Source: Dehalococcoidales bacterium (lineage in GTDB: Bacteria > Chloroflexota > Dehalococcoidia > Dehalococcoidales > RBG-16-60-22). Taken from it: 43,576 bases of DNA. The translations under genes and the position numbers were made by a program. Below the pieces are notes generated by a model. That model saw only the letters and a program-made list of their open reading frames with translations. It was not told where the DNA came from and ran no database searches. Shown piece after piece: positions 1-43,576 of this stretch. Positions within the stretch are counted from its first letter, which is position 1; each line of letters begins with the position of its first letter. The stretch is taken from assembly GCA_028706655.1 (NCBI GenBank), contig JAQTVW010000002.1, positions 1 through 43,576 of the forward strand, in the 5' to 3' direction.

Positions 1-1659
<1,659 letters not shown>

Positions 1660-1710
1660 CAGATAGAATTGCCATTCCCGCGGAAGCGGGAATCCATTCG
1701 AGAGACTCAG

Positions 1711-1748
1711 CCCCTTCCCTTAATCCGAGGGAAGGGGTTTTTATTTTT
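1711..1748 (+). terminator. Rho-independent terminator after gyrB
   Basis: Perfect 9-bp stem CCCCTTCCC (1711-1719) / GGGAAGGGG (1729-1737), 9-nt loop, then TTTTTATTTTT. A second small hairpin ATTCCCGC-GGAA-GCGGGAAT lies at 1674-1693. Confidence 0.7.
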
Positions 1749-1769
1749 ACGAGAGGGCGTTAGCTTCTT

Positions 1770-2558
1770 CTAAGGGGAGCTTGCCACTTGCAAGCGCAGA
1801 ATTTTATAAAAATTGTCCCGCGCGGCTTTTTCCCGCCAGGGATGATGCCCGCATTTCTCCAGTAAAATAAAGCGGAAGTCTTTGACCATGCGGGAAAGCG
1901 GTTCCTTTATTCCCTCGGCAGGATGCGGGTCGTAGTCCCCGTGAATCGCGACGACCGGGCAGCGGATATTCCTGCCCAGTTCCAGTAGCCGCCCGCTGCG
2001 CCGCATCTCGCTTGCTTCTTGCCAGATATTCTGGTAAATATCATAGCGGCAGGGCAGTGGTGCCTCATCATCCGGCAGAGGGTCGAAAGAATCGACCCGT
2101 TCCATTAACTGCCCCAGGCGGCGCATCAGCGCGTCCTTGTCCACGTGTGCAGGGTCGTCCAGTGCTTTCGTCAGCGCCGCTGTCTCGGCTCTTTCGGCAT
2201 CGTTAAATCGGCTCAGCCTCGTTGCCATGATGCCCGCCGCACATTTTTCTTCAAACGGACCGCTGCTGATTAAAATAAGCTTCTTGACCAGAGCCGGGTA
2301 TGTGGCGCTGAAAAGGAAACCAAGCCATGCGCCCCACGACCATCCGATTAAAACAATGGGCGGGTCGCTGTGCTCTTGCAATACGGTATGGAGTTCCAAT
2401 AATTGCCCGTTGATGGTGTTTGCGGTCTGAAACGGCTCCATGACTCCGCCTGATGAGGCAAGCTCACGGGCGACCGGCGCCATTTCTCCCGGCGCGCCGG
2501 GTCCGCCATGCAGGACGGCAATGTGGAAAGGTCTTTGCCCGTATGTCCTGAGGTTCAT
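1770..2558 (-). CDS. alpha/beta-fold hydrolase
   Basis: 262-aa ORF. HGGPG oxyanion-type motif near the N-terminus, nucleophile elbow GWSWG, C-terminal GHHP histidine. Confidence 0.8.
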   Translation of the reverse strand: MNLRTYGQRPFHIAVLHGGPGAPGEMAPVARELASSGGVMEPFQTANTINGQLLELHTVLQEHSDPPIVLIGWSWGAWLGFLFSATYPALVKKLILISSGPFEEKCAAGIMATRLSRFNDAERAETAALTKALDDPAHVDKDALMRRLGQLMERVDSFDPLPDDEAPLPCRYDIYQNIWQEASEMRRSGRLLELGRNIRCPVVAIHGDYDPHPAEGIKEPLSRMVKDFRFILLEKCGHHPWREKAARDNFYKILRLQVASSP

Positions 2559-2578
2559 GATTTACGCCGGAGATTGTA

Positions 2579-3145
2579 TTACTTCCCTTGTATCAGCGAG
2601 AAGAACTCCGCCTTGCTCGCGGCGCGGCGGCGGAAGACGCCCCGAATCGCCGAGGTAATCACGTTGCTGCCCGGCTTCTTGATGCCGCGCATCACCATGC
2701 ACAGGTGCTCCGCCTGTACCACGACCGCAACGCCGTCCGGTTTCAGCCCTTCGTCAATCGCATCGGCGATTTGGGTAGTCATGCGCTCCTGTATCTGCGG
2801 GCGGCGGGCGAAGGTTTCCACGACCCGCGCCAACTTGCTGATGCCCACGATACGCCCGTCATCGTTGGGGATATAGCCGATGTGAGCGACTCCGTAGAAG
2901 GGCAGCAGGTGGTGTTCGCACATGGAATAGAAAGGGATGTCCTTGACAATCACCATTTCCCGGTGTCCCAGCTCGAAGCCGACCGTCAGCTCTTCTTTGG
3001 GGTCTTTATTCATCCCGGCGAAGAGTTCGCGGTACATTTCCCCAACCCGGTGGGGAGTCGCCAATAATCCTTCCCGCTTTGGGTTTTCGCCGATAGCTTC
3101 AAGAATATCGGTGATTGCCTGCTCAATCCTGCTTTCATCAAACAT
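2579..3145 (-). CDS. folE: GTP cyclohydrolase I
   Basis: Signature [19 protein letters not shown]. Start moved to the internal ATG at 3145 because AAGGAG lies 7-8 nt upstream; the track ORF extends to 3187. Confidence 0.9.
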
Positions 3146-3202
3146 GCGGCTTCTCCTTTGCCAGGACTTGGTTCTATATTCGGACATTGTAGCATAAGAA
3201 CG

Positions 3203-4180
3203 CTATTTGTGCTTACCCGGCGCTCCCTCGACCGGCACCGGCAGGGTCGCGGCAATCTCCCCCACAATATTTTCCGCCGATTGCCCGCGCAGCCCGGTTT
3301 CGGCTTTGACGATGACGCGGTGCGCCAGCACCGGCACCGCCAGTTGTTTCACATCATCGGGAAGGACGTAGTTCCTGCCTTCGGTTGCCGCGCGCGCCTG
3401 TGCCGCCTGATACAAGCCCAAAGAAGCGCGGGGACTGGCGCCCAGCTTGACACCGGGATGGCTGCGCGTCGCCTGGGTGATGGCAACCACGTAATCCCGT
3501 ATCGATGCCTCCACGTGCACCTGCCGGCACAATCTCTGCAATTCAAGCAGCTCGGCGGCGCTGATAACGCTGGTCAGGTTGTCCAGCGGGTTGTCCTGCT
3601 GGAAGCGGCGCAGAATCTCCCCTTCCTCCGCCGCCGAAGGATAGCCGAGCCGCACTTTGAGCAAGAACCGGTCGAGCTGGGCTTCGGGTAGGGGGAAGGT
3701 GCCTTCCAGTTCCACCGGGTTCTGCGTGGCGATAACCATGAAGGGGCGGGGCAGCGGAATCGTGGCGACATCCACGGTGACCTGCCGCTCCTGCATACTT
3801 TCCAGCAGGCACGATTGCGTGCGCGGCGTGGCGCGGTTGATTTCATCCGCCAGCACGATATTCGCCATGATGGGGCCGGGGCGGTATTCAAACTCGGATG
3901 ACTTCTGGTTGAAGTAATAGATGCCGGTCACATCGGAAGGCAGCAGGTCCGGCGTGAACTGGATGCGTTTGAAATTGCAGCCCAGCGAATGGGCGGTCGC
4001 TTTCGCCAGCATCGTCTTGCCGATGCCGGGCACGTCCTCGATGAACAGGTGCCCCTCGCAGAGGAGCGCCACCAGCACCAGCCTGATGGTCTCCTGCTTA
4101 CCCACAATCACCTTGCCGATATTGGCGGACAGCTTTTCCGCCGCCGCCGCGATTTGTGATATATCCAGCGTGTTCTCCAT
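3203..4180 (-). CDS. MoxR-family AAA+ ATPase
   Basis: Walker A GIGKTMLAK, Walker B/sensor region VLADEINRATPRTQSCLLESMQE. AGGAGG lies 5 nt upstream of the ATG at 4180; the track ORF starts at 4195. Confidence 0.9.
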   Translation of the reverse strand: MENTLDISQIAAAAEKLSANIGKVIVGKQETIRLVLVALLCEGHLFIEDVPGIGKTMLAKATAHSLGCNFKRIQFTPDLLPSDVTGIYYFNQKSSEFEYRPGPIMANIVLADEINRATPRTQSCLLESMQERQVTVDVATIPLPRPFMVIATQNPVELEGTFPLPEAQLDRFLLKVRLGYPSAAEEGEILRRFQQDNPLDNLTSVISAAELLELQRLCRQVHVEASIRDYVVAITQATRSHPGVKLGASPRASLGLYQAAQARAATEGRNYVLPDDVKQLAVPVLAHRVIVKAETGLRGQSAENIVGEIAATLPVPVEGAPGKHK

Positions 4181-4203
4181 AGTGCCTCCTGTCATGTTCA
4201 GGT

Positions 4204-5565
4204 TTATTTGTCTGCCGGTTTCAAGTTTTCTTTCTGTAATCGTTGCCAGGTCTGTTTAAGCCGGTCGAGGTCAGCTTCGGAAGGAGCAATAGCCCCGTAG
4301 CGGGTACTGACGTACTGGCGGGTGATTAAACCGAATTCAGCACTGGCTGACGGTAATGCCTCTTCAAGGGTCAGGAGATATTCATACGGTGTCTGGAAAG
4401 GGCTACGCGGGAGACCTTGCTTGCCCGCCCATTTCAGAAACTCGCGGTAAATCCGGCGCACCGGGTGAATATTCTCCGGGACCGCCTGCGGGTGCAGCCC
4501 GCGCCAGCGGAACAGCTTCGCCAGAATGCGTTTGAAAAAAGCCAGGATGTCCGCGCCGAAAGCGCCTTTGAGAGACTCCAGTTCACCCTGTGATTTGCCC
4601 GACATCCGCCGGCGCAGCCAGTCGGCAATTTGTGTCGAGATGCGCCAGAGCGCCGCCAGCATCGCTCCGGAAGCCAGGATAACCCAGGCAATCCGCAAAG
4701 GCTCGCGGATGCTGTCGGGGATAAGCTCCCTCATCACTTTTTCAGTTTCGGCTTCAGCGGCAGTTTCGGGAGGCGGCAGCGGTATCGGCTCCCCGCTCGG
4801 CGTGGGCAGGAGACTGTTTAAGTAATAAATCGCCGTCCATATTTTGTTCCAGACCCATTTCAACCCATCGATAATGACCTGCAGAAAATCAGGCGTTAAC
4901 GCCGCGCTGACCAGCAGACCCAGCACCAGCACCAGCCCGATGCTCACCAGCAGCAGTCCCGCCCAGTGTCCCTGGTTGAGTCCGCTCAGCCAGCCGGTAC
5001 CGTCTTTGGCGTGAGATAAAGACATTGCCAGCAGAGACGAAATAGCGAACACGATAATCACCGGCACGCCGCCGGCAACCTCGATGTTGAGTTGGGAAGT
5101 GGCGAAGAGAGTCAGCAGGAGCACCGCCAGCGTGAATTGGAACTCCCCGACAGCGGTGGCAAAATCAATGCCGATGCGCGCCAGCCGCCTGCCGGTAAAC
5201 CAGAGGGCGATACTGCCGAAAAGGAGAATCAATTCCGCTCTACCGCCCAGGTTCTGCCAGAAGGCGGCGAGCCAGGCGCTGTCCCAGATTGCGGATTGGC
5301 TAAAGAACTGGATTTTTGCCGTGAGCAATAAGGCGATGAGCCATGCTGGCACGTTAATCGCATGGCTGAAAATCGGGCGCAGTTTAAAGGCGCGCAATAT
5401 TTTATTGACGGTGAATGCCAGCGGGTAAATGAGTAACACGCCCGCGATAGTGAGCCTGTCTGCGGCAACCTGCCGGTTGAAGACTGCCAGCACTACATAA
5501 AAGGCGCTGCCTTCCATGCCCATCACGGTAAGGTAGAGGAGTATCTGCCGCCAATCGCCTCTCAT
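4204..5565 (-). CDS. polytopic membrane protein with DUF4129-like C-terminal domain
   Basis: Multiple hydrophobic segments, then RRIYREFLKWAGKQGLPRSPFQTPYEYL...RQYVSTRYG. ATG at 5565-5563 overlaps the TGA (5564-5562) of the upstream DUF58 gene (ATGA coupling). The track's N-terminal extension to 5784 is Arg/Pro-rich overlap sequence. Confidence 0.75.
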   Translation of the reverse strand: MRGDWRQILLYLTVMGMEGSAFYVVLAVFNRQVAADRLTIAGVLLIYPLAFTVNKILRAFKLRPIFSHAINVPAWLIALLLTAKIQFFSQSAIWDSAWLAAFWQNLGGRAELILLFGSIALWFTGRRLARIGIDFATAVGEFQFTLAVLLLTLFATSQLNIEVAGGVPVIIVFAISSLLAMSLSHAKDGTGWLSGLNQGHWAGLLLVSIGLVLVLGLLVSAALTPDFLQVIIDGLKWVWNKIWTAIYYLNSLLPTPSGEPIPLPPPETAAEAETEKVMRELIPDSIREPLRIAWVILASGAMLAALWRISTQIADWLRRRMSGKSQGELESLKGAFGADILAFFKRILAKLFRWRGLHPQAVPENIHPVRRIYREFLKWAGKQGLPRSPFQTPYEYLLTLEEALPSASAEFGLITRQYVSTRYGAIAPSEADLDRLKQTWQRLQKENLKPADK

Positions 5566-6857
5566 GCGGCAACCCTCCGGTCGGCAGGGGCGGCGAGGTC
5601 GGCGGGAGTACGGATATGATACCACGCGGAATCGGTGTTCAATGCTGGCGGGGCGTTCTCCCCGATTTGCAGGACGAGCGCCTTGTACCCGGCGGCTTTG
5701 ATGGCGGTGAGCTGCGCCGCCAGCGCTTCCGGCGGCTCGGAGACAACCAGGATAATCGTCGTGCCCCAGGGCAGGCTGCTCCATTCCTTCCCGAAGAATT
5801 CTGCAAACGGCGTACCGGCTGCCGGAACGACCCGCGCCAGCGCTTCCAGCACGGTTATCAGTTGACCGTTGCCGCCACCGGGTAAAATCTTGATGGGCTG
5901 CCCGGAGTCCGGCAGGGCGGTATTGACCAGCAGTCCGACCGAACTGCGCTGCTGAACCGCGTAGCTGGCGATGGACGCCGCCGCGCTCACGCCCAGCTCG
6001 AAGTCTTCCTCGAAGCCGGGGCGGTAGTTTTTGAAACTGTCCACAGCGAGGAAGAGCGCCACTTTCAGGGTGGTGCTTGGCTCGAATACTTTTACCTGGA
6101 GGTTCTGGCGCCGCGCGCTGGCTTTCCAGTGCACGTGGCGGAGGCTGTCATGCGGGGTATAATCACGCACGCCGATAGTGCGGGTGGGGTCTTCAAAAAT
6201 GCGGCGTGCGGCGGACGTTTCGCCTATCGGGTACAGGGAAGGGATGCCAAACTGGTGCACCGGGTAAAGCCGCGGGTAGACGACAATCTCATCTTTGCCG
6301 GGCTGGACGGCGGCGCGCGGATAAAAGCCGAAGATATCGCCGGAACTGACCACGGTCTGCCCCAGAGAGTAACAGCCGCGCTTCCGGCAGTCCAGGCGAT
6401 AGCGCCAGTTGATGCCCGTGTACCACATCAGCGAAGCGGAGTGGCTCAGCAGGCGGCATCCCGGCAGTTCGGCAGGGGGCAGAGGGCTGTCCGCCGGTAC
6501 CAGATTCGCGGGAATACTGTCATCGACCTGTACCCAGGGGAGCGGGAGCAGCTTGCGGTTGACCAGCCGCAGCTTGAGGTCAATCGATTCGCCGGGGAAG
6601 GCGCGGTCGGCGCTGAGCGTCCGCTGATAGCTGACACCGACCAGCGAAAACCGGCTCCACAGCTTCGCCACAACCGCGGTAACAATTATCAGTCCGAGGA
6701 GAAGGACGATAACGAATTGCCGGTTCCAGGCGGCAAACAGCAGGATAGCCAGCAGAAACAGCAGTCCGAACTTGCTCCACAGATATCCCGCCGCCTGCGA
6801 GGATACGCCTTTACCCTTCTTCTGAAAAAGGGTTTGGGCGTTGTAGAGCTGGCTCAT
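5562..6857 (-). CDS. DUF58 (vWA-like) protein, usual MoxR partner
   Basis: N-terminal double TM segment. Diagnostic RDYTPHDSLRHVHWKASARRQNLQVKVFE motif. Confidence 0.85.
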   Translation of the reverse strand: MSQLYNAQTLFQKKGKGVSSQAAGYLWSKFGLLFLLAILLFAAWNRQFVIVLLLGLIIVTAVVAKLWSRFSLVGVSYQRTLSADRAFPGESIDLKLRLVNRKLLPLPWVQVDDSIPANLVPADSPLPPAELPGCRLLSHSASLMWYTGINWRYRLDCRKRGCYSLGQTVVSSGDIFGFYPRAAVQPGKDEIVVYPRLYPVHQFGIPSLYPIGETSAARRIFEDPTRTIGVRDYTPHDSLRHVHWKASARRQNLQVKVFEPSTTLKVALFLAVDSFKNYRPGFEEDFELGVSAAASIASYAVQQRSSVGLLVNTALPDSGQPIKILPGGGNGQLITVLEALARVVPAAGTPFAEFFGKEWSSLPWGTTIILVVSEPPEALAAQLTAIKAAGYKALVLQIGENAPPALNTDSAWYHIRTPADLAAPADRRVAA

Positions 6858-6860
6858 GGG

Positions 6861-7913
6861 TTACCCCCAGCCCAGCGCTTTTTCCATTGCCGCCATCTCC
6901 GGGGGCAGTTCCATGATAGACGGCGCTTCCCGCAGGGCGATTTCGGTGTCTTTAAGCCCGTTGCCGGTAATGACGCAGACAATCCGCTTCTGGGAAAAGT
7001 CCGTGCCCTTGCGGGAATGTTTAATCAGTCCGGCGACCGAAGCCGCCGAAGCCGGCTCGCCGAAGATGCCCGCCTCGCTGGCGATGAGCTTCTGCGCGGC
7101 AAGGATTTCCGCATCGCTGACCATATCAATAATGCCGCCGGATTCGTCGCGGGCGGCGGTCGCTTTCTGCCAGCTCGCCGGGTTGCCGATGCGGATTGCC
7201 GAGGCGACGGTTTCCGGGTGCTCCACAATCTGGTTGCGTACGATGGGCGCGGCGCCTTCCGCCTGGAAGCCCATCATCCTGGGGCGTATTTTGGACTTGC
7301 CGTACTGGTGGTATTCCACGAAGCCTTTCCAGTAGGCGGTGATATTGCCGGCGTTGCCCACCGGGATAAAGAGATAGTCCGGGGCATCGCCGAGATAATC
7401 GATAATCTCGAAGGAAGCCGTTTTCTGTCCCTCGATGCGGTAGGGATTGACCGAGTTGACCAGCGTCACCGGGTGCTTTTCCGTAAGCTGGCGCGCCATG
7501 GTCAGCGCTTTATCGAAGTTGCCGTCGATGGCGATAATCTTCGCCCCGTAGACAATCGCCTGCGCCAGCTTGCCCAGCGCGATCTTGCCCTTGGGCACGA
7601 TGATGACCGCCGTCAGCCCGCAATAGGCGGCAAAAGCGGCGGCGGAAGCCGAGGTATTGCCCGTCGAGGCGCACATGATGGCGCGGCTGCCGCCTTCCAC
7701 GGCTTTCGCTACGGCACATACCATGCCGCGGTCTTTGAACGAGCCGGTGGGGTTGCAGCCTTCCAGCTTGAGATACAGCTCGCCGCAGCCGATGGTCTTC
7801 GCCAGCCGGTCGCATCTGACCAGCGGCGTATCTCCCTCGCCGATGCAAATCATAGGAGTGCGGGGAGTGAGGGGCAGGTATTTTTTATAGTGCGCCAGTA
7901 CTCCGGCTTTCAT
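6861..7913 (-). CDS. thrC: threonine synthase
   Basis: PLP-lysine motif NPTGSFKDRGM, GNTSASAAAFAAY and overall ThrC-like length. The stop lies 3 nt from the DUF58 start. Confidence 0.93.
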   Translation of the reverse strand: MKAGVLAHYKKYLPLTPRTPMICIGEGDTPLVRCDRLAKTIGCGELYLKLEGCNPTGSFKDRGMVCAVAKAVEGGSRAIMCASTGNTSASAAAFAAYCGLTAVIIVPKGKIALGKLAQAIVYGAKIIAIDGNFDKALTMARQLTEKHPVTLVNSVNPYRIEGQKTASFEIIDYLGDAPDYLFIPVGNAGNITAYWKGFVEYHQYGKSKIRPRMMGFQAEGAAPIVRNQIVEHPETVASAIRIGNPASWQKATAARDESGGIIDMVSDAEILAAQKLIASEAGIFGEPASAASVAGLIKHSRKGTDFSQKRIVCVITGNGLKDTEIALREAPSIMELPPEMAAMEKALGWG

Positions 7914-7962
7914 AATTATCCTTCCTGTCTATATTACTACGATTAAGAGTGGAGTATTCTGT

Positions 7963-8060
7963 CTGTCATTGCGAGGAGCGGCAGCGACGAAGCAATCCTT
8001 GACGGGATTAACCGAGATTGCTTCGCCTTCCGTTCTGACGGAATGGTCTCGCAATAACAG
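7963..8060. repeat. palindromic intergenic repeat, variant A (GTCATTGCGAG...CGAAGCAATC type)
   Basis: The left arm CTGTCATTGCGAG..CGAAGCAATC (7963-7998) is reverse-complementary to the right arm GATTGCTTCG..CTCGCAATAACAG (8014-8060). It lies between hom and thrC. Confidence 0.6.
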
Positions 8061-8074
8061 GGTATTCTATAATT

Positions 8075-9379
8075 CTAAACGTTTTCCACCCGGATAAAGT
8101 TGCTGATTTCTTTCACCACGGGCAGCCGCGCCAGTTCGGCGAGCGCCTGCTGCATCGCTTGTTCCCGCGCCGGGTGGGTCATAATCACGATTTCCGCGGA
8201 TTCTCCGGCGCTTTCCGCCTCGCGCTGGATTGCCGAAGAAATGCTGATGAGATGGTCGCCGAAGGTCCGGGCAATCTGCGCCAGCACGCCGGGGCGGTCG
8301 GCGGCGGTGATGCGCAGGTAGTATTCGGTTTCAACGGCGGACATCGGTTTTATCGTGCGCCCCGAATCGATTTTAAGGCGGGTCTTGCCGCCGATGCCGC
8401 GGAAAATCTTCTGGGCGGAATAGACGATATCGGCGACCACCGCGCTGCTGGTGGGTCTGGCGCCGGCGCCTTCACCGAAGAACAGCACCTTGCCGACAAG
8501 GTCGCCTTCCACCAGCACGGCGTTGTAAACCCCATCGACCTTCGCCAGGAAGGTGTCTTCCGGTATCAGTACCGGGTGCACCCGCACTTCGATAGAACCG
8601 TCGCTCTGTTTGCCGATGGCGAGCAGTTTAATGGCAAAGCCGAACTCCCGGGCATAGCGGAAATCGCGGCTACTGATGCGGGAGATGCCTTCGCAGTAAA
8701 TGTCGTCCGGCTTCACTTCCATCTGGAATGCGAGCGTCGCCAGGATTGCCAGCTTGTAAACCGCATCGATTCCCTCAATGTCGTTTTTCGGATTGGCTTC
8801 CGCATAGCCGAGCTGCTGGGCGACCTTCAGCGCGGAAGCGAAGTCGGCGCCCTCTTTCGCCATACGGGTCAGGATGTAGTTGGTGGTGCCGTTGATGATG
8901 GCGTAAACGCCGCTGATGTCATTGGCGACCAGGTCATGCTTGAACGGGGCAATCAGCGGGATGCCGCCGCCCACACTGCCTTCATAACATAATCCGACAT
9001 CGTGCTGCTGCGATAGTCCGAGCAGTTCGACGCCGTGCTTGGCAATGACTTCCTTGTTGGCGGTCACCACGTGGCGGTCGCTGCCGAGCGCGCGTTTTTG
9101 ATACTCATAAGCGGGGTGCTCGCCGCCAATCAATTCCGCGATGATATCGACGCCCGGAGTGCTAAAAAATTCCGCATCGTCAGTGGTGAGGATGCCGGCG
9201 GGCAATTCTTTCGCCAGCGGGCGTTCCAGGTCCTGGGGCAGGCATTTTATCTTGCGCAGCACCAGCGGGCAGCCGACCTGTTCGGAGAGGGACGCCGCTT
9301 TTTCGGTCAGGACGCGGGCGACCTGTCCGCCCACTGTTCCCAGCCCCAGCAGCCCCACCCCGACGCTCTGCTTTTTCAA
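8075..9379 (-). CDS. hom: homoserine dehydrogenase with C-terminal ACT domain
   Basis: N-terminal Rossmann GLLGLGTVGG, INGTTNYILT motif, and C-terminal ACT-like YYLRITAADRPGVLAQIARTFGD. Confidence 0.93.
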   Translation of the reverse strand: MKKQSVGVGLLGLGTVGGQVARVLTEKAASLSEQVGCPLVLRKIKCLPQDLERPLAKELPAGILTTDDAEFFSTPGVDIIAELIGGEHPAYEYQKRALGSDRHVVTANKEVIAKHGVELLGLSQQHDVGLCYEGSVGGGIPLIAPFKHDLVANDISGVYAIINGTTNYILTRMAKEGADFASALKVAQQLGYAEANPKNDIEGIDAVYKLAILATLAFQMEVKPDDIYCEGISRISSRDFRYAREFGFAIKLLAIGKQSDGSIEVRVHPVLIPEDTFLAKVDGVYNAVLVEGDLVGKVLFFGEGAGARPTSSAVVADIVYSAQKIFRGIGGKTRLKIDSGRTIKPMSAVETEYYLRITAADRPGVLAQIARTFGDHLISISSAIQREAESAGESAEIVIMTHPAREQAMQQALAELARLPVVKEISNFIRVENV

Positions 9380-9385
9380 TCCGTT

Positions 9386-10660
9386 TTACCTCGTCGCCTG
9401 GGTAATCGCCCAGGCTTTCAACTCATCAGTCAGGGGGCTTTCATCAATGACGTTGAGGGGGTTCCCCCATAATGAATCAATCCATTCCCCGAGCGCTTTG
9501 TTCTTCAGGTAGTCGCGGTCTTCGGTGCCGATGATGCGGCCTGCCTGAACATCCAGGATTTTAATGAGCCAGTAGCCGCCCCGGGACTCCACGGTATCAT
9601 CGCGGATAGGCGCGCTTAACGCGCCGGTCTGGGTGGCGGCATTGAAGACAAAATTGTCTATCGCTGCCGGGAGCTGCCCCTTGGCGATAGTGCCCATGTT
9701 GCCGCCATCGTCCTTTGCCGTGCCCGTCTGCGAGCGTTCTTTGGCAATGGCAGCGAACTCTTCGCCGGCGTTCAGCCGCTGGATAACGTTTTGGGCTTCT
9801 TCCTCGCTGCCCAGCAGCATGCCCTGCAGGTCGGCTTCCTCGGTATCCGCGGCTTTCCGCACAACTTTAATCACCCAGTAGCCGACATTCTTGACTGCGC
9901 CGTCATCCCGCAGCGCCGGGCTCAACTCGCCGGAGCTGCCCTGGAAAGCGAAGTCCAGGGGTATCGTGGTGGTAAAGGTGTCTTTATAGATATCGATGGC
10001 ATGCCAGCCGTAATCGCCCTTTTTACTCTTGGAGTAGACATTAACCGAGGTCTCCGCCAGCGTGGCGAAATCTCCCGTGATGTTGCTGCTGTCTGCCATC
10101 TTGGCGCGGGCTTCGGTCGCCTGTTTTTCTGTTTCCAGCAACACTGCCAGAATGTGCCTCTGGTCTGCGGTCTGCGGTATCTTCGGGTCGAGGTATTCGT
10201 TCCTCAGCTTCTCCGCCAGCAGGCCTGTGCGTATCAGGTCGCGGTATACCGCAGTATCGGGAGACTTGGTCTCTGCAAGCTTTTTCTTGACCTCATCAGT
10301 GGTAACGGTATAGCCCAACTGGGCGGCGTTCTGGCGGATGAGTTCATTCTGCTGGATGTCACGGGCAATCGTGTTGGCATAGTAGCTGACGTATTCCGGC
10401 CGTCCCTGGGTGGCAATCTTCAGGTATTCGATATAATACTGGATATTGAATTCCCTGCCGTTGACCGTAAAAGCAGTCCGGTGCATGGGCAGGTAACTGC
10501 TGAAGAGCCAGCCGACCGCTACCAGTAACACGATGGCGACTATTGTTATAATACCCGCGAAAAAGATGATGCGCTGCCGCTTCTGCTGTTGCTGCCAGTG
10601 GGTAAGCTGGCGCTTGGTCATTTCGCGGTGCGGTTTGACGATTTTGCTTTTCTTAGCCAA
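9386..10660 (-). CDS. membrane-anchored PpiC/parvulin-type peptidyl-prolyl isomerase (SurA/PrsA-like)
   Basis: N-terminal TM anchor IIFFAGIITIVAIVLLVAVGWLF. Two rotamase-like segments (GDYGWHAIDI...; GGNMGTIAKGQLPAAIDNFVF...GGYWLIKI). Confidence 0.8.
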   Translation of the reverse strand: MAKKSKIVKPHREMTKRQLTHWQQQQKRQRIIFFAGIITIVAIVLLVAVGWLFSSYLPMHRTAFTVNGREFNIQYYIEYLKIATQGRPEYVSYYANTIARDIQQNELIRQNAAQLGYTVTTDEVKKKLAETKSPDTAVYRDLIRTGLLAEKLRNEYLDPKIPQTADQRHILAVLLETEKQATEARAKMADSSNITGDFATLAETSVNVYSKSKKGDYGWHAIDIYKDTFTTTIPLDFAFQGSSGELSPALRDDGAVKNVGYWVIKVVRKAADTEEADLQGMLLGSEEEAQNVIQRLNAGEEFAAIAKERSQTGTAKDDGGNMGTIAKGQLPAAIDNFVFNAATQTGALSAPIRDDTVESRGGYWLIKILDVQAGRIIGTEDRDYLKNKALGEWIDSLWGNPLNVIDESPLTDELKAWAITQATR

Positions 10661-10784
10661 GAGACTCCTCCATCAGGAAAAAATCAGCCCTATCGTTATA
10701 GTTATAATCTAAAAGCACAGGTTTTTCAAATTTTCTCACAGCGCAGGCGCTATTAGCAACCCCCGACATGGCGGGCAGGGGTGT

Positions 10785-10812
10785 TTGCTGAAATGCGAAA
10801 GAGTAGTATACT
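10785..10812 (+). promoter_or_regulatory. candidate sigma70-type promoter
   Basis: TTGCTG (10785-10790), 16-nt spacer, TATACT (10807-10812), about 35 nt upstream of the small-ORF/HerA gene string. Confidence 0.3.
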
Positions 10813-10848
10813 CTATGGTGACAGTGAATAAAATGGTGGAGTGTGGCG

Positions 10849-11049
10849 ATGAGCGACCTGGATTATGAACGGAACACCAATGATGAAACGGCATCCCCTG
10901 GCTTGATGTGCCGGTGCCGCTGGCACGGTTATTATAGCATCAATACCGGCTGTGAAAGGTGCCGCAAAGAAGAAGTAAAACAGGCGCTGGCACAGCGCCG
11001 GCAAAGGCTGAACGGCATTTTTGACAACGTGGTCTGGCTGAAAGAGTAA
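10849..11049 (+). CDS. small four-cysteine (zinc-ribbon-like) protein, 66 aa
   Basis: MSDLDYERNTNDET..CRCRWHGYYSINTGCERCRKEE: a CxC...CxxC arrangement. GGTGGAG lies 7 nt upstream of the ATG at 10849; the track uses GTG at 10843. Confidence 0.45.
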   Translation: MSDLDYERNTNDETASPGLMCRCRWHGYYSINTGCERCRKEEVKQALAQRRQRLNGIFDNVVWLKE

Positions 11050-11066
11050 TTCCATAAGGAGGCAGT

Positions 11067-11153
11067 ATGGGGACTAAAGGCAGACATAACGTGAAGAAAG
11101 AAAAGAAATCCGTAATTGAGAAGAAGGCCGCCAAAACCGCCGCCAAGAAGTAA
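11067..11153 (+). CDS. 28-aa lysine-rich micropeptide (MGTKGRHNVKKEKKSVIEKKAAKTAAKK)
   Basis: Below the ORF-track size cutoff. A near-perfect SD, AAGGAGG, lies 5 nt upstream of the ATG at 11067; TAA at 11151-11153. Confidence 0.4.
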   Translation: MGTKGRHNVKKEKKSVIEKKAAKTAAKK

Positions 11154-11177
11154 CTCCAAAATTATAGAACATAAAGT

Positions 11178-11211
11178 TTGTCATTGTCAGGGCGTAGCCT
11201 GAAGCAATCTC
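11178..11211. repeat. degenerate half-copy of the variant-A intergenic repeat
   Basis: TTGTCATTGTCAGGGCGTAGCCTGAAGCAATCT shares TGTCATTG and GAAGCAATC with 7963-7998. A local 7-bp hairpin GTCAGGG/CCCTGAC lies at 11186-11220. Confidence 0.35.
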
Positions 11212-11289
11212 ACCCCTGACCTGTTAATCAAGGTCTGTGTGTTGTGCTCGTAATGGTCTTGTAAAACCAATCTTGAAAGGTGATTGTGG

Positions 11290-11871
11290 ATGCCTGAATT
11301 GACTGATAGAGTCGGCGAAGTGGTGGAAGCCGGGACGACTTCCTGCATCGCCCAGTGCTACGAGCTTTACGAAGCTCCGCCGCTGGGCAGCCTCGTGCGT
11401 ACCGGAGACATCTACGGCATTGTTTCCCACGCCGCCACCACCGGGCTGGAGCCGGGCAGACACCCCATCGCGCGGGGCAAAGACGCCGCCAGCGAAGAAG
11501 CCGTCTACAAGGACAATCCCCAGTTAAACAAGCTGTTCCGCAGCGAGTTCGGCGTGCTGGTAGTGGGGCACCGCAGCGGCGAAAAGATATGCCAGTACCT
11601 GCCGCCGGGAACGGCGCGGATTCATGGATTCGTCTACCGCTGTCCGGCAGAAGAAGTCAAGACGTTCAGCCGCTCCTTAAACTTTCTCAACATGATGATT
11701 AACGCCGAGCTGCCGGTCTCCGCCGAAGAACTGATTGCCGCCGCACTGCGCGGGATGAGCGCGGTGCAGGACGACCCGCATCAATTCCTCATCGCCGCCG
11801 GTAAAGAACTGGCGGTCCTGCTGAGCGGGCAGTACCCGCGCCTGCGGGCTATCGCGGGGAGGCTGTCATGA
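11290..11871 (+). CDS. hypothetical protein whose N-terminus resembles a HerA-type HAS-barrel (no ATPase domain)
   Basis: RVGEVVEAGTTSCIAQCYELYEAPPLGSLVRTGDIYGIVSHA parallels the N-terminus of the next gene (RLGMVVGGSLDKGVDIRLD..MAVGRYVTIEGQRRRFLGMITDV). The SD-like AAAGGTGA lies 7 nt upstream. The stop overlaps the next start (ATGA at 11868-11871). Confidence 0.7.
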   Translation: MPELTDRVGEVVEAGTTSCIAQCYELYEAPPLGSLVRTGDIYGIVSHAATTGLEPGRHPIARGKDAASEEAVYKDNPQLNKLFRSEFGVLVVGHRSGEKICQYLPPGTARIHGFVYRCPAEEVKTFSRSLNFLNMMINAELPVSAEELIAAALRGMSAVQDDPHQFLIAAGKELAVLLSGQYPRLRAIAGRLS

Positions 11872-13469
11872 CGGAACGACTGGGCATGGTGGTCGGCGGC
11901 TCGCTGGACAAGGGCGTCGATATCCGGCTGGACAGCGCTATCTCCGTTGAAGACATGGCGGTAGGGCGCTACGTTACTATCGAAGGGCAGCGCCGCCGCT
12001 TCCTCGGCATGATTACCGATGTTTTACTGGGCGTTACCGACCAGCAGATGACACTCACGCCGCCCGGCGCCGGTGAATCTTTCCTCACCGAGGTGCTCAC
12101 CGGCACAGGGACTTACGGCACGATTCATGTTACCCCTTACCTGACCATCGGCGGGAGCGCCGCCAATGTCCTCGGGGAAGGCGAGCCGGTCAAGACCGTG
12201 CCGAGCCATTTTGCACCGGTCAACCTCGCCGCCGAGGCGGATATGGAACTCGTCTTCGGCAAAGAAGACCAGAAGCGGTTCTGGATTGGCAATCCGCTGG
12301 ACATGGAGACGCGCCTCTGCCTGAACCTTGAGGAATACGTCAAGCGCTCCAACGGCATCTTCGGCAAGAGCGGCACGGGCAAGACCTTCCTCACGCGCAT
12401 CCTGCTGGTCGGCATGCTGCAAAAGAGCCGCGCCGTGAACCTGATTTTCGATATGCACAACGAGTATGGCTGGGCGGGCACCAGCGAGGGCGGCAAGTCC
12501 GTCAAAGGCTTGAAGCAACTGTTCCCCTCGAAGGTTGCCGTCTTTACCCTGGACGAGGAAAACTCGCGCCACCGCGGCGTCAGCACCGATTTCGTCGTCC
12601 GCATCGGCTACGATGAGATTGAGCCGGAAGATATCGCCCTGCTGCGCCAGACCCTGAACCTCACCGAGCTTGCCGCCGAAGCGGTGTACAGCCTGCGCCG
12701 CCACTTCGGGCGCAACTGGCTCCAGGCGTCGCTGGAGATGAAGGATGAAGAGTCCGCTGATATGCTGGAGCACCTCAATATCCACGAAAGCAGCTTCCAG
12801 AGCCTGCGGCGCGGCTTGCAGACCATTACCCGTCTGCCTTTCGTGCAGCCCAAGGCGCAGGAAAACATCGTCAGCCGAATTCTCGCCTACCTCGACCAGG
12901 GCATGAATGTAGTGCTGGAGTTCGGCAGATACCGCGATATTACCGCCTACATCCTTGTCGCCAATATGCTCTCGCGGCGCATCTACGCCCAGTACCAGGA
13001 ACGCACCGAGAAAGCCCTCTCGGATGAGAAAATCGCCAAGCCGGTGCCGCTGGTCATCACCATCGAGGAAGCACATAAGTTCCTCAACCCGGAAGTGGCG
13101 GGCAAGACCATCTTCGGCACCATCGCCCGTGAAATGCGCAAATACAACGTCAGCCTGCTCATCATCGACCAGCGCCCCAGCGGCATCGATGAAGAGGTGC
13201 TATCGCAAATCGGCACCAAGATAACCTATCTGCTGGACAATGAGCGTGACGTGGACAGCGTCCTTTCCGGTGTCTCCGGTAAAACGGCTCTGAAATCGGT
13301 ACTGGCGCGCCTCGCGCCCCGGCAGCAAGCCCTTATTTTCGGACATGCGGTGCCGATGCCGGTCGCCTTCCAGCCGCGGGAATACGGCTCGGCGCAATCA
13401 TACAAAGAATTCTCTGAAGGACGGGCGGAAGCTCCCGCTCCGAAAGACATCGAAGATTTATTTAAATAA
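11868..13469 (+). CDS. HerA/FtsK-superfamily (DUF87-type) ATPase
   Basis: N-terminal barrel, Walker A GKSGTGKT, Walker B-type VPLVITIEEAHKF, and a second acidic patch SLLIIDQRPSGID. Confidence 0.85.
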   Translation: MTERLGMVVGGSLDKGVDIRLDSAISVEDMAVGRYVTIEGQRRRFLGMITDVLLGVTDQQMTLTPPGAGESFLTEVLTGTGTYGTIHVTPYLTIGGSAANVLGEGEPVKTVPSHFAPVNLAAEADMELVFGKEDQKRFWIGNPLDMETRLCLNLEEYVKRSNGIFGKSGTGKTFLTRILLVGMLQKSRAVNLIFDMHNEYGWAGTSEGGKSVKGLKQLFPSKVAVFTLDEENSRHRGVSTDFVVRIGYDEIEPEDIALLRQTLNLTELAAEAVYSLRRHFGRNWLQASLEMKDEESADMLEHLNIHESSFQSLRRGLQTITRLPFVQPKAQENIVSRILAYLDQGMNVVLEFGRYRDITAYILVANMLSRRIYAQYQERTEKALSDEKIAKPVPLVITIEEAHKFLNPEVAGKTIFGTIAREMRKYNVSLLIIDQRPSGIDEEVLSQIGTKITYLLDNERDVDSVLSGVSGKTALKSVLARLAPRQQALIFGHAVPMPVAFQPREYGSAQSYKEFSEGRAEAPAPKDIEDLFK

Positions 13470-13496
13470 CACATCCGTAGTGTCTGAAAACCGGAG

Positions 13497-13580
13497 TTGT
13501 CACCCTGAGCGCAGCGAAGGGTCTCATCCTCGTGAAAGATAATGAGATTCTTCGGTCGTTGCGCTCCCTCAGAATGACAA
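13497..13580. repeat. palindromic intergenic repeat, variant B (GTCACCCTGAGCG..GCGAAGGG type)
   Basis: The left arm TTGTCACCCTGAGCGCAGCGAAGGGTCTC is reverse-complementary to the right arm GAGATTCTTCGGTCGTTGCGCTCCCTCAGAATGACAA. It begins 28 nt after the HerA stop. Confidence 0.7.
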
Positions 13581-13602
13581 TGCAATAAATCAAAACAGGA
13601 GT

Positions 13603-14424
13603 GTGATTTTGCGGAAGAAGGTCGGGCTGGCGCTGGGCAGCGGGGCTGCCAAGGGTATGGCGCATATCGGGGTGCTGGAAGTCTTCCAGAAAGAAGGCAT
13701 CCCGATTGATTTCATCGCCGGGACCAGCATCGGCGCGGCGATTGGCGCAATTTATGCCCACAGTCAGGACGCCACCGCTCTTAAAATGAGGGTACTGGAA
13801 CTTACGCCGAGCAAGCTCGCCCGGCTGATTGACCCGGCAATGCCCAAGAGCGGCTTTCTCAAGGGCAGAAAAATCAAGGACCTGCTGGCGTCTTTTCTCG
13901 ATGGTGCTGTCCGTTTCGGCGACCTGGCGATACCTTTCGCCTGCGTGGCGGCGGATATCGATACCGGCGAAGAAGTCATCTTCGAGCGAGGCTCTCTGCT
14001 GGAAGCCGTGCGCGCGAGCATATCCATCCCGGCGGTATTTACCGTGGCGAAAGCCCGGGGCAGAAACCTGGTGGACGGGCAACTGGTGGATCCCGTGCCG
14101 GTAGACGTGGTGCGGAAAATGGGCGCCGAATTTGTCATCGCGGTGAATGTCATTCCTGATATGCACACCAGGGTCGCGGCGGCGGACGGCAGCCCCGGCG
14201 AAAAACAGCAGGAGCCGAGACTCATGTATGTCATGATGCAGTCTCTTTACATCGCCACTTACAAGCTGGCGCGTACCGCCATGGAAGGCGCCGATGTCAT
14301 CATTGAGCCGCCGGTGGCAGGCATCGGTTCCGGCGATTTTCACCGCGCTGAAGAGTGCATTTTACAGGGAGAGCTTGCCGCCGAAGATGCTGTCATAGAG
14401 ATAAAGCGGCGACTCGGTCTGTAA
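13603..14424 (+). CDS. patatin-like phospholipase
   Basis: GSGAAKG oxyanion motif, GTSIG serine nucleophile, VDGQLVDPVP Asp dyad motif. GTG start with AGGAG upstream. Confidence 0.9.
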   Translation: MILRKKVGLALGSGAAKGMAHIGVLEVFQKEGIPIDFIAGTSIGAAIGAIYAHSQDATALKMRVLELTPSKLARLIDPAMPKSGFLKGRKIKDLLASFLDGAVRFGDLAIPFACVAADIDTGEEVIFERGSLLEAVRASISIPAVFTVAKARGRNLVDGQLVDPVPVDVVRKMGAEFVIAVNVIPDMHTRVAAADGSPGEKQQEPRLMYVMMQSLYIATYKLARTAMEGADVIIEPPVAGIGSGDFHRAEECILQGELAAEDAVIEIKRRLGL

Positions 14425-15069
14425 ATGATGCACTGGTTCTATTACGGCGGCAGGGTGATATCGTGGACAGCGCTTACGCTATTCGCACGCTGGCAGGTCA
14501 CCGGGCGGGAAAACGTCCCGAAAAAAGGTCCGCTGCTTATCGTCGCCAACCATCTTAATCTCTCCGACCCCTCCATTGTGGCAATGAGCGTGGGTCGCCG
14601 GATGGTCTTCATGGCTAAGGACGAGCTTTTCCGCAAGCCGTTCCCCCGCTATTTCATCCGCGGCTTCGGGGCGTTCCCGGTGCGGCGGGGCGCGCTCAAC
14701 CGGGAGGCGTTCAAAGAGGCGGAAAACTGGCTGAATAAAGATGTCGCCCTGGTCATGTTCCCCGAAGGGGGACGCAGCCGCGATACCAAGTTGATGACAC
14801 CATTTCCCGGCTCGGTGATGATTGCCACGAAGCTGAATGTACCGATACTGCCGGTGGGCATCGCGGGTTCGGAAAGTGTAGGCGGCAGATTCTGGTGGTT
14901 GAAGCGGCCCCGCATCACCGTAAAAATCGGCAAGCCTTTCTCTTTGCCGCCCGTTTATGGTAAGTTAGAAAAAGAGGAGCGCGCCAGGCTGGCGGATTAT
15001 ATCATGGAGCACATCGCGGCTCTATTACCGCGCAAATACCGGGGCGAATATGGCAAACATCGAAATTGA
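14425..15069 (+). CDS. plsC: 1-acyl-sn-glycerol-3-phosphate acyltransferase
   Basis: HX4D motif NHLNLSD and FPEGGRS motif. The ATG directly follows the patatin TAA. Confidence 0.88.
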   Translation: MMHWFYYGGRVISWTALTLFARWQVTGRENVPKKGPLLIVANHLNLSDPSIVAMSVGRRMVFMAKDELFRKPFPRYFIRGFGAFPVRRGALNREAFKEAENWLNKDVALVMFPEGGRSRDTKLMTPFPGSVMIATKLNVPILPVGIAGSESVGGRFWWLKRPRITVKIGKPFSLPPVYGKLEKEERARLADYIMEHIAALLPRKYRGEYGKHRN

Positions 15070-15898
15070 AAAAGCGGGCAAGACCGGATTCTGTTTCGGG
15101 GTAAGGCGCGCCATCAACACTCTGGAGAAAGTTGCCCGCGAACGCGGCGGGGTGGAGACGCTGGGTGCGGTGGTGCACAATGAACAGGTGCTGCAAAAGC
15201 TTGCCGAACTCGGCGTGCGGGTTGCCGGCGGTATGGCGGATATCATGGGCGATGCCGTCGTCACCAGTTCGCACGGGGTAAGCCCCCAGGTGGAAGAGGA
15301 ACTGCACGCCCGGGGCATCACCGTCATCAGTACCACCTGCCCTTTCGTCAAACGCGCCCAGATGGCGGCGCGGCGGTTGTCCGAAGCGGGCTTTTTCATC
15401 ATCGTCTATGGCGATGCGGAACATCCCGAAGTCAAAGGTATTCTGGGCTGGGCGAAAGGCAAGGGCATCGCCACATTAGGAGCGCAGGCGATTACGGCGC
15501 TCGACCCGTTGCCGCGCCACATCGGTATTCTTTCCCAGACCACGCAAATTCCTGCCCAGTTCGTTGCCTTCGTCAAACAGGTCATTGACCGTGCCCTGAC
15601 TAAAGATTCGGAAATCCGCATCATCGATACCATTTGCCACGATATCCGGGAGCGGCAGACCGCCGCGCTGGAACTTGCTAAGAGGGTCGACCTGATGCTG
15701 GTCATCGGCGGGCGGCACAGCGCCAATACCCGCCACCTCGCCGAACTCTGCGCCACGGCGACGCGTACCCACCAGATTGAGACTGCCGCCGAAATAAAGC
15801 CGTCCTGGCTGAAGAATTGCCGGAGCATCGGCGTTACCGGCGGCGCTTCCACTGCCGAAGAAACGGTGGCAGAGGTCATGGAAAGACTCTCGGATTGA
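15050..15898 (+). CDS. ispH: 4-hydroxy-3-methylbut-2-enyl diphosphate reductase
   Basis: Three cluster cysteines in GFCFGVRRAI, TTCPFVKR and TICHDIRERQ. Overlaps the plsC end by 20 nt. Confidence 0.93.
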   Translation: MANIEIEKAGKTGFCFGVRRAINTLEKVARERGGVETLGAVVHNEQVLQKLAELGVRVAGGMADIMGDAVVTSSHGVSPQVEEELHARGITVISTTCPFVKRAQMAARRLSEAGFFIIVYGDAEHPEVKGILGWAKGKGIATLGAQAITALDPLPRHIGILSQTTQIPAQFVAFVKQVIDRALTKDSEIRIIDTICHDIRERQTAALELAKRVDLMLVIGGRHSANTRHLAELCATATRTHQIETAAEIKPSWLKNCRSIGVTGGASTAEETVAEVMERLSD

Positions 15899-16013
15899 GC
15901 GGTTTTTAATTCAGCCCGCGGTGCTTGACAGCCTGCACCCGTCTTTGTTTAGATATAGTGTCATCCTGAGCTTTATTTTTTGTTGACTTTGGGGAGTTGA
16001 GAGGAGTTTAAGC

Positions 16014-17171
16014 GTGGAGTATTTTTTAACCGAGCAGCAAAAGACGATTAAAAGCCTCGCGCGGCGGGTCGCCGAAGAGCGTATCCTGCCCGTGCGCGCC
16101 GAGCTTGATGAAAAAGAGGAATTCCCCTGGGAGATTATCCGGGACCTGGCGGCGGCGGATATGTTCCGCGTCTTTATTCCGGCGGAGTATGATGGTCTGG
16201 GCGGCGGCGTCCTGGATTTAGTCCTCGTGGTGGAAGAACTCAGCCGCGTGTGCAGCGGCGTCGCCGTAAGCTATGCCGCCAGCGGACTGGGCTGCTTTAC
16301 CCTGATGGACTTCGGAACTGAAGAACAGAAAAAGAAATACCTGCCGGACATCGCTGCAGGCAAGAAACTGACCGCCTTCGCGCTGACCGAATCGACGGCA
16401 GGCAGCGATGCCGGTGCCATCCGCACCACCGCGGAAAAAGTGCCCGGCGGCTACTTACTCAACGGGACAAAACAGTTTATTACCAACGGCGGCGAAGCGG
16501 AACTCTATACCGTCATCGCCCTCACGGACAAAACCAAGGGCGCGCGCGGCGCCAGCACCTTCATCGTGGAGAAGGGCACGGAAGGTTTCACCTTCGGCAA
16601 GAAAGAAAAGAAGATGGGCATCCGCTCCTCGGCGACGCGGGAACTGGTCTTCCGCAACTGCTTCGTCCCGGAAGCCAATCGCATCGGCAAAGAAGGCATG
16701 GGCTTTATCATGACCATGAAACTGCTCGACCGCTCCCGTCCCGGCATCGGGGCGCAGGCGGTGGGGCTGGCGCAGGGCGCGCTGGAAGCGGCGCTGGAAT
16801 ACGCCGGGACGCGCGTGCAGTTCGGGCATCCCCTCACGGCGCTGGCGGTCGTCCAGGACATGCTGGCGGAGATGGCAATCCAGGTCGAAGCGGCGCGGTT
16901 GCTCGTCTACTCGGCGGCGAAAACGGCGGATGCCGGCGCCCGTAGCTATACCGAAGAATCGGCGATGGCGAAGGTCTTTGCCTCGGATGTCGCCATGAGA
17001 GTCACCACGGACGCCGTGCAGATTTGCGGCGGCGCCGGTTATATGAAAGACTATCCGGTCGAGAAGATGATGCGCGATGCCAAGATTACCCAGATTTACG
17101 AGGGTTCCAACCAGGTACTGCGCAACGCCATCTTCTTCGAACTGCGCAAGCGGAAGGCACAGCGGGCATGA
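16014..17171 (+). CDS. acyl-CoA dehydrogenase (butyryl-CoA dehydrogenase-like), copy 1
   Basis: FALTESTAGSDAG and QICGGAGYMKDYPVEKMMRDAKITQIYEGSNQV. GTG start. Confidence 0.92.
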   Translation: MEYFLTEQQKTIKSLARRVAEERILPVRAELDEKEEFPWEIIRDLAAADMFRVFIPAEYDGLGGGVLDLVLVVEELSRVCSGVAVSYAASGLGCFTLMDFGTEEQKKKYLPDIAAGKKLTAFALTESTAGSDAGAIRTTAEKVPGGYLLNGTKQFITNGGEAELYTVIALTDKTKGARGASTFIVEKGTEGFTFGKKEKKMGIRSSATRELVFRNCFVPEANRIGKEGMGFIMTMKLLDRSRPGIGAQAVGLAQGALEAALEYAGTRVQFGHPLTALAVVQDMLAEMAIQVEAARLLVYSAAKTADAGARSYTEESAMAKVFASDVAMRVTTDAVQICGGAGYMKDYPVEKMMRDAKITQIYEGSNQVLRNAIFFELRKRKAQRA

Positions 17172-17953
17172 ACATCGTCGTCTGCCTGAAACAGGTGCCC
17201 GGCACTACCGAGGTTAAAATCGACCCCAAGACCAACACCCTCGTCCGGCAGGGGGTCAAGGGCATCATCAATCCGCTGGACACCTACGCGCTGGAAGAGG
17301 GCGTGCGCCTGAAGGAAAGATTTGGCGGCGAGGTAACCGTCATCACGATGGGACCGCCGCAGGCAGCCGAGATGCTGCGCGAGGCGATTTCCCTCGGCGC
17401 GGACAAAGCCGTACTTTTCAGCGACGGCGCTTTTGCCGGGGCGGATACCCTGGCGACCTCTCTCACTCTAATGGCGGCAATCAGAAAATTGGGAGCCTGC
17501 GATGTGGTCATTTGCGGGCGGCAGACCATCGATGGCGATACCGGGCAGGTTGGTCCCGAGCTGGCAGAGATGCTGGGCGTCGCCTTCGTCGCCTATGTCA
17601 GCAAGGTGGAAGATATTACCAGCGGAACGATGCGCGTCCGCCGTATGATTGAAGAAGGGCATGAGGTCATGGCAGCGTCTTTGCCTGCATTGATTACCGT
17701 GGTCAAAGAGATTAACGTGCCGCGCTTGCCTTCCCTGCGGGGCATTGCCAAGTCTAAAACAGTGCAGATACCAACCTGGACTGCCCAAGACCTGGGCATC
17801 GACCCGAATGTTGTTGGGCTGGCAGGCTCGGCAACAAGAGTGGTCAAGGTGTTCACCCCTCAGCGCGTTTCCCGGGGTGAGGTGCTGAGCGGCGATTTGG
17901 CGGCGCAGGTGGATACCGTGGTGAGCAAGCTGAAATCTGCGGGGCTGATTTAG
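17168..17953 (+). CDS. etfB: electron transfer flavoprotein beta subunit, copy 1 (no adjacent etfA)
   Basis: MNIVVCLKQVPGTTEVKIDP.., AFAGADTLATS, GRQTIDGDTGQVGP. The ATG at 17168 overlaps the ACAD TGA (ATGA); the track ORF's upstream extension is out-of-context overlap. Confidence 0.9.
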   Translation: MNIVVCLKQVPGTTEVKIDPKTNTLVRQGVKGIINPLDTYALEEGVRLKERFGGEVTVITMGPPQAAEMLREAISLGADKAVLFSDGAFAGADTLATSLTLMAAIRKLGACDVVICGRQTIDGDTGQVGPELAEMLGVAFVAYVSKVEDITSGTMRVRRMIEEGHEVMAASLPALITVVKEINVPRLPSLRGIAKSKTVQIPTWTAQDLGIDPNVVGLAGSATRVVKVFTPQRVSRGEVLSGDLAAQVDTVVSKLKSAGLI

Positions 17954-17981
17954 TATCAGAGGGTTTTCCGAAAAACAAGAT

Positions 17982-18061
17982 TTGTCACCTGAGCGAAGCG
18001 AAGGGGCTTGTTCTCCAAAAGCGATACGAGATTCTTCGTCGCTACGCTCCTCAGAATGACA
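17982..18061. repeat. palindromic intergenic repeat, variant B
   Basis: TTGTCACCTGAGCGAAGCGAAGGGGCT ... GAGATTCTTCGTCGCTACGCTCCTCAGAATGACA. Near-identical arms to 13497-13580. Confidence 0.7.
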
Positions 18062-18083
18062 CTGACCAGAACCGCAATAAAAC

Positions 18084-18533
18084 TTAAACCTTCTTGCCCC
18101 CGGCAATTCCCTTCGCCCATGCAGACGCCCTCTCGGTTTCGCCGTCAGCCAGCGGGCCTTCCCGCCCTTTCACGATGAAGCCCTCTGATGCCACCAGGTC
18201 GCCGCCCTTGCCTTTCAGAGCATCCGCGATACGCCCGGCGGCATAGCCGAACAGTTTGGCGATAAGGATTTTCATCCGGGTATCGAAAGTAGCCACCTGC
18301 ACATTTTTCAGACTTTTAGCGGGGATTTTATCCAGGAATTCCTGCATCGGGGGTGTCGGTCTGCCGCCCTGCGTCGGCGCCCCGGCGATGAGCAGGTCTA
18401 CCGCTGCCAGGTCAGCGGCGTCCGCCTCGCTGGCGCGCAGTATTTTTACCTCGCCGGTAACTGCCCCGGCGATAGCCCTGGCGATTTTCTCGGTACTGCC
18501 ATAAACAGAATCGTACACAACTAAAGTTTTCAT
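18084..18533 (-). CDS. flavodoxin-like protein
   Basis: MKTLVVYDSVYGSTEKIARAIA FMN-phosphate loop; 149 aa. GGAGG lies 9 nt upstream. Confidence 0.8.
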   Translation of the reverse strand: MKTLVVYDSVYGSTEKIARAIAGAVTGEVKILRASEADAADLAAVDLLIAGAPTQGGRPTPPMQEFLDKIPAKSLKNVQVATFDTRMKILIAKLFGYAAGRIADALKGKGGDLVASEGFIVKGREGPLADGETERASAWAKGIAGGKKV

Positions 18534-18567
18534 CGGTGGACACCTCCGCTACCGGATTTCCATGCCC

Positions 18568-18594
18568 GCTCACCGTGAGCTTGTCGAAGGGTCG
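18568..18594. repeat. solo arm of the variant-B repeat
   Basis: GCTCACCGTGAGCTTGTCGAAGGGTCGG aligns with GTCACCCTGAGCGCAGCGAAGGGTCT of 13499-13524 at most positions. Confidence 0.35.
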
Positions 18595-18620
18595 GTACGA
18601 GCAGGTAATATTTTATCAAG

Positions 18621-19106
18621 TTAGTTCAACATCCACACGCTGACCGTAAGAGCCGAAGCGAAGCTGACCCACAGCAGGTAGGGCAGCATCAGCCAGGCAG
18701 CTGTCTTCGAGACTTTCATAAAGGCAAGCATGGTCAGCAGGATCGCGACCCACAGGACGGCAATAACTATCACGCCCCAGAGCGGCGATTTCAGCCCGAA
18801 AAAAACTGCCGACCATAATACGTTCAGGGCAAGCTGTACCATGAAAGTCACCATCGAGCCGCGCACCTGTTCATCATCCAGCCCTTTGCGCCAGACCAGG
18901 AAAGCGGCGATTGCCATCAGCAGGTAGAGCCCGGTCCAGACGGGTGCGAACAGCCAGCTTGGCGGTGTGAAGGCGGGCTTGTTAAGCGCTGCATACCACG
19001 TGGGAATGGCGGGAGTTGTAAAAACAGCGCCTAATAGTCCCGCGCCCTCGCAGATGATGATACTGGTCACCAGCTTGACGATGTCTTTCAATCTGCTGTT
19101 CTCCAT
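18621..19106 (-). CDS. tspO: TspO/MBR family tryptophan-rich sensory protein
   Basis: WYAALNKPAFTPPSWLFAPVWTGLYLLMAIAAFLVW. Start set at the ATG at 19106, with GGAGG 8 nt upstream; the track start is 19130. Confidence 0.88.
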   Translation of the reverse strand: MENSRLKDIVKLVTSIIICEGAGLLGAVFTTPAIPTWYAALNKPAFTPPSWLFAPVWTGLYLLMAIAAFLVWRKGLDDEQVRGSMVTFMVQLALNVLWSAVFFGLKSPLWGVIVIAVLWVAILLTMLAFMKVSKTAAWLMLPYLLWVSFASALTVSVWMLN

Positions 19107-19171
19107 CTTTATAACCTCCAAGTTGCGCAAATTATAACATATTTTGGTGCTGCCGCATATCCTTTCCCGTA

Positions 19172-19200
19172 TTGCAAATAGCGGTTAAATGACCTATAGT
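19172..19200 (+). promoter_or_regulatory. candidate sigma70-type promoter
   Basis: TTGCAA (19172-19177), 17-nt spacer, TATAGT (19195-19200), 36 nt upstream of the ATG at 19236. Confidence 0.4.
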
Positions 19201-19235
19201 TACCAGTAGAATGACTCCGTAGGGAGAAAGGCTGT

Positions 19236-19484
19236 ATGCCACAAGGGGATGGTCTTACCCTGCTCATCGTGGGAGCCGTGTTCGTCGTTCTCGGAATCAG
19301 CAGCTTTATCTGGGGCAAACGCGAGGAGAAGTCATACTTCACCGCCATGTCCAAGCGCCCGGATGACCTGAGAGAGTTCCTCGACCACTGGCCGCCCCGC
19401 CCCCAACCCGGAGCGCTCAAAATCGGCGGCTGGATCGCCATGGCTATCGGCGTTATCCTGGCAATCATGGGCTTCGCCGCCTAA
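19236..19484 (+). CDS. small two-TM membrane protein, 82 aa
   Basis: Two hydrophobic helices (LTLLIVGAVFVVLGISSFIW; IGGWIAMAIGVILAIMGF). GGGAGAAAGG upstream, and the candidate promoter above. Confidence 0.55.
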   Translation: MPQGDGLTLLIVGAVFVVLGISSFIWGKREEKSYFTAMSKRPDDLREFLDHWPPRPQPGALKIGGWIAMAIGVILAIMGFAA

Positions 19485-19581
19485 ATTTCGAGAAGACTCC
19501 GGTCAATGCTCTGAGTCGCAGAGTCAGCCTCAGACAGAGTCGTTGTCTCCGGAAATCAGCGCATTAAGCGTTGCATCTCCA

Positions 19582-20412
19582 TTATTTCTGAAAAGGTTTC
19601 GGCGCTTTTTTGAACGGTGCTTCATTGGCAGCCAACGCCGCTTTTAGCCCCTTCTCTTCAGAAAGCCGGCGGAAGTCCTGCACCGCTTGCGTGGTGTGGG
19701 AAATCGTGTCCAGCTGGATGCCAATGTTGAGGGCATTTCTTAAACCCATTTCTTCAGCGACGGCGTTGATTGCCGCTTTGTTGAGCTGTAATAGTTCCCG
19801 CGGTACTAGGGCGATGCGCTCGGCGAGGGTAGTGACTTCAGCTTCCAGCCTGTCTTCCGGCACGGCCTTCGCGACCAGCCCGATTTGCTCCGCCTGCTTT
19901 CCGCTGACCGGGTCGCCGGTGAACATGAGCATCTTCGCCCACTGCAGACCGGCATGGTACGCCGCCATGTGCATCCAGGTCAGCCCCAGCCGCCGCACCT
20001 GCGGGTGCATGAAAACGGCGCTTTCCGCCGCGATGACGATATCGCACTGCCCCATGATGTCGTTGCCGCCGGAAACGCAGTAGCCGTGCACCTGCGCGAT
20101 GACCGGCTTCTTCAGGTTCCAGATGCGCGTGATTTGCTTATCATTGCTGGTCAGCCATGCCATGTCCATCATGACCGGGCTGGAGCCGTAAGCCCCCGGT
20201 TTGCCCGGCTCGATGTCATAACCCGCGGAAAAGCCCCGCCCCGCCCCCTTGATGATAACGACGCTCACGCTGTCGTCCTCGTCGGCCCGGTCGAGGGCAG
20301 CCGCCAGCTCTCCCAGCAGGGCGTTGCTCAGGGCGTTGAGGACTTCGGGACGGTTCAGGGTAATGCGGAGAATCTTGTCTTTCTGCTCGTAAAGAATATG
20401 CTGATAGCTCAT
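19582..20412 (-). CDS. enoyl-CoA hydratase/isomerase (crotonase) family
   Basis: ITLNRPEVLNALS, VIIKGAGRGFSAGYDI, PVIAQVHGYCVSGG. Confidence 0.88.
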   Translation of the reverse strand: MSYQHILYEQKDKILRITLNRPEVLNALSNALLGELAAALDRADEDDSVSVVIIKGAGRGFSAGYDIEPGKPGAYGSSPVMMDMAWLTSNDKQITRIWNLKKPVIAQVHGYCVSGGNDIMGQCDIVIAAESAVFMHPQVRRLGLTWMHMAAYHAGLQWAKMLMFTGDPVSGKQAEQIGLVAKAVPEDRLEAEVTTLAERIALVPRELLQLNKAAINAVAEEMGLRNALNIGIQLDTISHTTQAVQDFRRLSEEKGLKAALAANEAPFKKAPKPFQK

Positions 20413-20440
20413 ACAACCCTCCGTTTTATATTTGCAGTTC

Positions 20441-20911
20441 TTACATCGTGCGGCGCGGGCGGTACTGGATGGCTTCCGCCACGTGGTTCGCCTTTATTAT
20501 ATCAGAGCCTTCCAAATCGGCAATAGTGCGTGCCAGCTTGAGGATGCGGTGGAAAGCACGTGCTGAAAGATAAAGCTGTTTCATGGCGGCTTTGAGCAGA
20601 CTCTGGGCGCTGTCCTCTACCGGGCAGAACTCGCGGATTTCCGCCGGCGTCATCTCGGCATTGCAAGTCTGGCGGCTGCCCCGGAAACGCGCGCTCTGGC
20701 GGGAACGCGCCGCCGTGACCCGCGCCTGTACCGCCGCCGAAGATTCGCCGCGCCGGCTGTCCGCCAGCTTGTCATAGTCCACCCGCGGCACTTCTACGAA
20801 AATGTCCACGCGGTCGAGGAAAGGTCCGCTGATGCGTCGCTGGTAGCGGGATATCAGCCCGGGCGGGCAGGTGCATTGCCGGACGGGGTCGCCGTAATAG
20901 CCGCACGGACA
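20441..20911 (-). pseudogene. comM: 3' fragment of comM/yifB (Mg-chelatase-like AAA+), last ~156 codons
   Basis: CPCGYYGDPVRQCTCPPGLISRYQRRISGPFLDRVDIFVEVPRV...ARAFHRILKLARTIADLEGS. The upstream in-frame residues (to 21025) are AT-rich island sequence. Confidence 0.85.
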
Positions 20912-22499
20912 TACGTGCGGAACACAATTGATGATTTTCAGCTTCATTTTCAATGTTATTATAGGGTAGGGTATTATTTTCGTCAAAAGCAAAGACGCAC
21001 CTGATAGCGGGATTCCCCTCATCATCTTTCCCTACTCTGACTTCCAATAACAGGTTTTCTATTACCGCTCGTTTAGTTTCAGGTGTAGCGTATTGAATGC
21101 TTTTATTGAGCTTGCCAAGAATAAACCCGATGTTTTCAAGTCGTTTCCTATATGCTTTTTCATTAGCTTGAGCATCGGTTAACGCACTTATATGTTTCTT
21201 TATTATTTCTCTTGAATGGACAATCTCCTCTAACTCCGAGTCCAATGCTTCTTTTGAAAATTGACCTTTAGGGTCAGCGTATAGACGAAGTAACCTCTTC
21301 TCAGACTCAATCAACTCTTCTAATCTTTTTTCAGCATCATCTATTTGTGCTCTATAATCATCATCGTTAGTTAATTCCAAACGAGTTTCAATTGCCATTC
21401 TTACAGTTTCAGGATTTTTAACGAAGTTTGTAATCTTTTCCCATACCCAATCTTCAAGGAGCTTCGCAGGTACGCTTGGGGAATCGCAAGCTTCCGATAA
21501 TAAGTTGCCCCTGTTACCATTTCTATTGCACCGATAGTATTGAAGCTCGCCATTTCTCGTTGAATGCGAACAATAGCCAGAATAAGAGTGTCCGCATATT
21601 TCACATTTCACGAGTCCTCTTAAAAGGTATAATCTTTTTGAATTTCTGTCTGCCCAAAGACAATGGTCTTTTAGATTATTTCGTGCTTTATTGAAAGTGT
21701 CCGAATCTACAATAGATGGACAGGTTGTTATGACTGGTGAATTAAGTCTTTTCTTACTTCTTTTTCCATAGACCCATTCACCTTTGTATGTTGAATTGCG
21801 AAGCATATTATAAACCCGTGCGGGACGCCATAACCTCGCTGTAGCTTTACCCCTGATTCCTCTTCCGTCTTTGCTATAACGTGTCGGTATTCCTAACGCA
21901 TTTAACTGTGGTGCTATGGAGTAACAGGTCATACCTTTTTCATTGACCCAATAGTATAGCTGACGGACTATTTTAGCTTCCTCTTCATTTATCTCTAGTT
22001 TTTTTGTGTCTGGATTTAATTGGTAACCGTACGGAATGATACCACCAGAGTATTGTCCGCTCTGAATTGCTTTTCTCATACCGTCTCGGCTTCTTTCCAT
22101 AAAAGTGTTTCTTTCCCATTCAGCGAAGGTGGAAGCCATTCCCAAATAAGCTTTACCCATTGCGGTAGTGGTATCAAAGGATTCGGTTACGGAAGCGAAT
22201 TGAATACCTAAATCTTCGAATTCAGCTATGGTATTATACATATGTCGGTTAGACCTAAAAAGTCTATCCAGCTTATAAACCAAGATAGCATCAAACAGTT
22301 TTGCTCTAGCATCATCCATCATTTTGGTTAAAGCGGGTCTTTTAAGAGTCGTACCAGAATACCCAGCATCAACATACTCTTCAACAATTGGGTATTCCTT
22401 ATCCGAGCAATATTTACGCAATCTCTCCACCTGATTTCCAATGGAGAAATTCTGAGCTTGCTCTTCAGTTGATACTCTTGCGTAAATAGCTGCTTTCAT
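20772..22499 (-). CDS. large serine recombinase (integrase); ORF reads through the left junction into host DNA
   Basis: N-terminal resolvase catalytic domain AAIYARVSTEEQ (Ser nucleophile), YKLDRLFRS. Recombinase domain YGYQL...; zinc-ribbon cysteines CEICGHSYSG...YYRC; coiled-coil region. Residues beyond ~533 are encoded by comM DNA in another frame. Confidence 0.9.
   Translation of the reverse strand: MKAAIYARVSTEEQAQNFSIGNQVERLRKYCSDKEYPIVEEYVDAGYSGTTLKRPALTKMMDDARAKLFDAILVYKLDRLFRSNRHMYNTIAEFEDLGIQFASVTESFDTTTAMGKAYLGMASTFAEWERNTFMERSRDGMRKAIQSGQYSGGIIPYGYQLNPDTKKLEINEEEAKIVRQLYYWVNEKGMTCYSIAPQLNALGIPTRYSKDGRGIRGKATARLWRPARVYNMLRNSTYKGEWVYGKRSKKRLNSPVITTCPSIVDSDTFNKARNNLKDHCLWADRNSKRLYLLRGLVKCEICGHSYSGYCSHSTRNGELQYYRCNRNGNRGNLLSEACDSPSVPAKLLEDWVWEKITNFVKNPETVRMAIETRLELTNDDDYRAQIDDAEKRLEELIESEKRLLRLYADPKGQFSKEALDSELEEIVHSREIIKKHISALTDAQANEKAYRKRLENIGFILGKLNKSIQYATPETKRAVIENLLLEVRVGKDDEGNPAIRCVFAFDENNTLPYNNIENEAENHQLCSARMSVRLLRRPRPAMHLPARADIPLPATHQRTFPRPRGHFRRSAAGGL
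20903..20911. repeat. left copy of the 9-bp att core GCACGGACA
   Basis: Identical 9-mer at 28084-28092. It sits exactly where ComM similarity and GC-rich composition end. Confidence 0.8.
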
Positions 22500-22551
22500 T
22501 TTGAATCACTAGCCTCAAGCCAAGGCAGCCTACCATAGAATCAGGCACGAG

Positions 22552-22722
22552 TCAACGCCCATTAGCTTTATTCTCCTCTGAATTTTCAAAGCTGGACATT
22601 AGTATCTTAAATACCCTATCTAACCGCTCCCCAGCATCAGGCACTTGGACATATTCCACCTTGACAACTTTCAAGGTGTTGATTCGCTTTCTCCTTTTCG
22701 TTACTTTTGTTTCTGTAGTCAT
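22552..22722 (-). CDS. possible 56-aa ORF upstream of the recombinase (MTTETKVTKRRKRINTLKVVKVEYVQVPDAGERLDRVFKILMSSFENSEENKANGR)
   Basis: Hand-translated and below the track cutoff. No clear SD. Its position suits an accessory or directionality factor, but the call rests only on the open frame. Confidence 0.25.
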   Translation of the reverse strand: MTTETKVTKRRKRINTLKVVKVEYVQVPDAGERLDRVFKILMSSFENSEENKANGR

Positions 22723-22757
22723 TATTATTTGCCCAAGTGCCTTCTTAATAAAATTGT

Positions 22758-23120
22758 CTAGTCCTGATAACCTATAATCCGAACTTGTATACCAAACTGG
22801 GTGAAGAAAGCCTTACCGCCGACTTTCTCAAGATTCTTTTCGTAGCTACAAACTAATATCTTTTGGACTGATGGGGGATACTGCAAGAGATTACGCATAT
22901 ACCTGTCTGCTTTCCCTTGCTGAATGTAAAACTCTGGTTTCTTATAATTAGTGGATTCATAGACCCTGATAAGTTCATTCCCACGATAAACCAGAATATC
23001 CGCACCGTCAGAATACATACCAGTAGACTCTGCTCTGTTTCCCTGCTTACGTTCCCACTCCTTTATCTTTTCTACCCTACGTTGTCCGATATTCCAGCTA
23101 TCAAGCTTTCTCTTGACCAT
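22758..23120 (-). CDS. hypothetical 120-aa protein (weak PD-(D/E)xK-like pattern)
   Basis: AAGGAG lies 9 nt upstream of the ATG at 23120. The segment GADILVYRGNELIRVYESTNYKK loosely resembles a nuclease-fold beta-hairpin. No firm family match by eye. Confidence 0.7.
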   Translation of the reverse strand: MVKRKLDSWNIGQRRVEKIKEWERKQGNRAESTGMYSDGADILVYRGNELIRVYESTNYKKPEFYIQQGKADRYMRNLLQYPPSVQKILVCSYEKNLEKVGGKAFFTQFGIQVRIIGYQD

Positions 23121-23359
23121 ACGTTTATTCTCCTTTCCTGTGGGGGGATTGATTATTCTATCCTTATCACAGGACTCATTATTTTTGCCTTATCTACAAT
23201 GGACTGAATAGCAGGATAACCAGCTACTAACCATTGTTGCTAGACGTACCTTCTACGTGTTACTAACCATATAAACCATCGGTTAGTAAACAAGAGCAGT
23301 TTGGAGCTAGTCTAGCTCTGAGCGTCCTCTAACCAGACTAGCTCCGCACGCTCACCAGA

Positions 23360-23530
23360 CTATGATTTGGGTTCGCTGGTATCAGTGTTAGGAGTGGTCT
23401 CTTTCTTCCGAGGGGTACGACCAGCAGGATATACCCTAAGCTCTATTCTGGTCTTACCACTTGAAGACAGTCTGATTAGCTCAGTCCCCTTTTTGCTCTC
23501 AACTTTGGGTGAGCCATTTTTCCTTGACAT
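23360..23530 (-). CDS. hypothetical basic 56-aa protein
   Basis: AGGAGG lies 7 nt upstream of the ATG at 23530 (the track ORF starts 7 codons earlier). MSRKNGSPKVESKKGTELIRLSSSGKTRIELRVYPAGRTPRKKE... Confidence 0.55.
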   Translation of the reverse strand: MSRKNGSPKVESKKGTELIRLSSSGKTRIELRVYPAGRTPRKKETTPNTDTSEPKS

Positions 23531-23688
23531 CGCTTGTCCTCCTTTCTCCAATACTTGGTCTAGACCTTACTGAAATTAAAACACTGTTTGAGGAAGTGCA
23601 CCAAACATTCAGCTTTGGACGTTTATAAGGAATAGAATGAGATTGATGGAATAAATGTTGAAATGGACGCTAAGAGGACTCTGTAATA

Positions 23689-24582
23689 CTAGACAGATTC
23701 GGAAATATTTGAATTATCTCTTGGGAATCCTTGACGCTTGGTTAGTCCTGATTGTCGCCACGAGTAATCAAGCTTATTTCTTACACGTTTTCTTTGGCGA
23801 TTCTTACTGTCATATAGTCTCTGATATTCTTGTCTTTCTTTTTGATGACTGTAATAGTAGCGGCTCCTGCGTTGTCTTGCCTTGATGACACTTTCCGATG
23901 GAATATCTAAACTGAAATTCTTGAGAATGTTAAAAGCATATTTAGCTTCTTTTCCTGTGATTGGGTCTTGGTTTGAAAGCACAAATAATAACTGACGTTT
24001 TGGGTCTTTCAGCTTGGTTTTTATGAATTCCTGAAGAGTTGGGGTAACTAACTTACCTTCCGAGTCAAAAGCGTATAGATTCTGGTTATATCCTGCCTTT
24101 GCCTTCATTAAACCTGTTTTCAAATACGCTAACCTGTCAGCTTGGTTTTTAGATATGGAAACCTGCCCCAAGATAGCATCGTAAAATTCCTTAGATGTTA
24201 ATTTCTTAGTGCTAAGCTCTTGGAGCTTTTTCGTCTCTATTTCATTCAATTTTTCTAAATCTTGTGTCGCAAGAAGATAACGAGCTGCCACTTCAATCCC
24301 TTGCTCATAATAGTCACTACGTGTGAATTTACCATCAGGAAGGAACGCTTTGTCCCAATACATCTGAGATTTCATTTCAGCTTTGTAATTGTTATCCCGT
24401 ATGTCAATAGCTCTATAACTATCGGAAAGAATCAGATAATAGAGTGGGTAACGTGGTCTAAGTCTAAGCAGACGCCTTGACAATACAATTGCATCTTCAA
24501 AGCGTTTTTTATTCCATAGAAAATCTATCGCTTGCTTGACTAATTCTGCCTCAGTATTTTTCTTATTACGTTGGTTTTTCAT
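23689..24582 (-). CDS. hypothetical 297-aa protein with an Arg/Lys-rich C-terminal tail
   Basis: Long ORF with island-typical AT-rich codon usage. N-terminal helical repeat-like segment (AIDFLWNKKRFEDAIVLSRRLLRLRP); C-terminal RQRRSRYYYSHQKERQEYQRLYDSKNRQRKRVRNK. No recognisable catalytic motif. Confidence 0.7.
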   Translation of the reverse strand: MKNQRNKKNTEAELVKQAIDFLWNKKRFEDAIVLSRRLLRLRPRYPLYYLILSDSYRAIDIRDNNYKAEMKSQMYWDKAFLPDGKFTRSDYYEQGIEVAARYLLATQDLEKLNEIETKKLQELSTKKLTSKEFYDAILGQVSISKNQADRLAYLKTGLMKAKAGYNQNLYAFDSEGKLVTPTLQEFIKTKLKDPKRQLLFVLSNQDPITGKEAKYAFNILKNFSLDIPSESVIKARQRRSRYYYSHQKERQEYQRLYDSKNRQRKRVRNKLDYSWRQSGLTKRQGFPRDNSNISESV

Positions 24583-24687
24583 AAAGCATAATTCACCAAG
24601 AAATGTGCTCCTGCAATTTTAACACCAAAATACTTATCATTGCATAGTAACGAAGCGAAGTAATAAATTATCCCCCCCGCCCTCTTC

Positions 24688-24722
24688 AATAAAAAAGACG
24701 CCCGCCCTTTCAGGGTGGCGTC
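24688..24722 (-). terminator. Rho-independent terminator downstream of the RM gene
   Basis: On the minus strand: GACGCCACCC-TGAAA-GGGCGGGCGTC followed by TTTTTTATT. A GC-rich hairpin in otherwise AT-rich DNA. Confidence 0.6.
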
Positions 24723-24970
24723 GTTGTGTTAGGTACGAATTTATTGAAGTAAAATCAGAAATTCAATTTAGCTTCGCAAATAAAGTGAAAATACGGCAAT
24801 TTATCCCTTTTTATTATACGGTTAGCTTTGGTAAATTATGCCGAAATGGGGCAGAAATAAGGTTTATTTTCTCTTTTTGATGGTGGCAGGAGCTTGTTTT
24901 GAAGCTAAATTCCCAACTGGCACGGGCATTTCTTGCCAAATTTCAAACTATTTTTCAAACGTTAGACCCG

Positions 24971-27628
24971 TTAAAATTCGGTTTTCTCTATCTTGTATAA
25001 ACTAAAGACAATATCATCTATTTGTTGAGTAACGCCTGCTATACTTCCCTTTAAAGCAAGCTCTTGGTCTGGGGCACAACCATTAAGTTTCTGGTTATAC
25101 TGTAATAAACTATCAACCAGATTCCCTATCTTAGACTGTATCTCTTCGGTGCAAGGTTTAAGTGGAAGTTGCTCTAGATAACCTTTTGATACATTGACCG
25201 TCAAATCCGCCTTATTAGTGAAACGATTTCTGAAATAGTAGTTCATCAAGTTTGAGTTTAACAGGGCGAGCACGTACCTAGCATCGAAACTCTTATCCTC
25301 AGTTTTCAGGATTATGTTATTGATGGAAGCAAAAGTGTAATATTGGCTTCGGTCTAAAGTAGCAACAATAGGGTCTAAGCCTCCGCTTATCCTACGAACA
25401 AGGATTTTTTCCTTAGCAAGGAAAATGCTTTCAGGTCTAGCCCTGTGTAATACCTTCCTGTCATAGAGAATGAACTTTTTACTTGGTATGATTCGATACC
25501 TATCAATATCCTTACCTTCAATGAATTTCTTATACTCTTCACCCAGTTTTTTATCGGTAATGTAATTTGCCTTACCTTTGGGAGTGACGATACCCTCAAT
25601 TATTTCTTCGCATATTTTACCGAGAAGTGTACATCCCTCTTCTATCTTAGATAACAATTTATCTGTTTTTTCATCCACAAATATGTTGAATGCTTTTAGC
25701 GGACTAGTGTCAAAATCAAGCTGAGGTAATTCGTTTACAATGAATTTGTTTGAAGTCAAATCTTGTATATCCGATATGACCTTCACCTTGTTAGATTCCC
25801 GTACCTTCTTATCCGCTTCTTTCCTGAGAATGATTACTATCGTTTCGGCTGTTACTTTCTCGAATTGACCTTTCCCTAAATCTACAATTTGTTCGATAGC
25901 ACAGTTATTCAATATAAAATTACGAAGAGGCTCATAGGTGCTTACTCTTAAAAGAGTGTTTGGAACGATGAAGCCAAGCTTCCCACCATCTGATAATCTT
26001 TCAATACCAGCTTCTATGAATAAAGCGAATGTGTTTACCTTTCCGAGTGCTGACTGATAATGTTTTTTGTAGTATCCTTTTTCTAATTCAGAAATAGCCA
26101 TACTACGAGTAAAAATATACGGTGGATTAGAAACAATTATATCGAAAGGTCTATTCTTTAGAAGCTTACTTAGAGAGACTTTTGGTGTATTGGTATCTTC
26201 TACTGAAGATAATGGATGCTCTGTTTCATAGATGTCCAAATCAAAGGTCAACTCAAGCTTTTCAAGGCTGTTACCTCCAACCACATTGAGCTTACTCGTA
26301 GGGTGGTCTAAGTCCTTTAATAGTAAGTTCATTACTGTCAACTGCGTTGCGAAGGGATTAATATCTATACCGAATAGATTCTTTTCTAATATCTTAGCGT
26401 GTATAAGTCCTTCTTCCCATCCCTCAGCAGTATATAGTTTTCGTAATCTATCGTAAGCCTTTATTAAAAAGCCACCAGAACCACAAGCTGGGTCAAGTAT
26501 CTTCTTATCAGGGGTAATATTTACTTCATTCAGAATATAATTGACTAGTAAGTCAGGTGTATAGAACTGCCCCAGTCTCTTTCGCTCTTCCCTAGATATG
26601 TGCCGCTCATAAGCATTACCAAGCACGTCCTTGCTTATTTTGGAAAAATCGTGCTCACCTAGCTTATCAAGTACGAAGTCAATGGTATCGGAATTCCAGT
26701 CAATATCCTCGAAATTAATTGAGTCAAATAAAGGCGATTTATATAGACCCTCAAAACGCTCACCTATTTCGTTAAATGCTATGCTCAGTATGTTACTCGG
26801 CTTCTCGACCATCTGACGCCATTTTGTTATTGCATCCTTAGAGAGCTTCGATTTGACGTGTCCCTTGTCTTCACAAATTCTGAGGAATAGAACTCGATTG
26901 ATTAATGTATAAGCACCTTCTCTGCATAGCTTGTCTATTAACTCAGGGTCAGAAACATCCATCTTTACGTCGGCTGCCCAAACATCAATTATTTGCTTGA
27001 ATTCAAGGTCAGTCTGATAACGAGCTTTGAACTGAGAGAGAAGGTCACTAAATAATTTTTCTCGACACTTGGCTAGGTCATCTATGAGAGTCTTAGCGGT
27101 AATGTTTTCTCTTAGGCTTTCGGCTTGTTCGCTGAGTTTTTTCGCTTCCTGAAGATGCTCCTTGCTAATAAGTTCTGACAACGCACTATAGAACTCAGGT
27201 AAATTTTTGAGCGAAGTCTCAAATAACAATCTGTCTTTAGGATTTGCAATCCCAGCCACGAAGGATTTGTAAATTCTAATCTCTAATCCATTAGTGAGCA
27301 TTACCCACTCAATACCTTTAAGGTAGGCGTAATTAAGCCCTTGATTCACGTGGTTATCTAGCTTCTCATCTAAATCTTTTGTTTCTATAAGAAGCTTTGG
27401 TTTATTATCGAAAATCAGAGCTATATCAGCCTTCTTATTCTCTACGTGATGTTCAAAGTCCATATCTTGCTGAGTGCTGTAACCAAGTAAGTTCAGCAAA
27501 GGAATGACTATCTTAATCTTGACGTTTTCCTCACAGGCACCTTTGGCTTTGCGGACGTATTTATCTACATCAAGATTAGCCAGCGATTTAATTTCTTTCT
27601 GTGCCTGTTTCAATAGATTATTCCTCAA
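24971..27628 (-). CDS. type IIG restriction-modification enzyme (fused PD-(D/E)xK nuclease, N6-adenine methyltransferase and target-recognition domain)
   Basis: N-terminal nuclease-like KADIALIFDNKPKLLIETKDL (D...ExK). Methyltransferase motifs GQFYTPDLLV, ILDPACGSGGFL, LFGIDINPFA, IVSNPPYIF. Long C-terminal TRD-like region. TTG start with no SD. Confidence 0.85.
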   Translation of the reverse strand: MRNNLLKQAQKEIKSLANLDVDKYVRKAKGACEENVKIKIVIPLLNLLGYSTQQDMDFEHHVENKKADIALIFDNKPKLLIETKDLDEKLDNHVNQGLNYAYLKGIEWVMLTNGLEIRIYKSFVAGIANPKDRLLFETSLKNLPEFYSALSELISKEHLQEAKKLSEQAESLRENITAKTLIDDLAKCREKLFSDLLSQFKARYQTDLEFKQIIDVWAADVKMDVSDPELIDKLCREGAYTLINRVLFLRICEDKGHVKSKLSKDAITKWRQMVEKPSNILSIAFNEIGERFEGLYKSPLFDSINFEDIDWNSDTIDFVLDKLGEHDFSKISKDVLGNAYERHISREERKRLGQFYTPDLLVNYILNEVNITPDKKILDPACGSGGFLIKAYDRLRKLYTAEGWEEGLIHAKILEKNLFGIDINPFATQLTVMNLLLKDLDHPTSKLNVVGGNSLEKLELTFDLDIYETEHPLSSVEDTNTPKVSLSKLLKNRPFDIIVSNPPYIFTRSMAISELEKGYYKKHYQSALGKVNTFALFIEAGIERLSDGGKLGFIVPNTLLRVSTYEPLRNFILNNCAIEQIVDLGKGQFEKVTAETIVIILRKEADKKVRESNKVKVISDIQDLTSNKFIVNELPQLDFDTSPLKAFNIFVDEKTDKLLSKIEEGCTLLGKICEEIIEGIVTPKGKANYITDKKLGEEYKKFIEGKDIDRYRIIPSKKFILYDRKVLHRARPESIFLAKEKILVRRISGGLDPIVATLDRSQYYTFASINNIILKTEDKSFDARYVLALLNSNLMNYYFRNRFTNKADLTVNVSKGYLEQLPLKPCTEEIQSKIGNLVDSLLQYNQKLNGCAPDQELALKGSIAGVTQQIDDIVFSLYKIEKTEF

Positions 27629-27649
27629 AATTGGTATTCAACTGGACAT

Positions 27650-27678
27650 ATTATACAACATTGCCTAACCCGAACAGT
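27650..27678 (-). promoter_or_regulatory. candidate promoter for the RM gene
   Basis: Perfect TATAAT on the minus strand (27655-27650), 21 nt upstream of the TTG start. The -35 is only weak (ACTGTT/TTACTG). Confidence 0.3.
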
Positions 27679-27776
27679 AACGCTCGCCGCTTGTTCTGGC
27701 AAAATTCTGAAAACTCACTTTTATTCTGGCACGCCACTAGGCACACCTACTACCCTTCAGTCGTGGGGGATTTTGA

Positions 27777-27893
27777 TTACTTCTTGTTTTTCTTATTCCT
27801 CTTACGCTCTTTGATGGATTCGTCTATATAAGCAAAGACAAAACAGACCACCACCACACAGAGGAATAGACAGATAATCTCCCCAATAGCCAT
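27777..27893 (-). CDS. 38-aa hydrophobic peptide with a polybasic tail (MAIGEIICLFLCVVVVCFVFAYIDESIKERKRNKKNKK)
   Basis: Hand-translated and below the track cutoff. One predicted TM helix plus a Lys-rich C-terminus; weak SD (GGCAGG). Confidence 0.3.
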   Translation of the reverse strand: MAIGEIICLFLCVVVVCFVFAYIDESIKERKRNKKNKK

Positions 27894-28056
27894 AGCCTGC
27901 CAAGCCTATAGCAGTGCCATTGGGAATACAAGCCGACTTTAGTAATACGCCAAGGGAAAAATTGACTTGACTAATGCTTCATTCAAGTAGAAACTAGCTC
28001 TTTGGTTACCCAAACATAAGCACCGAGTTTGCTCTTGACTTTCAACAACCCTACGC

Positions 28057-29142
28057 TCAATTCCAATTTTGTAATTGCATTCTGCACGGACAGGGGTTCA
28101 TTGCGCCGACGAGCATGAAGCTGGCGGGGAAGGTGACTCTCCCCTGGGCGCGACTGATGGTTACGGTTTTATCTTCCAGCGGCTGGCGCAGCAGTTCCAG
28201 CAGGGCGTTGCCGAATTCAGGCAGCTCATCGAGGAACAGGACGCCGCGGTGGCTGAGGCTGATTTCCCCCGGCTTAGGCCAGTGCCCGCCGCCGACCAGC
28301 CCGGCGCTGGAAATGGTGTAATGCGGGGCGCGGAAAGGGCGTTGCTGGACGAGCGGAGTATCCGCCGGCAGCAGCCCGCTGACGCTGTAAATCTTGGTCA
28401 CTTCGAGGGCTTCATCATTCGTCGGCGGGGGCAGTATCGAGGGCAGCGCCCGCGCCAGCAGGGTTTTGCCGCTGCCGGGCGGTCCGCTCATGATAAGGTT
28501 GTGCCCGCCTGCCGCCGCTACTTCCAGGGCGCGTTTGACGTGCTCCTGCCCCTTGATTTCAGCAAGGTCGGTGACCGGTGTTAATAAAGCGGCGGTATGG
28601 TGAGTGCCGTCTGACTTGTAGGCAGAGATGGTTTCCTCACCGCGGAAATGGCTGATAAGGCGGGTCAGCGAAGCGGCCGGGATGATGCGGGCGCCATCCA
28701 CCAGCGATGCCTCGCGGGCGTCTGCCTCCGGGACGATAACTTCCGGGATGCCCTGCTGGTAAGCGAGCCCCACCATCGGCAGGATGCCCGTGGTATGGCG
28801 CAGGTTGCCGTCCAGCGAAAGCTCGCCGAGGAACACGGTCCGGGAAACATCAGCGGTCAACTGTCCTGAGCTGAGCAGGATGCCCATGGCAATCGGCAAG
28901 TCATAAGCCGGGCCGGCTTTCTTGAGGTCGGCGGGTGCCAGGTTGACCACGATGCGTTTCATGGGAAAGGTGCCGCCGGAGTTGCGGATGGCGGCGCGGA
29001 CGCGCTCTTTGGCTTCCTGTACTGCGGTATCCGGCAGACCGACGATGGTAAACGAGGGCAGCCCGCTGGAAATATCCACTTCCACTTCCACAATCGCTCC
29101 GTCCAACCCGACCACGGCACAACTTCTTACCTTTGCCAGCAT
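28057..29142 (-). pseudogene. comM: 5' fragment of comM/yifB: 353 native codons plus an 8-codon island-encoded tail
   Basis: [23 protein letters not shown].., Walker [15 protein letters not shown], Walker [11 protein letters not shown]. ComM similarity ends at ..VGAMNPCPC, followed by RMQLQNWN-stop. Confidence 0.88.
28084..28092. repeat. right copy of the 9-bp att core GCACGGACA
   Basis: Identical to 20903-20911. It encodes the Cys-Pro-Cys of ...AMNPCPC on the minus strand. Confidence 0.8.
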
Positions 29143-29282
29143 ACGGGCTCATTGTAGCTGATATCATGGCGGACTGGCAAACACCTTCAGCGTCTGTCCC
29201 TATCCTGAAAACTAACCAAATGGAGAAATTCCCGTTTTATATATTAAGACCCCATAACTTGAGGGGAGGATGAGGAGGCACT

Positions 29283-29912
29283 ATGAAACTGGCACGGACT
29301 CTGGTTTTTATCCTGACCGCAATCTTGATTCTGGCCGCCAGCGTTATTCCGGCTTCAGCGGATAACCGCAGCAACGGCAAAACCACCCCGGGTATCACGG
29401 CTCAGCGTGACGATGACAGTCGCTACGAAAGACACAGGTCAGAGAGCGATCGGGATGAAAACGTAAATGAAGAAGACGAAGACGATGACAGGTACGAAGG
29501 CAGGTATGGCAGATACGAAGACGAGGATGACGACCGGCACGAAGATTGGGATGAGAGGGACGAGGAATGGGATGAGGATGGCGAAGACCGCGATGATGAC
29601 GATGACGTTGTAATCCCGTCCACACCCGCTCCTGTACCGGCACCAACACCAACGCCTGCGCCAACGCCTGCGCCTACGCCTACACCCACGCCGACACCTA
29701 TACCAACCCCGACACCCACGCTTACGCCTACGCCGACGCCCATCAGCGGACAACAGGTATTCAGCGCCAACTGCAGCAATTGTCACGGGTCGGGCGCGCC
29801 GTCAACCTCACGGACTCAGGCACAGCTCAACAGCTTTATTTCGACGCACAATACCGGCAGGAATCTTATCGCAGCGCAAATAGCGGCGCTGGCTTCCTGG
29901 TTGAAGCCGTAA
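29283..29912 (+). CDS. secreted monohaem c-type cytochrome with an acidic low-complexity region and a Pro/Thr linker
   Basis: Sec signal MKLARTLVFILTAILILAASVIPASA/D. A D/E/R-rich stretch, then (P-T/A)n, then a single CSNCH (CXXCH) at 29772-29786. GAGGAGG lies upstream. Confidence 0.75.
   Translation: MKLARTLVFILTAILILAASVIPASADNRSNGKTTPGITAQRDDDSRYERHRSESDRDENVNEEDEDDDRYEGRYGRYEDEDDDRHEDWDERDEEWDEDGEDRDDDDDVVIPSTPAPVPAPTPTPAPTPAPTPTPTPTPIPTPTPTLTPTPTPISGQQVFSANCSNCHGSGAPSTSRTQAQLNSFISTHNTGRNLIAAQIAALASWLKP
29616..29741 (+). repeat. imperfect hexanucleotide tandem repeat encoding the PT/PA linker
   Basis: Reiterated ACN-CCN/GCN-CCN units (PSTPAPVPAPTPTPAPTPAPTPTPTPTPIPTPTPTLTPTPTP). Confidence 0.8.
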
Positions 29913-29936
29913 CTAAATCGGGAATAAGAACCTGGT

Positions 29937-29969
29937 GGCGGGGGCTTGGAAAAAGCCCCCGCCTTTTTA
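29937..29969 (+). terminator. Rho-independent terminator after the cytochrome gene
   Basis: GGCGGGGGCTT (29937-29947) / AAGCCCCCGCC (29953-29963), 5-nt loop, then TTTTTA. Confidence 0.7.
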
Positions 29970-29974
29970 TGTAA

Positions 29975-31054
29975 CTATGCTTTTGCTAGGATGGCTGCCT
30001 TGCCGCTAAGCTTGGCGACTTCCTCGCGGTCGTTGCAGAAGGAGAGCATATTCTCCTCGTTGATTTCGCCGTTGCGGTAGAGGTTGACCAGCGCCTGGTC
30101 GAGGAGCTGCATGCCCTGGTGGGTATGCATGCGGATAGTGTTGGGCAGCTGGTAGACCTTGCCTTCCCGGATGAGGTTGCGCACGGCGCCGTTCGCCAGC
30201 ATGATTTCGATTGCCGCCGTTCGCCCTGTCCCGTCCAATCGGGGCACCAGCGCCTGGCAGAGGATGCCGATGAGCAAAGATGCCAGCTGGGACTGAGCGA
30301 GAGGGCGTTCGTGGGGCGGGAACATATCCACGATACGTTCGATAGCCTGGGAAGCGCTGGGGGCATGACCGGTGGTCAACACCAGGTGACCGGTCTCAGC
30401 GACGGTGAGCGCGGCGGCGGCGGTCTCCAGATCGCGCATTTCGCCCACCAGGATCACGTCCGGATTTTGCCGGAGGACGTGTTTCAGAGCCGCGGCGAAG
30501 GACCTGGTATCGGTGCCAAGTTCACGCTGGGTGACGGTGCATTTTTGATTGGTGTGAATATACTCGATGGGGTCTTCAATGGTAATCAGGCGGCGTTTTG
30601 CCGTGTGATTGAGGTAGTTAATCATCGCTGCCAGAGTCGTGGACTTACCGCTGCCGGTTGGTCCGCTGACGACCACCAGTCCGCGCCGTTTCATAATAAG
30701 CTCGCGGCAGACTTCGGGCAGCGCCAGTTCTTCAATCGTGGGGATGGTCATCGGCAGTAGACGGATAACCAGGCTGATTGTGCCGCGCTGGCGGGCGGCG
30801 TTGCAGCGGATTCTTCCGACGTTGGGGATGGTATTGCCGAAGTCCAGTTCCAGCTGGTTCTTGAAGGTGTCGCGCTGCTCTTGCGTGGTAAGCTGGGCAA
30901 AAGCATGCTCCATGTCCGTCGCGGTCAATGCCGGTATCGTATTCGCCGGTTCCAGGTTGCCGTGGATACGCATCATCGGCGGAACGGAGACGACCAGGTG
31001 CAGGTCGGACGCTTTCATTTCTTTGGCGAGTACCAGACACTGAAAAATATCCAT
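29975..31054 (-). CDS. pilT: type IV pilus retraction ATPase PilT
   Basis: MDIFQ..ASDLHLVVSVPPMMRIHG, Walker A GPTGSGKSTT, Asp/His box region; 359 aa. Confidence 0.9.
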   Translation of the reverse strand: MDIFQCLVLAKEMKASDLHLVVSVPPMMRIHGNLEPANTIPALTATDMEHAFAQLTTQEQRDTFKNQLELDFGNTIPNVGRIRCNAARQRGTISLVIRLLPMTIPTIEELALPEVCRELIMKRRGLVVVSGPTGSGKSTTLAAMINYLNHTAKRRLITIEDPIEYIHTNQKCTVTQRELGTDTRSFAAALKHVLRQNPDVILVGEMRDLETAAAALTVAETGHLVLTTGHAPSASQAIERIVDMFPPHERPLAQSQLASLLIGILCQALVPRLDGTGRTAAIEIMLANGAVRNLIREGKVYQLPNTIRMHTHQGMQLLDQALVNLYRNGEINEENMLSFCNDREEVAKLSGKAAILAKA

Positions 31055-31066
31055 ACAAATCCTTAA

Positions 31067-32653
31067 TTACTTATCGGTTTTCTTGAGCGTTAGGATAAAC
31101 TCCATGTACTCGAGAGCCGCCTCCGCAGGCTGAAGCTCCGTAGTATTATCTCCGGTCGTTTCAAGCGCGCCGCCGGACAGGTATGGGCTTTCGCCGGCAG
31201 TCAGGTTGTCAGTGGTGGTATTATCGCTGATGACGTTGCCGAAACCATCTTCAACAACCCGCACCAGCCGGGTAATAATAACCTCCAGGAAACGCTTGCT
31301 CTGCGCCAGATTACGGGCATAGGTAATGACATCGGCTTCGGTATCGGCGGTGCCCTGCAGAGTGACTTTATCGGGGCTGTGGTTAATCCGGCTGAGCGCT
31401 ACGTTGTTTGGTACGTAGCTCACCGTGGACAGGTCGGCGTCTACCGCATCGCCCTGTGTTTGAAGACTATTGAAAGCAGTGACGAATGAATCGCGCACGG
31501 ACTGTGCGGCTTTGATTTTTTTCTCCAGGTCGGCGATGGCGGCGGTCAATTTCGTCTTTTGCGTCTGCTTGTACTGGATGATGTGGTTCGCGTTATCGAG
31601 CTGGCTCTGCACCGATGAAATGTTGGCGGACGCGCCCTGGATGCTCATCACCATCAGCGCCACCAATCCGAGGACTATCGCTGCGCCGGGTATCGCCAGC
31701 AGACGGGACACGGAGATAGGCTTGGGGCGGTAGGGCATCGGCATGGTATTCAGGTTGGTGACCAGCGGACGCGGTTCGTCCAGTTCCTTTAGCGAAAGAC
31801 CCACGTTGACCAGGTACTGCGTAGGCACGGTCTGCCGGGGCGATTTCAGCGGTGAAACCAGCGGCAGCACCGGATGTCCGAGCTCGTTGCCCAGAGCCTG
31901 GCATAACTCCGGTTTGTCCGCGAGGTCTCCCGCGACGAACATCACGACGTTGGCGTCCAGGGGCTTCTCCGGGGAATTGGTGTTGTAGAACTGGATGGTG
32001 CGCTCCAGCTCGTTGCGAACCATCATCAATTTTTCCTGCTCGGTCAGCACTTCGCTGGGGAAAGGCATCGTGCGGACGGGTTGCGGCACGCCATCCATCA
32101 TGACCACCAGGTCGAACTCCGCCGGCTGTACGTCCACGATAATGCAGTTGGGCTCGTTTACGACACGCGCCAGTGCAATGGGTTTGATATCCATCGTCTG
32201 CGGTTTGAGTCCCGCCTGGTGCAGTATCTTCAGGAGATCATCCGCGAGGCGGCACGGAATCGCTACCAGGAATACCCGCGTCTTGTCCTTTTCCGCGCAG
32301 GGGATAGGCTGCCAGGTAACATAAAGCTGCTCCAGCGGGACGGGCAGCAGCCTTTTTGCCTCGCGCATCACTGCTTCTTCGAGCATGGCTTTGGGCAGTT
32401 GGGGCAGCGTCATGGGGCGGGTCAGGCAGTGCAATCCGCTCAGCCCGACGATAACCTTGTTGGTGCGGATTTTTTTCGCCTTGAGCAGTTGCTTCAACTT
32501 GGAAGCAAGCTCTGCCTCTTTGATGGAAGCATTGACCTTGGTCAACCCGAAATCGAGGGGCAGTTCCGCCAGCCGCTTCACCCGCTTGCCTCGTGTTTCC
32601 ATGAGGCGCAGACAGGAATTGTCAATATAGAGTGAGACTATTTTCTTTGCCAT
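31067..32653 (-). CDS. fused PilM-PilN-like pilus assembly protein
   Basis: N-terminal actin-like PilM region (KIVSLYIDNSCLRLME...). A central TM helix LLAIPGAAIVLGLVALMVMSI follows, then a PilN-like coiled coil and periplasmic domain. Confidence 0.8.
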   Translation of the reverse strand: MAKKIVSLYIDNSCLRLMETRGKRVKRLAELPLDFGLTKVNASIKEAELASKLKQLLKAKKIRTNKVIVGLSGLHCLTRPMTLPQLPKAMLEEAVMREAKRLLPVPLEQLYVTWQPIPCAEKDKTRVFLVAIPCRLADDLLKILHQAGLKPQTMDIKPIALARVVNEPNCIIVDVQPAEFDLVVMMDGVPQPVRTMPFPSEVLTEQEKLMMVRNELERTIQFYNTNSPEKPLDANVVMFVAGDLADKPELCQALGNELGHPVLPLVSPLKSPRQTVPTQYLVNVGLSLKELDEPRPLVTNLNTMPMPYRPKPISVSRLLAIPGAAIVLGLVALMVMSIQGASANISSVQSQLDNANHIIQYKQTQKTKLTAAIADLEKKIKAAQSVRDSFVTAFNSLQTQGDAVDADLSTVSYVPNNVALSRINHSPDKVTLQGTADTEADVITYARNLAQSKRFLEVIITRLVRVVEDGFGNVISDNTTTDNLTAGESPYLSGGALETTGDNTTELQPAEAALEYMEFILTLKKTDK

Positions 32654-32654
32654 A

Positions 32655-33212
32655 TTAACCGCCTTGATAGTTGTATACTGATAACGCGATGTGGGCGGCA
32701 GGCACCCCTTCTTCTGATTCTGCCGGTATCACGATATCGGTGGACTCGACCAGACCGGTCGAAAAGTCCGTATTGAGCCTGGCAATAAATTTAATGAGGT
32801 TCGTAACGTCGCCCGTAGCGGTCAGGCTCAGTCCCTGTGTCGAGCATTTAACCTTGGATAAGTCCTCGTCTCTCAGCCCGGAGGAGGTGAGGTCTTCGAT
32901 GGTCACGCTGCATGAACCGGCAAGGTCGAAGATAAAATCCGTCACGTCGATGCTCTCGTTAGCCTGGTGCAGTTTGCCCTGGGCGGCTGCCAGTTCCGCG
33001 TTCATCTTTTCGAGCTTCGCTCTAAGCTCCTCTTGCTGTGTCGTCATCTGCTCCAGCTGGAGCTTGGCGACTCTCTGTTCCGCGACCTCGAGTTCGGTAG
33101 CCAGCTTCTCCTGCTGGCGCATCTGGCGCATCCCCGCGAAGCCCAGGCTTGCGAAAATAATCAGCAATACCCCGCCGATTAACAGTGCCCAGCTCGTTCT
33201 TCCTAGTTTCAT
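32655..33212 (-). CDS. PilO-like pilus assembly protein
   Basis: Start set at the ATG at 33212 (GGAGA 6-7 nt upstream). Signal-anchor TM WALLIGGVLLIIFASLGFAG, a coiled coil, and position between pilC and pilMN. Confidence 0.6.
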   Translation of the reverse strand: MKLGRTSWALLIGGVLLIIFASLGFAGMRQMRQQEKLATELEVAEQRVAKLQLEQMTTQQEELRAKLEKMNAELAAAQGKLHQANESIDVTDFIFDLAGSCSVTIEDLTSSGLRDEDLSKVKCSTQGLSLTATGDVTNLIKFIARLNTDFSTGLVESTDIVIPAESEEGVPAAHIALSVYNYQGG

Positions 33213-33237
33213 AAATTTCTCCGGATACTGTTCCTTT

Positions 33238-34443
33238 TTACATCTGACCGTACATCGAGTACATTGCCGATACCAGCGAAAGCGCAATCACGCCCACCAC
33301 TACCGCGATGGCCAGGGTCATCGCCGGCTGGATGAGCGCAATCAAAGAGCGCGTCCTGTCTTCGGTCTCCGTCTCGTAGGTTTTTGCTACGGCGAGCAGG
33401 GTGGCATCAAGGTTACCGGTCTCTTCCCCCACTTTGACCATCTGTACCATCATAGGCAGGAAAAGCGGGTTTTTGGACATCGGCTGGGACAATCCCTCGC
33501 CCTTGAGCATGTCCTGCTGGACGTCCACGAGGGCTTTCGCCATTGCCTTGTTGTTAGTGCCCTGGATAACCAGCGGCATGATTTCCGTAAGGGGCAAGCC
33601 GGCGGTAAAGAGCAGGGAAATACTGCGGCAGCAGCGCGAAAGCAGATTGAGAAGATTGATATGACCCATCAGCGGCATGGAAAGGATGAACTTGTCCAGG
33701 CGGAATCTGCCGTCTACCGTCCGGGTATAGGCATAAGCAGCCCCCACAACCGCCCCGATGCCTACTATAATGTGGAGTCCGTATTCCCGCAACTTGGCGG
33801 AACCATCCAGGAGAACGCGGGTCAACATCGGCAATTCCGCGCCGAGCGAACCGTACAACCCGGCGAAGGCGGGCAGTACGAAAGTGACCATCACGCCAAT
33901 CACGATTATGGCAACGACCGCAGTAATCGCAGGCAGGGTCAGAGCGCCTTTAATGCTCTTGCTCGCGGCCATCTCTTTTTCCTGGTAGTCTGCCATCTGG
34001 CGCAGCATCGTCTCCAGGTTTCCCGTTTGTTCGCCGATACTGAGCGAACGGCAGGAAATGGGCGGGAATATCGTTGGGTGTTTCGCCATCGCGGCGGACA
34101 ATTGGTGACCGCCGCGGATATCCGCGACAACCTCGCCGAGCACTTTCTTCATCGTGCGGTTGGTAGTCTGCCCGCGCAGCAGTTCCAGCCCGCCGACAAT
34201 GTTAATGCCTGACTCCAGCAGCAAAGCAAGCTGACGGTAAAACAGGATGATTTCCTGGGGCTTCAGCGGGAAGAGTTGCGCCGTCAGCCAGTCCGAGCTG
34301 AGAAACGGCACGAACGGCTTGAGGTTGACCGTCCGGTAGCCGGCATAGCTCAATAGCTCGGCGGCGGCGTCTTCACTGGCGGCGGGCAGCTTGCCCCTGA
34401 CCATTTCTCCTTTAGCGTTGTACGCGATGTACTGATAAACCAT
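33238..34443 (-). CDS. pilC: type IV pilus platform protein PilC (GspF family)
   Basis: Two T2SS-F repeats (LLESGINIVGGLELL...; LFTAGLPLTEIMPLV...). Three TM segments; 401 aa. Confidence 0.9.
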   Translation of the reverse strand: MVYQYIAYNAKGEMVRGKLPAASEDAAAELLSYAGYRTVNLKPFVPFLSSDWLTAQLFPLKPQEIILFYRQLALLLESGINIVGGLELLRGQTTNRTMKKVLGEVVADIRGGHQLSAAMAKHPTIFPPISCRSLSIGEQTGNLETMLRQMADYQEKEMAASKSIKGALTLPAITAVVAIIVIGVMVTFVLPAFAGLYGSLGAELPMLTRVLLDGSAKLREYGLHIIVGIGAVVGAAYAYTRTVDGRFRLDKFILSMPLMGHINLLNLLSRCCRSISLLFTAGLPLTEIMPLVIQGTNNKAMAKALVDVQQDMLKGEGLSQPMSKNPLFLPMMVQMVKVGEETGNLDATLLAVAKTYETETEDRTRSLIALIQPAMTLAIAVVVGVIALSLVSAMYSMYGQM

Positions 34444-34454
34444 AATGCCTCTTG

Positions 34455-35984
34455 CTATTCTACAGAGTACGCATTGCGTAATACTTCAGACGGCGTGGTC
34501 ATATCCGCCTTAACCTTGAGCATGCCGTCTTTCATCAGTGTCGTCATACCCTCTTTGATTGCCTGGGTGCGCAGTTGTGCCGTCGTGGCGCCTTTGGTCA
34601 ACATCGCCCGGATTTCCTCGCTGACATGCAGGAGCTCAAAGATGCCGACACGTCCGCGGTAGCCGGTGCCGGAGCAACTCTTACAGCCGGCGCCATACAT
34701 AAATTTAGTGCGCTCCTCACCCATTTCCTTGCTGTAGGTGATTTGCTCGGTCACCGGGGCGTCTATCATCCGCCCGCAGTTGGTGCATACGCGGCGCGCC
34801 ATGCGTTGAGCGATAACGCCGATGAGCGCCGAGGAAACCAGGAACGGTTCCACGCCCAGGTCGAGTAGCCTCACGACCACGCCGACCGCATCGTTCGCAT
34901 GAATAGAGGACAGCACGAGGTGTCCGGTCAAAGCTGATTGTATCGCGATGCTGGCGGTCTCGGCGTCCCGGATTTCACCGACGAGGATGACGTTGGGGTC
35001 CAGGCGCAGGATAGAACGCAAGCCGCTGGCGAAAGTAATACCCGAGCGGGGGTTGACCTGAATCTGGTTGATGCCCTTAAAACGGTACTCGACCGGGTCT
35101 TCGATGGTGATGATGTTGCGTTTTACCTTGTCCAGGGAGTTGAGCGCGGCATACAGTGATGTCGTTTTACCGGCGCCCGTCGGACCGGAGACCAGGATCA
35201 TCCCATAGGGTACCTTTAACATCTTTTCCAGCTTCTCCAGGCTCGAAGGGAGAAAGCCCAGGTCTGTCATTGAAAGGGTTGCCCGTGATTTGTCCAGAAG
35301 CCGGAGAGTCGCCATTTCGCCGTGCACGTTGGCGATAATCGCCACGCGAATGTCTATCATACGGCCGTTGGTCTTAACGGAGAACTGGCCGTCCTGCGGG
35401 CGGTGGTGGTCGGCGATATTCATGCTGGCAAGGATTTTGATACGGGAAATCAGCGGCACCGCCGTCTTCAGGGGCAGCGAGAACATGTCCTGCAGCGTAC
35501 CATCGATGCGGTAGCGCACGCGCAGCCGGTCTTCTTCCGGCTGGAGATGAATATCTGAAGTCCTTGCCTTGACTGCCTCATCAATTATCAGAGTCAGTGC
35601 CTGCGCCACCGGGGCATCAGTGGCAGTTTCCAGTTTAATTTGCTCTTCCTGCCTCTGCCCGGGCAGGCTAATGTTGGAGACCTGCTTTTCAATCTCGTCG
35701 TAAGCCTTGTAGTTAAAATCGATAGCTTCCAGGACATCTTCGGCGCTTGCCGCCACCGCTTCGATGCGCAGCTGGGTCTTGGAAGCCAGCGCTTCCAGCG
35801 CGAAGATATCTGAGGGATTCGCCATGGCGACGCGCAGCGCATCGTCGTTTACCGCCAGGGGAATGACGGTGTATTTCCGCGCCATCGCCTCGGTGATAAG
35901 CTGCAAGGCTGCCGGTTCAGGAGGAGTATTCCTTAAGTTGATGCGTTTTTCCGCGCCGGGTGATTTTTCTGCCTGTGTAGGCAC
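34455..35984 (-). CDS. pilB: type IV pilus assembly ATPase PilB (GspE family)
   Basis: GspE N-terminal domain (LITEAMARKYTVIPLAV..LRVAMANP), Walker A GPTGAGKTTS, GHLVLSSIHANDA, and tetracysteine CTNCG...CKSCSGTGY. A GTG start at 35984 after GGGAAGGA is preferred over the track ATG at 36092. Confidence 0.9.
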   Translation of the reverse strand: MPTQAEKSPGAEKRINLRNTPPEPAALQLITEAMARKYTVIPLAVNDDALRVAMANPSDIFALEALASKTQLRIEAVAASAEDVLEAIDFNYKAYDEIEKQVSNISLPGQRQEEQIKLETATDAPVAQALTLIIDEAVKARTSDIHLQPEEDRLRVRYRIDGTLQDMFSLPLKTAVPLISRIKILASMNIADHHRPQDGQFSVKTNGRMIDIRVAIIANVHGEMATLRLLDKSRATLSMTDLGFLPSSLEKLEKMLKVPYGMILVSGPTGAGKTTSLYAALNSLDKVKRNIITIEDPVEYRFKGINQIQVNPRSGITFASGLRSILRLDPNVILVGEIRDAETASIAIQSALTGHLVLSSIHANDAVGVVVRLLDLGVEPFLVSSALIGVIAQRMARRVCTNCGRMIDAPVTEQITYSKEMGEERTKFMYGAGCKSCSGTGYRGRVGIFELLHVSEEIRAMLTKGATTAQLRTQAIKEGMTTLMKDGMLKVKADMTTPSEVLRNAYSVE

Positions 35985-36199
35985 GTTTTCCTTCCCTAAA
36001 ATGAGCGTAGTAATACAGATGTATCTTAGGCAGACTTTAGGTTGAGCTACAATAGTCCTTTGGTAATGGGAGAAATGGGTGCCAGCCCCCAATACTGGTT
36101 CAACCGTGAGAAAACAGGCACGATTTCACCGGCGGGGGAGCACGGGAAGGCGCATTACCCGGTACTTTCAGACAGGTACTTTTTACCCGGTTGCGGGGC

Positions 36200-36991
36200 T
36201 TAAGGGTTGCGGAACAACTCCCGGTGTTCTGCCGGGAGCCGGTTGAATTCATCTTTGAGTATCCAGACCAGTTCTTCTTCACCCACTCCGCGGATAGCCG
36301 TGCGCCTGAGCATGAACCTGTCCCGGTAATTGTCCGGCATGGACTCCATCGCGGCGAAGCCGCGCTGGGCGAAGCAGAAGGTGACCGGTCCGACTTTCTG
36401 CAGCCGGGAAGCGATATTGATGCAGTGTCCTACATAATCCTTGCCGTCACCCACGGAAAAGACCCTGCCCCGCGCAATGCCGCAGCGGAGCACGTACGGC
36501 GCCTTGTCCACCGCCGCGCTGATTTGCGGCAGGAATTCCGTCTTATACGCATGCGAAACCTCGCACAGAAGCGTGAGAATGCGGCTGACCACCGGCCGGC
36601 TCATGCCGTTAGTATCCCAGAGGAACAGCACACCGTCGCCGTGGAATTTGGAAAGGAAGGGCAGTTCCGCCCATTTCTGATTGTTGCTGTCGGTAAGGCC
36701 TGCCGATATTTTATTGAACAGCCATTCCAGGAAATCCTTGAGGTAGGTGTGAATGGACAGGTGCTGATCGACCTGGTTGCAGAACTTGGTAAATCCGGCA
36801 AGATCGAACATGACCGCCATCGCCTCGATTTCTTTCGAGGGTAAACTTAAATCCCCCAGCATGGTGGAACTAAATGGCGCCGGCTGGAGTTTGTTCGCTG
36901 CTGACGGGTTCTTTGCCGGGCTCTTTTTGACTCTTTTCGCTGCAGACGCTTTGACCCGTCTTCTTACTCTTCTGATGATTACTCTGCCCAT
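36200..36991 (-). CDS. minimal class III nucleotidyl cyclase-domain protein with a polybasic N-terminus
   Basis: MFDLAGFTKF (metal Asp), KFHGDGVLFLW (second metal Asp plus Lys), RCGIARGRVFSVGDGKDYVGHCINIASRLQ (Asp, Asn and Arg of the catalytic core). The start is 1 nt after the upstream stop. Confidence 0.75.
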   Translation of the reverse strand: MGRVIIRRVRRRVKASAAKRVKKSPAKNPSAANKLQPAPFSSTMLGDLSLPSKEIEAMAVMFDLAGFTKFCNQVDQHLSIHTYLKDFLEWLFNKISAGLTDSNNQKWAELPFLSKFHGDGVLFLWDTNGMSRPVVSRILTLLCEVSHAYKTEFLPQISAAVDKAPYVLRCGIARGRVFSVGDGKDYVGHCINIASRLQKVGPVTFCFAQRGFAAMESMPDNYRDRFMLRRTAIRGVGEEELVWILKDEFNRLPAEHRELFRNP

Positions 36992-36992
36992 G

Positions 36993-37730
36993 TTATACTC
37001 TCACTTTGACAAACGGGAGAATTTGAATGCCCGTCTTCGGTTTTATCTCGAACTTGATGGTATCGCCAGAGCGTACCTCGGCGCCGCGTAATTTGCGGAT
37101 TTTTAATATTCTTACCGCGCGGTTGTCAATGCCCTCGGTCTTGAAAGCGGCTTCGTCCATGGTGATATGCAGATAATAGTCGCTCATATCGAAGATGCGC
37201 GTTGCCGTGGACTTTTCCAGCACGTGCGTACTGACCACCAGGATGACCGACCTGCCGCTGGCGCATTGTTCCTTGAAAGATTGGAACAGGTCCATCTTGG
37301 CGGCAGGGTTCATGCGCACCATAAAAGGAGTTGCCGCATCTATCACCACCACGTTGAAGCGTGCGGGCAGTCCGCGCACGGAATCTATAAGGTTTTCCGT
37401 AGTTTTTGCCAGGTTGCCGCGCACCACCAGAGAATGCAGAGAACTAATTCTGAGGCGGTCGGTGGTGTAAAAATGCTGCACCGGCAGAGACAGCATCTCC
37501 ATCTGCGTGATAAGGTCGGTGAAGTTGCCGTACATCGTATAGTAAGCGACGGAGTTGGTCGTGGCAAGCAGAGTGCTGAAGGTCAGGTGCTGGCACATCA
37601 CGCTCTTGCCTGATTTGGATTCGCCCTCGATAATCGCCAGGGAATTCGGCTGGATGCTGCCCCCGACGAGGGCGGCGATTTCCCGGCTTCCGCTGTTGAT
37701 GGCATCTGACGTACTTGTTACATTCAGCAT
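36993..37730 (-). CDS. KaiC/RecA-superfamily single-domain ATPase resembling archaellum ArlH (FlaH)
   Basis: LAIIEGESKSGKSVMCQHLTFSTLL (Walker A), VAYYTM, ITQMEMLSLPV, VVVIDAATPF (Walker B-like), C-terminal ILKIRKLRGAEV...IKFEIKPKTGIQILP; 245 aa. Confidence 0.75.
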   Translation of the reverse strand: MLNVTSTSDAINSGSREIAALVGGSIQPNSLAIIEGESKSGKSVMCQHLTFSTLLATTNSVAYYTMYGNFTDLITQMEMLSLPVQHFYTTDRLRISSLHSLVVRGNLAKTTENLIDSVRGLPARFNVVVIDAATPFMVRMNPAAKMDLFQSFKEQCASGRSVILVVSTHVLEKSTATRIFDMSDYYLHITMDEAAFKTEGIDNRAVRILKIRKLRGAEVRSGDTIKFEIKPKTGIQILPFVKVRV

Positions 37731-37970
37731 ATCAATCTAAAATACCGGATTCCGGCAATGCCGGTCAGTCCTTTGCACCTTGACCAGATTCTGACACTGT
37801 GCCGGTAAACGAAGAATAAAGTTACAGCGGGTGAAGATAAATTATCCATAAATAGCGCGTCGCCGGAGGGGCTTTACTTTCAACAATTTATTAGTTATGT
37901 TAAAATACTGGCGTAATTGTGAGCCATTGCCATTCCACGGTTTGTGCTCCGGCAATGGTGAGGAGGCGCG

Positions 37971-38864
37971 GTGCGAGAGGAAATTGAAAGCTTTCTGAAT
38001 TACCTGAATGTGGAAAAGGGTTTTTCCGGCAACACCCTTTCGGCATACCGGAATGACCTGAGCCAGATGGCGGAGTATGTGCAGAAGAAATCTGGCTCGT
38101 GGGTAAATTTCGACCGGCAGGGCATGCTGAGCTACATGCTTAGCCTAAAGGAAAGAAATTATGCCCCTACTACCGTCGCCCGTAAAGTCGCCGCGGCGCG
38201 CTCTTTCTTTGCTTTCCTGGTGGCGGAACGACTCATCAGGACCGACCCCACGGAAAATATGAGCTCGCCCAGCGTGGGCAAAGCGTTACCCAAGCCGATT
38301 TCCATCAGCCAGGTGCGGCGCTTGCTGGAACAGCCTGCCAAGCTGAATACCGCCGAAGCGAAAAGGGACAGCGTCATGCTGCAACTGCTTTATGCCAGCG
38401 GCATGAGAATCAGTGAAATGTCGGCGCTGAACATCGGCGATGTCGATGTCTCCGCCGGATTCGTCCGTTGTTTCGGCAAGGGGCACAAGGAACGCATCGT
38501 CCCCATCCACGAACAGGCGGCGCAGGCGGTCAAGACCTACATCGAAGAAGTACGTCCGCAGCTTGCCCACTCCGAAAACGAAAAGGCGCTCTTCCTTAAT
38601 GCCCGCGGCGAACGGCTGACCCGGCAGGGCTTCTGGCAGAAACTCAAAGAATACGCCAAAGCCGCCGACCTGGGTACCAAGGTCAGCCCCCATACCCTGC
38701 GCCACAGCTTCGCCACGCACATGCTCAGCGGCGGGGCAGACCTGAGGGCGGTGCAGGAGCTGCTGGGTCACGCCAACATCTCGACAACCCAGATTTATAC
38801 CCACCTGACCAACGAACATATCCGCCGCACGTATGAAAAAGCTCATCCCAGGGCGAAAGGCTAG
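37971..38864 (+). CDS. xerD: tyrosine site-specific recombinase XerD
   Basis: LTRQGFWQKLKEYA and RHSFATHMLSGGADLRAVQELLGHANISTTQIYTH (R-H-R-Y catalytic set). GTG start 4 nt after GAGGAGG. Confidence 0.85.
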   Translation: MREEIESFLNYLNVEKGFSGNTLSAYRNDLSQMAEYVQKKSGSWVNFDRQGMLSYMLSLKERNYAPTTVARKVAAARSFFAFLVAERLIRTDPTENMSSPSVGKALPKPISISQVRRLLEQPAKLNTAEAKRDSVMLQLLYASGMRISEMSALNIGDVDVSAGFVRCFGKGHKERIVPIHEQAAQAVKTYIEEVRPQLAHSENEKALFLNARGERLTRQGFWQKLKEYAKAADLGTKVSPHTLRHSFATHMLSGGADLRAVQELLGHANISTTQIYTHLTNEHIRRTYEKAHPRAKG

Positions 38865-38920
38865 CCCCGTAAACATAAAATAAGTCGCACTATTGTGCTC
38901 ACTAATCGAGGAGGTACCAG

Positions 38921-39178
38921 ATGCCAGGCAAGTCCCGTGGAAAGAAGCATATCGCACAGAGCCGCAAGGCTATGTTACGCACAGCAGGGCAACCCGCAGC
39001 AGAAGCTCAGGCTCCGGCAGTTACTGCGAATGCGGCAGCACCTGCCGCCCCGGTCAAGCGCACCGGGGGAGTCCCCGCATTGGCTTACCCGTTTGTGTCT
39101 CAGGAAGTGCGTCTGTTTAGCATGCTGGCGCTATTGATAGTGGTCATCCTCGTAATCTTGACCCTTACCTTTTCCTGA
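38921..39178 (+). CDS. small tail-anchored membrane protein, 85 aa
   Basis: GAGGAGG lies upstream. Basic N-terminus, Ala/Pro-rich middle, and C-terminal TM helix LFSMLALLIVVILVILTLTF. Confidence 0.55.
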   Translation: MPGKSRGKKHIAQSRKAMLRTAGQPAAEAQAPAVTANAAAPAAPVKRTGGVPALAYPFVSQEVRLFSMLALLIVVILVILTLTFS

Positions 39179-39317
39179 GCCGCCAGACAGTAATAGCTGC
39201 TTTTACCTGTTTTCCTTTTCGCGCAGCATCACCCATTGACGCAAAAATAGTAATTGCGTGATGTAAATATTTCTGTATTGACTTTGTTAAAAGTAGATAG
39301 ATTGATGAGGAGGAATC

Positions 39318-40451
39318 ATGGATTTTAATTTGACGCGGGAACAGGAAATGCTGCGGGACATGGTGCGGGAGTTCGCCCAGAGAGAGCTCGCGCCGAAGGC
39401 GCTGGCGCTGGATACTAAAGGCGAATTCATTCACGACATTATCAAGAAGACGGCAGACCTGGGACTGGTCGGCATTATTACTTCCAAGGAATTCGGCGGC
39501 ACCGGCATGGGTCATGTGGCGCGCATGATTATGATGGAAGAGCTATCAAAAGTCTATGCCTCGCTGGGCTTCTTCTTCCAGACGGGGCAAATCGGCATGT
39601 ATGCCATTGAAAACTTCGGCACGCCGGAGCAGAAGAAGAAATACCTGCCCGCCCTGTGCAAAGCGGACAAGGTGATTTCCACCGCGCTTACCGAAGCAGG
39701 CGGCGGCTCCGACGCGGCGGCGATTCAGACCACCGCCGTGCTTAATGGTGACGATTATATTATCAACGGGCGCAAGGTTATGATCAGTGAAGCTCCAGTC
39801 TGTGACTATGCCATTATCGTCGCGAAGACCGGCGACAAGTTCAGCGCCTTCCTCGTCGAAAAAGGTATGTCCGGCTTCACCACTTCCGGCAAAGAGAACT
39901 ACGTCGGGCTGCGCAGCCTGCCCGTCGGCGATCTCGTCTTCACCAACTGCAAAGTTCCCAAAGCCAACCTCATCGGGCAGGAAGGCAAGGGTCTGGCGGT
40001 CGCCATCGGCGGCATCTCCGCCGTCGGGCGCACCGGCGTGGCGGCGGTGGCGCTGGGCACTGCCGAAGGCTGCTATGCCGCGGCGGTAAAATATGCCAAG
40101 GAAAGAAAACTCTACGGCAAACCCATCGCCGAGCTCCAGGCAATCCAGTATATGCTCGTCGATTGCAACATGGAAATCGAAACCGCGCGCTGGCTCTGCT
40201 ACAAAGCTGCCTGCCTGCTCGACCAGGGCAAGAGCGCCCGTGATGCCGGCGACGATATCACCCGCGCCAAGCTCTACAGCTGCGATATCGCCAGCAAGGT
40301 CGCCCTGCGCGCCATCCAGGTCATGGGCGGCTATGGGACCATCCCGCAGTACGAAATCACCCGCCGCCTGAATGACTCCATCGAGCTGTTCACCGCGGCT
40401 GGCACCCAGGAAATCATGAAAAATACCCTGGCAAGGAGCATCATCGCGTAA
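39318..40451 (+). CDS. acyl-CoA dehydrogenase, copy 2
   Basis: TALTEAGGGSDAAA and QVMGGYGTIPQYEITRRLNDSIELFTAAGTQEI. GAGGAGG lies upstream. Confidence 0.92.
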   Translation: MDFNLTREQEMLRDMVREFAQRELAPKALALDTKGEFIHDIIKKTADLGLVGIITSKEFGGTGMGHVARMIMMEELSKVYASLGFFFQTGQIGMYAIENFGTPEQKKKYLPALCKADKVISTALTEAGGGSDAAAIQTTAVLNGDDYIINGRKVMISEAPVCDYAIIVAKTGDKFSAFLVEKGMSGFTTSGKENYVGLRSLPVGDLVFTNCKVPKANLIGQEGKGLAVAIGGISAVGRTGVAAVALGTAEGCYAAAVKYAKERKLYGKPIAELQAIQYMLVDCNMEIETARWLCYKAACLLDQGKSARDAGDDITRAKLYSCDIASKVALRAIQVMGGYGTIPQYEITRRLNDSIELFTAAGTQEIMKNTLARSIIA

Positions 40452-41251
40452 TGCCCGGCGACATTGTCGTCTGTATCAAGCAGGTGCCCCATCCGGACTA
40501 CCTCGCCAAACTCTCGCTGGATACCGGGAGAGGGACAGTCAACCGGGAGGGGGTGCCTGCGGTCATCAACCCGGCAGATAGAAACGCCATCGAAGCCGCC
40601 CTGCGCCTGAAAGAGGTGCTCGGCGGCTCGGTTTTTGCGCTCACGATGGGACCACCGGCGGCGCGCCAAGCCCTGGAAGATGCACTGGCAATGGGCGCTG
40701 ACAGAGCGATTCACCTCTGCGACCGTGCCTTTGCCGGTGCGGACACGCTGGCAACCGCTCAGGCGCTGGCGTGGGCCATCCGCAAGCTGGATGCAATCTC
40801 CCTTATCCTCTGCGGCGGCGCCACAATCGATAGCGGCACGGGACAGGTCGCGGTACAGCTTGCCGAGCTGCTCAATCTGCCCTGCGTTACCGATGTCGTA
40901 GAAATCACCGCGGAGTCTGCGCAGAGTCTCGTCATGAAGCGGGAATGGGAGCAGGGCTTTCTCCGGGTCAGGGCGAATCTCCCCGCGGTCGTTGCGGTCG
41001 ACGGTAAGGTAAACCAACCACGCCTCCCCAATGTGCTGGATATCATGGCGGCGCGGCAGAAGGAAATCCGGGAATGGTGCGCCGCGGATACCGGCGTCGC
41101 GCCTGCCTGCGTGGGACTGGCGGGCTCCCCGACGCAGTTCTGGCAGGTTAGCGAATTTCACGCCCGCCGGCACGGCGAAATTTTACAGAATCCGCCCGAT
41201 GAAGCTGTCGCCGCTGCTGTGGACAAACTTGTGAAACAGGGGCTTTTGTGA
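40451..41251 (+). CDS. etfB: electron transfer flavoprotein beta subunit, copy 2
   Basis: IVVCIKQVP and AFAGADTLATA. TAATG overlap with the ACAD stop. Confidence 0.9.
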   Translation: MPGDIVVCIKQVPHPDYLAKLSLDTGRGTVNREGVPAVINPADRNAIEAALRLKEVLGGSVFALTMGPPAARQALEDALAMGADRAIHLCDRAFAGADTLATAQALAWAIRKLDAISLILCGGATIDSGTGQVAVQLAELLNLPCVTDVVEITAESAQSLVMKREWEQGFLRVRANLPAVVAVDGKVNQPRLPNVLDIMAARQKEIREWCAADTGVAPACVGLAGSPTQFWQVSEFHARRHGEILQNPPDEAVAAAVDKLVKQGLL

Positions 41252-42273
41252 ATACGGTTAAGCAGGTCTGGGTCTGGGCGGAGCATTACCGGGGCAGCGT
41301 AAATCCCGCCGTCTTGGGACTGCTGGGCAAGGCACGCGAGCTGGCACATGAGATTGACGGCGGCAGTGTGGGTGTGGTGCTGGCAGGCGCAGACTCAAAA
41401 AATATTACCGATGAACTTTTCAACTATGGCGCGGACTTTATTTATCTGGCAGATGATACTTCTGTTAACCTTTCCGATACTGAATCATGCGCCCGACTTG
41501 TGGCGGAGCTTGCCCGGCAGTATCAGCCGGAGATAGTCCTCTGGGGTGCGACCGGTCCGGGCAAAGAAATCGCCGCGCGCACCGCGGTAAGGCTCAATAC
41601 CGGCTTGACCGCCCACTGCATCGCGTTGGACATCGTCGAGATTGACGGGCGGAAACAACTGGCGGCATCGGTGAGCGGGTGGGGCGGCAGCGCTGTTATC
41701 CGCATTACCTGTCCGAAGCAGCGCCCGCAGATGGTGACGGTCAAGGCGGGCATTTTCACTTCCGTTCGACCCGAAAAACGCACCGGCAAAATTATCCATG
41801 TCAAAATAACGCAAGAACCTGCCCGGCTGGAGACTATCGAAGTAATTGAGGCAACCGCGTCCGCCGGCTCGCTGGAGCAGGCGGAAGTAGTGGTGGCGGC
41901 AGGGTGGGGCATGAATAGCCTGGGCGGTATCGCGCAGGCTGAAGAGCTGGCTAACTTGCTCGGCGGCAGCGTGGGCGGCACGCGCCCCGCCGTAGATGCC
42001 GGCTGGATTTCCCATGATAGAATGATAGGGCAGAGCGGCATCAGCGTTGCGCCGCGGCTGCTCATTACCCTCGGCGTTTCGGGAGCGGCGCAATTTGCCA
42101 GCACGGTGACCGGCGCTAAATTTATCCTGGCGATTGATAAAAACCCTGATGCCCCCATCTTCGAGATGGCAGACCTGGGCATCGCCGGCGATTTGCAGGA
42201 AATCTTGCCGCGACTGATTACTAAAATCAGGGCGGTCAAAGGAAAAAGTTGGACTGACATCAGCAAAGAGTAA
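41248..42273 (+). CDS. etfA: electron transfer flavoprotein alpha subunit
   Basis: C-terminal FAD signature LGVSGAAQFASTVTGAKFILAIDKNPDAPIFEMADLGIAGD. GTGA overlap with etfB. Confidence 0.9.
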   Translation: MNTVKQVWVWAEHYRGSVNPAVLGLLGKARELAHEIDGGSVGVVLAGADSKNITDELFNYGADFIYLADDTSVNLSDTESCARLVAELARQYQPEIVLWGATGPGKEIAARTAVRLNTGLTAHCIALDIVEIDGRKQLAASVSGWGGSAVIRITCPKQRPQMVTVKAGIFTSVRPEKRTGKIIHVKITQEPARLETIEVIEATASAGSLEQAEVVVAAGWGMNSLGGIAQAEELANLLGGSVGGTRPAVDAGWISHDRMIGQSGISVAPRLLITLGVSGAAQFASTVTGAKFILAIDKNPDAPIFEMADLGIAGDLQEILPRLITKIRAVKGKSWTDISKE

Positions 42274-42291
42274 TTGAACAGGAGGTGCCAT

Positions 42292-42855
42292 ATGGATGTC
42301 ATAGAAGCCATTCAAGGTCGGCGGAGTATCCGCAAGTACAAGCCTGACCCGGTAGACGATAAGACAATTGCCGCTGTACTGGATGCGGCGCGCCTGGCAC
42401 CGTCCTGGGCGAATACCCAGTGCTGGCGTTTTATCGTCGTGCGGGATGCTGAGACGAAGAAAAAACTGGCGGAATGTGTCTATACCGGCAACTCGGCAAC
42501 CATCGCTGTTGAACAGGCGCCGGTGGTGATTGTCGCCTGCGCCAGAATGGGCGAAGCCGGCTTCCTCTACGACAAGACCGGTCCCGCTACCAGCAAGGGC
42601 GATATCTGGTATATGTTCGATGTCGCTACCGCGATGGCGCACCTCATGCTGGCGGCGTATGGAATGGGACTCGGTACGGTGCATGTCGGCGGTTTCAAGG
42701 CGAAGAAGGTGGAAGCTCTCATGTGCATTCCGGAAGGTTATGCCGTGGTGGAAATGACGCCGCTGGGCTATCCCGTGGACCGGCCTAAGCCACGCCCCCG
42801 CAAGACGCTGGAACAGATTGTTTTTTATGAGAAGTTCGGCAATGCGGGCAGGTAA
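42292..42855 (+). CDS. nitroreductase family protein
   Basis: RRSIRKYKPDPV and PSWANTQCWRFIVV. AGGAGG lies 6 nt upstream of the ATG at 42292 (track start 42274). Confidence 0.88.
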   Translation: MDVIEAIQGRRSIRKYKPDPVDDKTIAAVLDAARLAPSWANTQCWRFIVVRDAETKKKLAECVYTGNSATIAVEQAPVVIVACARMGEAGFLYDKTGPATSKGDIWYMFDVATAMAHLMLAAYGMGLGTVHVGGFKAKKVEALMCIPEGYAVVEMTPLGYPVDRPKPRPRKTLEQIVFYEKFGNAGR

Positions 42856-42863
42856 AGGACTGA

Positions 42864-43433
42864 TTGATGCAATTTAAAAGGTGGCTCCTCATCACGGCGG
42901 GCATATTCGTTTTCGGGTTTGTTGTGGGACTGGTCTTCAGCCTGGTCAAGCCGATGGATATTGCCCAACTCCTCTCAGAGGAAATGGCCGCCCTTGAGAG
43001 ATTAGCCGGCTCCCTGCGGCCTTTTACGCTCAACATGATGCTTTTTATTCTCACCCAGAACGCCTCCGCTTTGCTGCTGAGCTTCCTGCTCAGTCCGGTG
43101 CTCTGCCTGTTTCCGGTGCTGGCGGTCATGTTCAACGGGGGTCTGCTGGCTTTTGTCGCCGTGCTGGGTGCGCGGCAGGCGTCGGTGGGGTTTATCCTGG
43201 CGGGACTTTTACCGCACGGTGTCTTTGAAATCCCGGCGCTTATTATCGGCGAGGCAGCCGCTATCGGATTCGGCGCAACGGCGGTGGCAGCGGTATTTTC
43301 GCCGGCCCGCCGCAAACTGCTCATTCCGACCCTGAGGAACAACCTGCGCTATCTTGGCTTAGCCGGTGCCCTGCTGGTGCCCGCCGCCGCTATCGAAACC
43401 TTCATCACACCGCTGCTGTTAGGCATGAGATAG
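42864..43433 (+). CDS. SpoIIM/DUF95-family membrane protein
   Basis: Several TM helices and the family-typical LPHGVFEIPALIIGEAAAIGFG. Confidence 0.7.
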   Translation: MMQFKRWLLITAGIFVFGFVVGLVFSLVKPMDIAQLLSEEMAALERLAGSLRPFTLNMMLFILTQNASALLLSFLLSPVLCLFPVLAVMFNGGLLAFVAVLGARQASVGFILAGLLPHGVFEIPALIIGEAAAIGFGATAVAAVFSPARRKLLIPTLRNNLRYLGLAGALLVPAAAIETFITPLLLGMR

Positions 43434-43453
43434 CTTTAACGGAGTATCCCAAC

Positions 43454-43483
43454 TTGCCGCCTCTGCCTCAAGGCGGGTATAAT
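43454..43483 (+). promoter_or_regulatory. candidate sigma70-type promoter
   Basis: TTGCCG (43454-43459), 18-nt spacer, perfect TATAAT (43478-43483), 32 nt before the ATG at 43515. Confidence 0.35.
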
Positions 43484-43514
43484 GGTTTAAAAATCTGGTA
43501 AAGTGGGTGACGAG

Positions 43515-43576
43515 ATGGCGCAATATGGACTGGCTAACATTCGCAACACGGTATTACTTTCGCATGCTAACGCCGG
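43515..43576 (+). CDS. 5' end of a translational GTPase (EF-G-like), truncated by the window
   Basis: MAQYGLANIRNTVLLSHANA.. matches the IRN(h)hhhhH..GKT start of EF-G-family G domains. Only 20 codons are visible. Confidence 0.45.
   Translation, partial: MAQYGLANIRNTVLLSHANA

Follow-up and report, generated by a model that had tools for sequence, protein, structure and literature searches.

An island of 7,181 bp (one copy of its 9-bp core included) interrupts the comM/yifB gene in the window, i.e., the whole 43.6-kb stretch of DNA analysed. The island is very probably a small non-phage, non-conjugative integrative element, which its own large serine recombinase (LSR) inserted into comM/yifB of a Chloroflexota (Dehalococcoidia-like) chromosome. 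The features of the locus are presented in Table 1.

Table 1. Features of the interrupted comM locus and of the island (positions in the window)
Feature	Position	Strand	Description
comM/yifB C-terminal fragment	20441..20902	-	residues 354-506; end of the AAA+ module and Mg_chelatase_C lid
Large serine recombinase (LSR)	20772..22499	-	575 aa as integrated; leftmost island gene
Left junction core (int-proximal att junction)	20903..20911		9-bp identity with the right junction
p56	22552..22722	-	small basic protein immediately upstream of the recombinase; conserved backbone gene
p120	22758..23120	-	semi-conserved; a 124-aa gene of L113 is 50% identical
p63	23360..23551	-	short basic ORF where relatives have a protein of ~80 aa; weak tblastn matches
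p297	23689..24582	-	conserved backbone protein; TPR-like helical N-terminus, basic C-terminal tail
Type IIG-like restriction-modification (RM) enzyme	24971..27628	-	885 aa, single chain; cargo gene
Distal attP arm, 33 codons and stop	27983..28092	-	in frame with the recombinase in the in-silico circle
Right junction core (int-distal att junction)	28084..28092		second copy of the 9-bp core
comM/yifB N-terminal fragment	28084..29142	-	residues 1-353 (353 codons), ending ...VGAMNPCPC

The interrupted gene and its empty site

The first-pass annotation had claimed that comM is split by an island with exactly recoverable junctions, that both junctions carry the same 9 bp, and that the composition flips exactly at these points. 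All of these claims stand. The N-terminal fragment matches Pfam ChlI and positions 1-163 of the Mg_chelatase model (E = 1.8e-75), and its ORF reads through 8 further codons of island DNA before the stop at 28057. The C-terminal fragment (153 codons and a stop, with first residues GYYGDPVRQCTC) matches model positions 162-206, followed by Mg_chelatase_C (E = 6.6e-35). Both fragments are collinear with intact homologues, and the target is the YifB/ComM Mg-chelatase-like AAA+ ATPase, with 58-91% identity to annotated YifB/ComM proteins. The insertion point is at comM codons 351-353, and removing one core copy plus the intervening DNA yields a 506-aa ComM.

A comparison of the joined flanks with related genomes, which had been proposed as a possible refutation, instead found them collinear with intact ComM. 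At a natural empty site (locus L089), one ungapped block of 2,415 bp runs over the joined junction with 84.1% identity, and the protein encoded there (P0121) is an intact 506-aa ComM with 91% identity to the restored window protein. The L089 locus and the window flanks have a conserved PilT-ComM-enoyl-CoA hydratase synteny.

Junctions and att sites

The 9-bp core, GCACGGACA, has only the two junction copies on both strands of the window. In a simulation with one 40-bp window centred on each composition break, a 9-mer common to both windows arose with a probability of ~0.003. The GC content is 0.389 in the island (20912-28083), versus 0.583 and 0.570 in the flanks; in the sliding analysis it falls from ~0.58 to 0.39 between the two core copies, and the change is confined to single 300-bp windows at each island end. 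The left junction is found at the same position in four related loci (L081, L082, L085 and L088), and the right junction is reproduced in L095, a locus of the same MAG as L082 that holds the opposite end of that element. A target-site duplication was considered for the 9-bp repeat and rejected: the repeat is shared att identity, and the reading frame is restored.

The host attB consists of the comM Asn-Pro-Cys-Pro-Cys-Gly codons, and its identity with attP spans 9 bp. The reconstructed attP (28061-28092 joined to 20912-20945) is imperfectly dyad-symmetric, AATTGCATTCTGCACG-GACATA-CGTGCGGAACACAATT, with the dyad centre on the CA/TG dinucleotide; in L111 a perfect palindrome surrounds the TG. 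Because the dyad symmetry of attP centres there, we infer that the crossover dinucleotide is TG in the comM sense (CA on the plus strand), at 20910-20911 and 28091-28092, and strand exchange would occur at this central TG. Given that attB and attP are identical around the TG, integration and excision would be scar-free, and excision would therefore rebuild the 506-aa ComM. The recombinase alone would be enough for integration, and a directionality factor would be needed besides the recombinase for excision. The locus is a clean, fully resolved case from an uncultivated Chloroflexota, comprising attB, attP, attL and attR together with the inferred crossover dinucleotide.

Gene content of the island

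The island had been described as a non-phage cassette with all genes on one strand, a large serine recombinase at its left end and defence-type cargo, and the analysis agrees on each point. Every substantial ORF is on the minus strand, and the content amounts to the LSR, four small or functionally unassigned backbone genes and a single RM enzyme. Searches with Pfam and PHROG found no conjugation or transfer genes and no phage structural, lysis or packaging genes in the island, the only PHROG matches being an integrase and a methyltransferase. No transposase domain was found in any island ORF.

The recombinase presents the Pfam domains Resolvase (PF00239, E = 3.4e-42, residues 3-149), Recombinase (PF07508, E = 1.8e-16, residues 172-277) and Zn_ribbon_recom (PF13408, E = 1.6e-13, residues 292-356), and matches the PHROG integrase (E = 1.8e-127). 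Ser10 of its YARVSTEEQ motif, at the serine nucleophile position, is invariant in an alignment of 27 sequences. Residues ~380-470, where the zinc-ribbon coiled-coil insertion that governs directionality in LSRs would be expected, can be aligned with the corresponding segment of other LSRs. Among solved structures, TP901-1 and SPbeta SprA are the nearest relatives.

The cargo protein has three parts: a PD-(D/E)xK domain at its N-terminus, an N6-adenine methyltransferase of the gamma class, and a domain for target recognition (TaqI_C). It matches HSDR_N_2 (31.8 bits, cut-off 25), N6_Mtase, Eco57I and TaqI_C in Pfam, and in PADLOC it matches MTase_II (3.8e-60) and, across residues 62-694, REase_MTase_IIG (3.5e-44). 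The catalytic motifs are present: D..ETK (57-84), DPACGSG motif I (379) and NPPY motif IV (501). From these domains and intact motifs, the cargo is predicted to act as a single-polypeptide Type IIG-like nuclease and methyltransferase; it would probably benefit the host through phage defence and stabilise the element. The RM gene is present in none of the related elements compared. Minimal cassettes, besides phages, can bring RM genes while disrupting a competence gene, and the pairing of RM delivery with comM knockout fits a conflict between mobile elements and natural transformation.

Three of the remaining genes (p56, p63 and p120) have no family match in profile searches, including Pfam, PADLOC, PHROG and NCBIfam. 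The AF2 single-sequence model of p120 has a pLDDT of 50 and is unusable. The ~80-aa proteins found in relatives at the position of p63 are PC4-like (E ~1e-4, 21-22 bits), below the Pfam cut-off of 25. For p297 only 13 homologues exist in ~5.8 billion clusters, on contigs with related backbones, and a structural search with its AF2 model (pLDDT 67) returned no match at E <= 0.001. No recombination directionality factor was recognised among the island genes. The p56 gene lies beside the LSR in L081, L082, L085, L086/87, L112 and L113 (tblastn), and it is weakly a candidate for the role of directionality factor or of regulator. A role as the cognate directionality factor is disfavoured because p56 does not co-vary with the recombinase: in L112, p56 is 72% identical and the LSR only 29%.

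The element lacks the 461-aa phrog_4756 protein of its relatives and its ~80-aa gene is shortened, so from gene content it may be a reduced, possibly non-autonomous derivative. A rival reading is an immobile remnant, i.e., a once mobile satellite or fragment of a prophage, since decayed and fixed in place, in which the recombinase has been kept by chance. This is consistent with a size below that of the relatives, with the absence of the phrog_4756 gene, with the resemblance of p63 to a truncated backbone gene, and with the search for excised forms: the attP pattern gave 0 viral matches and 3 metagenome matches, none of them with an adjacent (left) recombinase gene, and found no excised circle in the sequence databases searched, which by itself is no sign of inactivity. 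We nevertheless consider a remnant unlikely, because the recombinase has a full-length ORF that includes the catalytic YARVSTEEQ motif and the zinc-ribbon cysteines, both att junctions are perfect, neither the distal arm nor the tail codons are damaged and both are conserved, and the RM gene has all its catalytic motifs.

The exchanged tail of the recombinase

The attP site is located inside the recombinase gene, at its 3' end. Residues 1-529 of the integrated copy are element-encoded, residues 530-532 lie over the core, and the last 43 are read from host comM in another frame, because attP falls in the last codons of the gene. In the in-silico circle, the recombinase is instead a 565-aa protein with a 33-residue element-encoded tail. 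L095 and L109 retain the distal arm and tail peptide, and more distant versions of them occur in L098, L104 and L111. The tail codons present a pN/pS of 0.24 in the tail frame, versus 1.0-1.3 in the two other frames, in a small sample.

The integrated copy would thus produce the recombinase with the host-encoded tail, and the circle the protein with the conserved element tail. It is tentatively suggested that the attP-interrupted gene works as a built-in integration-state sensor, the native 565-aa protein being made from the circle only, and that this design is common to the whole comM-targeting clade; this is a possibility to which we give less than even weight. Were stability, directionality or synapsis to be modulated by the conserved tail, the element would sense its own integration state, and the overlap of gene and att site is a lead on how such recombinases might do so. 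As far as the literature was searched, no description of an integration-state design via attP in the recombinase gene was found for large serine recombinases.

Relatives at the same comM site

Of the eight recombinase loci examined first, seven (L081, L082 and L084-L088; 35-85% identity) have a ComM C-terminal fragment right after the recombinase, as does L116 (58% identical recombinase). In L113 (76% identical recombinase), the recombinase abuts the ComM N-terminal half in antisense, i.e., the insertion has the opposite orientation, and the central dinucleotide is inverted relative to the window element. At nine loci, a recombinase with 35-85% identity borders directly on comM, at about residues 343-353. 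The same TG crossover is found in L081, L082, L085 and L088, which are the loci where the Cys-Pro-Cys-Gly-Tyr motif could be located. Among the 120 homologues listed, the C-terminal tail of the recombinase contains an out-of-frame comM motif in 24 and an antisense comM tail in 4, including the L113 recombinase, hence in at least 28. No second complete element was recovered among the related loci that would allow a family-wide comparison of size and cargo. The naturally paired att sites and recombinases, including the inverted-dinucleotide relative, are possibly useful for recombinase engineering.

The relatives also bear on whether the island is a regulated intervening element comparable to skin/sigK, SPbeta/spsM or the comK prophage of Listeria, with a conditional excision (e.g., on competence induction) that would switch comM on. 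Excision would exactly restore comM, neither the recombinase nor either att site is damaged, and since all island genes point the same way as comM, transcription from the host could enter them. However, the opposite orientation of L113 indicates that co-orientation with comM is no conserved design, and the users of the comM site are very diverse, including phage- or ICE-like elements, as one would expect if a conserved site is simply being parasitised. Added to the lack of a recognised directionality factor in the island and of attP or attB variants recovered from near-identical genomes, this makes such a switch decidedly improbable.

That an AT-rich fragment of another organism was misjoined into comM would suit an evidently metagenomic contig with a sharp composition contrast, but both junctions fall on the same 9-mer with the exact reading frame restored, the distal junction is reproduced in L095, and such a chimera is ruled out for practical purposes because eight or more independent assemblies, made from different samples, contain the same recombinase-comM junction.

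Comparison with known systems

The element inserted by its own LSR has its closest counterparts among elements already described, and its novelty had been overstated by the first-pass annotation. Mg-chelatase/ComM is the most enriched and commonest LSR target, accounting for 12.4% of predicted site-specific LSRs, and competence genes are enriched as targets (PMC10083194); phage WO uses the same gene (PMC9203015). The window island is a further example of the known comM-targeting LSR elements. It shares with those of Durrant et al. 2022 (PMC10083194) an LSR at the element's edge, insertion within the YifB/ComM coding sequence, many diverged recombinases acting on one conserved site, and a short att identity. 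In comparison with them, it is found in Chloroflexota, is very small (7.2 kb), and is without phage, plasmid or ICE hallmarks.

In skin/sigK, SPbeta/spsM and the A118-type phage in comK, a serine recombinase likewise splits a host gene that excision restores precisely. Those elements are prophages or their remnants, with developmentally or infection-regulated excision via a known directionality factor, whereas the window island has no prophage gene content and carries a restriction-modification gene. SCC elements, moved by Ccr recombinases, are also non-phage, non-conjugative cassettes with variable cargo that an LSR inserts into one conserved gene, and the best NCBIfam similarities of the recombinase are to CcrB and CcrC, which score 190.6 and 158.6 bits where the cut-offs are 900. 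Membership in SCC was rejected given that these scores are far under the cut-off and the target is comM rather than the rlmH (orfX) 3' end; the window element is also much smaller.

AbaR-type islands belong to the Tn7-like transposons, which carry Tns/Tni transposition genes and duplicate their target site. Those of the AbaR/Tn6022 type in Acinetobacter comM disrupt the same host gene (PMC4774983), whereas the mechanism in the window is site-specific serine recombination; a Tn7-like island was rejected, since no transposase domains are present and the flanking repeat is a frame-restoring att identity. For elements inserted in comM, a 'chromosomal curing' argument has been made (PMC4774983), by analogy with which comM inactivation probably shields the element from removal by transformation, a benefit that is extrapolated to this lineage.

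The position of attP inside a coding sequence has parallels among tyrosine recombinases. In mycobacteriophage integration-dependent immunity, which like SSV-type integration relies on such enzymes, the att site is in element coding sequence and it is the repressor that becomes truncated. The SSV archaeal integrases (PMC8371274) are similar in that attP lies inside element coding sequence and integration alters the encoded protein; SSV integration cuts the integrase gene into two large parts, whereas here only the last 33 LSR codons are exchanged.

Prophage WO of Wolbachia provides a parallel for both the target and the tail. Its LSR, sr1WO, targets the magnesium chelatase gene and leaves gene halves on both flanks (PMC9203015, PMC5062602), although WO is a tailed phage of 40-65 kb and the WOVitA1 attB is non-coding. 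The WOVitA1 recombinase is a distant homologue of the window recombinase (28.9% identity over 95% of the query), and its ORF likewise runs ~45 codons past the homologous C-terminal position.

Interruption of comM and its empty counterpart

The comM (yifB) gene is divided by an AT-rich island (20912-28083) whose two junctions carry the same 9 bp, GCACGGACA (20903-20911 and 28084-28092), with no third copy in the window when both strands are searched. In a composition-matched simulation, a pair of 40-bp windows, each centred on a composition break, had any 9-mer in common with a probability of about 0.003. The GC content is 0.389 between the core copies versus 0.583 and 0.570 outside them, and the switch is confined to one 300-bp step at either end. 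Removing one core copy together with the intervening 7,172 bp in silico yields a 506-aa ORF reading ...AMNPCPCGYYGDP... The Pfam model Mg_chelatase is matched at positions 1-163 on the first ComM fragment and 162-206 on the second, hence no part of ComM was lost or doubled. The first-pass annotation had reported a comM gene split by an island, identical 9-bp junctions, a composition change at these points and a 506-codon ORF restored by excision; this observation is confirmed, and its interpretation as an integrative island is supported.

Coordinates of the comM fragments and island genes
Feature	Coordinates	Strand	Basis
ComM/YifB N-terminal part, 353 residues	29142..28084	minus	ORF
885-aa restriction-modification protein	27628..24971	minus	HSDR_N_2 PD-(D/E)xK, N6_Mtase/Eco57I, TaqI_C
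p297	24582..23689	minus	No match in Pfam, PHROGs, PADLOC, NCBIfam
p63	23551..23360	minus	No match in Pfam, PHROGs, PADLOC, NCBIfam
p120	23120..22758	minus	No match in Pfam, PHROGs, PADLOC, NCBIfam
p56	22722..22552	minus	No match in Pfam, PHROGs, PADLOC, NCBIfam
Large serine recombinase	22499..20772	minus	Resolvase, Recombinase, Zn_ribbon_recom domains; PHROG integrase 1.8e-127
ComM C-terminal part, remaining 153 residues	20902..20441	minus	Codons

Many Chloroflexota genomes encode an intact ComM that aligns with residues 1-506 of the joined protein at 58-66% identity, and the top match of the joined protein in a large protein collection is P0121, an intact 506-aa ComM from a Dehalococcoidales MAG (91% identity). 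The DNA of the encoding locus, L089, matches the joined window flanks in a single ungapped 2,415-bp block of 84.1% identity, which passes through the junction, and its neighbours are those of the window, i.e., PilT on one side and an enoyl-CoA hydratase on the other. Given this collinearity, the objection that the joined flanks might not follow intact ComM, raised in the first-pass annotation, fails and the interpretation stands. No empty site was found in a near-identical (same-species) genome. The pilT-comM interval differs between the two loci: that of the window (29283-29912, plus strand) holds a 209-aa acidic/Pro-Thr-rich ORF with a CxxCH-like motif, whereas that of L089 (2817-4394) holds a different restriction-modification pair, MvaI_BcnI and N6_N4_Mtase.

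Gene content of the island

Every substantial island ORF lies on the minus strand, as previously noted, and the domains of the left-end gene agree with its earlier assignment as a large serine recombinase (LSR), for which the nearest solved structures are TP901-1 integrase and SPbeta SprA. The 885-aa protein combines a PD-(D/E)xK domain (HSDR_N_2), a methyltransferase domain (N6_Mtase/Eco57I) and a recognition domain (TaqI_C), and its D..ETK, DPACGSG and NPPY motifs are all intact. These features best fit a single-chain restriction-modification enzyme that is Type IIG-like, in line with the defence-type cargo proposed earlier. The island ORFs include no genes for phage structure, lysis, replication initiation or conjugation, which fits the earlier description as a non-phage cassette; prophage, SCC and Tn7-like readings were ruled out by gene content. 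No directionality factor was recognised, and p56, p120 and p63 have no match in any of the four databases of the table.

Site specificity and relatives

Homologues of the window recombinase reach 85% identity. In comparison loci L081 (85%) and L082 (79%), a ComM C-fragment starting ...CPCGY(Y/F)GDP directly follows the recombinase, and such a fragment, beginning at about residue 329-351, is immediately downstream in seven of the eight first-examined loci, at LSR identities down to 35%, as well as in L116 (58%). The junction DNA reads ...CAATTGYRTTCYKCACGNA, TGYCCNTGC, GGCTAT... in the four loci where the junction could be located. The majority of LSR homologues terminate in ...S(A/S)RM(P/S)(L/V)RLLRRP..., i.e., comM codons in another frame. 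Among the 120 listed homologues, 24 present the strict form of this out-of-frame tail, and four present the antisense tail ...ARTG(V/I)H... or a close variant. Many homologues of about 35% identity have the C-terminus ...(C/R)TDRGSSR..., which was read by eye as another antisense frame of the comM site.

In locus L113 (JBHLRM010000386, 4172-5856), a recombinase 76% identical to that of the window reads into an antisense ComM N-terminal half, which stops at residue 352; this is the same comM site occupied in the opposite orientation. The asymmetric central dinucleotide determines the polarity of LSR insertion. In the int sense this dinucleotide is CA in L113 and TG in the window, so orientation and inverted dinucleotide are as expected if it sets polarity. 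The L113 MAG is labelled Thorarchaeota; given its ComM fragment is 77% identical to a Chloroflexota protein, this suggests mis-binning.

Two further loci were observed. In L083 (JBHPAI010000006, 10001-11572), the C-terminus of the LSR (59% identity) is ...PLSVWLLWA, similar to the out-of-frame comM tail. No ComM fragment is detectable downstream of it, the flanking gene encodes a LuxR/GerE-type regulator, and the locus is possibly a secondary site or a decayed one. In L114 (ERZ25039535 contig_38878, 1107-4274), two recombinase genes of the clade are convergent, with tails overlapping by about 100 bp and one frameshifted, an arrangement suggestive of two elements meeting at one hybrid att site.

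Durrant et al. (PMC10083194) found Mg-chelatase/ComM genes to be the most enriched LSR target (12.4% of predicted site-specific LSRs); in Wolbachia, sr1WO of phage WO mediates integration into the gene for magnesium chelatase (PMC9203015, PMC5062602); and Croucher et al. (PMC4774983) list comM insertions for several proteobacteria and argue that disrupting competence shields elements from deletion by transformation. Hence LSR elements targeting comM/Mg-chelatase are an established phenomenon, to which the window element belongs; its novelty lies in the host lineage and in an architecture that is very compact and cargo-only.

Attachment sites and search for an excised form

Joining the island ends gives an attP which, in the int sense, reads ...CAATTGTGTTCCGCACGTA, TG, TCCGTGCAGAATGCAATTAC..., its arms forming inverted repeats around a 6-bp centre. 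A related site, TTCTGCACGGA, TG, TCCGTGCAGAA, in L111 is perfectly palindromic. This symmetry points to strand exchange at the TG of the Cys351 codon (20910-20911 / 28091-28092), and the other 7 bp of core identity would reflect the likeness of one attB and one attP half-site.

A search for the circular junction revealed no excised circle: the attP-type pattern had no matches in viral contigs and three in metagenome contigs (L109-L111), which were ruled out as circles because no recombinase gene lies on their left. L109 (SDBT01025135, 1324-1354), L110 and L111 (Ga0209978_10075576, 86-116) have intact attP-like palindromes followed by the conserved distal arm, and ABC-transporter and CoA-ligase genes lie left of L109. 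Candidate explanations for these loci are satellites lacking a recombinase, relics and secondary sites. A complete second element was not obtained. L082 and L095 represent opposite ends of a single element within one MAG, but their sequences do not overlap; scanning reference genomes by alignment added just one more relative inserted in comM and nothing complete. No close episomal relative was found, the top hits among phage and plasmid records being 29-36% identical.

Overlap of the recombinase gene and attP

The recombinase ORF has no stop codon within the island; it runs through the left junction and terminates in host DNA, 140 bp further on, the integrated form thus having 575 aa of which the last 43 are host-encoded, and the ORFs of relatives likewise run across the junction into host DNA. 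In the circle form reconstructed in silico, the ORF continues into the opposite element end and stops after a 33-residue tail, at 565 aa. L095 and L109 retain the distal tail stretch, and L098, L104 and L111 have more distant versions of it. For tail codons 11-30, pN/pS is 0.24 in the recombinase frame versus 1.30 and 1.03 in the other frames, from three sequences only. A second tail family, SVQNAI.LI.(K/R)AKL.RRWRK.G.FV.LR, presents a pN/pS of 0.58 versus about 1.0; in 11 copies its frame is closed by TAG, TGA or TAA, always at an identical position. Since the canonical domains are complete ahead of the junction, both the 565-aa and the 575-aa forms are probably catalytically competent.

The particle-derived recombinase of phage WOVitA1 likewise extends about 45 codons past the homologous position. 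In mycobacteriophages, integration-dependent immunity places the att site within the element's own gene, which is one of the two nearest precedents found. The other is found in SSV-type archaeal tyrosine integrases (PMC8371274). A literature text search found no description of an att site inside the element's own gene for serine integrases, which is weak evidence of absence. We consider this gene/att overlap, together with the conserved alternative C-terminus, the sole lead worth experiment.

The best promoter-like site of the region (20986-20958, minus strand, TTGACG-17-TATAAT, 11/12 matches) lies in the last recombinase codons and points outward, towards the ComM C-fragment. It is followed by an ATG (20947-20945) in frame with that fragment (MKLKIINCVPHVCPCGYYGDP..., window stretch 20945-20986), an ATG common to L081 and L082. 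The site could drive truncated ComM or downstream genes. It was not relied on, because relatives do not keep its spacing and the region has no excess of such sites (20 found versus 16.8 expected).

Backbone, cargo and dispersed repeats

Homologues of p297, only 13 of which exist among about 5.8 billion protein clusters, are 62-65% identical in L085 and L112, 52% in L113 and 42% in L082, and p56 adjoins the recombinase in six loci. The order p297, ~80-aa protein, variable genes, ~118-aa protein, ~55-aa protein, recombinase is kept in L085, L112 and L113. The AF2 model of p297 (pLDDT 67) has a TPR-like helical N-terminus, and a fold search with it gave no significant match, just generic TPR at E >= 0.08; the single-sequence model of p120 (pLDDT 50) is unusable for function. 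In relatives, the ~80-aa protein is PC4-like, under the Pfam threshold, and a 461-aa protein falls in phrog_4756, a family with no assigned function. Given the 461-aa gene is absent from the window element and only a 63-aa ORF occupies the ~80-aa position, the element is possibly a reduced derivative. The restriction-modification gene is missing from every related element compared, which marks it as cargo on comparative grounds.

L112 (Ga0115863_1002120, 10001-15461) has the same backbone (p297 65%, p56 72%) with an LSR merely 29% identical, and is not beside comM. Hence the integrase module, and thereby the target, appears exchangeable. As p56 does not co-vary with the recombinase (72% versus 29% identity in L112), the idea that it is the cognate directionality factor is weakened, leaving it a weaker candidate.

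A dispersed unit of about 130 bp occurs in more than 15 copies, often at contig ends, in MAGs JABMQN01 'bin.164' and CAZWIP01 (Dehalococcoidia/Chloroflexota; L090-L094, L096, L097, L099-L103, L105-L108). Neither tRNAs nor Rfam families were detected in these repeat loci or in the window. The unit holds an attR-like GGCACGAATCCC, TG, TCCGTGCAGAATGCAATT, followed by a conserved 28-codon open frame with TAG, TGA or TAA at a fixed position. The copies lie between single genes, share one orientation at spacings of 0.5-1.6 kb and have no recombinase in their vicinity; they may be MITE-like repeats, relic element ends or cassette boundaries.

Follow-up and report, generated by a model that had tools for sequence, protein, structure and literature searches.

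The genes without annotated relatives that lie between a restriction-modification (RM) gene and a recombinase gene in a Dehalococcoidales contig are probably the conserved backbone of a small integrative element, driven by a large serine recombinase (LSR) and inserted in comM, in which they would serve as a control, excision and maintenance module. The stretch of DNA analyzed (43,576 nucleotides, hereafter the window) contains four open reading frames (ORFs) at 22552-24582, which we designate p297, p56a, p120 and p56b; like all features located below, they are read on the minus strand. An earlier note, made from the sequence alone, had proposed that these genes were a novel accessory or defence cargo, and had mentioned as an alternative that the small proteins could be an excision/directionality factor and a regulator. 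The former proposal is not supported by our data, as the block has no PADLOC match and is constant beside the recombinase while the genes on the RM side vary. The alternative is favored by synteny, and finds no backing in sequence homology: none of the four proteins has a relative among the known regulators or recombination directionality factors (RDFs). Because the earlier note had named clear homology of this kind as evidence against the defence proposal, the latter is not formally overturned on that ground.

The presence of an island of about 7 kb, previously surmised, was confirmed. The island is a low-GC element of 7,181 bp, with a GC content of ~39% inside and ~58% in the flanks according to the GC profile of the window. 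A 9-bp att core, TGTCCGTGC, is found at its left end in the comM-N junction (28084..28092) and is duplicated at its right end in the comM-C junction (20903..20911). Joining of the flanks in silico, with removal of the element, yields an intact ComM ORF of 506 aa, and in the source metagenome contigs carrying other comM genes diverge from the window precisely at 28084. These observations establish where the element begins and ends, and that its removal restores comM. Insertion has occurred at the conserved CPCG codons of comM, and Mg-chelatase/comM is a favored LSR target that accounts for 12.4% of predicted site-specific LSRs (PMC10083194). The left end is non-coding (27629..28083) and harbors a conserved P' arm, GAATGCAATTACAAAATTGGA, in common with the related locus L003. 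At the opposite end lies the LSR gene (20772..22499), whose product matches Pfam Resolvase, Recombinase and Zn_ribbon_recom with E-values of 3e-42, 2e-16 and 2e-13 for the catalytic, recombinase and zinc-ribbon domains, respectively. The LSR ORF crosses the att site into comM, and encodes 575 aa in the integrated form and 565 aa in the rebuilt circle. The 3' end of the recombinase gene contains an outward-facing promoter-like site (TTGACG-17 nt-TATAAT; 20958..20986) that matches 11 of 12 consensus positions; the TATAAT of this site is also present in L006, L009 and L010, but overlaps Tyr-Asn codons.

Among assembled contigs, no attP junction of an excised circle was seen, and one low-depth joint, with a 23-nt side, connected 20911 to 28163. 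RNA-seq runs containing the block were not found. In the window copy, no replication, transfer or packaging gene was recognized. A search for tRNA genes was negative, and Rfam gave no match at gathering threshold in the whole window and one chance-level match in the island. Near-identical copies of the element (~99%) were detected in landfill, bioreactor and groundwater metagenomes.

The searches brought to light about 13 related elements, most of them from metagenomes; their named hosts are Chloroflexota or Dehalococcoidaceae. The genes of the block recur in these elements as a conserved neighborhood, which was one of the checks that the earlier note had suggested. Examination of synteny (loci L001-L003, L006-L012, L017 and L019) revealed a constant string made of a non-coding control block, a p297-type gene, a PC4-like gene with an RNA hairpin, a variable slot, p56b, a promoter and the LSR gene. 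Genes on the far side differ between elements. In the window copy, this side is occupied by a type IIG RM enzyme of 885 aa (24971..27628; Pfam N6_Mtase, Eco57I, TaqI_C and HSDR_N_2; PADLOC REase_MTase_IIG), while NERD, HNH and others are found in the siblings. The window copy has 7.18 kb, and the siblings range from ~6 kb to >11 kb. DNA homology with L001 and L002 extends over the non-coding block and p297, resumes in p56b, and excludes the RM gene. The string is reshuffled as modules, even between two LSR types that are only ~30% identical. Altogether, the block is co-inherited with the recombinase in 13 loci while the cargo varies: the RM gene is most likely exchangeable cargo, the unannotated block is most likely the conserved backbone of the element, and the mobile-element family itself is most likely one that had not been described previously.

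The layout of the window copy is short, as it lacks Rep-like, Zn-ribbon and p118 genes that are present in siblings. However, the same short arrangement (p56a, spacer, p120, p56b, LSR) is repeated in L011 at 74-89% aa identity. In L006, the LSR and Rep genes are split. Siblings also encode a protein of 390-463 aa that belongs to the phage family phrog_4756, an HTH protein resembling excisionases, and HNH or Zn-ribbon proteins of phage type. When compared with PDB sequences, the Rep-like family profile had no meaningful match, and the single Rep-like sequence of L002 had none. The possibility that the cargo of the siblings consisted of known defence systems was discarded, as PADLOC gave nothing beyond weak HNH matches. 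An archaeal host, suggested by the label "Thorarchaeota" on one homologue, was also discarded: the contig is little more than the element and a comM fragment 64% identical to the bacterial comM of the L003 locus, so the label is probably a binning artefact.

All four ORFs are genuine genes under purifying selection. Pairwise dN/dS values against homologues at other loci lie between 0.10 and 0.41, and between 0.10 and 0.30 for pairs that include the window copy. Other features that the earlier note had read from the letters stood up to scrutiny: the four minus-strand ORFs lie where they had been placed, Shine-Dalgarno sequences precede p56a (AAAGGAGGAcaagcgATG) and p120 (GGAAAGGAGaataaacgtATG), and the lack of a recognizable family extends to all four proteins, since Pfam, PHROGs, PADLOC and NCBIfam scans yielded nothing significant. 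Even at E <= 1, the RM enzyme alone matches PADLOC-DB v2, and the four proteins are unmatched. In searches of protein and viral collections, p56b and p297 were seen only within this element family.

The first gene of the block, p297 (297 aa; 23689..24582), has 12 homologues among 5.8 billion proteins and is absent from GTDB representative genomes; its dN/dS is ~0.2. The AlphaFold2 model (pLDDT 67 overall) has a helical, TPR-like N-domain that is confidently modelled at residues ~10-125, a poorly modelled alpha/beta middle (41-62) and a basic, Arg/Lys-rich helical C-terminus. The helical N-terminus and the Arg/Lys-rich tail that had been proposed from the translation are therefore upheld by the model. 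Foldseek detected only generic TPR-type matches, none of them significant (E > 0.08). We considered, and rejected, an RRNPP-type system in which p297 would be the TPR receptor and p56a the signalling peptide: p297 has no HTH match and only about three TPR-like hairpins, and p56a is basic and hydrophilic, without the hydrophobic signal segment of a pro-peptide.

Upstream of p297 lies a conserved non-coding block (24583..24960) with an inverted AATTTAGCTTC pair and a TTGGCA..TGCCA(G/A) palindrome, which aligns with L001 and L002 despite their other cargo. Between cargo and backbone, a terminator-like hairpin with a T6 tract is followed by a G7 run (24691..24722). This hairpin, initially taken for the terminator of the RM gene, is kept with paired changes in L001 and L002 (24722..24691 in the window) and is conserved in siblings that carry no RM gene at all. 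Hence, it belongs to the backbone and not to the RM gene.

The basic protein p56a (56 aa from ATG; 23360..23530) is a shortened relative of the PC4-like protein of 80 aa encoded by siblings (hhalign probability 76%, E = 2e-5): it aligns only to the N-terminal part of the latter and lacks the C-terminal helix. The 80-aa relative matches Pfam PC4 (PF02229) with E = 0.0016 and 18.4 bits, the cut-off being 25, and the profile of the PC4-like family has no match among PDB sequences. A copy of p56a that is 89% identical is found in L011, and dN/dS is ~0.25. Directly 3' of p56a lies a 15-bp sense-strand RNA hairpin (23303..23345) that is conserved in eight loci, 3' of either p56a or the PC4-like gene, with 120 of 120 cells paired. 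The eight pairs that vary are all still paired, seven of them by G-U wobbles. The structured, repeat-rich spacer found at this place (23121..23359; fold z-score -5.9) also contains a 10-mer, CTCTTGTTTA (23296..23287), that accompanies the p120-type genes examined. The view that the spacer between p56a and p120 was the scar of a large Rep gene deletion was abandoned, as the short layout is common to L011 and L008. L008 carries a Zn-ribbon gene at the spacer position, and the reading of the spacer was revised because, in comparison with L008, the window copy lacks only this gene.

The model of p120 (120 aa; 22758..23120) suggests a small protein with a PD-(D/E)xK fold, thus substantiating what had been a faint hunch in the earlier note. 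AlphaFold2 predicts an alpha-beta-beta-beta-alpha-beta topology (pLDDT 86, pTM 0.80), with elements H2-25, E29-36, E39-46, E49-57, H68-79 and E86-91. The best Foldseek match in the PDB is restriction endonuclease EcoT38I (E = 0.016, TM 0.46), and none of the Foldseek matches reached E < 1e-3; in BFVD, only unnamed phage proteins were retrieved (E >= 2.6e-3). Sequence searches with p120 itself gave no significant match in Pfam or among PDB sequences, and the family profiles of p120 and p56b had no meaningful match among PDB sequences. The family includes 77 relatives, and some of the sequences reach nuclease families: Mrr_cat_2 (5 of 75, best E = 7.9e-6), NERD (2 of 75) and BsuBI_PstI_RE (1 of 75). 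Seven residues (R15, D41, E55, T57, N58, S92 and N96) are retained by 71-75 of the 75 sequences, with D41 and N58 present in all 75, E55 in 74 and T57 in 71. The motif thus formed is D...ExTN: T57 occupies the position of the canonical ExK lysine, so a catalytic D...(D/E)xK motif is lacking. Because the motif is non-canonical, activity is uncertain.

Unlike p56b, p120 is not universal in the backbone. In L017, the trio formed by p120, a p56b-like gene and the LSR gene recurs with a p120-type protein that is only ~40% identical. In L016 and L018, p120-type genes are found without p56b and are paired or fused with a Zn-ribbon protein. Genes of this type also occur near tyrosine integrases in prophage-like regions. 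Among approximately nine independent contexts of the family, eight are integrase-adjacent and one is a defence-type island, in which a distant relative, P0042, lies among DruA, DUF6119, DUF87 and DUF6602 genes with no recombinase nearby. We also asked whether p118 could be a distant homologue of p120, and the answer was negative: the hhalign probability is 12%, and both proteins are present in L019.

What the earlier note had listed as a possible second ORF of 56 aa, p56b (22552..22722), proved to be a genuine gene, conserved more than any other of the block. It is located directly upstream of the recombinase gene, has 19 homologues with an invariant QVPDA..RL.RVFKIL sequence, and shows dN/dS values of 0.1-0.3. 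In 13 of 13 independent loci p56b adjoins the LSR gene, with LSRs of both types, and it is the sole gene besides LSR that is found at every locus. The stop codon of p56b falls within the -35 hexamer of a promoter-like element for LSR (TTGACT-17 nt-TAGGCT, with TGG before TAGGCT; 22527..22555), which is conserved in an alignment of 11 loci and is also present in L017. Across elements whose LSRs are ~30% identical, the identity of p56b with the window copy stays at 65-75%, and its sequences form no clusters that follow LSR type. This absence of co-variation is not what one would expect of a cognate-specific RDF. Conservation of p56b is equally high in L001, L002, L006, L007 and L010, where p120 is absent and p118 precedes p56b; in L019, p118 sits between p120 and p56b. 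We consider p56b the best candidate for an excision-favoring factor, whether it would work as an RDF or by regulating the LSR promoter.

The biochemical roles that we infer for the four proteins can be accommodated in a tentative model. A long transcript initiated upstream of p297 would run through p297, p56a, p120 and p56b into the LSR gene, and the conserved promoter of the latter would also permit that LSR is made alone. By itself, LSR would favor integration of the circular form. In turn, LSR together with a co-expressed backbone factor would favor excision; p56b, the best candidate, might act as an RDF or might regulate the LSR promoter, with which the end of its own gene overlaps. p120 may be a small nuclease-fold enzyme related to Mrr and Hjc that processes element DNA after excision or aids maintenance, while p56a may bind nucleic acids and descend from a PC4-like single-strand binder. 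p297 might be a scaffold that combines TPRs with a basic tail for nucleic-acid binding, and might act on the conserved repeats that precede the p297 gene.

Other explanations deserve consideration. The block, or at least p120 and p56b, might be accessory cargo for defence or counter-defence, like the RM gene. The nuclease fold predicted for p120 points in this direction, and so do the nuclease-rich cargo of the siblings (RM, NERD, HNH), the neighbors of P0042 and the occurrence of p120-type genes close to integrases in regions that resemble prophages, common places for accessory (moron) genes to accumulate. However, the proteins of the block lack PADLOC matches, p56b and p297 were never found away from the element family in the protein and viral collections searched, and just one of about nine independent contexts of the p120 family is a defence-type island. 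The block is the recombinase-proximal conserved backbone, and it is the cargo on the other side that varies. Defence cargo is thus an improbable explanation, with residual doubt concerning a defence or addiction role for p120 alone. Addiction could also involve p120 and p56b as a toxin-antitoxin pair, with the small nuclease-fold protein as the toxin and the protein of 56 aa as its antidote: both are small, co-directional neighbors 35 nt apart, the pair recurs in L003, L008, L011 and L017, and the modelled fold of p120 would suit a toxin. A pair of this kind is hard to reconcile with the conservation of p56b in the five loci that have p118 instead of p120, with the intervening p118 of L019, and with the Zn-ribbon partners that p120-type genes have in L016 and L018 where p56b is missing. 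As no known toxin or antitoxin family is matched in Pfam, PHROGs, PADLOC or NCBIfam either, we view this explanation as very unlikely.

A different possibility is that the element is a helper-dependent phage satellite, in which case the block would be involved in helper sensing or hijacking and the true RDF would be supplied by the helper phage. The element is indeed very small and has no structural or transfer genes nor, in the window copy, replication genes; siblings have phrog_4756, excisionase-like HTH and phage-type HNH or Zn-ribbon proteins; relatives of p120 occur in prophage-like regions; and no backbone protein co-varies with LSR type. Yet relatives of p297, p120 and p56b are absent from 2.9 million IMG/VR viral contigs (a pattern scan in the case of p120, whose wider profile is too diverse for such a search), and tblastn of p297 and p120 found no relatives in 50,697 phage genomes. 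The same two proteins gave no tblastn match in a plasmid collection. Furthermore, no capsid, terminase small-subunit or packaging-site feature was recognized, and no candidate helper phage is known. A satellite seems to us about as improbable as defence cargo. One might finally view the block as the decaying remnant of a larger element, devoid of present function: the Rep-like, Zn-ribbon and p118 genes of siblings are missing from the window copy, p56a is shorter than its 80-aa relative, and the sibling L006 has split LSR and Rep genes. However, the four ORFs and the LSR gene are intact and under purifying selection, L011 has the same short layout at 74-89% aa identity, and copies that are ~99% identical exist in three kinds of environment. 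Decay is thus highly improbable.

If the block is, as we think probable, the backbone of an LSR element, its study may have several consequences. Elements with serine integrases that target comM are common, and the proteins that control their direction, mostly unknown, are wanted for genome engineering. Four candidate partner proteins, one of them invariably linked to the integrase, make a very short list in which to look for a regulator or partner of integrases that is new. For Chloroflexota, where little is known about mobile elements, the finding delineates a family of such elements that had escaped annotation, and it adds a small family of nuclease-fold proteins that follow integrases and have an unusual active-site motif. 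A more daring interpretation, to which we grant only a small chance, is that the block constitutes a self-contained apparatus of a new kind that controls LSR elements, in which p56b would be a "generic" switch of direction or expression for two LSR types that are ~30% identical, and the ExTN and PC4-derived proteins would provide Rep-independent processing or propagation of the circle. Should this be true, the elements would be the first Chloroflexota-specific mobile-element family with a mobility mechanism of its own, hitherto unrecognized, and a phage-satellite lifestyle would be possible.

Among known systems, Tn4451/Tn4453 (TnpX) and Tn5397 (TndX) are small mobilisable transposons driven by large serine recombinases. 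They have 6-7 kb, with one LSR, a few small unknown proteins and one cargo gene, excise to a circle and show promoter activity at the element end. The element described here is similar in size and gene make-up, and differs in that no Mob/relaxase-like gene has been recognized and in that insertion is site-specific, in comM. Its small proteins have no sequence similarity to known ones in any library searched. Closer in target are the LSR elements and prophages that insert into comM, such as prophage WO, whose sr1WO targets Mg-chelatase/comM (PMC9203015); many LSR elements have been catalogued by Durrant et al. 2022 (PMC10083194). Common traits are an LSR with Resolvase, Recombinase and Zn-ribbon domains, a short att core and the flanking comM halves. 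Unlike the comM-targeting prophages, the element has only ~7 kb and no phage structural genes, and its backbone proteins are without annotated relatives.

At the protein level, p120 shares with the Mrr/restriction-endonuclease-like and Hjc nucleases of the PD-(D/E)xK class the modelled core fold, a size of ~120 aa, and the placement of an invariant Asp (start of strand 2) and a Glu (strand 3); in contrast, Thr-Asn takes the place of the ExK lysine in 71-75 of 75 sequences. An RDF is expected to bind its cognate LSR where DBD2 meets the coiled coil and to switch it to attL x attR recombination. Neither fold nor synteny is conserved among the RDFs of LSRs, some of which are single-strand binders or exonucleases that moonlight in this role; examples are SprB of SPbeta, Xis of phiRv1, gp25 of TG1 (a single-strand binder) and gp47 of Bxb1 (exonuclease-like) (PMC12286644, PMC11795197). 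It is therefore plausible to look for an RDF among the small unannotated proteins when an LSR element is minimal. By analogy, p56a and p120 would be proteins of the same kinds as some RDFs (a single-strand binder and a nuclease-like protein, respectively). p56b departs from known RDFs in its fixed synteny with the integrase, and from a cognate RDF in being nearly unchanged between two LSR types that are ~30% identical.

The block under study, made of four minus-strand genes, lies within a low-GC element that has comM as its target and two copies of the 9-mer att core TGTCCGTGC (28092..28084 and 20911..20903) as its boundaries. From roughly 21.0 to 28.0 kb the GC content is about 39%, against about 58% in the flanks, where a Mg-chelatase/ComM-type gene lies in two halves, one on either side. 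Removal in silico of the 7,181 bp between the cores yields an uninterrupted 506-aa ComM, reading ...NPCPCGYYGDP..., and contigs from the source metagenome that carry other comM genes, without an interruption, part from the window exactly at 28084. The earlier note had described an island with an integrase and a restriction system; these are a large serine recombinase (LSR) gene, identified by domain matches (20772..22499, minus strand), and an 885-aa type IIG restriction-modification (RM) enzyme. Landfill, bioreactor and groundwater metagenomes contain copies of the island with about 99% identity (window 20900-28100 against runs X1-X4).

Additional observations concern the comM site. In a single low-depth contig from the source sample, positions 20911 and 28163 are joined; this may represent an empty or rearranged site. 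At sibling locus L019 (5700-5856), the N-terminal part of comM abuts the recombinase end in reversed orientation; hence, either orientation is apparently usable at the same site, as would fit a self-complementary central dinucleotide in the core (e.g., CG). At L003, a second, divergent LSR gene (11465-13060) is arranged tail-to-tail with that of the element, whose 3' end it overlaps, and tyrosine-integrase genes come next, which suggests tandem or nested insertions at that comM site.

The four minus-strand ORFs, p297 (297 aa; 23689..24582), p56a (56 aa from its ATG; 23360..23530), p120 (120 aa; 22758..23120) and p56b (56 aa; 22552..22722), were found exactly where the earlier note had placed them, with the Shine-Dalgarno sequences it described ahead of p56a and p120. 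As it had also stated, none belongs to a recognized family: searches of Pfam, PHROGs, PADLOC and NCBIfam gave no significant match. All four are real genes, with dN/dS values (Nei-Gojobori) of 0.10-0.30 in all pairs of a window copy and its homologue from another locus. Both 56-aa ORFs are included, and the doubt that had surrounded p56b is thus removed. The source record apparently has no gene call for p56b, since the window copy is missing from the protein-search results.

Among 5.8 billion proteins, homologues of p297 (n = 12), p120 (n = 5) and p56b (n = 19) proved very rare, and reading their contexts revealed about 13 related elements that are independent of one another. Wherever a locus is long enough for the layout to be seen, it carries the same co-directional string, terminated by the LSR: a conserved non-coding block, a p297-type protein, a small PC4-like protein with an RNA hairpin, a variable slot, p56b, a promoter-like element and the LSR. 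The slot holds differing combinations of a Zn-ribbon or HNH protein, a 390-463-aa phrog_4756 protein, a basic 118-aa protein (p118) and/or p120. Genes beyond p297 are different in every element: the type IIG RM gene in the window, a NERD protein, an ion channel and a metallo-beta-lactamase-fold protein in L002, and HNH and unknown proteins in L001 and L003. Because the string is constant beside the LSR and the genes beyond p297 vary, the block is the backbone of the element and the RM gene is cargo. DNA similarity of the window to L001 and L002 covers the non-coding block and p297 (24741..23539; in the L002 comparison, 24802..23603) and then p56b, and the RM gene has no DNA similarity in either comparison. 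In a groundwater contig, the 3' end of p297 is found without a difference and divergence begins at 23640, just beyond its stop codon, which is a module boundary.

The named hosts are one Chloroflexota bacterium and one Dehalococcoidaceae MAG, and the family appears confined to Chloroflexota-type hosts. One contig labeled Thorarchaeota was set aside as probably mis-binned because it is essentially the element plus a comM fragment. The L006 copy (8429-11841; Chloroflexota MAG, GCA_042582845.1), in which the recombinase and a Rep-like gene are each split in two ORFs, is a decaying family member; the N-terminal half of comM was not seen upstream of it. The proteins p118 and p120 are unrelated (hhalign probability 12%), and their genes stand side by side in L019. 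The phrog_4756-family protein (L001:11685-13076, L002:7122-8507, L007:1425-2597; E = 2.5e-36) has homologues in large phages of Vibrio, Aeromonas and Shewanella. Its motifs ELDY..HPN, K...IN and PVHDS look like motifs A, B and C of A-family polymerases, a resemblance in sequence that found no support in Pfam or PDB.

One and the same backbone is combined with two LSR types, only about 30% identical, of which type 1 has comM as its insertion site and type 2 inserts elsewhere; the switch from one to the other falls at the LSR start codon. Between the p56b stop and the LSR ATG, 60 nt are conserved in an alignment of 11 loci with both types. They contain a promoter-like element (TTGACT, 17 nt, TAGGCT, with TG upstream of TAGGCT) whose -35 hexamer includes the p56b stop codon, an arrangement also present in the more distant L017. 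A second promoter-like site, near-consensus (TTGACG, 17 nt, TATAAT; 20958-20986, minus strand), faces outward just inside the element end. It aims at the comM 3' fragment if the element is integrated and at the left end and cargo if circular; its TATAAT is kept in three siblings, yet overlaps Tyr-Asn codons. The LSR ORF crosses the att site at 20903-20911, so integration alters its last 35-45 residues: the integrated LSR has 575 aa, with an Arg/Pro-rich tail from comM read out of frame, and that of the rebuilt circle has 565 aa. The altered tail might affect activity or direction.

LSRs integrate unaided, and excision requires a recombination directionality factor (RDF). Known RDFs share neither fold nor synteny; among them are single-strand binders and exonuclease-like proteins that moonlight as RDFs (PMC12286644, PMC11795197). 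The element is so small that only four RDF candidates exist. Among them, p56b (invariant residues QVPDA..RL.RVFKIL) is the best candidate for an RDF or switch because its linkage to the LSR is universal: it is the only backbone gene found at every locus, and the LSR promoter always follows it directly. That p56b is indifferent to LSR type speaks against a classical, cognate-specific RDF, and in the loci compared the sorting of p56b, p120 or p118 did not match LSR type. A protein that regulates the conserved LSR promoter would fit the pattern just as well.

The p120 model (pLDDT 86) has the alpha-beta-beta-beta-alpha-beta order and fold class of PD-(D/E)xK nucleases; in PDB, the restriction enzyme EcoT38I was the best match, followed by the Cap4 nuclease, all with E ≥ 1e-3. 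A full HMMER profile search of 1.84 billion representatives retrieved 77 relatives, few of which touch known families (Mrr_cat_2, 5/75; NERD, 2/75; BsuBI_PstI_RE, 1/75). Across 75 sequences, D41 (75), E55 (74), T57 (71), N58 (75), R15 (73), S92 (74) and N96 (73) are conserved. Hence the acidic pair is kept, but ExTN replaces the ExK expected in PD-(D/E)xK nucleases, and so dense a set of conserved polar residues makes p120 a candidate enzyme. The gene after the p120 relative in L018 encodes a Zn-ribbon protein, and in L016 the two domains are fused. The 10-mer CTCTTGTTTA, found in the spacer upstream of p120 (23287-23296), lies about 50-280 nt upstream of a p120-type gene in 7 of the 9 independent contexts examined, distant ones included (window, L003, L008, L011, L013, L016 and L017; absent from L018, L019 not checked). 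It may be a promoter, an operator or a cassette boundary. Elements with tyrosine integrases also carry it.

With 89% identity to its L011 copy, p56a aligns to the N-terminal two-thirds of the siblings' 80-aa protein (hhalign probability 76%, E = 2e-5), which has a sub-threshold match to PC4, a single-strand DNA-binding protein. Directly after p56a lies a 15-bp RNA hairpin (23345..23303, minus strand), found after p56a or the PC4-like gene in eight loci (window, L001, L002, L006, L007, L008, L010 and L011) with standard pairs in 120/120 cells. Of the eight pairs that vary, seven do so by G-U wobbles and one by a double, compensatory change. Since wobbles would be mismatches on the opposite strand, this is a structure of the sense-strand RNA, and it might serve in processing, in attenuation or as a site for protein binding. 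Folding of the 240-nt spacer is much stronger than that of shuffled sequence (z = -5.9). In the p297 model, a TPR-like N-domain is confident, the middle weak and the tail basic and helical; fold matches were generic TPR domains only, and the tail is the part common to the more distant versions of 321 aa (L003) and 281 aa (L007). The non-coding region upstream of p297 (24583-24960) is kept in elements with different cargo and may be a regulatory region or an origin. Its 270-nt block contains an inverted AATTTAGCTTC pair (arms 24765-24775 and 24901-24911), a palindrome TTGGCA-N11-TGCCA(A/G) and a terminator-like hairpin (24697-24722) with a G7 run, and L001 and L002 share all of these.

The results establish the boundaries, the target, the LSR, the division into backbone and cargo, purifying selection and the fold class of p120; the functional scheme is inferred. 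We consider it probable that the block, as a whole, is a backbone module for control, excision and maintenance of the LSR element. The LSR alone, made from its own promoter, would favor integration, and transcripts reading through from the operon upstream would yield p56b, along with p120 and p56a, together with the LSR and favor excision. In such a scheme p120 would process element DNA or stabilize the element, p56a would bind nucleic acid, possibly the hairpin beside its own gene, and p297 would act on the upstream repeats, either as a scaffold or as a regulator. The second suggestion of the earlier note, a directionality factor and a regulator, is thus favored by the backbone result, while the role of each individual protein ranges from doubtful to tentative.

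Its headline reading, defence cargo, is contradicted by a block that is constant where the RM gene is not, and we regard it as improbable; a p120 relative lies in a defence-type island once only (L013). Other relatives of p120 are found near tyrosine integrases in prophage-like regions (L016, L018; with a prohead protease in L018). That the element is a helper-dependent phage satellite seems about as improbable as defence cargo, and this idea overlaps the control-and-excision reading and does not exclude it. A toxin-antitoxin pair of p120 with p56b is less probable still: p56b is absent from the p120-containing regions with tyrosine integrases, though in L017 a p120 relative adjoins the LSR together with a p56b-like gene. 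A decaying remnant is the least credible account of genes that are all under purifying selection.

As a target of LSRs comM is well known: Mg-chelatase homologues are the target of 12.4% of predicted site-specific LSRs (Durrant et al., PMC10083194), and prophage WO also targets comM (PMC9203015). An LSR-driven comM island carrying an RM gene is of a kind already known. New features of the element, with no annotation in any library searched, are its set of backbone genes, the linkage of p56b to the LSR, the nuclease-fold family with ExTN and the conserved hairpin.

Follow-up and report, generated by a model that had tools for sequence, protein, structure and literature searches.

The window analysed here is a stretch of 43,576 nucleotides from a Dehalococcoidales bacterium (contig JAQTVW010000002.1). 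A first-pass annotation had described two open reading frames of 245 and 263 aa, 1 nt apart on the minus strand, as an ATPase and a nucleotide cyclase leading a type IV pilus operon. Both reading frames are present exactly as described, all the motifs quoted for them were found, and the minus-strand string does continue as pilB-pilC-pilO-pilMN-pilT, with a pilB that is clearly bacterial (MshEN and T2SSE domains, tetracysteine). The features are as follows.

36993..37730, minus strand: ATPase gene, ArlH/FlaH-like single-domain RecA/KaiC fold, 245 aa (by profile, PDB sequence and fold)
36992, minus strand: ATPase-cyclase junction, a single base (TAA 36995-36993, c, ATG 36991-36989)
36200..36991, minus strand: cyclase gene, predicted minimal class III nucleotidyl cyclase, 263 aa (by family alignment, profile and fold)
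35985..36199, minus strand: cyclase-pilB spacer, non-coding, 215 nt
36023..36067, minus strand: promoter-like block upstream of pilB (by comparative alignment)
34455..35984, minus strand: pilB, 509 aa from GTG 35984 (T2SSE, MshEN, TIGR02538)
33238-34443, minus strand: pilC, within the remainder of the pil operon (29975..34443)
32655-33287, minus strand: PilO-like gene
31067-32653, minus strand: PilM-PilN fusion gene
29975-31054, minus strand: pilT
37971..38864, plus strand (divergent): XerC/D-type tyrosine recombinase gene (Phage_integrase and SAM_1 domains)

The ATPase was searched against profiles, the PDB and fold libraries, and profile and structure searches agree that it is closer to FlaH/ArlH than to other RecA/KaiC proteins. 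The NCBIfam models for FlaH (PRK06067; E = 1e-35, 123.5 bits) and ArlH (NF052589; E = 7e-32, 111 bits) both match it, below their cut-offs of 194 and 215 respectively. The only full-length matches in the PDB by phmmer are 4yds (1e-10) and 4wia (1e-9), and the same two entries were found when the AF2 model (pLDDT 81.9) was submitted to Foldseek (4yds, E = 7.5e-18, TMt 0.84; 4wia, E = 4e-16), with KaiC and PH0284 as weaker matches at E about 1e-12. The Walker A motif is G36-x4-G41-K42-S43 and the Walker B aspartate is D131; K42 and D131 are invariant across all 75 aligned ATPase sequences, and D131 is followed by Ala, as opposed to the Ser/Thr of the RecA type. Tyr67 occupies the position aligned to E57 of 4yds and to a Gln in 4wia. 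This catalytic Glu (E57 in SaArlH), or Gln in Euryarchaeota, is needed for ArlH autophosphorylation and for motility (bioRxiv 10.1101/2021.03.19.436134).

Bacterial ArlH exists in the archaellum clusters of Chloroflexota (PMC12488501), where it belongs to a 238-aa subtype. That subtype sits in true ArlF/G-ArlJ-ArlH-ArlI clusters (ArlJ, E = 1e-116; ArlI, 663 bits), scores 250.7 bits on PRK06067 and so passes the cut-off of 194, and has Glu at the catalytic position in 39/39 sequences. The 245-aa type to which the window ATPase belongs is more varied at this position (Asp in 20, Glu in 12, Gly in 1 and Tyr in 3), and among the aligned ATPases Tyr is confined to a single clade made up of the window and loci L001 and L128. 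True archaellum clusters surround only the 238-aa subtype and not the 245-aa subtype, most members of which stand alone in a housekeeping setting, with birA downstream in 17 loci and hisZ/hisG and NfeD/SPFH genes also nearby. In the window the neighbours are the cyclase and the bacterial-type pilB, with no archaellum genes alongside. Because its scores fall below the cut-offs, Tyr stands in for the catalytic Glu/Gln and no arlI or arlJ gene is adjacent, the ATPase is a degenerate relative of ArlH/FlaH, not a bona fide ArlH. The earlier assignment as an ArlH/FlaH-like ATPase is supported. For annotation, a "FlaH" call on a 245-aa protein from Dehalococcoidia does not count as archaellum evidence.

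The 263-aa protein had been read as a class III cyclase with all canonical residues, the Lys/Asp pair among them, and here fold and residue alignment agree. Its polybasic N-terminus, which had also been pointed out, has 13 Arg/Lys among residues 1-34. It is predicted to be disordered (residues 1-41) and contains a motif, MxR[VI][IV][VI]RR, that is kept across the family; the catalytic core follows at about residues 50-263. The AF2 model has a pLDDT of 82.8, rising above 90 in the core, and every one of the top 50 PDB matches in Foldseek is a class III cyclase (best E = 2e-10, TMt up to 0.73). Pfam PF00211 gives 14.2 bits (E = 0.033), below its cut-off of 21.9 and over residues 163-201 only, and there were no precomputed Pfam matches among the homologs. 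The family profile, searched against the PDB, finds CyaC (1wc1) at E = 0.005, with the catalytic residues in register: D63 and D119 for metal, K115 and D185 for the base, R169 for phosphate, and N192 and R196 for the transition state. These seven are invariant in 50/50 relatives, except that D185 is Glu in four of them. The modelled fold, the palm-like beta-alpha-beta-beta-alpha-beta arrangement of the cyclase-homology domain, supports the identification as a class III cyclase. The enzyme looks active and, given that all the catalytic residues lie on one chain, would be of the homodimer type. From the Lys115/Asp185 pair, ATP is the predicted substrate and cAMP the predicted product. The product could also be a pyrimidine cNMP, since cCMP or cUMP is what the related cyclases of Pycsar produce, and enzymes of the Apyc1 type act broadly (PMC9117128). 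The family is small (490 representatives at E <= 1e-3 among 1.84 billion), very divergent and almost confined to Dehalococcoidia, and a class III cyclase family that is invisible to Pfam is now defined. Many of the homologs carry the name "class 3 adenylate cyclase" from JGI.

In dozens of Dehalococcoidia the cyclase family has a stable chromosomal setting, with redox and housekeeping genes as neighbours. A GAF + HD_5 (GAF-HD-GYP) gene lies downstream of the cyclase in about 33/47 loci, roughly 36 nt away, and about 19 loci contain an MBL protein with a match to Pfam Anti-Pycsar_Apyc1 and a weak one to PDEase_II. The former is likely to combine a cNMP sensor and a c-di-GMP-type phosphodiesterase in one protein, and the latter, an Apyc1/class II-type MBL phosphodiesterase, is likely to be a cNMP eraser. 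Neither a GAF-HD-GYP nor an MBL phosphodiesterase gene was found elsewhere in the window by tblastn. The role of host-encoded Apyc1-like enzymes was raised as an open possibility by Hobbs et al. (PMC9117128), and the cassette gives these enzymes a physiological context. Cyclase, GAF-HD-GYP protein and Apyc1-like phosphodiesterase together present a testable route from cNMP to c-di-GMP in Dehalococcoidia. These bacteria, which are hard to work with, matter in dehalogenation and in the carbon cycle of the subsurface.

The identity of pilB is not in doubt (T2SSE, E = 6e-124; MshEN, E = 3e-17; TIGR02538 PilB, E = 1e-153), and its orthologs have 72-92% identity and 505-511 aa. The archaellum FlaI model NF058587 also matches it, at E = 3e-16 and 59 bits, where the cut-off is 550. 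The start codon is the GTG at 35984, preceded by the SD-like GGAAGGAAAAC; L001 has ATG at the same place, and the protein is 509 aa as in its homologs. With this start the gap between cyclase and pilB is 215 nt, and is thus not a tight operon junction. Comparative alignment revealed a promoter-like block in the gap, ATTACCAAAGGACTA-TTGTAG (36052-36047), 18 nt, TAAGAT (36028-36023). The pattern ATGACCAAAGAGCTATTGT[A/C]A-N17/18-TAAGAT precedes pilB in L001 and in L133 to L136, whichever gene sits upstream, so that the block is conserved in six loci including the window. We infer that it is the pil operon's own promoter. A scan for consensus promoters and terminators gave nothing decisive. Rfam gave no match at gathering score in the whole window, nor at E <= 1 in the spacer, and a riboswitch or known RNA there was rejected. 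No terminator-like hairpin was seen on the coding strand of the spacer after the cyclase gene, so co-transcription with pilB, by read-through from the pair, is possible. The window matches a landfill metagenome, and the sequencing runs that contain it are of DNA only. A motif search of the window found no pilin or prepilin peptidase. Binding of c-di-GMP by the MshEN domain of this PilB was considered as a way to connect cassette and pilus, but the c-di-GMP motif RLGxx(L/V/I)(L/V/I)xxG was not evident when the PilB N-terminus was read by eye.

The pil gene order of the window is repeated in L134 to L136. In L134 and L136 the pil genes stand on the same ETF/SpoIIM/PCMT backbone, with xerC (72-74% identity) directly abutting pilB and diverging from it, and with pilB (76-77% identity) as the first gene of pilB-pilC-pilO-pilMN-pilT. 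Because xerC is the direct neighbour of pilB in these relatives, it marks the upstream edge of an insertion. The synteny indicates that the ancestral pil operon began with pilB, and that the ATPase-cyclase pair was inserted between xerC and an existing pilB promoter. Pil genes adjoin the pair only in the window and in L001: the ATPase-cyclase-pilB string occurs in 0/46 other cyclase loci (in two of which pilB is 6-7 kb away), and pil synteny of the pair was found in 1/44 cyclase-centred loci, in 0/80 ATPase-centred metagenome loci and in 0/4 pilB-centred loci. The proposal that the pair leads the pilus operon and controls the pilus motor is not supported by this survey, whose synteny result is one that the first-pass annotation had itself named as refuting it, nor does it fit the promoter-like block between cyclase and pilB. 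At this locus gene order alone overstated the link to the pilus.

The link between ATPase and cyclase is more consistent. A Tyr-type ATPase gene is followed by the cyclase gene in all four distinct loci where it occurs (the window, L001, L128 and L137; L129 is a second contig with the same protein as L128), although identity to the window proteins drops to 47% for the ATPase and 53% for the cyclase. The non-Tyr 245-aa ATPases are cyclase-linked in none of the 23 loci that have 500 nt or more of DNA downstream, and the 238-aa archaellum ArlH in none of 27. In L128 the order is ATPase-cyclase-GAF-HD-GYP-MBL, with no pil genes. The single base between the two genes in the window has a layout compatible with translational coupling, but tight spacing is not kept: L001 has about 39 nt between the two genes and L128 about 145 nt. 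In 43/44 cyclase loci with enough upstream DNA no ATPase is adjacent, so the cyclase family does not generally need the ATPase, and in a simple NJ tree the cyclases of the window and L001 do not group with that of L128. A literature search on pairing of KaiC-like proteins with cyclases found nothing relevant.

The reading that we prefer, to which we give an even chance, is that the pair is a two-gene cNMP signalling module that was moved beside the pil promoter in this lineage, and does not head the pilus operon. The ATPase would be a paralog, no longer in the archaellum locus, of the ArlH that came to Chloroflexota with the archaellum; it keeps the nucleotide-binding site, with Tyr where ArlH has the Glu/Gln for autophosphorylation, and would thus be an ATP-binding, non-catalytic regulatory partner in contact with the cyclase, which would make cAMP from ATP. 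In the window and L001 the pair would be seated between xerC and the pre-existing pilB promoter, with the pil operon keeping its own promoter. Adjacency may on the other hand be an accident inherited in one clade, the two proteins being functionally independent and the ATPase having an unrelated job like its paralogs beside birA and hisZ. This is unlikely, but is an alternative to be taken seriously: shared ancestry could explain the pairing without any interaction, because the four distinct loci belong to one clade, and the solitary housekeeping surroundings of most 245-aa ATPases, the rarity of an ATPase beside the cyclase and the variable distance (1 to about 145 nt) all suit it. Against it, adjacency persists at 47-56% protein identity, on contigs from different samples and despite differing downstream context (pil operon or GAF-HD-GYP/PDE), it coincides exactly with one active-site change in the ATPase, from Glu/Asp to Tyr, and in the window the genes are separated only by TAA-c-ATG.

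Regulation of type IV pili by cAMP and c-di-GMP is established in other bacteria, and a dedicated control of the pilus motor would have the ArlH-like protein docking on the PilB hexamer as ArlH does on ArlI, and/or the cyclase product tuning PilB or PilT, all within one operon. The pair is indeed directly upstream of pilB on its strand, the coding strand is free of a terminator-like hairpin between them, L001 retains the arrangement, and PilB and ArlI have the T2SSE ATPase core in common, as the FlaI match to PilB illustrates. The binding of ArlH to ArlI is nucleotide-dependent (PMC5019145; bioRxiv 10.1101/2021.03.19.436134), and the catalytic Glu/Gln that the window ATPase lacks is essential to ArlH function in vivo (bioRxiv 10.1101/2021.03.19.436134). 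With pil synteny confined to the window and one close relative, a Tyr-type pair in L128 that manages without pil genes, a promoter-like block belonging to pilB, and PilB orthologs (72-92% identity) in hundreds of genomes that do not have the pair, we regard this control module as decidedly improbable. A literature search on links between cyclases and pili in Dehalococcoidia found nothing relevant. A Pycsar-kind anti-phage system, with a cNMP alarm from the cyclase and the ATPase as accessory NTPase, is more improbable by far. PADLOC reports matches to PycC (E = 0.0036 and 0.033) that are marginal, and a defence system was rejected. The Pycsar cUMP cyclases 8jsz and 7r65 are among the fold matches (E about 1e-7) and the MBL partner of the family matches Anti-Pycsar_Apyc1; canonical adenylyl and guanylyl cyclases, however, outscore the Pycsar enzymes in Foldseek, the cyclase has no effector gene (TM, TIR or other) at its side, its partners are the signalling domains GAF and HD-GYP, and the family keeps a stable chromosomal context, not one of variable islands. 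Moreover, the B. subtilis MBL phosphodiesterases that are close relatives of Apyc1 prefer cAMP/cGMP (PMC9117128).

To return to the signalling module, it can be extended into a bolder proposal, which we offer tentatively and think doubtful. An archaeal-derived motor part may have been duplicated in Dehalococcoidia, exchanged its Glu for Tyr and been re-used as an ATP-sensing regulatory subunit of a minimal class III cyclase, making a KaiC-like/cyclase switch that turns nucleotide or phosphorylation state into cNMP; set before the type IV pilus operon in the lineage of the window, it might also feed into pilus expression or PilB activity. Should the pairing be functional, it would be the first case of an ArlH/KaiC-type protein partnering a nucleotide cyclase outside the archaellum or the clock, and would demonstrate re-use of a horizontally acquired archaeal motor part in bacterial second-messenger signalling.

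Compared with ArlH/FlaH (4yds and 4wia), the window ATPase is likewise one RecA/KaiC-type domain of about 240 aa, for which these are the best sequence and fold matches, and its Walker A Lys and Walker B Asp, residues of ATP binding that ArlH needs for the interaction with ArlI, are both retained. The 238-aa ArlH of Dehalococcoidia/Chloroflexota archaellum loci, to which it has 33-37% identity, is a member of the same wider family. The window ATPase differs in an 8-residue insertion at 193-200, in Tyr67 as replacement for the catalytic Glu or Gln, in Asp-Ala at Walker B instead of the RecA-type Asp-Ser/Thr, and in having a cyclase partner where arlI, arlJ, arlF/G and archaellin genes would be expected. 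With class III adenylyl cyclases (CyaC 1wc1, P. aeruginosa CyaB 3r5g and M. tuberculosis Rv1625c) the window cyclase has its fold in common (TMt 0.65-0.73), and the two metal Asp, the Lys/Asp pair, the phosphate Arg and the Asn/Arg pair align in register with those of the homodimeric enzymes. However, identity is 15-19% and the PF00211 threshold is not reached, there is no sensor or membrane domain but only the conserved disordered polybasic N-terminus, and the family has a C-terminal extension of its own (about residues 205-263).

Among type IV pili run by cAMP or c-di-GMP, such as those under Cya/Vfr in Pseudomonas or those in which the MshEN domain of PilB/MshE binds c-di-GMP, the resemblance is that a cyclase gene here stands beside a pilB of the MshEN family; the difference is that pil linkage is not conserved, and that the window contains no CRP/Vfr, GAF or PilZ receptor. 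The Pycsar cyclases PycC (7r65 and 8jsz) are similarly minimal, stand-alone and of similar size, with weak profile and fold matches to the window cyclase. The latter differs in lacking an adjacent effector and in its stable, housekeeping-like context, and is closer to the purine cyclases, its Lys/Asp pair being the purine (adenine) signature.

Both open reading frames of the pair were confirmed at their annotated positions, together with the 1-nt gap between them, a single base separating the TAA stop of the first gene from the ATG of the second:

36993..37730, minus strand, ATPase, 245 aa
36200..36991, minus strand, class III cyclase, 263 aa

A XerC/D-type recombinase gene lies upstream in divergent orientation, and five pil genes follow the pair on the same strand: pilB, pilC, a PilO-like gene, a PilM-PilN fusion and pilT. 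PilB contains T2SSE (E = 6e-124), an MshEN N-domain and two CxxC pairs. Its start was revised to the GTG at 35984, which is preceded by GGAAGGAAAAC and aligns with the ATG of the ortholog in L001, a close relative; the TTG proposed by the ORF finder is too far upstream. PilB then has 509 aa, a length typical among close homologs, and the distance from cyclase to pilB is therefore 215 nt. The window sequence matches a landfill metagenome, and its nearest relatives are Dehalococcoidales MAGs.

The cyclase has no match in Pfam or NCBIfam at default thresholds, and weak or subthreshold matches are to PF00211 (E = 0.033) and PADLOC PycC (E = 0.0036). In an alignment of 34 family members, D63, K115, D119, R169, N192 and R196 are invariant and D185 is present in at least 90 %; across 50 sequences the sole variation in the catalytic residues is D185 to Glu in four. 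The family profile matches Spirulina CyaC (1wc1, E = 0.005) with KFxGD, RCG and NxxxR in register. The AlphaFold2 model (pLDDT 82.8, core above 90, residues 1-41 disordered) has exclusively class III cyclases as its top 50 PDB matches, the best being CyaC (E = 2e-10) and CyaB (3r5g, TMt 0.73); Pycsar cUMP cyclases are among the fold matches at about 1e-7. These results uphold the class III identity. D185 lies three residues N-terminal of a conserved Gly and seven N-terminal of N192, the place taken by the adenine-specifying Asp in canonical class III cyclases. The annotated Lys/Asp purine pair is therefore sound, and the most likely product, judged from these residues, is cAMP.

The family is small and isolated, with 490 representatives at E <= 1e-3 and 134 at E <= 1e-30 among 1.84 billion, and many members are already named 'class 3 adenylate cyclase' by the JGI pipeline. 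Neighbourhoods were compared in 47 GTDB species representatives, 46 from Dehalococcoidia/Chloroflexota plus Fibrella aquatilis (Bacteroidota), the sole member from outside Chloroflexota. The Fibrella homolog (L047:10085-10753, 47 % identity) has unrelated neighbours and was probably acquired by horizontal transfer; a 'Bacteroidota' homolog of the ATPase was also found (P0235).

The order ATPase-cyclase-pilB-pilC-pilO recurs in only one of the 47 loci, namely L001, the closest relative (ATPase 77 %, cyclase 65 % and PilB 92 % identical). The first-pass proposal that the pair leads the pilus operon as a control module of the pilus motor is thus largely unsupported, since pil synteny is limited to these two loci. 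What follows the cyclase in about 33 of the 47, after roughly 36 nt, is a gene for a GAF + HD_5 protein (HD-GYP; HHERFDGKGYP), and about 19 additionally have an MBL-fold protein with Anti-Pycsar_Apyc1 and weak PDEase_II matches. No GAF-HD-GYP or PDE gene was found in the window. Gene order indicates that the conserved unit is cyclase, GAF-HD-GYP and cNMP phosphodiesterase, not pair and pilus; the three could serve as writer, reader-effector and eraser. In one sub-clade (L019, L028, L030, L033, L036, L042) GAF-HD-GYP is absent, and the gene upstream of the cyclase on the same strand encodes a repeat protein of 230-300 aa (family F16), rich in Ala, Glu and Lys, that has a C-terminal transmembrane helix and matches no Pfam family.

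The pil operon also occurs without the pair. In L134 and L136, pilB heads the same five-gene string, divergent against xerC on the window's ETF/SpoIIM/PCMT backbone (PilB 76-77 %, XerC 72-73 %); in L135 and L133 pilB comes after other genes. When the DNA upstream of pilB was aligned from the window, L001 and L133-L136, one block was common to all six, whatever the upstream gene: ATGACCAAAGAGCTATTGT[A/C]A, 17/18 nt, TAAGAT. In the window it is

36067-36023, minus strand, conserved pilB upstream block (TTGTAG 36052-36047, TAAGAT 36028-36023)

The block resembles a -35/-10 promoter that belongs to the operon itself, together with an upstream element. The strongly conserved ATGACCAAAGAGCTA, immediately upstream of the -35-like TTGTAA in the six Dehalococcoidia loci, may bind a regulator or act as an UP element for the pil operon. 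Nearer the cyclase, the spacers of the window and L001 have diverged. The arrangement is explained most economically if the common ancestor of these two organisms acquired the pair by insertion between xerC and the pilB promoter. The spacer has no terminator-like hairpin on the coding strand and no Rfam match; lacking such a hairpin, it could possibly allow read-through into pilB. A direct role at PilB is conceivable, though without comparative support. Close homologs of PilB from related metagenomes, P0276 (857 aa) and P0353 (723 aa; 65-70 % identity), carry a fusion to response-regulator receiver domains (PF00072), and the pilus ATPase of some Dehalococcoidia may thus be under direct two-component control.

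The ATPase is FlaH/ArlH-like, as annotated, and not a generic KaiC or RadA. NCBIfam scores are E = 1e-35 for FlaH (PRK06067), 7e-32 for ArlH (NF052589) and 1e-6 for KaiC; the only full-length PDB sequence matches are two FlaH structures; and the AlphaFold2 model (pLDDT 81.9) matches 4yds (E = 7.5e-18, TMt 0.84) and 4wia (E = 4e-16) ahead of KaiC and PH0284 (about 1e-12). It was rejected as a bona fide ArlH, its profile scores being about half the curated cut-offs.

A survey of 80 metagenomic loci divided the family into 238-aa and 245-aa subtypes. The former (250.7 bits, above the FlaH cut-off) sits within ArlF/G-like - ArlJ (E = 1e-116) - ArlH - ArlI (663 bits, above cut-off) clusters, already reported in Chloroflexota, Dehalococcoidales included (PMC12488501). 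The latter, to which the window protein belongs, has an 8-residue insertion and is mostly solitary amid housekeeping genes (birA downstream in 17 loci; hisZ/hisG and NfeD/SPFH nearby). Complete archaellum-type clusters of this published type (PMC12488501), comprising ArlF/G-like, ArlJ, an acidic 330-aa protein, ArlH and ArlI, occur on Chloroflexota-like metagenome contigs L086-L127 (e.g. L122:5550-15660). Repeated histidine-kinase/response-regulator pairs come after them, and L098, L110 and L127 additionally have two GAF-HD-GYP-like genes there.

The catalytic Glu of ArlH (E57 in SaArlH; Gln in Euryarchaeota) is required for autophosphorylation and motility (bioRxiv 10.1101/2021.03.19.436134). 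At this position the 238-aa type has Glu in 39/39, and the 245-aa type has Asp (20), Glu (12), Tyr (3) or Gly (1). The three Tyr sequences, from the window, L001 and L128, form one clade. Both subtypes keep the Walker A Lys and the Walker B Asp without exception.

The cyclase is absent from all 80 loci of this survey. Where at least 500 nt of downstream DNA was available, it follows the ATPase in 0/23 non-Tyr 245-aa loci and 0/27 238-aa loci, and it does not adjoin the Gly-bearing ATPase of L139 downstream. The nearest relatives of the ATPase, looked up individually, gave a different result: L128 carries, in this order, a Tyr-type ATPase (53 % identity), cyclase (56 %), GAF-HD-GYP and MBL-PDE without pil genes, and a second contig, L129, starts in the same way; in L137 the cyclase lies directly downstream of a Tyr-type ATPase (47 %). 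The window, L001, L128 and L137 all pair the two, and the Tyr type is therefore cyclase-linked (4/4 distinct loci), while other types never are. On this linkage, a second conserved unit, in one clade, is the Tyr-type ArlH paralog with the cyclase. We infer that the paralog would still bind ATP, would have lost autophosphorylation and would act on the cyclase. The L128 contig also holds a local cluster of c-di-GMP turnover genes, with REC-HD-GYP and GAF-GGDEF-HD-GYP proteins (L128:996-4720) within 9 kb.

Beyond pilT, L134-L136 have pilin (N_methyl) and prepilin peptidase (A24) genes; no pilin-like N-terminus was found anywhere in the 43.6-kb window. At this position the window has a gene for a secreted protein that combines an acidic stretch, a linker rich in Pro/Thr and a CxxCH motif; a split comM/yifB (Mg-chelatase-like) comes next:

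29283-29912, plus strand, 209-aa secreted protein
28057-29142, minus strand, comM N-terminal part
24971-27628, 885-aa methyltransferase-like protein
23689-24582, 297-aa protein without assignment
20772-22499, large serine recombinase
20441-21025, minus strand, containing comM C-terminal part (Mg_chelatase 158-206 + Mg_chelatase_C)

The ~7-kb island between the halves, which encodes the recombinase, the 297-aa protein and the methyltransferase-like protein, is low in GC (37-41 % vs about 58 %), and the region 20441-29142 looks like comM carrying an integrated element.

Neither a family of ArlH paralogs encoded away from archaellum loci, nor a Tyr-variant ArlH clade tied to a cyclase, nor the Dehalococcoidia cyclase/GAF-HD-GYP/PDE cassette was found in the searchable literature. 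Already known are the archaellum ArlH of Chloroflexota (PMC12488501) and class III cyclases, HD-GYP and Apyc1-like enzymes (PMC9117128).
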